DNA from: Octopus bimaculoides
Lineage: Eukaryota
DNA: 64,000 bases
Direction of reading: 5' to 3'
Assembly: GCF_001194135.2 (NCBI RefSeq)
Contig: NC_068992.1
Coordinates: 49,633,467 to 49,697,466, forward strand
The position numbers and the translations under genes are program-made. Shown one piece after another: positions 1-64,000 of the stretch (its first letter is position 1; the number at the start of each line of letters is the position of its first letter). The notes below the pieces were generated by a model. That model searched no databases and had not been told where the DNA came from. It saw nothing but the letters and a program-made list of their open reading frames with translations.

Positions 1-240
1 ATGTATATACATACATATCACACACATACCAAGATATATAAATATGCATAGATATCATACACATACACAGATATATATATATATATATAACATACATATA
101 CATATGAGGTATATATACATACCTATATATGTATACACACACACATACATATATATATATGCACACACATACATAAATGACATATATATATATAAATACA
201 ACTATATACATATATAAGAATTGCACACATACATCCACAC

Positions 241-276
<36 letters not shown>

Positions 277-462
277 ACACACACAAGTTTAATATCTCAT
301 ATACTGACCACCAACATTACACCATAATACTAAAGTCCTGACTGGTTGTTACATGACATGAAACAACCAATGAGCATCTTGGTAATTTCATAACCTTGCA
401 TAGAGTGCATGAGTTTGTATCTGCATATATACATGCGTGTGTGTATGTATGTGTATACATAT

Positions 463-470
<8 letters not shown>

Positions 471-541
<71 letters not shown>
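471..541. repeat. (AT)n microsatellite
   Basis: Direct reading; many further AT/GT/AAT/GAT tracts occur throughout. Confidence 0.95.
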
Positions 542-544
<3 letters not shown>

Positions 545-857
545 CACACATACACACAAAATAAATTCTATTAGTAGGGAAAGAAAAAATATAAATACAC
601 AATCACTTATACATCAATACACACTCACACACACACACGCACTCATGCTTAAATGTATATATGCAGATACAAATGCATATATTCATGTATAAGTACACAG
701 TAATACAAATATATATACACACACACAGAGAAATAAATACACACACACAAATATATAATTAAAAATATTAAACAACTGTTCTTTTTTTTTTAGCCTTAAA
801 ATTCTGCCATTGAATTCATTGTTAAATTATCACACACCACATTTTAATTCATAAGCT

Positions 858-15618
<14,761 letters not shown>

Positions 15619-15633
15619 TCTTGTTTACCTGCT

Positions 15634-15643
15634 GTCACGTGAC
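15634..15643. promoter_or_regulatory. Palindromic E-box GTCACGTGAC (USF/MiT-TFE CLEAR-type) 16 nt upstream of the PTAR1 ATG
   Basis: Exact 10-bp palindrome in a CpG-rich patch; function inferred. Confidence 0.45.
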
Positions 15644-18301
15644 CAGCTGACAGCCAGCGCCACCTTGAACGTAGAGTGCAGGGTTTCAATCCCCACCTCC
15701 GTCTAACCCTCAACGTTCTTCGTCATATATATACGGCAGGAAAAAAAAAATAGTGAAATCAGCAGCCAGGAACACACAAATAATAAAATAGCGCTTTCTA
15801 AAATAGCATTTTCATCGAATTTTCGTTGTGGTTGTTGTCTACTCTATTTGGAGTGAGGAATTTAGCAGAGAGCCGTTTTTACGTAACCCTGTTTCGATTA
15901 TAGGCTGTAACCTTTTTAGTTATGTAATTAACGTCATTTGCAAAGACATTTTATATCACATTCTAATTTTCATTCACCTAAAAATATTAGACGTATACGA
16001 GAGAATGAGTTTGTGTGTGTATGGAGAGAGACAGACAAGCAGAGAAAGAGAGAGAAAAAAATAAGTTTTGAAATACATAGAAGCAAACAATTAAACAAAG
16101 GACACAAACACACACATCTATGCGTATACATCTAGACATACGCAGTATGTGCACACGTGTACATGTATGTGCGTGTGTGCGCACGTGTTTATTTATGGTG
16201 ATAATTTGATTTAACTTTAATGATTTAATGCCTATTAGAAAGGTATAACTGGAATATCAGTTCACCTTCTAAATAATTTTTTTTTATATATATAATTAAT
16301 CTGTCATTGAATGGCAACCACAGTACAGTTCGTGAACCGGTTTCAAGTCTCGGTCGAAACACTGTTCACTCCACTTACGTCACAAGTTGTCCTTGTGAAT
16401 TGTATGAAGGTCACAACGCCCTGTTTTAACTTCCGCTTAAAATGTCAGGTTTAATGTCACTGCTACCAGTTGATTATATGCAGATCTAACTTTTGAATGG
16501 AGATATAATTAATTAATTAATTAATTAATTAATTGGTTGATTGAGTGATTGATTGGATGTGTATTACATTTACACAGACTGACTTCAGATGGATGAAAGA
16601 GGAAAAAGTCGATCCCATCAGAATTTTGAAACCAAAACAACATGACCTTGAACCAGACAGTAAATCATCTGGTATGGCTATCTGTTAAGTTGGTTGGTTC
16701 AACACCAGATAGTAGTAGTAGTAGTAGTAGTAGTAGTAATTGTCTCTCATTTTGGTAAAAGGTTTTGTGTGGAGGGCTGGTTGATCATATCAATGCCCAG
16801 AATTTGGTTCTTTATTTCATCAGCTTTGGAGGGATGAAAAGCATAGCTCACTTCTTTCTGCAGGATTTGAACACAGAACATAAAAGTGCTGGAAAGAACA
16901 GTGCAATGTATTTTCTCTGGTGCACTAATGATTTAGCTTGATGATAGTTTCAAATTTTGGCACAAGGCCTGCAATTTCTGAGGAGGATTACATCAACCAC
17001 AGTGTTCAACTGGTACTTATTTTATCAGGCCCAAAAGGATGAAAGGTATATTTGATCTCAGCTGAATTTGAACTCAGAACATAAAGAATCAGAAGAAATA
17101 GGCATTTTGTCCAATGGGGTAATGATTCTACCAGCTCACTACCTTAATGATAATAATAATGATAACGATAATTTCTTTTATTAACCGTAGGGATATAGAT
17201 GAAGGGAACCTTCACAAGAACAGTCATCAATCTGTGATAGGGTTTACATAAACAGTAAGGAGAAAGAAATTTGGTCTGTTTAACACAATGGATTGAGGAA
17301 AAAGACAATAAGGAAATCTAAAAGCACAAAGGCTACACAAAACCATAAACGACACACCTGGTATGTAGTTGCAGGCCACCTAAGGCTGACCTAGGCTATA
17401 CAACCACATCAATAAATATTTTCTATATATTATTCATAAGATTAAAAGAAGCATCTGCTCAGATGCTTATCACCATCACCATCATCATTTAACATCCTTT
17501 GTCCATGCTGGCATGGTTTGGACGGTTTAACCAGGGTTGGTAAGTTGAGGGTCTGCACCAGGCTCCAGTCTGATTTGGTATGGTTTCTACAGCTGGATGC
17601 CCTTCCTAATGCCAACCACACTGAGAGTGTAATGGGTGCTTTTACATGCCATCAGCATGGGTGCCAGTTGCATGACACCAGTATCTCCCACGACTATAAT
17701 TTCACTTGGCTTGATGGGTCTTCTCATGCACAGCATATTGCCAAAAGTCTCGGTCATTTGTTATTGCTTCTGTGAGGCCCAGTGCTCAAAAGATGCCTTT
17801 TAATTGTCACTAGCATAGGGGCTAGTTATGTGACACCAGCATCAGCCACATTGCCTCCGTGAGGCCCAATGCTCGAAAAATATCTTAGAAATAGCAGTTA
17901 ACTCTCCTTGTCTAAGGGAAGACCCTCAGCTTACCAGCTCTGGTAATTCACTTCTACCCACTTTGTATCTTAAGATCTCATCACTACTATTTTTACGTGA
18001 TTGATCTATAAATTGATCAATGAGCATGAAGCTGTGGTGTGATATGGCTCATCAGATGATCTAAAATTCACTCACTTTTCACTCTGTAAAAGACTGTTTG
18101 GTGCCTAACTCAGCCAGTGACTTAGCTTTTTATCCCTTCAGGATCGATAAAATAAGTACCAGTTGAAAACTAGGGTTGATGTAAATGACTAGCCCCCTCC
18201 AACCACCAAAATTTCAGGCCTTGTGCCTGTTGTAGACAGGAGTATTTCCTAAGGGTTGCTTCTAGACCCAACTCATTTGTGTCAGGTGTACAGACTCATC
18301 T

Positions 18302-18630
18302 GTGGAGGCGCAATGGCCCAGTGGTTAGGGCAGCGGACTCGCGGTCATAGGATCGTGGTTTCGATTCCTAGACCGGGCGTTGTGAGTGTTTATTGAGCGA
18401 AAACACCTAAAGCTCCACGAGACTCCAGCAGGGGATGGTGGCGAACCCTGCTGTACTCTTTCACCACAACTTTCTCTCACTCTTACTTCCTGTTTCTGTT
18501 GTGCCTGTAATTCAAAGGGTCAGCCTTGTCACACTGTGTCGCGCTGAATATCCCCGAGAACTACGTTAAAGGTAAACGTGTCTGTGGAGTGCTCAGCCAC
18601 TTGCACGTTAATTTCACGAGCAGGCTGTTC
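18302..18630 (+). mobile_element. SINE family D copy, cut by an assembly gap
   Basis: Near-identical to the reverse complement of 5423-5805. Confidence 0.88.
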
Positions 18631-18809
18631 NNNNNNNNNNNNNNNNNNNNNNNNNNNNNNNNNNNNNNNNNNNNNNNNNNNNNNNNNNNNNNNNNNNNNN
18701 NNNNNNNNNNNNNNNNNNNNNNNNNNNNNNNNNNNNNNNNNNNNNNNNNNNNNNNNNNNNNNNNNNNNNNNNNNNNNNNNNNNNNNNNNNNNNNNNNNNN
18801 NNNNNNNNN

Positions 18810-20090
18810 GTATAACTACAGACTGGTCCCCTTCGACAACAATGTTTCCTTTCAGAAAAAAAAAAATTGCGTATTTTTTAATGAAACTTTGCAGAGATAT
18901 ATTTTCGAAAATATAGATTACGATTATATTGATTGATAATATTGGTTTCAAATTATGGTACAAAGCCAGCAATTTCGGGGTGGGTGGGATAAGTCGATAA
19001 CATCGACCCTAGTAATCAACTGGTACTTATTATTTTTTTTGCGTCCAAAAGAATGAAAGTCAAAGTAAACCGCGGCAGAACTTGCGAATATTAAAAATTA
19101 ATTTTCTTTTTTTTTCTTCGCTTACGTTTGTGGTTTCTTCGGTTTTGGATTTATATTAATGGGATTTTGTATTATATATGTATCATATGTGTGTGCGTGT
19201 ATGTGTGTGTTATATGTAATTATTAAATTCGAAGAATCGAAATAAAGTATAAGTGCTTTCTATAAAAAAAATTAGGTAATCTTTCGGTATATGGTGTTTA
19301 AAAAGTAAGTAAGAATTAAAGGGGGAATAACAAGGAGAGATAAATACGTCAACTCACTGTTAAACAACGTTGACATTGGCTGAAGCCACCAAAAAGTGAA
19401 CAAAAGTTTTTTTCTTTGGTACGGAATTCCTCCATATAAGCTGGTATAAATATGAGACGAATAAATTGTCTGACGTTCTAAATTGACGTCGTAATTTTCT
19501 TTTTACCCGCACCCATATATTCTCCACATTTTGCGTATGAACGTCGTTATTTGTCGGATCTACAAAGTTCTCTTGATGCACAAATCACTTCGTGGTTGGA
19601 CATACCGTTATTTAAGTATGAGAACCTAATTATTTCCTCTTTAATTTTTATTTATTTTAAAACATCGTATATTGACAGATTACCATAAATTAAAAAAAAA
19701 ACGTTTAAGGTGTTTTGAATTATTCCTCACCTACTTTTATTTCCTTATAACCTTTTAAAATGCGTGTTTTTAAGAGACGATTTTCAGAAATACTTTTCAG
19801 AGAGTGTTAATTATGTAATGTTAATGTTTGAAACATATAAGCCTGAAAAAGAAAAAAAGTGAAAATTGGTAAAATTACAGAAATTAGTTATCCTAAAGTC
19901 GAGGCAGCTGGGGGAGGGAGAAAAACGATCCAAAACTCTTCCGCAAGTTCGTTTTTTGTAAATCTTATCAATATAATTGTAATCTACATCATCGAAAACG
20001 TATTTCTGCAAAATTTCCTTAAATAATATGCAATTATCAAAGAGTTATGACAAAAACGGAAGTTTGTGGCACCAATCTGTATCTATACCC
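18810..20090 (-). mobile_element. Merlin (IS1595/ISXO2-like) DNA transposon remnant with a C-terminal transposase fragment
   Basis: ORF 19360-19581 HQENFVDPTNNDVHTQNVENIWVRVKRKLRRQF..SYLYQLIWR matches the NFVDP..HTQ.IE..W..K..SYL.EF.WR motif of Merlin transposases. TIR-like ends GTATAACTACAGACTGGTCCC / GGCACCAATCTGTATCTATACC. The left end abuts an N-gap. Confidence 0.85.
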
Positions 20091-20393
20091 ATTAATCGAG
20101 TTCTTACCCTCATACAACTTTGGTCAGTTGCTACAGCAACTGTCAATGTTTATTGTGGTACAACGAGATTTGATACTGAAGTCTCGGTTAAATCTCGTGT
20201 TATCTATCATGGCGTCTTACTCTGGTTTGTTTCTCCATTAACTTTCTTCTAAATTTCTTTCTTCCCTTCTTCATTTGATGTAATTTAAGAAAGAGGAGGA
20301 AATAACGATAATAGAAAATAAGCTGTTGTTTGTGATATTTTGTTAATCCAAATACAAACTCGTGGAAGCTGTGAGCACTGACAGTGTTTTATA

Positions 20394-21674
20394 ATGAATC
20401 CGTCATCATCGGCTTTCAATGATGATACATATTATCAACAGCATCACCAACGTGGCCAACAGAGGAGACCACTACCTCCACCACAACATCAACCATATGA
20501 CACAAATAATGACAACTTCTCTTCCAGACCCTATGGCGAGAACCAACGTGTGTTCCGCAACTTTCACCCTAGTGAACAACAGCACCGGGGGACCAGATAT
20601 AACCATCCTGATGAGGGAAGTTATTATAAAGATCGTGATATTGCGAGTGACTCCAAAAACTTCCCCCCACCTTACGGCCGAACTGAAGGAGCTTTGCCAC
20701 CGTATAATTATTCTGATCATCCAAGGTCTAGGCTTGAGCAAGGAAGTAATACTAACAACAGCAACAATAATAACACGAGGAACATGTTACATTCGAACTC
20801 TCGTCCACCAATCACTAATGACAACAACTATCCGCCGAAATACAGCAGAAGCGGTTTCAGAGCAGAACAGTTTCCTAACACTAACGTACCACCACCGCCG
20901 CCGCCGCCACGCCCACCACCATTACACATGCATCAACAAGTGACGACAAGGTTACCGTCACAGCCACCACCGACTCGTCCTCAACCACCGCTGCCACCAC
21001 CACCCATCAGGGACCAAGCTGGATTCTACTCGGGAGTGAATTACATTCCCCAACAGAAGAACGTTGCGACACCGGAGTATCCGGCCAACTTCAACCTTCC
21101 CCCTTTCCCCGGCCTCGACACATCGTGTCCCCCACCTTCCCTGCCGCCTCTGCCACCCCTACCATTACCACCGGTGATCCCCCATACTTCCTCTGCCCCA
21201 TCCTCTGCTGATCCATCACCACTGCCTCCACAGTATTTGAAACCTTGTTCTGCACCGTTGTATCTAGGTACCGACAGTTCTAATTCCATTGTTTCTAGCA
21301 TCCCATCCAATGCCACTTCTGTTCCCCCTCCTCCTCCTCTCGGTCCCAGTTTTATTTCTCCCCCGCCTCCTCCTCTGGCCGACACCTTAAATACGAATCA
21401 GTTACACGGGGATAATAATTTTAATAACACCCCATCATCAAACAGTGGACTGTCTGATGTGACTTTAGCGACATCAAACTTCAGTGTCCCACCTCCGCTC
21501 ACGCCAGTTTATGGTAGCAGGTTCCCACAAAAACCCGACAATTCTGTAGATTCTGAATATTCCCAAATCGACGATGCCTTACAACTCCAAAGACAACAAG
21601 ACAAAGAATGGATTAAGCAAAAGTTTTCCACGAAAATCCAGGACCTGCCCTCAAAGAAACCTTCAACCATGACG
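20394..21674 (+). CDS. PDCD7: PDCD7 exon 1 coding part (427 codons, Asn/Gln/Pro-rich)
   Basis: 444-aa ORF in the track; donor ACG|gtatgt at 21675. The start codon is inferred as the first ATG of the ORF. Confidence 0.85.
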
Positions 21675-24600
21675 GTATGTTCAGATTGGAAGATTTTCTT
21701 AGCATTTTATTGTTTAGCTCCAGATTGAACAGACAAATGAATGAATGTATTTGACTCCTGTCTTTGTTTCAGGCATAGTGTATCGAGGAAGACATTATCC
21801 AAAGTGTCTTCTTTCTCTTGCATAATAATTTGAAATGACAATCTTCATCTGACAGTGTAGCTGCTGATGTACAAAAAGACGAGATGGTCACATCTGGAAT
21901 ATCTCTGATCATAGGTCAGCTTGACCAAAGCTGCTAACACATACTCTAATTGACTTGTTATGATGAGTAGCATATAACAGCTATGTTAATGAAGATTGCT
22001 TTCTTTTTAAATTTAAATATCAGGACATTCTAGTGATTTGGGGATGTGGTACTCCAGGCTGTTATCATTCCCTAGTTAAATATGACTGCTTTTGAAATAA
22101 CTCTAACAACCAGGACTATAAATGATCCTTTCACACTAGTGTAAGATTGACAATGGCTAGGTCTGTGCATGTACATATCATATGAAAAATTGATAGTAAC
22201 CCAAAGTGTGCAGAGAAGCACGGTTTCATCAACTAATTTCATACCTCAATGTCCTCCAGTTAATAACGAGGATGATGGTGATAATTATCTTTATCCATCT
22301 ACCTTATCATGGTAATAAACTTTATTGGATCATTGGTTCAAAGAATATCTGGTATAATATATCGGTTTTTAAATTCAAATTTGTTATTCAGATCTGGGAA
22401 TCACAGAATCTTGTCCGTCAAATGCTGCTGACTGCTGGCCAACTTCATAAATTTAAGAAGACCCTAGAGAATATTCATGAAACTGCCACTGAAGAGGAAT
22501 GGTTGGCTGAAATTAGAAAAATTGAAACAACAAAGGTAACATATTTATATTTTATGCATGACACATCTTTTCACTGTTTTTGTTTTACATATTCCTTTTT
22601 TATTATGTTAATGTTGGTGAGATGATTCCTGCCAGCAAAATTGTTATTTTCAGTTGGATGTTCTATGCAGTTATTTGACCTGCTAGATATAGTTTATGTC
22701 TCCAGAAGATTGTCCTTTGCAGACATCCCTAATCATTTTGGTTTCTTCCATGTTGCCTCATTTTACAAAATCTAATCCTTTCATAATCCACACTCTCAAG
22801 TCTGCAGGTTTTTCTTAAATTAATTCTAAAACTCACTCATTACTGCATTTCCCTTTGTCATCTTGCTTACAACACTTTATGTTCACTCTATGGGGTGGGG
22901 AGTTGATCAGCTTTGCCTTTCGTTCTTTCAGTGTCTATAAAACATGGTACCACTTGAGTACTAGGGTTGATTTTTATTCTGATTCCAAAATATTGCAAGT
23001 GAGGTGTTGACTGTGATAAACCAACCAACCAACCAACATAAAGACAAAAACAAAAAAAATTGTATTGCTTATATATTCCTGAAAAACATTTTTTGTAGGA
23101 GACATTGGAAGATTTACGTCGGAAAATCACTGATAAAAATCTGATTGAAGAACTGGAAAAGAAGATGAAAGCAAGACTAAAGAAACGGGTGAGTTTAATG
23201 ATTGTTTTACTAACTGATCTATGTGACCAAGATGTCTGCAAAGGCAGACATCACCCTGACATTTCATCTGTTCATGCCCTGTTTCTTATGGGGGATATTT
23301 CCAGTTTCATTAGCAACAATGTTAAAACTCAGAGTTGCCTAAAGCATTTCATGAGATATTATTACTACTAGTGCATGACCCCTTGTTTTATACCTGGAAT
23401 AAGTAATTCTTTCATTGAAATACAGGTATATATATATATATATATATATATTTATTCCACAAAGGATTAAGCAAAGGAACATAAAACAGTATTGAAATAA
23501 AAGAAACATTTCATAGATCAAAATATATGTTAGTTTTTAACTATTTTTCTACATGCAGCGTTATATACAACAAACCACAGACAGAAAATTTTGGCAGCCA
23601 ATGTCTGTAATTTTAGAGAATTTTACATCTTCATAATTGGGATGCTGGTGAGATCCTCTTGGTAGAGTAAATTTACAAGAATTTACCAGCAAGAATTTTT
23701 ACCTCTGATGAATTCCCAACTCCACTGAAGACAATATGCAACTGACCATGTGTGAACATGTTTGTAGTATTGTAAATATAGTTATTAAAAAATTCAGTAA
23801 GAGAAAAACAAATATTTATTCATAAGTTAAGAGATTCATCATTTTTTTTTGTTCCATTCTGTAATGAATTGCTCTCTTTTAAGAGAAAATAAACATGCAC
23901 ACAGAAGCAGACACACATATGGCAAGAGAGTTAGAGAGAGAGACAGAGAGTGTATTCGGTGAGAGCTCAAGATAAATAGTGATGGAATCCTCTTGTTGTA
24001 TCACTTGCTTACACTTTGTGAAACTATTCATTCTTCATTCATGACAAACTGTTCAATAATAAAATGAATTTTAAAATGGTTGTAAGCAAATAATCATCCA
24101 ACAACATTCTGAAATGATTGAATGTGAGAAACTGAAGTGGACATTGCCTGTGAGTCATCTAGGTTACTTGTGTATTGAGTGAGAGATTGAGGTAAAAACA
24201 GTGATAGGAAGATAAGCAAATAGATAGATACATGGCATTTCTTATTGTGAGGAAAGTAACTTATTAAAATTTAACAGAGAAAAATGAGTATTTATTTATA
24301 AGATTCATAATATTTTCTTTCCATTTCCAGGGTCGATAAAATAAATACCAGTTGAACACTGGAGTCAATGTAATCGATTCATCCCCTCCCCCAAAAATGC
24401 TGCCGTTGTGGCTAGATTTGAAACCATTATTATTATTATTGTTGTTATTATTCCTACTAGGATAATGTTTAGCAGCATTTCATCTATTTGCATGTTCTGA
24501 GTTCAAATTCTACTGAAGTCAACTTTGCCTTTCATCCTTTCAGGGTTGAACACTGGGGTTGATGTAATCAACTCATCCCCATCTTCCCCAAGCTGCCCTT

Positions 24601-27600
24601 GTGGTAAAAACTTGAAATAATAATGATAATTATTATTATTGTAATTATTATTATTATTATTAAGGCAGTGAACTAGCAGAATTGTTTGTGTTGAACAAAG
24701 TGGCATTTCATCTGACTCTACTTTCTGAGTTCATATTCTGTCACGGTTAACTTTGTCTTTCATCCTTTCAGAGGCGGTAAAGTACTTTCAAAATCGTTGG
24801 CCTTGTGCCAAAATTAGAAGGTTATATAAATACATACATATATATTATTTATTTAAAAAAGAATCTATATTGTCTGTCATATCTGAAACTTTAACTGAAT
24901 TCCTATTTGGTTGCAGTATGTATGGCTCAAGCTTCCCTGGTGTGACCTATTGGAAATAATACATGGTGTACCTTTAGGAAGTCTATATTCCATTTTGACT
25001 GACCAATCTAGGCAGTTACATCACTTGCCTGTTTCAGCCTAGTGCCTCTTTAAAAAAAAAAAAAATCAGATAAAACAAAACATATATCCTTTGTTTAAAA
25101 CAAAAATTACATTAATGCTTTGGCTAATATATCAAAGTTGATCAAAGAATGGGCTTCGAAACTCATATATCCTTTTACTTGGAATATCCTTTACATTAAA
25201 GCACAATATTTGTGTGTCAGGGAGTGAGATTTTTTTATTTTCTTTTTATTGTAAGTTCAAACAATTATGTGTTTCTAGTGACCATCCCTATCAGTGCCTT
25301 TTTGTATTTCTGCAATATAAGTGGATATCATGTTTATAACATGTATTGATAGGTTATTGTTATCATACACTTAAAGATGCGCGATAGCAACATTATATTA
25401 TCATATTGATGGGGTGTACCTTGATGTCATGTTATACAACATGTCGTGTTATATAGTATGTTTCTTTTTGATAGCTTGTTATTATAGCTGATATCATGCT
25501 GTTATAGCATTTCTTGATATCCTATTATTCCTTCTGTTAATATTGTTTACAGAACTAAGGTAGCAAGCTGGCTGAATCGTTTGCATGCCAGGTAAAAAAA
25601 TGCTTCACTGCATTTCATCCATCTTTATGTTCTGAGCTCAAATTCCACCAAGGTTGACTTTGCCATTCATCCTTTTGGGATCAATAAAATAACTACCAGT
25701 TGAACCCAGAGGGTCAATGTAATCGACTTAACCCCTTCTCCTAAAATTGCTGACCTTGTGCCAAAATTTGAAATCAATATTGTTTACAGAACTTGTTGAT
25801 ACAGCACATGTCTGTATAAATTGCTATTACATCTGATGATATTACAGTCACTGCATGTGTTGATATCACATTGTTATGATGATTGTTATAGCCTTTGAAA
25901 GTATAACACTGATATTATTATAGCATATGTCAATATTGCACTGTTATGGCATTGTACTAATATCATGTCGTAGCTCATATTGATATTATGTAATTGTGCA
26001 TTAGCCAATATGTTATATGTTGATATCACACTGTTGTGCAATGGCCAACATTACACTGTTATAGCATATGTTGATTTTACTGTTTTAGCATGTGTCAATA
26101 TTGTTATGGTATGTGTTAATATCACTGTTATTGCACATGTCAGTATCACTGTTTTAACATGTCAATATCACTGTGTAATGGCATATGTTGATACCATGTT
26201 GTGCATGTGTCAGTACTGTGTTGTTATAGCATATCAATATTGCATAGTCATAGCCTGTGTCATTATTGAACTGTTATAACACCCATTTATAACACATGTT
26301 GGCATCCATTATATAGATATAACATGTGTTTATATCATACTGCTATAACACTTCTAACACTTGTTGGTATCATCTTGTCACTATAGCTATATATTTTGAC
26401 ACTACAGCAAATATTCTATTTGGGTCCAAACAACTTCACCAAATTCCACCAATAATAATTCCAAGTTTGATGGTAACACTTTTTTTTCCTTGCCTGAATA
26501 TCTTCAACTTCTATGAAGCATAAGTCAGCTACGGGCATCACATTTCCTTCTTAGCTCATAAATTAATTGAATTCATTAATAAATATTTATTTTTTCTTTT
26601 AAAGCTGTGATGAAGATTCAACTTTCAGTCAGTGGTATTCATTGGTTGGATGTACAATCAAACCAACCAATGACTAACAAGGTGGAAACATTTGATACTG
26701 TCTCTGTTATGTGTACACACATCTTTTATAATGACATGGTTTTTTTTTATGTTGTTTGTTTTAGCTGTAATTTATTTGTATTTCACCATTTTATATTTCT
26801 TTATTCTTTCCTTCTTTAGCTCTCACACAAACACACACACACACACACAGATAGAAAGGAAAATAAACACAGGTATGCATAACATGTGTATATACACATG
26901 GAATACAAAATGCAGATTACAAAATAAAGAAAACAAAAGGAGTTATATAACAGTCTTGTCTCGAAAGCTGATTTGGGAGATCAGTGACTTATGCCATAAT
27001 CAAATTCATACATAACAGCTATGCATGATGTCATAGGTGTTTGTAACAACATAAGTTTCTATGAACTTGTTTAAGCTAGGCCTGGTGATCCTCCTTCGGA
27101 GAAGATTATTTTTTATTCCATAATTTGTATTTCACATAAACATACTCTGAGTGGTTGGCATTAGGAAGGGCATCCAGCTGTAGAAACTCTGCCAAATTAG
27201 ATTGGAGCCTGGTGTAGCCATCTGGTTTCACCAGTCCTCAGTCAAATCGTCCAACCCATGCTAGCATGGAAAGCGGACGTTAAACGACGACGATGATGAT
27301 GATGATGATACGGATTGAGCCTACCCATGTTTATCTGCCTTTCTATCTACATAACAGCTTGGCAAGGATCATTCTTAAAGCTAAGGTATTGGCTCTGGAT
27401 GAAGAGGTTGGAGTAAAAATTCTTAATAATCCGAGCACTACCCCCTTATTCTCAATACCATGCTTACATTGCATTCTCCTACATCACCATCACCATCACC
27501 ATCATTTAACGTCCGCTTTCCATGCTGGCATGGGTTAGACAGTTTAACTGGAACTGGTAAACTGAAGAGCTGCAGCAGGTTCCAGTCTGATTTGGCAGGG

Positions 27601-27984
27601 TTTTTAACCCCTAACCCTAATGCCAACTACTCCAAAAGTGTAATGGGTGCTTTTTACATGCCACTGGCACGGGTGCCATGACTACAATTTCATGGGTGCT
27701 ATTTACATGACACTGGCCATGACTGTGGGTTTCATTTGGCTTGACAAGTATTCTCAAGCCCAGCATATCGCCAAAGGTTACATCGCCTCTGTGAGGCCTG
27801 ACATTTGAAGATTATGCTCCACATCATCCCTCACCTCCATGAATCTCAACATTCGAGGATCATGCTACTGACAACGGCCACGATTACGATTTACATGACA
27901 CTGGCAATAACCATATATATATATATCGTCCAACCCATGCTAGCATGGAAAGCAGACGTTAAACGATGATGATGATGATGATGA

Positions 27985-28054
<70 letters not shown>

Positions 28055-31000
28055 CAATTAGAAAATGGAGGAGAATATGCTGTACTCAACGGCTTGCAGA
28101 CAGTGTATTACGTTGAATTAACTTATGACAAAAACCACAAAATACAAATTTTTTAATGACAAACCATGTTATATTAACAATCGGGGTTACAAATATAAAG
28201 AACATTAGGAATTTGAGAATAATCAGAAACTTACAGCTGTTTCAGCCTAGCGTTGGCATGCCCCATTCTATCTGAATAGCTCCTGCCGGAGTAATTAGCA
28301 GATGAAATGCTGAAATGGGGGTACATGCATGATTCGCTAGGCCTCTTCAGAGATCTCTGAAGAGGCCTATTTGTATTCAGTATTATGACCATACCTACCT
28401 GTACTGTATAATGTAACCATATTTTGTCTTGTGATTATATCTACCTGTGTTATGACTAGATCTACTTATACTGTGGCTATATCTACTTGTATTCTATTTT
28501 ATAGTTGTATTTACACTTCTGTTTTGTATTGTGACCATATCTGTCTATAGTTTAGAAAGCACTCTGCTCTGCCTTCATTTTTAATGATGTTCCTTTCTGC
28601 TTGAAATGAGTTTTCTCTGAATGATTTGCAGGCGAGGCTGAAACGCTTACGGAAAAAAAAATATGAAGAACGAGAAAAGGCTATGTCTTACAGGAAGGAA
28701 CTGCATCGGACATTGGATGATTGGAGGGATTCCATATCTCAGAAAGAACAGCAAATTAAACAGGTAAGGGATAATGATGATGACGATGAGGATGATGATT
28801 GTGGTGGTGGTGGTGGTGGTCGTCGTTTTTTTAAAAAAATTTTGTTTAGTTTGTTAGGTAAATTTTCTATTTCAATTTGACATGTTTAATAAGCTTTACA
28901 CAGTAATATGCATATTCAGAAATCTATCCTCTGTCCCCCCTCCCCTTTCTCTATTTTTCTCCCTTTAACTGCCTGATTACAAAACTAATATGTATATATA
29001 TATATATATATATCTATATATATATATATANNNNNNNNNNNNNNNNNNNNNNNNNNNNNNNNNNNNNNNNNNNNNNNNNNNNNNNNNNNNNNNNNNNNNN
29101 NNNNNNNNNNNNNNNNNNNNNNNNNNNNNNNNNNNNNNNNNNNNNNNNNNNNNNNNNNNNNNNNNNNNNNNNNNNNNNNNNNNNNNNNNNNNNNNNNNNN
29201 NNNNNNNNNNNNNNNNNNNNNNNNNNNNNNNNNNNNNNNNNNNNNNNNNNNNNNNNNNNNNNNNNNNNNNNNNNNNNNNNNNNNNNNNNNNNNNNNNNNN
29301 NNNNNNNNNNTATATATATATATATGTGTGTATATATATGTATATATATACTCTTAGAAAATAGGTACGTGTTGGGAAGGGCATTCAGCTGTAAAACAGT
29401 GCCTCAATGATATATTCATGTTACCTATAGGAACATGGGAAAGCTGGCATAAAAAAAATAACGAGTGATTATATATATATCATTGGTAAATCATAAATCA
29501 AAAAAAAAAAGTACACTCCAAGTTATAGAGCAGTGTAGTATAAAGATAGATAAGGCCGGTGTCTATGAGATAATCCCATAAACTGACCTTATCTATCTTT
29601 ATATATATATATATATATATATATCCAGGAGTTCATGGATATGACCACTCGGAAGGCCTCCGCGATGGTGGAGTTAGGATTTTAGGAGGGCGATTGGGAC
29701 CACGTGGATGAGGAAGGCGTGATCCAGAGAGGAGTGGACAGCGTGCTTACCCAACCATCTCATTCTTAGTCAACTGCCTTGTGTCCTACCTGTTGGCTTG
29801 GTTTGAAGAATCCATCTTGCTTGCCTTTCGTGTGACATTCTAATCACATGTCTGTAATACCAGAGTTGTGGCTAAATTCATGACAACACTTCTACATCTA
29901 TGTTGTTATGTCTGTGTACTTTTTTGTACAATCTTTGTATTGATTTAACTAGCAGGCATTGAAAAGGATATGACCATTGCTTCTATTGTCTCTTTTTCCT
30001 TTCTTTAACTAATTAAGGTGATGTTAATTAAAAGTTTAACAAAAATGATTCTTTCACACTGGGAATGTGGAACTGCAGTATTTCTTGGAATATTCTCTGA
30101 TATCTAACTGGTTTACTTGTATTTTTAGGAGAAAGAAATGAAAGTGGCAGTTGACTCAGTCCTGGGTGAAGTTCGTAAGAAGAAGTCTGATGTTGCCAAA
30201 ATGCTGGAACTGATTGGAAACCTGAGTAAACTGAGGAAAATCCGCAAAGAGAATGTTGCTAAGAAAGGTGTGTTTGCATGTTTCTTTTTTTTTTTTGTCC
30301 ATTTTGAGATGGGGAGAAGAAACCTTGTAATTTCTTATATCCTAGATTCCTGCATAAATCAGATGTTTCCACTCAAAAAATCTCATCACCTTTACCATTT
30401 CTTGAAGAATGTCATGTTTGAAACTACTTTCCATTGAGATATGTCAAGTTTATTGAAGCTTGAAGAAAATACCAATTCTATTTTTCTGATAAAAATTTAA
30501 CATTATTATTGGAATAACTTCAAACTTTAATTGCACAGTTAAATTATTAAGGTTCACCATCTAATCTACCTGCTTGTATATCTTCAGAGGTGGGCTAGAG
30601 TTTTTATTTATTTTTTATTTTCATAAAACTTTGGCAGTTGTTATTAACAACTACACCAACATCTTATAAAAGTGTAATTAATCCCCCTAAATCATGAGAA
30701 GATATGATTTATTTCTTTATTCTTAATGTTTTTGTTTTTCTCCTTCAGGCTTATATACATTATTCCATTCTGATAAGAAATTTGAGGAAGACATCTCTGG
30801 CTTACAAAGGATGCTGAATAACCAGATGGATGTCTATGAAGCAGAGCAGCGTACCCTTATGGTAAACCTATCATTATTCACCAGTTCACCTGCACACCAT
30901 TGTATTATATTTTCCTTCATTTGCTTTTTTTTTTTTGTCCCTTATACAGATCCTGTGTTAAATACTGAACATCACTGGTCAGTCAAAAATATTTCATGTT

Positions 31001-33973
31001 AAATTTTGGATTAGGTAGTCAGAAAGTGGAAAATAAAAATAATCCCCCTCTAGAAAAACAATTATGTGTTAGCAATCAGAAGGGCATCCAGTTATATTAT
31101 GCTTCAATGATAATACGTATTTATCTAACCCAGGGGTAGGAAACCTCCGCGAGCACATTCTATTGCACCTACAGGCCTATATATTTGCATATACAAAATA
31201 TGGAAATTTTCAATTGTATAATTTATACAATATTCATATGCCTATTTGCAGCAGAGGTTGCATTTCCACTACAATTTAAAATGGTTAGACTCGAACAGAA
31301 ATTGTTCCATTTGCATGGAAATTTTGTTTTCACTATAAAACAAATATTGCTAGGTTTGTACCACCTCCTTGAGACCCAACTACACTCTAGCTAAAACATA
31401 CAGAATACTGCATAAGTAATATAAATGTCCTAAATTCAGTGGCAGCTTTAATGAACTTAATTTAATGTGTTAAACTTATCTTTATTAATGTATATCAAAT
31501 TATACATAGATATATACAAGATTTACACAGATATGAGTTAGAACTCGTGGTCCACCCATGGACTTTTCCCATTGGAAATTTTTGCCCACTGCACTAAAAA
31601 GTTTCCCCACCCCTGGTCTAACCTATGCTAGCATGGAAAAACAAACAGTTGGAAAACAAGGATTGGTAACAGAGTGGGCATCTTGCCAAAGAATACTGCT
31701 TTAATAAGGCTTCTACAGATGATGGTAGGGGGAAAAAGTGAATGTAAAAATGGTGATGTCGATGATATATATAAAATTATAATCATCATCATTTTAAAGT
31801 TTGCTTTCCAAGTAGATGTGTGTGTGTGTGTGCTTGTTTGTTTGAAAAAGTGAATAAAAATATGATTTTTCTGATGATTATTTTCCACTTTAATGATTTG
31901 TAAGAATTTAATAACTAAAGTAGAAAATAATTATCAGAAAAGTTCTATTTTTATTCACTTTTTCAAATATACACTAACGCTCATGCTTTTAATGTGATGC
32001 TTTTTCTAAATAAATGTGTTTGTTCCTTGTTGCAGGTTATGCTGGAATGTGAACAGGAAGAGACCAAAGAACGTGAACGAGCAAAGTCACACAAAGTTAA
32101 GAAAGAAATTGAGAAGCGAGAGAAGAAACGCGAACTACAACTTCTGTTTGGCAAAGGTTTGTGGAAACATATTTTTGCGTTTAGCTAATATCCCTTTCTG
32201 GAACAACGCTCCTACACATAAACTTTGATTTCTTATATTTTAGTGATATGGACCAGGCCAGTGCTCAGCAACCCTTTTTCACTTATGGTACACTTATATT
32301 CTTTTCAAAATTCGATGGTACACCTAAACTAAAAATGTAACTAAAATGTTAGAGCTTGCTTGAAGCATTGTATATGATATGTGACATAGAAAGAGATAGA
32401 AGGCTAAACAATGTAAAATGGATTGGAAGATGAGGTAACGAAAATTAGAATTAAGTTACCCAGTAATCTTTGTTTTGTTTTTATTGTTGTTGCTGCTGTT
32501 CTTTCAACTGTCCAATATTTCAGGACGTAAAAATCCCTTCCTATTTTAAAAAGGTAGGTTGTAATTTGAGGAGTGGTATGGCTGCTGCTTTGAGCAGATT
32601 TAGCAACCACATAGAAAAACCCTTAATGGGTTGCCTGTTGTTACATTTGTGAAATAATTCTTACAGTGCCAGTAATTCTCAGGGTCTTTTCTTCCCCACA
32701 GATGTCATCGATTCAATGGATCCTTGTTACCCTTTCCTGAAATACTACACACAGGCCATTGACAATTGGGAGTCTTTTCTGCAGATTCGGTGAGTTTTTA
32801 CAACTGGAGCAATTGTGTGTGTGTGTGTAAACAGTAATGCTGGTGTGTGTATGTGTGGACAGTATGGTAGGTGTGTGTATGTGTGGACAGTATGGTAGGT
32901 GTGCGTGTGCAAAATGAAATATAAGAATGAAAGCTGAATGAAGAGAGAACAACTGTCTTTATTACTTTAATTTGCATTGTATTGGCTTTTGAATGAATAC
33001 ACACACACACATACAAGGGAGATCTGCAAAATTCCTGGCTTTAAGGATATCGCAAAAGGCATGGTTGGAGGCCCAACCTTCCAAGTCCTTTTACAGGGCT
33101 TGGAAAGACTGAAGGACTGCTAAGTGTGTGGATCTGAGAGGGGAATATCATCATCATCATCATCATCATCGTTTAACGTCCGCTTTCCATGCTAGCATGG
33201 GTTGGACGATTTGACTGAGGACTGGTGAAACCGGATGGCAACACCAGGCTCCAATCTAATTTGGCAGAGTTTCTACAGCTGGATGCCCTTCCTAATGCCA
33301 ACCACTCAGAGAGTGTAGAATATGTTGAATAAAATCATAACTGACGGATCCTCCTGTATTTTTTTTTACCCAAAGCCAGGAAATTTTCAGCATCTCCTTA
33401 TAACGTGTGTGTATTTGTTTTCTTGCATCTTCACATTAGTGATATGAGCATCTGTGACATTTGTCTCCCATAAGCATTATGTCCCATAGCTTGATGGTTT
33501 CATTTATTCTAACATAAAGACCAGTGGAATAAAAAAGAATCTTACTTGAAAAACAAGGGTTGGTGAGAGGAAGAGCATCCTGCACTTAAACACTGCTTCA
33601 GTGAGTCTTCTCCAACCCATACCTGATCATTCATAGATTATATATTCATTTTGAATGACTAGTTTTGATGACCACAATGCACTTTATTTTTTATATTTCA
33701 AAATAAGGTCTCAAATGAACACTGAAATCAAATTTTCATCTTTTTGTTTAATTAAAAAGTAATAACTTAAAATTAAATGTTACTGCTTTGTGAGATATAT
33801 AAATTTAAATACATATTTTTTACTCTCTTATTTTTCTTTTATGTCTTTATAGGAGAGACTGGGATTGTTATTTGGCACCAGAAACTGCACCCGGTGCCAG
33901 TCGGATCCCTGATACTTGGGTTTTACCTCCAGAACCTTCAAATCCAGCTTGGGCATGTTTTTTGGAAAGCTGA
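20394..33973 (+). CDS. PDCD7: Programmed cell death protein 7 (U11/U12 snRNP 59K); join(20394..21674, 22392..22535, 23099..23188, 28632..28763, 30129..30267, 30749..30861, 32036..32156, 32702..32789, 33853..33973); 2229 nt, 742 aa
   Basis: Pro-rich N-terminus, then a Lys/Glu/Arg coiled coil (EKEMKVAVDSVLGEVRKKKSD..LSKLRKIRK..G), then YYTQA..FLQIRRDWDCYL..GASRIPDTWVLPPEPSNPAWA, which matches the PDCD7 C-terminal family pattern. All introns are GT-AG and the phases are consistent. Confidence 0.93.
22392..22535 (+). CDS. PDCD7: PDCD7 exon 2
   Basis: IWESQNLVRQMLL..IRKIETTK; ttcag/gtaac. Confidence 0.88.
23099..23188 (+). CDS. PDCD7: PDCD7 exon 3
   Basis: ETLEDLRRKITDKNLIEELEKKMKARLKKR; tttgtag/gtgagt. 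Confidence 0.9.
25320..26410. repeat. Highly diverged intronic minisatellite (about 24-30 bp units, CACTGTTATAGCATATGTTGATAT-like)
   Basis: Recurring GTTATAGCAT / GTTGATAT / ATCACTG motifs; interrupted by a SINE B copy at about 25556-25775. Confidence 0.65.
27143..27308 (+). mobile_element. SINE/LINE-tail family C (RTE-type 3' end, (GAT)n tail)
   Basis: TTGGCATTAGGAAGGGCATCCAGCTG..CCAACCCATGCTAGCATGGAAAGCGGACGTTAAACGATGATG; copies at 17475, 27483, 33148, 53220. Confidence 0.82.
28632..28763 (+). CDS. PDCD7: PDCD7 exon 4
   Basis: ARLKRLRKKKYEEREKA..SQKEQQIKQ; ttgcag/gtaagg. Confidence 0.92.
29700..29930 (-). mobile_element. LINE reverse-transcriptase C-terminal remnant
   Basis: YRHVIRMSHERQARWILQTKPTGRTQGS*LRMRW resembles the RTE W.GHV.RM...R..K.....G.R.RGRP..RW motif. 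Confidence 0.55.
30129..30267 (+). CDS. PDCD7: PDCD7 exon 5
   Basis: EKEMKVAVDSVLGEVRKKKSDVAKMLE..KKG; tttttag/gtgtgt. Confidence 0.93.
30749..30861 (+). CDS. PDCD7: PDCD7 exon 6
   Basis: LYTYSHSDKKFEEDISGLQRMLNNQMDVYEAEQRTLM; cttcag/gtaaac. Confidence 0.92.
31131..31615. mobile_element. hAT MITE, 485 bp, inserted in a family C SINE
   Basis: TIR CAGGGGTAGGAAAC / GTTTCCCCACCCCTG; TSD ATCTAACC/GTCTAACC. Confidence 0.85.
32036..32156 (+). CDS. PDCD7: PDCD7 exon 7
   Basis: VMLECEQEETKERE..LQLLFGK; ttgcag/gtttgt. Confidence 0.92.
32702..32789 (+). CDS. PDCD7: PDCD7 exon 8
   Basis: DVIDSMDPCYPFLKYYTQAIDNWESFLQIR; cccacag/gtgagt. Confidence 0.93.
33014..33400 (+). mobile_element. Internally deleted mariner element with a nested family C SINE (33148-33317, TSD GAATA)
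   Basis: TIR-like AAGGGAGATCTGCAAAATTCCTGGCTTT / AAAGCCAGGAAATTTTCAGCATCTCCTT. Removing the SINE restores KCVDLRGEYVE*, a mariner-type C-terminus. Confidence 0.75.
33853..33973 (+). CDS. PDCD7: PDCD7 last coding exon
   Basis: RDWDCYLAPETAPGASRIPDTWVLPPEPSNPAWACFLES*; AATAAA at 34012-34017. Confidence 0.94.
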
Positions 33974-35146
33974 TATTTTCCTGTTGTAAATATAATCTGC
34001 AATTGACTGTGAATAAACTTATTTCTTTAAGATGTGTTGCTTTGCTTCCGTTTAAAGGTTTGGTTGGTGGAATGGATAAATGTGTGGAGCTAATGAGAAT
34101 TTCCAATGTTGTTCAGCACCATCTCAGCCTCGTTAGTGTAGATTTATAATGAAAAACAAGATACAAGCATGGCTGGGTAGTTATAAAGGCAACAGGCATC
34201 GCTTCTTAACCATGTGGTTTCATGTTCGGTCCCACTGCACAAGGCCTGAAATTTTGCGGGAGGAGACAAGTCAATTATATTGACACCAGTGTTTCACTGG
34301 TACTTAAGGCTGATAGGCAAAGCTGATCTTGGCGGAATTTGAATCCAGAACATGAAGACAGATGAAATACCACTAAGCATTTTGCCCGACTTGCTAACAA
34401 TTCTGCCAGTTCACTGATAATAATAATAACAGAGATAATATTCATAATATTGATGATGATAGATGAATGAAGTTATAAGTTATTCAAATACCACAAAACC
34501 TCATGCTAGCACAGAGCAAAACAAAATTCTTTGTAGACAGGTTGATGATGATGAGCAGATGATAAATCTGAACGGGGTTAGTCAATACCACCAGCCCCAA
34601 TACTTGACCGGTACTTTAATTCAGCAAGCCTGGAGGGATGCTTGGCAAAGTTGACCATGGCATGATTTGAACCCAGAAATACCTCGTAATATTTTGTTGA
34701 ACACTCTCACGATTTTGCCAATCAAGTACCTTTGTAATTAAAAGTAATGCAATTTAATTTCAAAGAACTGTGCACACAGACAGATATATTTTGATGACAG
34801 GATACATTTAATATAAATATAAAACATTGACAGGTATCAGTCCATTTAATACCATGCATTCGAGCACATAAATACTTTAGTCTTTTGTTCCATCCTAATG
34901 TTATGATGAAAAAATCCCACACAAGTCCTATAAATAATGCGAAATGTGGTACATCCTTCATAGGGTCTGATGTAAATCAACAGAAGAGAAGGCAATACCA
35001 ACAACATTTATGAAACATTTCAGATGGTAATATAAAAAAAAAAAATCATCACTGTTTATCTTGTTTCAGTCATTAGATTGTGGCCATGCTGGGGCACTGC
35101 ACTGAACTGTTGTCCAATGTGATAGTTTTTATAGCAGCATTAATAT

Positions 35147-35217
35147 TCATTTTAATGTGTTTGGTGATGAAACACCTTCAAATATGGACAGAAGATGGTT
35201 TTCAATGACATTTTGAA
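35147..35217 (-). CDS. ANKRA2: ANKRA2 last coding exon
   Basis: VQNVIENHLLSIFEGVSSPNTLK*; ttttcag acceptor. Confidence 0.92.
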
Positions 35218-38200
35218 CTGAAAATAGAAGATTAAATTATTTGTTATCATTTGTTTCTCATTCAACATAATTAGAAGATAAGCAGTATACATTATTTCAG
35301 TATGTCCTATAAGGATGGAAAACTTGAGTTTATTCCAATAGGATTTGATTGGAGCTCACAAAACAATGGAATATAACCAAACACAATAGGGTATTTTATT
35401 AATTTTACCATTTAGGAAGCAAAGGCCATACATTTTGGGGTCAGAGGGAATTAATTTAGTTGACTCTGGAGCGTGTTTTACTGACCACTCTTACAGAAGG
35501 GTGAAAGACAAAGATGACTGTGACAAAAGTTGAATATTGCAGTGCATTGCTCTCTCACTCAATAATAATAATAATAATTACCTACCTGATTTGTGATTAT
35601 GACTGACAGCTAAATCCATAGCAGTCAGTTGATCTTCATTTGCCATGGTAAGATCAGCTCCTGCTTCTAGCAGTAACTTCACACAACTGGCATGGTTATT
35701 GTTGACAGCATACATCAATGCTGTGTTACCACTCTGAAATAATAATAACAATAATAATAATAATAATAATAAAAATAATAATAAACAGTTCTCTTACATA
35801 AAAGAAAAAAACAAAATGACTTTAATGCAGCAGTGTGCATCCCAGTTCAAGGTGGCGCATGCAGTGAAGAGATAGTTGCAGCTGTCTTTGCCTGATGTTT
35901 TCGCTAACTTTTGGCAGGTCTCTGTAATGGCTTTCATTTGTCATATGTTGCTGCCATTTCACACTTAAGCATCTTTGTGTAGCAGCCATTTAGCCTGTTT
36001 GATAATTTCTTTGTCAGTGTCCATGTTTCACCGCTATATAATAGCAGTATTATGCAAAGGACATGCATGGAACTGCAAAAGAAACGCGAGATGTGTGTGT
36101 CTGTGAAATATGTTTTAATTTCATTATGTCAGAGATAAATTTTGATAAATCTGATAAAGTCAATTTCTTGGGATGCACTTTGACCACAGTCCATGGGTCA
36201 CTGACATGTGTTCTGGTAGTAGGTGGATCCAGCACATTAAGATTGTAGGGCATGACATGTTCAATACTGCGTATGCTCTCCCTGGGTGTTCAAAATGGCC
36301 ATACACTGTCGGTACACAGAGTGCATGAGGTGGTTCACAAAAGCCATTGGCACCTGTGTCCACACCTTGAGGAAAGATGCTTCCAGTTCCACACGAGTTG
36401 TCAGCCTTGGGACCACTTGGTTCAGCTGTCTCTGGATTTCATCCCACAAGTGTTCAACTGGGTTCAAATCCGGGCTGAGAGCCGTCCACAGCATGGTTCT
36501 CATGTTGTGCTGATGCAGGAAGTCCATATCTTGGAATATTTACACTTACATCCCCGAAATAAATTTTCAAAATTTACCATATAAAAATGACATTTGGAAA
36601 AATCGCATTTCTTTTAAGGTTCAGTGTATATAGTGTTAAATACCTTTAAACGAGTGAATGGTCATAGTCATAAAGGAATCTAACACTATATGTGTCCTTC
36701 CCATTATACATCAATAGTTTATCATGTTAGACTCTATGTTACATCATTTAACTTACCTCATCTTTGGTACCACTTTCTACCATATAATTCATCTTGTCTA
36801 TGGTACCTTGTCTCTGTAACATATAACTAACCTTTGTATGGCATCTCATCTTCATAACATTATATCACTTAATCTGTGGTACCTCTTCATGTGACATCAT
36901 ACAACTTACTTCACCTATAATAAACTAGTCTTTGTAACATCACATAACTTACCTCGTCTACATAGTTCACTTCCATACCAAGTTTCAGAAGTAGTTTTAC
37001 TATATCAATGTAACCATAGCAACAGGCAAACAGTAAGGCATTTTCACCCTTGTTTCCCTGCGCATATGGATTGGCACCGTTTTGCAGCAGATATTCCACT
37101 GTCGCTAACTGGCCATTAGCTGCAGCCCACAGTAGAGCAGTCAAACCTTGTTCATCAGGTTTATTTATGTTGAGATCTGGAAATACAACAAAGAAGATAC
37201 AAAAGATGTAATTCAATTTTCTTTTAATATGACTTTTTGGGTTTGTGTCAAGACAGGGTACTAATGATGTCCTCTATCAGATAAGACAACTGTAGGAGAA
37301 GTTCTTAACTAAAAGTAAGTCACTATATCTATCATTTGTTGATCCACTATATCTATCGTTTGTTGATCCATTGTCAGAGTACCACACTGTGGTCTTCAAG
37401 AATATTATGTGGAGTGGAATGGTTTGTGGGAGCTGTGAAAACCACGTGCAAAGACGTTGCCAAGAAGGTGTGAGTTGGTAATGAAGAGTAGTGGCTGTAA
37501 GTTCAAGTTACAATCTTTAAGGTGGACGTAGCCAACTAATTATTTTGTTGTTTCTCACAGGCTCAACAGTACATTTAATCTGCTTCGCCAAGAAAAGCAG
37601 TGTGGTAGTTATGGTATGTCATATGGGGTACATTGTGATGATGAGTGTATGTTGTAAGAAGTATATTATGTGGGACACAGTGTAACATTTAGTGAGTCAT
37701 GTGTGTTTGAGGACAGCTTAGTGAGGTAGAATACATGAAAGTTTGTGTGGTGTGTAATGAGGTAGCCAGAACAGGTGTGAGGTAAAGTATAGCTATGATG
37801 ATGATGATAATGGTGTTGATGACGATGATGACAGTGATGATGATGATAGACAATAATAAACAAACCATTAGTGATAATAACAGTGCTGTTAACAATGTGG
37901 ATTAATATAAAAAAAAAACATTTCCAAATGTGACAATGATGATGATGATGGGACAAGTAACATCCTACTTCAACCATCATCATGATGATGATGACATTTC
38001 TACTTAAACCAGTGACTAACAACTTACAACTCTTCCAAAGTGAGTATAAAAACAATTACTCACTGTCGGTGGACTCCTGCCAGAGAAGAACCAGTTCTCC
38101 TTGTGCAGCTTTCTGGTGAATACTGATATCTGTAAAAAAATGTAAAAAAAATGTCATCAAAAAAAGTTTTCCTGGGGCTGATCTGTGCCTTTTGATGTGT

Positions 38201-41200
38201 TATTTTACCATCTGGTTCATTTCTTTGACATTGATATGTTGCCACTTTAGGTGTTCCTTGGCAATTGTCTCCAAGATATTTGCATCAATAGACCAGCAGA
38301 GGAGAGCAGCCTTGAGTGCATATGTGTCAGAGTTGATTTGACTTTCCTCAATAGTGATGATTTTTTTTTACACATGACATCTGAGTAAAGTAGTGATGTT
38401 ATGTGTCTGCAAAAAAAGTCACCGAAATAGTTCTAACATTGGAATAACTTTTATGCTGTGAAGAAAGCAAGTTCAATGTTTTGGAATAACTCCTTTGTTA
38501 GAGAGATATGAAATGTCAATGCTAACTTTTCATTTCTTTCTACCAAGAGAAATTTTAAGTGAAATGTTACACTTTCCTCTTGTGTGATAAAAAAAATTCA
38601 TCTCATTATCGTTTCTGTTTTTTTTTTTGGGGGGGGGGCAATAAAAAGATGACATTATCATTGACTCATTGATAAACAGTAACCCACCTCAATAATTTTT
38701 AACATATGCATTGTTTATTCAAGCATGGCTGTGTGTAAGAAGTTTGCTTCCTAACTATATGGTTCCAGGTTCAGTCCCACTGTATGGCACAGTTGGGCAA
38801 GTGTATTCTACTATAGCCCTGGGTTGACCAAAGTCTTGTGAGTAAATTTGGTAGATGGAAACTGAAAGAAGCTTCTCACACACACACATATACACACGTT
38901 TGTGTGTGTGTGTAGATGTTACTGTCTCTGTTTTGTGACATCATGTGATAATTGTAAATGAGTGTGACTGTCATGCAAATGGTATCCTTCATTTCCAATC
39001 TTCCATCAAAGCATGTCTGGTCATGGGGAACTATTACCTTGCTTGGAAAGAGGTGAAGACTGCACCAGGCTCCAATCTGATCTGGCAGAGTTTCTACAGC
39101 TGGATGCCTTCCTAACGCCAATAGTTATTTTGTTTTGTGGTTTTGTGTGTGTGGTGGGGGTGTTTCAGTATGTCTTTCAACATACAGACAATGCAACACA
39201 GACTTTAAAAAAAGACTTTCACTTGGAGCAATTTGTGAAGATACATTTACATACATGATTAACAAATATTTTTACCAGCAGCAAAGTGATGGGTAACACA
39301 GGAGTTATGAAAAATAATATACGAGGATTGATAAACTCTTACTCTGAAATATTGATGGTGTTGTCGTTTGTACGTTACCACGCTGTAGGTTGGTGATCAC
39401 AGTAGATGGCTGAAAGCAGCAAGAACAGAAATATTAAGACAGACAGGCAAAGAGAAATTCATATGTTCATTAAGGGTTAGCATATTTAATTAAAGAGTTA
39501 ACAGGAAATAAAAATGTGGTGAAGAAAAAACTATAATAGTCAAAAAGTGACAAGTACACTTCTTTTACTCACAGGGTAAAAAAAAAAATATCTCAAAACA
39601 TACATAAACCAATTCAGAAAAAAAAAACACACCTAGGTACTTAACTGGAATTTGTGAAGAAATTAAATCTCTGATGAATAAAAATTTCCAACAAAGGATA
39701 TCAACTTAGAATGGTGACTGAGCTGATATACCCTTCAGAACCACATCAAAAATCAAGTTTTGCTGAAAACCAAAGTACATTACCCCCAAACAAAGCATTA
39801 TCCCAAGTACCTACCCTAAATGGTGATGGGGTCACTTTGATGGCCAGGTCAGACTTTCGGTTTTTGTTGATTGCTGAGTATTTCTGCACATGAGATTCTC
39901 CTGGAAATAAAAAAAGAAAAATCATTAAAATTAAGTTTAGTTGACATTGATCAGATATTAGACAAGACAAAGAGTTTATACTATACTATAATGTGCTGAA
40001 CAACATATCTATAGGCTTTGGAGCTAACATCGGTGCAGACATGGCTGTCTGGTTAAGCAGTTTGCTTCCCAGCTGCCTGGTTCCGGTTCAATCTCACTGT
40101 GTGGCACTCTGGACAAATGTCTATTATAACCCCAGGCCGACCAAAGCCTTGTAAGTGGATTTGGTAGACAGAAACTAAAAGAGGACTGTCTGAGTGTATT
40201 TCAACCTCCTTGTTTTGGCAACACGAGACAGAGTTGTAAACAAGTGCCACTGCTATTTAAATGGTTTCCCTTGTGTTCAGTCTTCTGTATAAACATGTTC
40301 AGCTTTGGGAAAATATTGCCATCACTGGAAACAGGTGAAGGCTGTCAACAGGAAAGACATCTGTCTCAATGAATTTCATCTGACCCATGCACGCATGGAA
40401 AAGTAAATGTAGGAATAATGATGGTGGTGATAATGATGATGAAGAAGAGAACGAGGAGGATGATTACAACTGTACATATTCGTTTGTACAATAGATGTGC
40501 AGAAGAGAAAAAGAGACAACAACTGTATGCACGTTTTGATTCCTTTTGGAGTGTTCATAAGCAGCTGTGTATAATCATCTTAACATACTGTGTTGAGTAA
40601 AAGACCCATGGCTGTTAGTTGACAAAAAGAATTTTAACCTTCAGCCAAGACTGTAGCCACTTCTAGATCATTGAGTTCCTGGTCACTGTCGATAGGAGAC
40701 ATGAGGTGGTAGGAACGTCCATTGGTCAGTTTCTTCACTGGGCTAATCGGAACTCTGCTTCTGCTGGTTACATGCTGGAAGAAATGGAAAATAATAAAAA
40801 TAAATTAATAACTGTGGCACAAGTATTGCTGCATGGTTAAGAATTTTGCTTCATAACAATGGTAACCATGTGGTTCTGAGTTCAATCTCATTGCTTAGCG
40901 ACAACACTATATAGCCTCCAGTTGATCTTGTCAAGAGAATTTTGTAGATGGAAAATATGTGAAACCCTGTTATATGTGTGTGTGTGTTTGTGTGTGTATG
41001 TGTGTGCATGTGTATATATATATAAATATGTGTGTGTGTGTGTATGTGTATAAAGAGGGTGTTTGTGTGTGTACCTTTGTTTTGACATCATGTGATGATT
41101 GAAAATGAGTATTACAAGTGATGTTGTTCGTTTCCTGTGTCTTCCATGACAAAATATTACTCTGCTTGGTAGCAGGTGGGGGTTGGCAACAGGCAGGATA

Positions 41201-41517
41201 TCTGGTTGTTGAAAATCTATCTCAACAAATTCTATCTGACCTGTGAAGCATGGAAAAGTGATGTTAAAAATGATGATGATGATGTCACTGTTTTGTGGTT
41301 GGGAGGTACCCACCAAAGATGGAATGAACGTAAATCCAATGTGTTTACTTGTTTGTGGCCTAGCAGAGTGTTATAATTCAAACAAGAGCAGTAGAATATT
41401 TAGGCCACTACTTACTTTTGTGGCAGAGTCTGTTAACTTGTATCCAGGTTCTTGTGGACTTGGGATCGCTACCGTTGACTGAGGTGGGGGAAACTGGGTT
41501 TTTGTTTTGTCAGTCAT
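35147..41517 (-). CDS. ANKRA2: Ankyrin repeat family A protein 2 / RFXANK-like; join complement(41416..41517, 40639..40774, 39815..39900, 39343..39409, 38064..38129, 36953..37176, 35586..35733, 35147..35217); 900 nt, 299 aa
   Basis: PSTVITNLQRGN..ISIHQKAAQGEL..INKPDEQGLTALLWAAANGQLATVEYLLQNGA..ENALLFACCYGYIDIVKLLL..GNTALMYAVNNNHASCVKLLLEAGADLT..AMDLAVSHNHKSVQNVIENHLL, collinear with ANKRA2/RFXANK. The phases are consistent. Confidence 0.92.
35586..35733 (-). CDS. ANKRA2: ANKRA2 coding exon 7
   Basis: SGNTALMYAVNNNHASCVKLLLEAGADLTMANEDQLTAMDLAVSHNHKS; tttcag/gtaggt. Confidence 0.95.
36062..36626 (-). mobile_element. Tc1 transposon remnant in an ANKRA2 intron
   Basis: ORF 36261-36527 WTALSPDLNPVEHLWDEIQRQL..WTQVP..NHLMHSV.RQCMAILNTQGEHTQY is the Tc1 DDE_3 C-terminus. 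The right end reads TA|CACTGAAC..AAAAGAAATGCG; the left TIR is degenerate. Confidence 0.88.
36953..37176 (-). CDS. ANKRA2: ANKRA2 coding exon 6 (ankyrin repeats)
   Basis: LNINKPDEQGLTALLWAAANGQ..VNYVDE; ttccag/gtaagt. Confidence 0.96.
38064..38129 (-). CDS. ANKRA2: ANKRA2 coding exon 5
   Basis: ISIHQKAAQGELVLLWQESTD; tttacag/gtgagt. Confidence 0.9.
39343..39409 (-). CDS. ANKRA2: ANKRA2 coding exon 4
   Basis: PSTVITNLQRGNVQTTTPSIFQ, resembling the ANKRA2 STTLTNKHRGNEVSTTP segment. Confidence 0.9.
39815..39900 (-). CDS. ANKRA2: ANKRA2 coding exon 3
   Basis: ESHVQKYSAINKNRKSDLAIKVTPSPFR; ttccag/gtaggt. Confidence 0.8.
40639..40774 (-). CDS. ANKRA2: ANKRA2 coding exon 2
   Basis: HVTSRSRVPISPVKKL..LEVATVLAE; cttccag/gttaaa; open frame, phase fits. 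Confidence 0.72.
41416..41517 (-). CDS. ANKRA2: ANKRA2 first coding exon (MTDKTKTQFPPPQ..DSATK)
   Basis: Acceptor ttccag lies 4 nt before the ATG, implying an upstream UTR exon. Donor gtaagt, phase 0. Sequence is poorly conserved, so this is inferred from splice signals. Confidence 0.7.
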
Positions 41518-41759
41518 ATTTCTGGAACAGTCAAGAAGAAACTGCAGAAGAGAAAATATTTTGAAAGTTTTAAATTTTGGATTAAAACATATTCCTATGT
41601 CTAACTACAATAAATACATCATTGCCAAAAAAAGATAAACACAAGCTCTCTGCCTCATTCTACCACCAACCATAAAACTAACTGAAAGAGGGACAACATT
41701 AAACCCTCAACAGTACTCTAACCAAAGATTAATTATCCTTGCTCCATTGATGAGCATAG

Positions 41760-41995
41760 ATGATGGTGGCAGCAAGAAATCTAATCTTATTCTCACAGCT
41801 ACACTCTTGGAACATTCACCTCCACTACTAACTTGGTCGCCTTGATAACAGAAGCTATCTACTACCTCTAGTTTGCCCACCTGGCAGTTGATGGAGTCTA
41901 TTCTCTGCACATTTTCAGTGTTTATTGTGCATCTTTCATATACAAAAGCTAGTTTCCCTATTAACCTTCCTCTGATATGCTGTACCATTTATGTG
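41760..41995 (-). mobile_element. RTE LINE RT remnant
   Basis: GKLEVVDSFCYQGDQVSSGGECSKSVAVRIR resembles LEVVDSF.YLGD.IS.GGGC..SV.ARIR. Confidence 0.75.
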
Positions 41996-43779
41996 TCCAA
42001 GGCTTACATCAGGTGCATCTTACGGAGTTTCTACCTACGCCTTTTTCTACAGATCGAACAGGGCCATATACCTGAAGGGATTTGTGATTTTTCTGCCTTC
42101 CTACTTACTAAGACTTTGGTTTTTACTAGTTTAACTCTAGGGTCCTTCGATTCTAGGCCTTGCTTTCACACCTGGAACTTCTCTATACACGCACAAACAC
42201 ATATATATCTTTTACTTGTTTCAGTCATTAGACTGTGGCCATGCTGGAGCACTGCCTTCAAAATTTTTTAGTCAAATGAATTGACCTCAGTACTTGTTTT
42301 TTAAAGTCTGGTACTTATTCTATCGATCTGTTTTGTTAAACTGTTAAGTTACATGGACGTAAACGCAGTAACCACGTGAACCCGGAACCATGTGGTTGGG
42401 AAGCAAACTTCTTACCAGACAGCTACGCCAAAATAATTACTGAATATGTGTGTGTGTGTATTCGTGACCCAATACATAATGTTTGGCAGTGTTCTGACGA
42501 CTTGAATTACATGGTAGGTAGCTCGTCTTTCCAGTTAGCTAGAGTTATCTCCCCTTTACATAAAGTCATTAGAATGTTCTCGTTGCTTATTTATATTCTT
42601 TTTTTTATTAATAAACACATAGGAATATGTACTTAGATATATGGACGGAGTATTGAAATAGCCATAGCTATCGGTACTTCATGGAGAAGGAAAAGGGAAA
42701 GGAATTTCGATGAGATTTTCTTTTTATCCTTCTTCTTTTAGTATTCCTGTATTACATGTTTATCTTTAAATTTGGAACTTTCATCCTTTGTTTTATATTT
42801 AATCATAATGAGCTTACTGCTACAGTGATTAGGTGCTTTTCGTACAAGAAAGTTACGAGTGAAATAATTTTTGTGCTTGAATTTTTTTTTACATTACTCT
42901 TCGCCCTTTTCTTTCCCTAAAAAGTAGGGATAACCATTTCAAAACTCTGCTGTTAACAAGTATAAAATAAAAACTTAAAAAAAAAAAAATCACACATCCG
43001 ACTGTAAACGTTTCGAGCAATAAATTTCATATAGCAAATACTATATATATGCATTCATTATACATTATGAAATCGCGAGGTTTGACAGCTGAAGTCATGT
43101 TTACGAAAAAAATTTTTTTTAAATCTAAAACTTCACTCCTAATATTGACAAACAATCACATCGATTTTAAGTCTAAACTTGGTGTCTGCAACGTTGTTGG
43201 TACCCAGCTTTAAACATTGCTTCCAAAATCCATAAGTAGTCTTTTCTTTTTCTTTTTTTTTCTTTTAGTTAACCAAACAAACTGAATGTCATAAAATTGT
43301 CAAAAGATCAAAGATAATCAGATATGCCGACTGACCAACCACACACACATATTCAAGTCTCATGACGGGCAATTAGTGTCGGACAACTACACACACATAC
43401 ACACGAGAATGATATATATATGTATCTAAGTGTGATTACCTATCCCTAATATTAAGAAATTTACTTAGGTTTTTGTTATGTGTCATTTATGGTTGAAATA
43501 GATAGAATTGTCAAAAAATGTTTACATACGCGCACAAAACCAAATACATATGCATTTACACACACATGCATGAAAAGAATATGTGTAAATAGATAGATAG
43601 ATAGGCAAAGAGAGATAGATAGATAGATAGATGATAGATAGATAGATGGATGGATGTATACGGTGAAGACACCAGCTTACGAAATAAATAAAAGCACATC
43701 TTCGAACAATAACACTTACAGGATGGAATAAGAAACTGATGAATGAAATAAAAAAATTGATCTAATCAATCAGCAATGC

Positions 43780-43910
43780 AGTTATTAAAGCAGAACCTAT
43801 TAATAACTGTACCAGAAGCGTTTCCGTACAACTTTTAACACGGGGTTATTTCATTGGCTGAGATCTATTAACGCATGCGTACTATCATAAGCAGGTTAGA
43901 TTCGCTACTG
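43780..43910. promoter_or_regulatory. Probable bidirectional promoter shared by ANKRA2 and SERF
   Basis: Reverse CCAAT (ATTGG 43853-43857) and palindrome ACGCATGCGT (43871-43880). The SERF ATG is 130 nt downstream. A minus-strand donor gtaagt lies at 43719-43714. Confidence 0.55.
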
Positions 43911-44010
43911 AGCAGAGGTGAGAGTTGTGGGTGAGCAAAAAGAACAATATCATCGAAAGCGAAGAGATCTGCTGTTGTTTGGAAAGAAGTGAATGAAATA
44001 GAGAGAGGAA

Positions 44011-44017
44011 ATGAGTC
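44011..44017 (+). CDS. SERF2: SERF coding exon 1 (7 nt, ATGAGTC)
   Basis: Perfect gtaagt donor; phase 1 completes CGT (Arg) with exon 2. Confidence 0.85.
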
Positions 44018-45435
44018 GTAAGTTGCTCATTGAACGTTTTTTAAGGAATACTATTTTTATATTATATTCATATTTTTTTATTTACTTGTGTTATTTCTAT
44101 GTTTATAGGTGTTTCTTTTTCTTCGAAATAACAATTATCTCCGCCCGCCATGTTTTGTCCTACATTTTGTCCTACATTTCATCGTCATGTCATTTTCGCT
44201 TTCTTTCTTTCTCTCTCTCTCTCTCTCTGTTATATTCTCTCTTTTCTGTATAATAAATTCAGATACTCTCTCTCTATATATATATATATATTCTCACACA
44301 CTGTAGTTTTTGTAGTATATATATATATATACGCACACTGTATTCAAATAGTATACTTTATACACACGCACACACACACACATGTATATTGACTTGGGGA
44401 AACAAAATGACTGAAATAAGTTTTCCCCACACCGATCAGTTTTCTTTGAGCAAAGTAAATTTGTTTATATTGTGTGTCTATTGCAGTATATTCGCACCCT
44501 TTTTGGGACATATTCTGTTTCGATATTCTGTTAATGTTTCCAATTTTCCACAGACCCAGTGCCAGTAAAGTGCTTGTGTATGTACTTATGTATGTATAAG
44601 CTTATATATANNNNNNNNNNNNNNNNNNNNNNNNNNNNNNNNNNNNNNNNNNNNNNNNNNNNNNNNNNTATATATATATATATTACTGGAGATAAGTCTG
44701 GAACAAACGTCGTTTGTATTTTCACACTAGCTAATAGATAAACATACAGTGTTTTTTTTAATTCATTCTCAACGCAAAAACAAGACTACAAGAAGTGAAG
44801 GATTTCAAAGTCAACAGGAAACAAATCTGAAGACAAAGTGTTTGATGTCGTCTAGGAAATAAAGGTCTGTCCCCTAACTAACAGTAATTTTGTAAGGTCC
44901 TAGATTGTTTTCTGGACTTTTGAAAGATTAAAAGCAATGCTGACCTGGCGGTGAGGATATTCTGATCGGAGACAAAGGAAATTTGCATCTGTCATTTTTT
45001 GACATCCACCGCCCCCCTGGAAGGTATACAAGGTGTTTGTCTACATATATTTTGTAGTGTGTATACACACACATACCGTTTATACATATTTTATATGTAC
45101 ACACACATATATACGCACATATATGCATGCACACAGGTGTTTTTATATATATGATACACATACACACACACAACACTCACACGCACACATTCTCTTGGTG
45201 ATTTTGATAGCTTATCTATATAGATATATATGTATATATGAACCCAGCTAATAACATGTCTTGTGCAAGTCGCTTATTGTGATTGCTTTGAAACGGAACC
45301 TTTCAGATAATAAACAGCTGATAACTTTTATAGGAGAAATATACGAGTACCATAAGAGTATTTTGGACCCACTTATTTTAGTAACAAAAAGTATTTGGTA
45401 ACTCCTGTGATTATCAGCGGCTTCCACTGAATGTG

Positions 45436-45487
<52 letters not shown>

Positions 45488-48400
45488 ATGTGTGTGTCTG
45501 TGTCGGTGTGTGTATATATATGTATGTATGTAATGTTGAGTATAAAGTAATGATTAACTTTGGATCTATGTATATGTGTCTACCAAATGTTATAATTTAA
45601 TTAGACTTATCTAAAATACACATTTTTCTTTTTGCACTCTTATTAAATCACTTACGCACTCGATGTTCTTACATTTAGGAATTTGTAGGAAGTGGTTAGT
45701 TTTCGTAGTTTGACCTCTTGTCATCGTTGGAATCTTGTGGACTACACCAATGATAATAATTGACGGAGTTTCAGATCACTTTCCCTGGATTTTGTCATTT
45801 AAATTTTTCCCCGTGTGTGTGTGTGTTTAAAGAAATGTTTAAAAACCCTGAACATTATGATTTATCAAAATTTCAACTTTTCTCCGTTAGTTTTTTATTT
45901 TTGTTGACATTATCCGGTTTTTCGTTTTCTCCATTTTTGTGTGTTTGAAATATCGGAGATACGATTCTCCTAATCCTTTCAGAAAATTTCTAAACTTTTA
46001 TCGCTTCAATCTCTTTTTCGAATTAAAAAAACTGTTTGATTAAACATTAAAAAAAAAATTCTTGACGAACACGAGCGTAATAAAGAAAACATATATGAGA
46101 TTATTTATTAGTCCCCCACTGTCAACGTTCTGAAGAAGTCTTAAACTTGCATGTGTAGAAGAGAATGGACACGCGTAATCTCTCAATACAAGTGACGAAA
46201 TGCTTTACCCTCTCAGTCCTTGGCCCCTATGTCTAACTTTACCCTTTACCTGGGCTCTTGAACAAAATAACAAATAGTTGTATACACAGCCCAGTAGTAA
46301 ACTATTGCTAGGCCTATCTCTCAACTACCGTGTATGTTCATTACAGGCAAACTCTTTCTCACACACACAAATACCAGAGAATAACAATAATAGAGGCCTG
46401 TCTTTCAACTAACGTATTTGACCCGAATCATTCATTCTCTGCGTAAGGCCAAACTCATCGTCCGGAAATTACCATCAACAACTTCCTCAACTGTAAGGAG
46501 TCTGGGCCTTGTTCGTTTACCAGGCTAAGTGTTGGGTTCGTTATACGCTCGTTTCATCGCAAGAATCTTTTTTTTTTCTTTTTCTCGATTAAAAACAAAA
46601 GTCAACTTTAACTCTGGGGGAACGCCATTAACAATGAGTCATAAACACATTTGACAACAAAGCAAAAAGGTGATCAGTTGTCTTTTTGTGTTTTTAGTGT
46701 TTTATTTTTTCTTTTCTTGTGTTGTTCAATTACCACTTCAATGGGAAACCAATAGAGATTACGGTGGCGGAGGTAAAGAATGCGCACACCACCCGTTTTC
46801 GGCGTAACCGTAAACCTAATCACCGAAAACGAGTGATGTGCGTATTCTTTACCTTCGCCGATTACGGTTAGGCCATTGCTGCTTTACTGGGAACCAGGTT
46901 GCGATAGGGTTAAGTTAAGGAACTTTATGCGAGAGGTTGAGATAAGAGGGCAACGGAAAGTAGGTTCCTCCCCCTTTTACAGTAATTGTGACATGTCATC
47001 TTATTGCCTACGTCACTTTTGAGGTTTTGGGTGGAGTTTGGAACTGAGAGACCCATCACATTCACATACATCCTCTCTCTCTCTCCGTCTTTGTGATGCT
47101 ACTGCTGTTTTTTCTCCATTTTCTCAGCATTGTTGCCTATTAAGCATTTTTGAGCAAGTTAACAGGAAAATCAGCACTTTTTTTTCATTATTTAGCACTT
47201 TTAGCAGAATACACATGTACACAGCTTGTCAGGAATTTTGAAATAATATTTCATCCAAATTTAAACTAATAAAAACATTTTTGTAACTTTATAACTGGAA
47301 ATATTTAGGACTTTTGACACTCTGTGAAGAGAAATGACTGATTAGAACAATTGTCCAAGACTGTGCATTGATATTTGCCAGTTATACTTGTTTTTCAGTA
47401 AGTTGTTTCATAACTGAAATTATTATTATTATTTTAAAGAATTTTGCCTTCAAATTACATGGTGTTGGGTTCAGTCCCACTGCATGGCATCTTGGGCAAA
47501 TGTTTTTTCTATTGTAGCTCTTGGCTAAATACAGCTTTGTGAATGGATCTGGTTGGTGGAAACTGATTGAAGCTCATCGTATAATTGCATGTATACGTAT
47601 GTCTTCATGTTTGTTCCCTACCATTGCTTGAGAACTGATATTGGTTTTTGTTTACATCTCTGTAGCTTAGCAGGTCAGTAAAATAGCCCAATAGAATGAA
47701 TGCCAGGCTTTAAAAATATGTACTGAGATCGATTCATTCAACTTAAACCTGGCAAGGCAGGACCCTGGCATCACTGAAACAAAAGATAAAAGAAAGAATC
47801 TCCCTTTTGCTTTTGCTGTTTTTGATAATGCAAGAAAGTAGGAAAGCACATCAGATTTGGAAAGTAATTGCTTACTGTGCTGATAATATTAAGTGGCTGT
47901 TAGGAGGTGAGCTGGTGGAGTCGTTAGCATGCCAGGCAAAATGCCTAGAGCATTTTGTCCATCTTTACATTCTGAGTTCAAATACCGCTGGGTGCATTGC
48001 AAACTTTGTAGATGTGTCATCATTGCAAAATATTTTGTTAGTAAACCATTACTAAACGTAAAGTTGCATAGAACAATAGTTCTATTTGAAGCAATTCCTG
48101 TTAAGAAATTTCTTGAAAGAAAACATGAAATCTTGATGTTCAAGCCTGTAGCTACAGCAAATATTCTGCTCAATACCACAGATTGCTTGTCAGTTGCTTG
48201 ACCTTAACCAGTTGAGCATGTCCCTTAGTGGCTGATGATATGTGCATCTCTGATCATGAGCAAAAGTGGTGGAGGAGCATCATAGCCATGTGTTGAGAGG
48301 AATTCTTTGGGATTTGGATAATTCACCTTTCATAACCTGGGTGTTTTGTTCAACATCCTTAAACAACCCATATTCACGGACCATTTGAGTGGGATGGGCT

Positions 48401-50773
48401 ACTCGACCTGAAGAAAATTCTAATTGGGCCCCACCTGCACGGTGCTAAACTTGACCTAATATTGAGCAAATTTGGGGACAAATTTATTTTATTCCGAAGT
48501 TGTTACTGGAGGAACTCCCTTTGTAGATATTGGCAGCATTTGCTCTTAACTTTTTAATGTCCTGAAATTCAAATGTTTTGATAGAAAGTCTATTAAGTAG
48601 CACAAATATTTTAACAAACCCAAATTGAGAAATACGATGGAATTGCTCACTCTGTGAAATGTGGTCTGTAACTACCTGACAAATGCTGCCAAGATTGTTT
48701 ACTTGAAGTAAAATTAGTACAATAGTTACCACTTTGTAACACCATAAATACTGAAAACTTATATTTGTTGGAAGTGGATTAAGATATGTTAGCAAAGTTC
48801 AAATATATATTTTTCTTTTTGTTGTTTAATAAACTAGCATTATTTTTTCTGAATATATTTTTAGCACCCTTTTGCAGAAAGTCTAGCTTAAAACTGCAAT
48901 TTTCCTTAGCAACACTACTTTCCAGGTGTGTTATGACTTAGTAACTTGTTCTCTCTATTTTGGTGTTGAAGTTGCTGCTTTTAAACCTGGATTTTAAGTC
49001 TTATATTATGCTCCATTCCTTTTAATGATTTTCAAATTTTCGTTTTGAAGACCAGATTCAGAATCTGTCCTGATCCTCCAAATTTTTTTAATAAACTATA
49101 TGAAAAGCCGTTTCTTTTTTTTTTTTTTTAACAATAGGCACAGGTGTAGTTGTATGGTAAGAAGCTTAATTCCCAACCACATGGTTCTTGATTCAGTTCT
49201 CAGATTGGTAGATTTGATAGACGGAAACCTTTTGTTCATAACTTATCTATGTGTGTATGTGTCTTTGTGTCTGTTTGTCCCTCACCACTGGTTGACAACT
49301 GGTGTTTGTGTGTTTACATCCCTTTAACTTAGCAGTTCCGCAAAAGAGACCGATAGAATGTGTACCAAGCTTAAAAACAAAACTAAGTGCTGGGGTCGAT
49401 TTGTTCAACTAAAAATTCTTCAAGGTGGTGCCACAGCATGGCCGCAGTCTAATGACTGAAACAAGTAAAAGATAAAAGATTATAGTAAAGGAATCTTGAT
49501 CCAGTCTTTTGTATATCTATCGGAATAAAGAACATGGGAAGCAAACTTCTCAACCACACAACCACATCAGAGCTGATGTGAAGGCTTTCTTGCGAGTATC
49601 TTATAAAACACACTTGAGCTAAGTTTTCTGCATAGACAGAAGCTGAAACCCTGTTTGAACTGCATTAAGTAATTTGAAGGCTGATCCTTGTCATAGTGTT
49701 CAGGTACATGTGTCTGCAGAATATATAGTAGGTCAGTTGATCAATCAATTTGAACTCTGATTTGCATAAACTCGTGTGTGCGTGTGTGTGTGATTCATTT
49801 ATATTCATATTGCTGTAGATGATGTATTATTAGTGGAGAATGAGGATATTGTGTGTGTGTGTGTATGCACACATTTGTTGTAATTTCAGCATGTTGAAAT
49901 AAATATTTTCTTGAAATTCCAGGTGGTAACCAAAGAGACAAAGCCCGGCAGAAAAATTTGAAAAAGCAAGAAGAATCTCGAAAGAAATCTACAGCTGATA
50001 AGAAAACTGGCAATAAGGGAATGACACTTGAAGAACGAAGACATAGGTAATGACCTGTTTTTATATTTTGTTTCACTTTAACTACAACTTAGTTAACTGA
50101 AGTATTTAGTTATAGATTCTGTTAGATTGTACAAGAAGTATATAGGGAAGTAGAGCATGGGCACTTTGATGTGGCACAACCATGAGTACCTTACACCATC
50201 AGAAAGGTTCAGCGTCCTGAGTTGGTTATTCAGTACTTCATCCCATATATTTTTGATCATTTATCTCTACCTTTCCCTGTGTTATTTGTTAGGATCAGGT
50301 GCCTTGTATTTTTTCTATTTGCTGGTCCCATGTTGATGGATATGAGTATGTAAATCCATATAAAAAAAAAACATACATGACCTTGCAGCACGGTCATGTA
50401 AACACAAGCGATGGTCAGTGCATTATGCGTAGCTGAGCATTGTGGTTATTCACTGGGGTGCATTTTTGTGCTACCAGCAGACAACAGCGACCCCATGGTA
50501 TCACTGATCAATTCATAAGCTTAGCATTGTGAACAATGTTAAGCTTATGGATTCACGTTATCCTGGATTAATGATGGATGAATTGTGGTAAATGATGCTA
50601 TATGAACATATAGGCGTAGGAGTGGCTGTGTGGTAAGTAGCTTGCTTACCAACCACATAGTTCTGGGTTCAGTCCCACTGCGTGGCATCTTGGACAAATG
50701 TCTATTACTATAGCCTCAGGCTGACCAAAGCCTTGTGAGTGGATTTGGTAGATGGAAACTGAAAGAAGCCCGT

Positions 50774-50820
<47 letters not shown>

Positions 50821-50851
50821 GNNNNNNNNNNGGAAACTGAAAGAAGCCCGT

Positions 50852-50919
<68 letters not shown>

Positions 50920-51238
50920 TGTGTCTGTGTTTGTCCCCCCCCAACATTAGCTTGACAACTGATGCTGGTGTGTTTACGTCCCCATAACTTAGCGGTTTGG
51001 CTAAAGAGACCGATAGAATAAGTACTAGGCTTACAAAGAATAAGTCTTGGGGTCAATTAGCTTGGCTAAAAGGCAGTGCTCCAACAGAGGTAAAAGTTCC
51101 TTGAACTTTCTCTATCCCATTCTTATTCTAGCAATTGCACTTATTTGTTGTTTAATGTCCATTTTCCATGCTGGCATGCATTGGACAGTCCACCAGAAAC
51201 CAACTGCTGAACTTTGGTATAGTTTTGATCGAAGCCTG

Positions 51239-51270
<32 letters not shown>

Positions 51271-51661
51271 CTTTGTCTTCTTGCCTTCACATCGCTTGAT
51301 ATTTGTAAGTGAATGTTGTCATCATGTAAGTGGTGTAATGTTTCCAGTCTTCGATGAAAACATGTCTCGTCATGGGGAAATATTATCTTACTTGGAAACA
51401 GTTGAATGTTTATGACAGGAAGGACATCCTCTTGTCGAAAACTACCATGACACATTCTGTCTGCCGCATGCAAATATGGAAAAGTAACTGTTAAAATGAG
51501 AATGTTGATGATGTATGTTTTTGATTGCTGAATTTATTGGTTGGTTCTAAATTTTTACTTTTTATTACTTTCCTGATTTTAGAGATGCTGACATAATGCG
51601 TAAAAAACAAGAGAAGAATAAAGCCACGGAACCAGCTGGATCTGCAGTTGCTGAAAAATAG
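44011..51661 (+). CDS. SERF2: Small EDRK-rich factor (SERF1/2 family, 4F5 domain); join(44011..44017, 49923..50046, 51583..51661); 69 aa
   Basis: MSRGNQRDKARQKNLKKQEESRKKSTADKKTGNKGMTLEERRHRDADIMRKKQEKNKATEPAGSAVAEK*, matching the 4F5 signature M.RGNQR..ARQKN.KK..RD.EIM..KQ. First exon is ATGAGTC|gtaagt. The symbol is family-level: this is a single pre-duplication homolog. Confidence 0.93.
46766..46859. other. Long imperfect inverted repeat (37-bp stem, 20-nt loop); candidate structured RNA or pre-miRNA
   Basis: Arms 46766-46802 and 46823-46859 pair at 33/37 positions by Watson-Crick, plus 2 G.U and 2 C.A. Confidence 0.8.
49137..49480 (+). mobile_element. SINE family A copy
   Basis: Homology to 4261-4669, including the GACTGAAACAAGTAAAAG tail. 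Confidence 0.82.
49923..50046 (+). CDS. SERF2: SERF coding exon 2
   Basis: GNQRDKARQKNLKKQEES..EERRHR; ttccag/gtaatg. Confidence 0.95.
50613..51087 (+). mobile_element. SINE family A copy (contains an assembly gap)
   Basis: GGCGTAGGAGTGGCTGTGTGG head; homology to 4261. Confidence 0.85.
51583..51661 (+). CDS. SERF2: SERF coding exon 3
   Basis: DADIMRKKQEKNKATEPAGSAVAEK*; ttttag acceptor. Confidence 0.92.
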
Positions 51662-53749
51662 GGGATTTTGTCCTGAGCTATATTTAATGTGGCTCCCCTT
51701 TGCTCTCTGTCACCTTTTCCCAAAGCAGCTCTAAGGTAGTTTCTTAGGAAAATGGCTATAATCCACCCCCCTCTTTTTCTCTGTCCCTTCAAGATAAAAA
51801 AAAATACTGTCCTTTTTTTTTCTTCTTCTACGTGAATCTGTAAATGTTATTTTGTTTTAAGTTTTCAATGTACAAACCTTTTCTTTTTCTTTTTCAAGTA
51901 ACATAATGCCCTGTAAATTAACTGGTACTATCTCCTCTGTACAGTGGTTTAGCACTGTTAAATAACCTAATTGTCGTCAGACAGCCTAACTCATGCCATT
52001 TATGTACATAAAAAAAACATCTTCAAACTTTTTAATCTGACCAGATGATCATCAGTTGAATAAAGTAAGTTCTCTTTGCAAAAATACGACTGAACCTTCC
52101 TAACCAGAAATTTTTTAATTTCTTTCCTTCCTAAATATTTCTTCTTGTCTCCTTTAAAATAATAATAATAAAAAAAAAAAGGTGTGCAGATGAAACTATT
52201 TGCTGTTTTTCCTGTCTTCATTCTCAGACACCCAGTTTTGAATGCTTTTTTTTTTATCTTGACTTGTGTAATTCTTTACAATTGCATGGAATCTTGATAA
52301 AAGAACGTTGCTGTTTTACAATATCATAAGCAGCAATGTGCAAAAAAAAGAACAAAAAAAAAACTGACAATGAAAATTAAGATTGGAAATGGAGTGTATG
52401 TGTGTACATCTATGTATGCATGTGTGTGTGTGTGTGTGTGTGTCATCTCCGATACAGGGTAACTGTAAAGTCTGGATACACAGGTGAAAATGCATATTTT
52501 CAATAATTTTATTCAACTACATTAATGAGTAACATTTTTAATATGGTTTCTTTCCACCATTAGTAATGCAAAGTTTGATGCAATTTGCAAGATTCATTTG
52601 GAACTTGAAGCAGTAACTTCACATTTCTTTCAATTTGTGCACATTCATGATGCATTCATTCAGACAATTCAGACCTTACAGTCACCTTGTACAACAGCTA
52701 GTTTTAAGCCACCTACAGATTTGTAGAAAGAATAGAAATACTATTATTTCTACAAGAAAATGGTTTGAGAAAGTTTCATTTTCAAATCTCTCATTCATCA
52801 TGTTTGTAATATGTGAAAGATAATGCTTATATATAATGATTAGAATTTGTGGATGTACCTGGCTTTTAAACATTTTGTAATAGTTCATTGAAGTAAAAGG
52901 TTCATCTGGAGTAATATTTTTTATATTGGACGTATTATTTTAGCTATGTAGCTCCTCTGCAGAAAGAAACCTGTTTTGTCCCTTTCTGTCATACTTTAAC
53001 CCCACATTTAGCATAATGTCACTCCCTTTTCTACTGTAGCCTCACTGCATAGCAATCTCACTTGTGTTGGGCTGTGAACAAAATCACCCAGTACATGTAG
53101 TAAAGTGGTTGGCATTAGGAAGTACACCCATTTGTAAAGATCATGCAAAACAGATGGTGCATCATGCAGTCCTTGGACTTGTTAAATCCTCTCACTCTAT
53201 CTAACACATGCCCACATGGAACATCATCATCATCGTTTAACGTCTGCTTTCCATGCTAGCATGGGTTGGACAATTTGACTGATTGACTGAGGACTGTTGA
53301 ACCAGATGGCTACACCAGACTCCAATCTGATTTGGCAGAGTTTCTACAGCTGGATGCCCTTCCTAACGCCAAATGGATATTATAAATGATATTTTCTTAG
53401 AGGCTCATCCTCAGCTTGTTCCTTATTTCTGTCTCTCTATGAAGGAAGGTTTCTGCAACTTCAACCAGACTCTAGAGTTGAATTGTTTTTTTTTTCACTT
53501 TATTTAATACATATTGTTATTGGACTGTTGTAAGTCTAAGAAGGAAGATACAACCACACTGACATAGTCTTGCTTTTGTCTGACACATGTATATAGGAAT
53601 GAGAACTATTTACAGTAGTTTTAGTATTGTGGACCTGCTTGGCAATATATATGTGAGTTCTGTTTCAAATGTCTGTCAGTAATGAACAACTATTAATAAT
53701 AACAAGAAATGGTAATGTTTGGTTGTACAGATAGAGTTCTTTGAGATTT

Positions 53750-53950
53750 GGTCACTCAGTGCTGAAATGCTTGTTACACCAGTTCTTACATGACTTGGCT
53801 ACAAAAATATTGTTAGACTCTGTTGGGAATTTGGGGATTCTAGTGTTAATACATCTGTTAGAGAATTGTCCATTAGCTTTAGTATAACCCAGAAACAAGC
53901 AGTCACATATCTGGCATTGTAATAGAATTTTTACTGTATAGAAATGACGC
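53750..53950 (-). mobile_element. Penelope-like GIY-YIG endonuclease remnant
   Basis: ILLQCQICDCLFLGYTKANGQFSNRCINTRIPK resembles the Y...C..C...YIG.T.R.L..R..EH pattern. Confidence 0.5.
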
Positions 53951-54179
53951 ATCAGAGCTTTGCATAAGGTTTTTAGACAGACTGTGTTTACAGTGGCATT
54001 TTTATATTGCTGCTTTAGTCCTTAAGCCAGACATTTTGATAATAGTCTATATAATAGACTGACTATGGTTGACCTATCAAACTCATTATATAAAAATTTC
54101 ATCTTAGAAAGATAAACATGTCTGTTGTGGATAATCAATTTTTAATGTTTTCCAGAGTTGGCATGGGCTTAAAACACCT

Positions 54180-54640
54180 GTTGTGTCTCACCTAACCACT
54201 TCTCAAGTCCTTTTTCCGAACATCATCTTCCATTGTTGCTGTCTAACAGCATGTTACATTTTTACATCCAACAGCTATCGTCCACTCTCTTCACATATTC
54301 ATACCAGTTTGTCTTCATTTGCAACCATTCTCTCACCTTAATCATGCATGACAGCATTGTTGTAGACATATGATTTAACACCACTTCTTGGCTCTTGGAT
54401 GTCAATATCTTTACTGCACTGCATCATATTAAACATGCCATTTGTTGTTTTCTTCCTTTGTGCTTTATCAGTTTCAGAGCTCCTACGATAATTTTCACTG
54501 CTGCCCTTCTTACACTAAGTCATAAAAAAAAAAATGCAAAATGACATCCAATAGATCACAATTGCTTGATTTCTGTCCAGCCTCTGCTGTAAATCTCCTA
54601 CATTCAATGTCTGTGCCTATGATCCAATACCATGATTCTT
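54180..54640 (-). mobile_element. RTE LINE RT C-terminal remnant
   Basis: Decayed coding sequence resembling HGSET..RRL..W.GHV.RM..GRGRP.KTW; multiple stops. Confidence 0.55.
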
Positions 54641-54876
54641 ATGCTAACTTCATACTGTCTGTGTTTCACATGGAAAAAAAAAACAAAAAAACCCAGGAAT
54701 TCTTTGTTGTTACATGAGCAACAACTTTGAAAATCTTCCAGCCCCCTATTTAACTACATTGTGGTTAACACCCTCTCTAGTATGAATTATATCATTTAAT
54801 GAACCATTTTACTTGGTCCTCTTATTGATAATGACTTTCTTGTGTATCTATCTCATCTGACGTCTTCTTACATTAA

Positions 54877-55094
54877 CCCTTTAACATTTAAACTGGGCAT
54901 ATCCAGCCAAAATATTTTATGTTTTATGTTCATATCTGCTAGATTTGACCTCTCACACCTGCTCTACAATGTTATTCTAAAAATAATCAATTGCATCATC
55001 AAAATCTCAGAACAACAAGGTAATGTATGATTAATACAAAACAATGTGAATAAATAAGTATTATATTTCACTGAGAAATCAGAATGCTTAAAGG
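54877..55094. mobile_element. piggyBac-like MITE, same family as 1458-1664
   Basis: TTAA|CCCTTTAAC ... TTAAAGG|TTAA; the body is the reverse complement of the 1458 copy. Confidence 0.72.
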
Positions 55095-55724
55095 TTAAAC
55101 AGGTTTACTATTTTACTGGGATTTGTACTTTATTATTAACTTTACTCTTTGCCATGGCAATTATCTTTTAGGCCTTCTTCAGAAGGAAGGTTGCCTTAGC
55201 ATCAGAGCAAACAAGTTCAAACAAACTGAATAGAACAAAGAGTTAAGTAAAGGTTAGAGTTAGCTTGAGTTAGTTAATTGCTAGGTCAAACAACCAGTCA
55301 ATTTGCTTTGCCAGTAACTGACCATTGCCTCATTTTCACTGATGGACAAAAGAAAAGTTGACTTTAATAGGCTCTTAGCAATCGATTTCTTTTATTGACA
55401 TCTTATTCTACCATTATTCTTCCATATAGATGGAACTATTGACTCAGTCTAAATGTAACATGTTGGGAGATAACCATGTTAGTGACTGTCAATACAGATT
55501 GAAGTAGAATGAGAGGCGAGAAACTTTATTGCTGGTTCATCCTAAATGTACTTTGTGAAGAAGTTTTGTCCAGGTCAACCCTGATACATTATATAATGTG
55601 TCCTTCCATTTTTTTAAGATAAGGACTGAAATTTATTGGCTATTTCTAGTAGATCAAGCACCCATTTGTTCCCTCAACAGTTCCTGGTGAGGTAGTTATT
55701 GTTGGTAGCTCTGTCAATATATAC

Positions 55725-55963
55725 CAGTGGTTCTCAACCAGGGTCCATATAGCCCCAAGATTTTGCTGTTAAGATTTATGTGCAATAAACTGGCTGTACT
55801 TCTGCAATACACAAAATATTAAAAATAATTTTTTATACAATTCAAATAATATTTAAGTACAAAAATATAATGAGACTTTTTAAAACATTGAATGTTTATT
55901 AGGATCCAATAGAGTGAAATAGGAATGAAAGGAGTCCACAGGTAAAAAATGGTTGGGGAATAC
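55725..55963. mobile_element. Decayed hAT MITE
   Basis: Left end CAGTGGTTCTCAACC; the right end is degenerate (AAAAATGGTTGGGGAATACTT). Confidence 0.5.
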
Positions 55964-55999
55964 TTATACTAAATAGAGATTTGAGAAACTTATTTGTTT

Positions 56000-56330
56000 A
56001 CAAGTACCCTGTAGAGGGGTAATTCTGATGATATATATGTCAACAAGTGCTACGTAGAAAGGATAAATATGTTATAAAATAACTCAAAACATTGCTTTCA
56101 AGATCTGTTCTGGTGAAAAATCCTCTGGAGGTGTTCATCTTAACCTTGCTGGCTAATGAGTCATTGATTTTTCTGCAGGTGTTGCTGTGTACAATGGTGA
56201 ATTAATTATATTGTCTTGCAGTATGTGGGGTAGTTGAGAGCCAAGTGGGCTATCCATTGTTACAGTGTAGCGTTGGTGAGAGTATATAAACTTGTCTCTT
56301 TGACTAATCATCTACCTCTGTATCAGAGTG
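56000..56330 (-). mobile_element. Penelope-like reverse transcriptase remnant
   Basis: KFIYSHQRYTVTMDSPLGSQLPHI resembles the PLE motif YKQ..GVAMGSPLGP.LANI; LSFL and YPSTGYL follow downstream. Confidence 0.45.
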
Positions 56331-56572
56331 TCTGACACACATATAGTGGTAATTGTGGTAATTAAAATAACAATAGACATTACATGAGACACTCAATTGT
56401 TGTTCAGTTATCTGACTATAAATCTTGGTTTCTATGAACTACTGTGAATCACAGTGGCTTCATTTATGTTAATTTATGTAAATTTGAATATTTAGGATTG
56501 TTGAAGGAAATGGCTATTTTTTTTCCACGGATGAGTTTTAGTAATGACTGTTTGATAGTGACGTCAGAATGC

Positions 56573-56766
56573 GTCAATTAGCAGAAGCAGTAAAAATATG
56601 TGCCTACTCTAGATTATCTCAAGATAAGGACTTAGACCAGATAATTAGCACATAAATACAACAGCTCCAGTCAATTAACTGAAACAGTAGAGCTATATGC
56701 CTTCTATAGATTATCTCAAGTTAAGAACTTAGACCAGGTGGTTAACAAATAAATATTACAGCCCCT
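56573..56766. repeat. Diverged 97-bp tandem duplication
   Basis: Two units start GTCAATTA (56573, 56670) and share TAGATTATCTCAAG.TAAG.ACTTAGACCAG. Confidence 0.85.
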
Positions 56767-58048
56767 TAATTTCCTAACTATTGTACATTCCTTTGATTGG
56801 CAATTAAGGTTATTTCCTAATGTAATTAGGTGATGCAAAAATGTTTAAGCAAATCCTATAGTCACTTCACTATAAAAAGGTTTTCATCAATGGTGATGGA
56901 ATTCTGTGGCAACAGTTGAAAGCCACATACCACTATACCATTTCTGTGGCAATATTAGAATACCATAAGGCAAACCGTCTAACCCATGCCAGCATGGACA
57001 AAATGTTAAACAATGATGACGTAATAATTAAATTATATATTATGCACTTTATTTTGTTTTGCTATGTGCATGATTCCCGACCTGTGGTGCAAAAGGGGTT
57101 GGGGTACCAGTGCCATATAGAAACTTATTTAATGAAAGTATGAACTATACTTGTAAATGTTACGCAAACAATATACTATAAGAACAAGTGTTAAACTTGT
57201 TTGGTTTTGCAGCTTTGATTGAAATATAAACTAGATTTCGTGGTCTGTATAGGGACAATTTTTCACGCACACACACCATTAGTAATGAAGGCCAAAATAA
57301 ATGGATAAAAGTCTCAATATACATTATATAAACTTTGTTTAAAAACAAAGAAGGAAAATGTGAGGTGTTAGTGATGTTTATGTGCAGAAATGTATGGGAA
57401 ATATTTATGTGCTTCTAATGTAGCCCTATTGAATAAAAGTCCCTAGAGTAAGGACGGCGGTAGAAACTGTTCGTGTTATATTTAATGAAAGAGACCAGGA
57501 AAATAAAACAAAGCTAAGACGAGATTTGGTATCTTTTGAGTCCCTTAGAAAGTAAGGGAGATAACTCTCCCTTAATGTTTCGATATTGAACTTCAAAGTA
57601 GACTTGCTTTAGTGGTGATGAGAATAAGTGTGTGTGTGTCTGTATGTAGGGTGCTTAGAAAGCGGTAATAATTAGAGAATAATTTGCATTCAGAAACCGA
57701 AAGAAATTACGCAGAAAGGCGAAGGCGTGGCTGTGTGGTTAATAAGCTTGCTTCCCAACCATGTGGTCTTGGTTTCAGTCCAACTGCGTAAGTCCTAGGC
57801 TTACAAAGAATAAGTCTTGGGGTCGATTTGCTCGACTAAAGGCAGTGCTCCAGCACGGCCGCAGTCAAATGACTGAAACAAGTAAAAGAGAGATAAATTT
57901 AAAGATAGCAAATATATTATCAATTGATTGTTCCGATCTTAAAAGGTTAAAACAGTTGATGTTAGTGAGCATACATCGAAAAATATTTTCCTCTCAATCA
58001 AAGGGATCTATCTTCACAACAAACTAGCGAAANNNNNNNNNNAATAAT

Positions 58049-58336
58049 GTTGTTGGCACTCCATCGCTTATGCCGTCAAGGGTTCCAGTTGATCCGGGAT
58101 ATTCAGCGTTACACAATGTGACAAGGCTGACCGTTTGAATTACAGGCACAACAGAAACAGGAAGTAAGAGTGAGAAAAAGAGTACAGCAGGGTCCGCCAC
58201 CATCCCCTGCCGGAGCCTCGTGGAGCTTCGTGTGTTTTCGCTCAATAAACACTCACAACACCCGGTCTGGGAACCGAAACCGCGATGTTATGACCGTAAG
58301 TCCGCTGCCCTAACCACTGGGCCAATGCGCCTCCAC
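58049..58336 (-). mobile_element. SINE family D copy with internal deletions
   Basis: Homology to 5423-5805. Confidence 0.85.
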
Positions 58337-58570
58337 AATGTTGTAATAGACAAATAAGATATAGTGATAGTCAACTTACTTTTGATCAAAGGTTGACCGG
58401 ATACTAATAGAAAGATTAGTCTAAATAACAGTTTATATATTATCGGCAAGTATGGGAGACAACTACATGTATATTTTTCTTTCCATTTTTTTGTAGATTT
58501 TTGGATACTTGTTACTGTCGTTGTTGTTTAATCTTGAGTCAGCATTGATGAAACTGATTTACAATTAAAG

Positions 58571-58896
58571 CATAGGTTCTTAAAGTGGGCGCTACCGCAC
58601 CGCGGTAGGCGTTGAGACGGTCTAGGTGGGCGCTGATGCCTGTGGAGGTGGGGCGGTAGAGAAAACAGAGACGTTGGGAGGAAAGCGATGGATTGGGGGA
58701 ACGCTATGAATTTATTATATCATTATAGTATTGCATACAAATTATATAATATTATATTAAATATCAAATGATTCATAGTATATATAACTTAGCAAAATAT
58801 AAATTGTTTATTTATACATAAAAAATAGGGGTGGGGCGCTGAGGGTATTATGTGGCCATGAGGGGGGCGGTGGCCCAAATTGTTTGGGAACCTCTG
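58571..58896. mobile_element. hAT MITE
   Basis: Ends CATAGGTTCTTAAA / TTTGGGAACCTCTG; flanks AATTAAAG/GATTAGAG (6/8 match). Confidence 0.7.
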
Positions 58897-59018
58897 GATT
58901 AGAGGGATTCCAGCTCTGACTATCTCTCTTAATTCCAGGTTGTGGTTTTTAGGCGTAAGAGAATATATTCTCTTTGTGCTTGGTGTAAAAAAAAAAAAAA
59001 AAGGACCTGAAAGTAAGA

Positions 59019-59273
59019 CATAGTCAAGTGAGACAACTCACATAGGTCACTCTACCTCCATCAGTGTAAACTTTTACTCCTATTTTCAGAGAAATATCGC
59101 AGCGATCCACCGTCAATGTTTTCAGATGATCAATGTCACAGCAGTGATAAGTCACAGCATTGATAAATCACAACATTGATAAATCACAGCATTGATAAAT
59201 CACAACAATGACCAAACATCGATGTCTGTCGCTCCGAAAAAGGGACCAATGTGAGTTGTCTCGCTTGACTGTG
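59019..59273. mobile_element. MITE with 30-bp TIRs and an internal 16-bp tandem array
   Basis: CATAGTCAAGTGAGACAACTCACATAGGTC vs the reverse complement of GACCAATGTGAGTTGTCTCGCTTGACTGTG (27/30); superfamily unresolved. Confidence 0.75.
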
Positions 59274-59534
59274 ACACATTCAGACGATTTTTTTTGATTT
59301 TTTTTACCCCAATCGCAAAGTGAATACATTTTCTTACGCAGAAAAAACCGCAGCCGAACCACAAACTAACCACGCACATACCTTGTGTGTGTGTGTTCGA
59401 TCTCGTTTATATACCTCGAACTTCTTGTAATTCATATTTGCGTTAGTGCTATAATTGGTCATCCGTTAGGTTCCAAGTTCACAGCTGTAGTTGGAGCTAG
59501 GGATCCGTAGTAGGCTTATATATATATATATATA

Positions 59535-59919
59535 TCTTTTATCTTCATTTTACTTGTTTCATTTTACTTGTTATTAGACTGCGGCCATGCTGGTGTACCA
59601 CCTTGAAAAATTTTTAGTCAAATGTATTGACCTCAGTACATATTTCTTTAAAGCCTGGTACTTATATCGGTCTCTTCTGCCGAATCACCAAATTACGAGG
59701 ACATAAACATACCTACACTAGTTGTCAAACGGTGGTGGGGGAAACACACTCACACACATACACATGTACGACGAGATTCTTTTCAGTTTCCATCTACCAA
59801 ATCCACTCAAGGCTTTTGTCAGCCTGAGGCTGTTGTCGACACTTGCCCAAGGTGCCACGCAGTAGAACTGAACCTAGAACCATGTGGTTGAGAAGCAAGC
59901 TTCTTACCACACAGCCATT
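59535..59919 (-). mobile_element. SINE family A copy, minus strand
   Basis: Reverse complement of 4261-4669. Confidence 0.8.
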
Positions 59920-60853
59920 CTGAGAGAGAGCTACATTATATAATATTACATGAGGTGTTCGTTTTGGTATGTTGAATCTTTTGTTTATTTTTATGTATTT
60001 TGACCATACTATACTGATGAGCAGCAGTTACATATATTGTTGTAATAACTGTGAAATCGATTCGATATATAGTTCAATCTGTTTTTAAGAGGCTAATATT
60101 GAGAGTTGCATTTCCTCGCGTTCGGTAAAAATGTGTTTATTATGGTAGTTTAGCGTGAGGCATTCTTGAATAGCAATGCTCTTATATAAATATAAATAAA
60201 TATATTCTAGGGAATAAATGATGGATTTTTTCCCTTATGAGGTTTTTTCACGCTTGTTACTTGATAAGTTCTTGTAAAAGATCTTATTCTGTTATTGAAT
60301 TAATTAAATATACAACCGGAATATATTCAGTGCTGAATTTTATTCCAGAAAAAAAAAACACGTATACCGAGATGCAATTAAAAAAAGCCCGCCTTTATAT
60401 AGATATATAGAGATAAACAATATACATACATACATACAGACAGACAGGCATATACATTTACATACATATACATATTCTTTTCTGCTCTAGGCACAAGGTG
60501 CGAAATTTTGGGGGAGGGGGCCAGTCGATTAGATCGACCCCAGTACGCAACTAGGGCTTAATTTATCGACTCCCGGGAGGATGAAAGGCAAAGTCGACCT
60601 CGGCGGAATTTAAACATATACATATTGGTTTGACCAATGGCCTATACTATCCATCCCAACATGTGCACATAGAAATATCAAAGCAAGTCTAGCCTCACCT
60701 CGCACTCCTCCCTCTCTTTTATCATTACCATTCTCTTCTCTCTTTTCATCACCTTCTTATCTCCTTGCCAAATACACACAGAACCGCTCACATACCTCAA
60801 TGAACCGTTTGACGGGTGAAAATAGATAAATATCCTTCAGTTACACATTCGTT

Positions 60854-61510
60854 GGATCTATTTCAAAACGGGGGCACCAGTATTTTCTTAACGAAACACT
60901 AACGAAACACTTTGAAACTTGGGACACTGGTAGAATGTGTCATATAAAACATATTTTACTCTTAGTCTTCTTAACAAAAAAAAACGTACATCGCAAGTTA
61001 TTCCATGTTAAAGTTGTCGTATTTCTGTAATTTCAACCAATCACTGACGTCTATTCAGCTGAATGGAGTTACTGCTGGGCGGTCATAAAAATGTTATTCC
61101 CTGTGACATATTTCATCCGGTTTAATCGTAATTTATACGCATATATTGTTTATATAATAAATTACGCTGTGCGTATCTATGTGTGTAACAATTTTAGAGT
61201 TCGGATTCTAGAGTTAGGGTTAGTTTTAGGGTTAGGGTTAGGGTTAGGGTTAACAGTCTAGTTAGGGTTAGGGGATTAATACGATATACACCGTTACAGC
61301 GCTAACTGTTTTCAACTGAATAGACGTCAGTGATTAGTAGAAATTATCGAAATAAGACAATTTTTTACATGAAATAAATTCGAATACAAAAATTTTTTTC
61401 TGTTCTATAACACAAAATAGATAAGTATACAAAGTTTGAAAGTCTTTCGGTACCAAAAACACTACATAAAACATAAATGAAAACTGGTGCCCCCGTTTTG
61501 AAATAGATCC
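60854..61510. mobile_element. Young Merlin-type MITE carrying (TTAGGG)n
   Basis: Perfect 28-bp TIR GGATCTATTTCAAAACGGGGGCACCAGT; perfect 8-bp TSD CATTCGTT; 5'-GG termini. Confidence 0.88.
61214..61274 (+). repeat. Interstitial telomere-type TTAGGG repeats
   Basis: Four consecutive TTAGGG units plus flanking partial units. Confidence 0.92.
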
Positions 61511-61658
61511 CATTCGTTACTTCCAACTTTATTGCCATATCGCCTGAAGAAATGAACGCATGAACGAAGACCCATATGATGTCCATGGATATTACGGATT
61601 GTACTGCAATCATGCCAGGAATACGGACTACGGTCACAAGAAACATGTGCTGTGTGGA

Positions 61659-61890
61659 AAGGCGGTGAGCCGGCAGGAACGTTAGCACGCCGGGCGAAAT
61701 ACTTAGCGGTATTTCGTCTGCCGTTACGTTCTGAGTTCAAATTCCGCCGAGGTCGACTTTGCCTTTCATCCTTTCGGGGTCGATTACATAAGTTCCAGTT
61801 ACGCACTGGGGTCGATGTAATCGACTTAATCCCTTTGTCTGTCCTTGTTTGTCCCTTCTGTGTTTAGCCCCTTGTGGGCAACAAAGAAAT
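61659..61890 (+). mobile_element. SINE family B, young full-length copy with a long TSD
   Basis: AAGGCGGTGAGC head; central GTCGACTTTGCCTTTCATCCTTTCGGGGTCGA motif; flanked by 23-bp direct repeats. More than 15 decayed copies elsewhere (1180, 4805, 8440-9200, 16960, 24330, 25556, 34230, 60480, 63780). Confidence 0.9.
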
Positions 61891-61958
61891 AAGAAACATG
61901 TGATGTGTGGAAATGCGCGTAGTGATGCATTAAAATATTTATAAATCCCATCCATGGG

Positions 61959-62005
<47 letters not shown>

Positions 62006-63409
62006 ATATATATTTCATCCTTTCGAGGTCGATGAAATAAGCATTGGGGTCAATGTAATCGACTACCCCCCCCCCCTAAATTTCAGGCCTTGTGCTATNN
62101 NNNNNNNNACTATATATATATTTCATCCTTTCGAGGTCGATGAAATAAGCATTGGGGTCAATGTAATCGACTACCCCCCCCCCCTAAATTTCAGGCCTTG
62201 TGCTATAATAGAATGGATTATTACTGTGTGTGTGTGTGTGTGTGCGTGTGTGTGCGCATGCGCAAGTACAAACATACAGACAGATATATATAGACGGGGG
62301 ATACTCAGAAAGACAACCAGATGATGTGATGTGTCAGATGGGCTTACAAATACAAACATGCAAAAAAAAAAAAAAGAAATAATAAAATAAAAGCAAAAAA
62401 AAGAAGACAATCCTCAACGTCTAACTTTTGTGATGTCATTAAAAACTGAACCAGAGTGACCTTTCATGTATAAATCTTAATATTAGTTCGTACTGACGGC
62501 ACAGTGAAACGGTTTCCTCTTTCCGTCTTGTTTGCTTTCAAGATTTCTATGGAAGTGTCAGGTAGAACAAGGAATCATTCTGCTAGGATCTTTGAAGGAA
62601 TAAGTGACTGGTGGATGGAAATGCGAAATGTCATAGGATGTTGTCAGATCTTTGAAGTGTGTGTGTGCGTAGGTGTGTGCGTGTGTGTGTGTGTGTGTGC
62701 CTAGGCGTGTGTGTGTGTGTATCTATGTATGTGTATATATGCATGTTTGTATGCATGTTTCTATGTTGTATGTATGTTTGTATGTTTGAGTGCCTGTTTG
62801 TATGCGCAGGCGCGCGCACACACACACACACACACATATGTATTAACATATATTATATGTGTATATATATATATGTATATATACATATGTGTGTGCATAT
62901 ATATATCTTTAAACACACACACACACACACATATATATGTACATATATATATATTTATATATATGTTTAAAGATATATATATCTTCAGGACTTGTGCCAG
63001 TGTTTGAAGTAATTATTTGAATATGTTCTACGCATCTCTAATACGCGTTTATATTGAAATTTCTGTTTTGAAATTATGTATGTATGTATGTATGTACGTT
63101 CGTTCGTTCGTATGCGTGTATATATCAATCAGACGAAAAATGACCCTCCAGGCTGACATAGCCTGCCTCCTGTGGATCACAATAATTGAAGAACATGGAT
63201 TTCGTCTTCTGGGAAAATTGCTGCTCTGATGAGTCTTACCCAGTTCAGTATGAAGACTTTTTTTACTGCCGAAGGATAGGTTCTAGCGAAATCAGTTCCA
63301 AGAATATCTAAACTAATAAATAGGAGTTTCCTTGCGTGTGTCTGAACGACTTCCTGTCACGTGGACACAGTCTCCAAGAATGGCACTTATAGAAGCGTGT
63401 ATATATATT

Positions 63410-63536
63410 CAGGGTGTCCACAAAGTCTGGGTACATGAGGATTAACACATACTTTAAGAAATTATTATTTCTTATATTTAATTGTTTATGTTATGATTTT
63501 ATTTACTCCATGTACCCAGACTTTGTGGACATCCTG
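63410..63536. mobile_element. Tc1/mariner-type MITE, 127 bp
   Basis: 28-bp TIR CAGGGTGTCCACAAAGTCTGGGTACATG (1 mismatch); TA on the right flank. Confidence 0.85.
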
Positions 63537-63779
63537 TATGTATATACTGAACCTACATATATAAATATATATATACAAACACACACACATACGCATATAT
63601 CTATATAATGTAGAAATACGCAGAAAGGCGCGACCCACTATCGAAGGTTTGCACAAGGTTTGCACAAGGTTTGCACAAAGGTAAGCGTTTCCATACGCCA
63701 CTCTTATATCCAGTGCCGTTAAGTGAAGACCATCATATCATAAGTTAACTTGAGGAATTCGAGTCACACGGTAATAATC

Positions 63780-63993
63780 CTGTCTACTGAAGGCACAAGG
63801 CCTGAAATTTCGGGGGAGGGGATTAGTCAATTATAACGACCCCAGTATTTCACTGGTACTTAATCTATTGACCCCGAAAGGATGAAAGGCAAAGTCGACC
63901 TCGGCGGAATTTGCAATCAGAACGTAAAAACGGACGAAATGCCGCTAAGCATTTCACCCGGCGTGCTAACGATTCTACCAGCTCGCAGCCTTA
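63780..63993 (-). mobile_element. SINE family B copy
   Basis: Reverse complement of the family B consensus seen at 61659. Confidence 0.85.
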
Positions 63994-64000
63994 AATTATG

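What the first reader, a model, noticed from the sequence alone, without database searches (positions are those of the whole stretch)
46757..46873. GC-rich 37-bp-stem hairpin in SERF intron 1, interlocked with a repeated ATTACGGT(TA) motif
Seen: left arm GGCGGAGGTAAAGAATGCGCACACCACCCGTTTTCGG (46766-46802) and right arm (46823-46859) pair at 33/37 positions. On the SERF-sense strand the rest are 2 G.U and 2 C.A pairs, and the loop is 20 nt. GATTACGGT sits directly before and directly after the stem. The loop holds TAACCGTAA (46805-46813), which is exactly complementary to the downstream TTACGGTTA (46862-46870), so a pseudoknot or alternative fold is possible. There is no TSD and no second copy in the window. 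Known: coleoids have greatly expanded miRNA repertoires and heavy ADAR editing, and A:C mismatches in long stems are favoured editing sites. Here both candidate A's (46832, 46836) have a disfavoured 5' G. Inference: a lineage-specific intronic pre-miRNA or structured RNA, an ADAR substrate, or a protein-binding palindrome of an unknown element.
Basis: partly seen in the sequence, partly recalled or inferred. Interest (0 to 1): 0.75.

Follow-up and report, generated by a model that had tools for sequence, protein, structure and literature searches.

The report
Old palindromic insertion in SERF intron
The hairpin is real and shared by two octopus species, but it looks like the decaying scar of an old palindromic DNA insertion, with a 9-bp target duplication and a loop copied from the neighbouring flank, and nothing here shows it to be a selected RNA gene.

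Summary
Arms 46766-46802 and 46823-46859 pair at 33/37 around a 20-nt loop, and the element lies in SERF intron 1 on the sense strand. GATTACGGT occurs only twice in 64 kb, and the two copies abut the two arm ends exactly, which is the layout of a 9-bp target-site duplication. The "interlocked" motif has a DNA-level explanation: the loop is an inverted copy of the right junction (arm end plus flank GATTACGGTTAGGCC). This is clearest in Octopus vulgaris, where the 14-nt loop matches at 13/14. That pattern fits a templated insertion made during break repair at the centre of a palindrome. The whole structure sits at the orthologous site in O. vulgaris, so it is older than that species split. All four arm changes since the split break or weaken pairs, none is compensated, and the arms are not clearly better conserved than the flanks. 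No Rfam family reaches threshold. The proposed pseudoknot fails on geometry and energy. No second copy exists in about 100 kb of octopus DNA, and genome-wide copy number could not be tested. Best reading: a relic of a TIR-only, MITE-like insertion that is co-transcribed and may be edited passively by ADAR. This is ordinary, of low interest.

The parts
46757..46765 (.). Left copy of the 9-bp direct repeat GATTACGGT (candidate target-site duplication)
   Evidence: An exact repeat that abuts the left arm. It occurs only twice in the window and is identical in O. vulgaris at L001 12758-12766.
46766..46802 (.). Left arm (candidate terminal inverted repeat), GGCGGAGGTAAAGAATGCGCACACCACCCGTTTTCGG
   Evidence: The O. 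vulgaris arm matches at 37/37 but carries one extra C.
46803..46822 (.). Spacer or loop, CGTAACCGTAAACCTAATCA: an inverted copy of the right junction, with a window-specific 6-nt gain
   Evidence: (I2). The O. vulgaris spacer CCTAACCCTAATCG matches rc(flank) CCTAACCGTAATCG at 13/14. With the adjoining arm bases the inverted match is 21 nt with 2 mismatches (L001 12804-12824 / 12849-12869). Chance probability is about 2e-5.
46823..46859 (.). Right arm (candidate terminal inverted repeat), CCGAAAACGAGTGATGTGCGTATTCTTTACCTTCGCC
   Evidence: O. vulgaris carries 3 clustered substitutions here (CTTTACCTT to CTTCAATTT), none compensated in the left arm.
46860..46874 (.). Right copy of the direct repeat (46860-46868) plus the next 6 nt, GATTACGGTTAGGCC: the inferred template of the spacer
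   Evidence: The spacer also matches TAGGCC, which lies beyond the 9-bp repeat, so the right flank is the source and not the left.
44011..44017 (+). SERF exon 1 coding part (ATGAGTC, then a GT donor): context only
   Evidence: It is identical to the annotated O. vulgaris gene start at L001 10001.
49922..50047 (+). SERF exon 2: context only, defines the 3' end of intron 1
   Evidence: 100% to UniRef A0A0L8H6S5, residues 4-44.

Best explanation
The feature is the relic of an old DNA insertion: a 94-bp element that consists only of two 37-bp inverted termini, flanked by a 9-bp target-site duplication (GATTACGGT). In form it is a TIR-only, MITE-like or foldback element in unique intronic DNA.

The spacer was not part of the original element. 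It is a templated filler copied in inverted orientation from the right junction (arm end plus GATTACGGTTAGGCC).

The proposed mechanism is inferred. A palindrome with little or no spacer broke at its centre, leaving two 3' tails that both end in ...TTTTCGG. The minus-strand tail snapped back on its own CGAA (4-bp microhomology with TTCG). It copied C+GATTACGGTTAGGCC, then annealed through CC/GG to the other tail. This model predicts the spacer CCTAACCGTAATCG. O. vulgaris has CCTAACCCTAATCG. The window species later gained 6 nt by slippage in this TTAGGG-like text, plus 2 substitutions.

The insertion and the filler both predate the split between the window species and O. vulgaris, and both have since drifted.

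Because the element lies in SERF intron 1 on the sense strand, it is transcribed as a 37-bp duplex and may be edited passively by ADAR. No selected RNA function is indicated.

Shown: the hairpin, the direct repeat, the inverted loop-flank copy, the orthologous presence in O. vulgaris, and the lack of covariation. Inferred: transposon origin, centre break, snap-back synthesis, and neutrality.
For: An exact 9-bp direct repeat abuts both arm ends. It is unique in 64 kb, is the same in O. vulgaris, and is the only such case among comparable hairpins. The arms have no similarity to anything else in the window or L001, so they are foreign to the locus, while the flanks 46000-47420 are unique DNA. 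The spacer is rc of the right flank: 13/14 in O. vulgaris and 21 nt with 2 mismatches when arm bases are included, with chance probability about 2e-5. The match runs past the 9-bp repeat into TAGGCC, which points to a local copying event. The 4 arm-to-arm differences are shared by both species, so they predate the split. The post-split changes are 3 clustered substitutions, a 1-nt insertion, and a 6-nt indel plus 2 substitutions in the loop. These weaken the stem from -68.8 to -60.6 kcal/mol with 0 compensatory pairs. Arm identity between species is 71/74, against 92.3% and 91.3% in the 300-nt flanks, which is not clearly higher. Snap-back synthesis with microhomology and inverted templated insertions is a documented repair outcome (PMC5728401). 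Centre-break palindrome revision is cited in PMC3300023. Other small TIR elements occur in the window, for example 63410-63536.
Against: No second copy of the arms was found and no empty site was seen, so transposition is not demonstrated. Octopus genomes could not be searched by DNA. Peptide-level searches of the open frame across the element found nothing. That fits a unique sequence at least as well as a repeat family, and there was no control for it. All arm changes since the split fall on the O. vulgaris lineage and none in the window lineage. All 8 arm CpGs are intact in both species, which could hint at constraint, although local CpG o/e is about 1 in any case. The snap-back steps were chosen after seeing the product.
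Confidence: 0.55

Rival explanations
1. An octopod-specific intronic pre-miRNA or other Dicer substrate processed from the SERF pre-mRNA.
For: It is a stable hairpin on the sense strand of an intron. Its stem length, about 35 bp, is close to a pri-miRNA stem (my knowledge). It is present in both O. vulgaris and the window species, which was the criterion for calling a novel octopus miRNA (PMC9699675). No arm change has occurred in the window lineage.
Against: No Rfam family reaches its gathering score. The only notable hit is the plant family MIR5998 at 38 bits against a gathering score of 180, which is a generic long-hairpin match. There are 0 compensatory pairs, and O. vulgaris has lost or weakened 3 pairs and gained a bulge. 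Twelve seed-site 7-mers for plausible 5p and 3p products are absent from the target tables of the octopus miRNA paper. That is weak evidence, because the file was truncated and holds no precursor sequences. The stem is near-perfect and GC-rich with no bulges, and it carries a TSD, as a young transposon-derived hairpin would.
Confidence: 0.07
2. A selected ADAR target or dsRNA element: the duplex recruits ADAR to the SERF pre-mRNA and has a regulatory role in splicing, retention or dsRNA sensing.
For: It is a 37-bp duplex with two A:C mismatches in a transcribed intron. According to PMC9699675, most octopus A-to-I editing lies in introns and 3'UTRs where hairpins are enriched.
Against: Both mismatch A's have a 5' G, a neighbour ADAR disfavours (established knowledge). 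There is no covariation, and no conservation above the flanks. Passive editing of any long duplex is expected and does not imply function. No RNA data were available here.
Confidence: 0.1
3. It is not a transposon. The palindrome arose locally by fold-back or template-switching replication, or by capture of foreign DNA at a staggered break, and the 9-bp repeat and the inverted spacer are by-products of the same complex repair event.
For: The spacer is certainly a templated copy of the flank. In the same intron, 450 bp downstream, O. vulgaris has a young 83-nt-arm inverted duplication of local unique sequence whose 11-nt spacer is the inverted native flank. This shows that fold-back events happen here without a transposon. 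No other copy of the arms was found.
Against: No simple inverted duplication of any one native segment produces the order repeat-arm-rc(flank)-rc(arm)-repeat; I worked through the junction types by hand. The arms match nothing nearby. An exact direct repeat at both outer junctions is the classic sign of insertion at a staggered cut.
Confidence: 0.2
4. A protein-binding DNA palindrome or regulatory element at the edge of the promoter-proximal CpG-rich domain.
For: The hairpin sits at the 3' edge of a zone with CpG o/e of about 1 (43000-46999). Beyond it, o/e falls to 0.1-0.4. Neighbouring blocks are 94-97% conserved between species.
Against: 37-bp arms are far longer than known binding palindromes. 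One arm has decayed in O. vulgaris. Nothing ties the CpG boundary to the hairpin itself.
Confidence: 0.03

Closest known systems
MITEs and foldback-type non-autonomous DNA transposons (class II, TIR order)
   Same: Small size (94 bp), no coding capacity, long terminal inverted repeats that make up nearly the whole element, an exact flanking direct repeat, and a location in a gene intron. A 9-bp TSD falls in the range known for Mutator-like (9-11 bp) and Merlin (8-9 bp) superfamilies (established knowledge).
   Different: No family was shown: there are no other copies, no autonomous partner and no empty site. The internal sequence is a copy of this locus's own flank, which a dispersed family consensus would not carry.
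Templated insertions from snap-back synthesis-dependent microhomology-mediated end joining (PMC5728401; polymerase theta-type repair)
   Same: A short insert (14-16 nt) that is the inverted copy of sequence close to the junction, with 2-4-nt microhomologies at both joins.
   Different: This is an ancient germline event inferred from two genomes, not an observed repair product. The polymerase and pathway in cephalopods are assumed.
Centre-break palindrome revision (Cunningham et al. 2003, cited in PMC3300023)
   Same: A palindrome whose centre has been rewritten into an asymmetric spacer. The spacer stabilises the palindrome, and both arms end at the same position.
   Different: The earlier state with little or no spacer is hypothetical, and the mechanism was described in mammalian cells.
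Transposon-derived miRNA hairpins (for example the human mir-548 family from Made1 MITEs; from my knowledge)
   Same: A MITE-like palindrome transcribed within an intron gives a ready-made hairpin of roughly pri-miRNA size.
   Different: There is no small-RNA evidence, no family, and no structural conservation here.

Membership tests
MITE / non-autonomous TIR transposon | Terminal inverted repeats at both ends | tested here: met
   37-nt arms, 33/37 complementary
MITE / non-autonomous TIR transposon | Target-site duplication of fixed length directly flanking the TIRs | tested here: met
   The exact 9-bp GATTACGGT abuts both ends and is unique in the window. It is the same in O. vulgaris.
MITE / non-autonomous TIR transposon | Small size, no coding capacity | tested here: met
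   94 bp. The only open frames are incidental and have no homologues.
MITE / non-autonomous TIR transposon | Multiple dispersed copies forming a family | tested here: inconclusive
   No other copy in 64 kb plus 36 kb of octopus DNA. No octopus genome could be searched by DNA. Peptide searches were empty.
MITE / non-autonomous TIR transposon | Empty site (one copy of the target, no element) in a related genome or allele | tested here: not met
   The one relative obtained, O. vulgaris, has the filled site. More distant octopods could not be fetched.
MITE / non-autonomous TIR transposon | Autonomous element with the same termini | not testable with these tools
   This needs whole-genome searches of octopod assemblies.
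Animal miRNA precursor (MirGeneDB-type criteria) | Hairpin with at least 16 paired nt between the arms | tested here: met
Animal miRNA precursor (MirGeneDB-type criteria) | Reads from both arms with homogeneous 5' ends and 2-nt offsets | not testable with these tools
   No small-RNA data were available. The paper's supplements hold no precursor sequences.
Animal miRNA precursor (MirGeneDB-type criteria) | Match to a described miRNA family | tested here: not met
   No hits at Rfam gathering scores. The best sub-threshold hit is MIR5998, 38 bits against 180. 12 candidate seed sites are absent from the octopus target tables.
Animal miRNA precursor (MirGeneDB-type criteria) | Structure maintained in a second species | tested here: inconclusive
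   The hairpin is present in O. vulgaris but weaker (-60.6 against -68.8 kcal/mol), with 0 compensatory pairs.
H-type RNA pseudoknot (loop pairs with 3' flank) | Both helices can form together and add stability | tested here: not met
   The loop-flank helix is -16.2 kcal/mol against -58 for the hairpin. A 2-nt linker would have to span a 37-bp helix. The complementarity is explained by DNA copying.
Templated insertion (snap-back SD-MMEJ scar) | The insert matches nearby sequence in inverted orientation | tested here: met
   13/14 in O. vulgaris, or 21 nt with 2 mismatches including arm bases
Templated insertion (snap-back SD-MMEJ scar) | Microhomology at primer and rejoining sites | tested here: met
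   Read directly from the sequence: TTCG/CGAA (4 nt) and GG/CC (2 nt). This was identified after the fact.
ADAR substrate | Long duplex in a transcribed RNA | tested here: met
   A 37-bp predicted duplex in SERF intron 1, sense strand
ADAR substrate | A-to-G differences between RNA and DNA | not testable with these tools
   No RNA-seq access

The most novel reading that the evidence does not exclude
The palindromic insertion has been taken over by the host. It has been kept for tens of millions of years in SERF intron 1 as an octopod-specific source of small RNAs, or as an ADAR-recruiting duplex that tunes SERF pre-mRNA processing in neurons. On this reading the zero arm changes in the window lineage and the intact CpGs would be signs of constraint.
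Probability: 0.1. Interest if true: 0.5.

Novelty: new member of a known kind. Interest (0 to 1): 0.2.

Why it matters
If the reading is right, the finding is ordinary genome archaeology: one more transposon-like palindrome in a cephalopod intron. It has two modest points of interest. First, it is a clean natural example of a palindrome whose centre was rewritten with a templated copy of its own flank, and O. vulgaris has a second, young fold-back duplication 450 bp away. Together they suggest this intron could be used to study palindrome birth and stabilisation in cephalopod germlines. Second, such insertions are the raw material from which new hairpin RNAs (miRNAs, ADAR substrates) can arise, and cephalopods are known for both. 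For scanning practice, complementarity between a loop and a flank, and direct repeats at the foot of a stem, should be read first as DNA-repair or transposition signatures before a pseudoknot is proposed.

Tried and rejected
- **Public DNA collections.** I scanned for a 21-nt arm pattern. Viral and prokaryotic genome contigs gave 0 hits. Metagenomes gave 1 hit, and it does not extend beyond the 21-mer, so it is chance.
- **Peptide searches.** I searched the frame that is open across the element, as a proxy for other copies. There was no candidate in the word-indexed search and no hit in the 1.84-billion representative search. I had no control showing that octopus repeats are represented there, so this is weak evidence.
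- **More distant cephalopod loci.** I tried to reach them through the neighbouring ANKRA2-like gene. The hits were exon-sized calls. One 12.9-Mb ENA contig at 71% amino-acid identity has no arm-like sequence within reach. One Logan contig is only 1.5 kb. Both loci could not be opened in the script environment.
- **Exact look-up of a neighbouring 67-aa ORF.** This was meant to find Logan contigs covering the hairpin. Nothing is on record.
- **Octopus miRNA paper supplements.** They hold no precursor sequences (the let-7 control failed), so the absence of arm strings says nothing. Seed-site 7-mers were also absent.
- **Idea rejected: the loop and flank match only because both are telomere-like (TTAGGG) text.** The motif is telomere-like. 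However, the 13/14 match includes non-telomeric bases and continues into the arm, so the loop was copied and is not a coincidence of shared motif.
- **Idea rejected: a simple inverted duplication of one native segment.** No such duplication gives the observed order of junctions.
- **Idea rejected: a snoRNA.** There are no box motifs in a usable arrangement and no Rfam hit at E<=10.
Full report
**Observation**

The sequence is as described. Arms 46766-46802 and 46823-46859 are 37 nt long, 89% complementary, and separated by 20 nt. As RNA, 46740-46890 folds to -68.8 kcal/mol on the + strand (z = -8.8) and -68.1 on the - strand, and none of 200 shuffles is as stable. The four mismatched positions are all transitions. 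On the + strand they give two G.U pairs (46770/46855, 46782/46843) and two C.A mismatches (46789/46836, 46793/46832). A 2:2 split is what random transitions would give, so it says nothing about strand or selection.

GATTACGGT occurs exactly twice in 64 kb, at 46757-46765 and 46860-46868, touching the two arm ends. The loop-flank complement TAACCGTAA/TTACGGTTA is real and extends to 13 nt with one mismatch. No other arm copy exists in the window at up to 3 mismatches or by short-word BLAST.

**Context**

- The window encodes a SERF protein on the + strand: ATGAGTC|GT at 44011-44017, exon 2 from 49922, and exon 3 at 51581-51658.
- The product is 100% identical to UniRef A0A0L8H6S5, an Octopus entry. 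That this accession series is O. bimaculoides is my own knowledge.
- The hairpin is therefore in intron 1, on the sense strand, 2.75 kb from the start codon.
- An ANKRA2-like ankyrin gene lies head-to-head upstream.
- CpG o/e is about 1 from 43000 to 46999 and falls to 0.1-0.4 beyond 47000.
- The DNA from 46000 to 47420 is unique within the 100 kb I hold.

**Comparison with a second species**

The annotated O. vulgaris SERF gene (OX597825.1, locus L001) aligns with the window at 84-92% in non-coding DNA. The hairpin is at the orthologous place (L001 12767-12855), and both GATTACGGT copies are intact.

- The four arm-to-arm differences are shared by the two species, so the palindrome was already old at the split. 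PMC9699675 puts that split at about 50 My.
- The left arm of O. vulgaris has since gained one C.
- Its right arm has three clustered substitutions (CTTTACCTT to CTTCAATTT).
- The loops differ by 6 nt and two substitutions.
- Comparing each arm with its partner places all four arm changes on the O. vulgaris lineage.
- One of these changes turns a G-C pair into G-U, two break pairs, and one adds a bulge. None is compensated: 0 of 33 consensus pairs changed on both sides.
- The O. vulgaris fold is weaker (-60.6 kcal/mol).
- Arm identity between species is 71/74, against 92.3% and 91.3% in the 300-nt flanks, so there is no clear extra conservation.

**The direct repeat**

In a scan of the window and L001 for non-low-complexity hairpins with arms of at least 20 nt and loops of at most 80 nt, this is the only one with a flanking direct repeat longer than 1 nt. 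The arms match nothing nearby, so they are foreign to the locus. The simplest reading is an insertion at a 9-bp staggered cut.

**The 'interlocked' motif**

The loop is an inverted copy of the right junction. In O. vulgaris the 14-nt spacer CCTAACCCTAATCG differs at one base from rc(flank) CCTAACCGTAATCG. With the adjoining arm bases the inverted match is 21 nt with 2 mismatches (L001 12804-12824 against 12849-12869).

The match covers TAGGCC, which lies beyond the 9-bp repeat, so the template was the right flank. A random 14-mer reaches 13/14 against any nearby 14-mer with probability of about 2e-5.

At each position where the two species' spacers differ, one of them agrees with the flank. 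This gives an inferred ancestral spacer identical to rc(flank). The window species added ACCTAA, a one-unit slip in TTAGGG-like hexamer text.

**Mechanism (inferred)**

1. A palindrome with little or no spacer broke at its centre, leaving two 3' tails that both end ...TTTTCGG.
2. The minus-strand tail folded back, with TTCG pairing to its own CGAA at arm positions 3-6.
3. It copied C+GATTACGGTTAGGCC.
4. It then melted and annealed by CC/GG to the other tail.

This gives arm + CCTAACCGTAATCG + arm, which is the length seen in O. vulgaris and its sequence apart from one base. Snap-back synthesis with microhomology is a documented source of inverted templated insertions (PMC5728401). Stabilising rearrangement of palindrome centres is the "centre-break" mechanism (cited in PMC3300023). 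The steps were chosen after seeing the product, so I hold the copying as near-certain and the exact path as plausible.

**RNA hypotheses**

- **Rfam.** No family reaches its gathering score anywhere in the window. Under the permissive threshold the best hit is a plant family, MIR5998, at 38 bits against 180, which is a generic long-hairpin match.
- **Pseudoknot.** The loop-flank helix is worth -16.2 kcal/mol against -58 for the hairpin. Its two strands sit at opposite ends of a 37-bp helix joined by 2 nt, so a pseudoknot is excluded and an alternative fold is negligible.
- **miRNA.** The octopus miRNA paper's supplements hold no precursor sequences. Twelve seed-site 7-mers for plausible products are absent from its target tables, which is weak evidence.
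- **ADAR.** Editing cannot be tested here. A 37-bp duplex in a pre-mRNA is a likely passive ADAR substrate on general grounds. Both A:C adenosines follow a G.

**Copy number**

This could not be settled. Only prokaryotic, viral and metagenomic DNA collections can be scanned, and they gave nothing beyond one chance 21-mer. Peptide searches of the frame open across the element were empty. Attempts to reach further cephalopod loci failed.

**Verdict**

The feature is real and old, and it is best explained at the DNA level. It is a TIR-only, MITE-like palindromic insertion with a 9-bp target duplication, and its centre was refilled from the flank. It now drifts inside SERF intron 1. Its novelty is low: a new member of a known kind. 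The reading that it has been taken over as a small-RNA or editing element is not excluded, and I give it about 0.1.

Noticed in passing
L001 13230-13406 (O. vulgaris); window 47225-47319: O. vulgaris has an inverted repeat with 83-nt arms, 99% complementary, and an 11-nt spacer. The spacer, TGTCAAAAGTC, is the reverse complement of the sequence that follows the single-copy arm in the window (GACTTTTGACA). The two-species alignment breaks exactly here. This is either a young fold-back duplication or an assembly artefact.
   Followed up: partly
window 61010-61364: An inverted repeat (68-nt arms, 82% complementary) encloses a run of telomere-type TTAGGG repeats at 61208-61273.
   Followed up: no
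window 63410-63536: A 127-bp element with 28-nt terminal inverted repeats that begin CAGGGTGTCCACAAAGTCTGGG. It looks like a Tc1/mariner-type MITE.
   Followed up: no
window 27239-27622: Two inverted copies of a SINE-like repeat with trinucleotide tails form a 69-nt-arm inverted repeat. CCCTAACCCTAA lies just downstream at 27609.
   Followed up: no
window 28989-29350: The top-ranked 'palindromes' of the window span the N run at 29031-29310 and are artefacts of the Ns.
   Followed up: yes
window 43000-50500: There is a sharp change in CpG observed/expected: about 0.9-1.1 from 43000 to 46999 (apart from about 0.6 at 44500-45499), then 0.1-0.4 from 47000 on. This suggests an unmethylated promoter-proximal domain that ends just after the hairpin.
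   Followed up: no
window 46400-46600 and 47100-47300: These intron blocks are 96-98% identical to O. vulgaris, against 77-95% in most other 100-nt bins of the same alignment. They may be conserved non-coding elements.
   Followed up: no
window 36261-36527 (-) and 36911-37216 (-): A Tc1/mariner transposase remnant ORF (with a DLNPVEHLW motif) lies next to an exon of an ANKRA2-like ankyrin-repeat gene. That gene sits head-to-head with SERF.
   Followed up: partly
window 31835-31973: An AT-rich hairpin with 64-nt arms (86% complementary) and an 11-nt loop lies next to a (TG)n run, with no flanking direct repeat.
   Followed up: no
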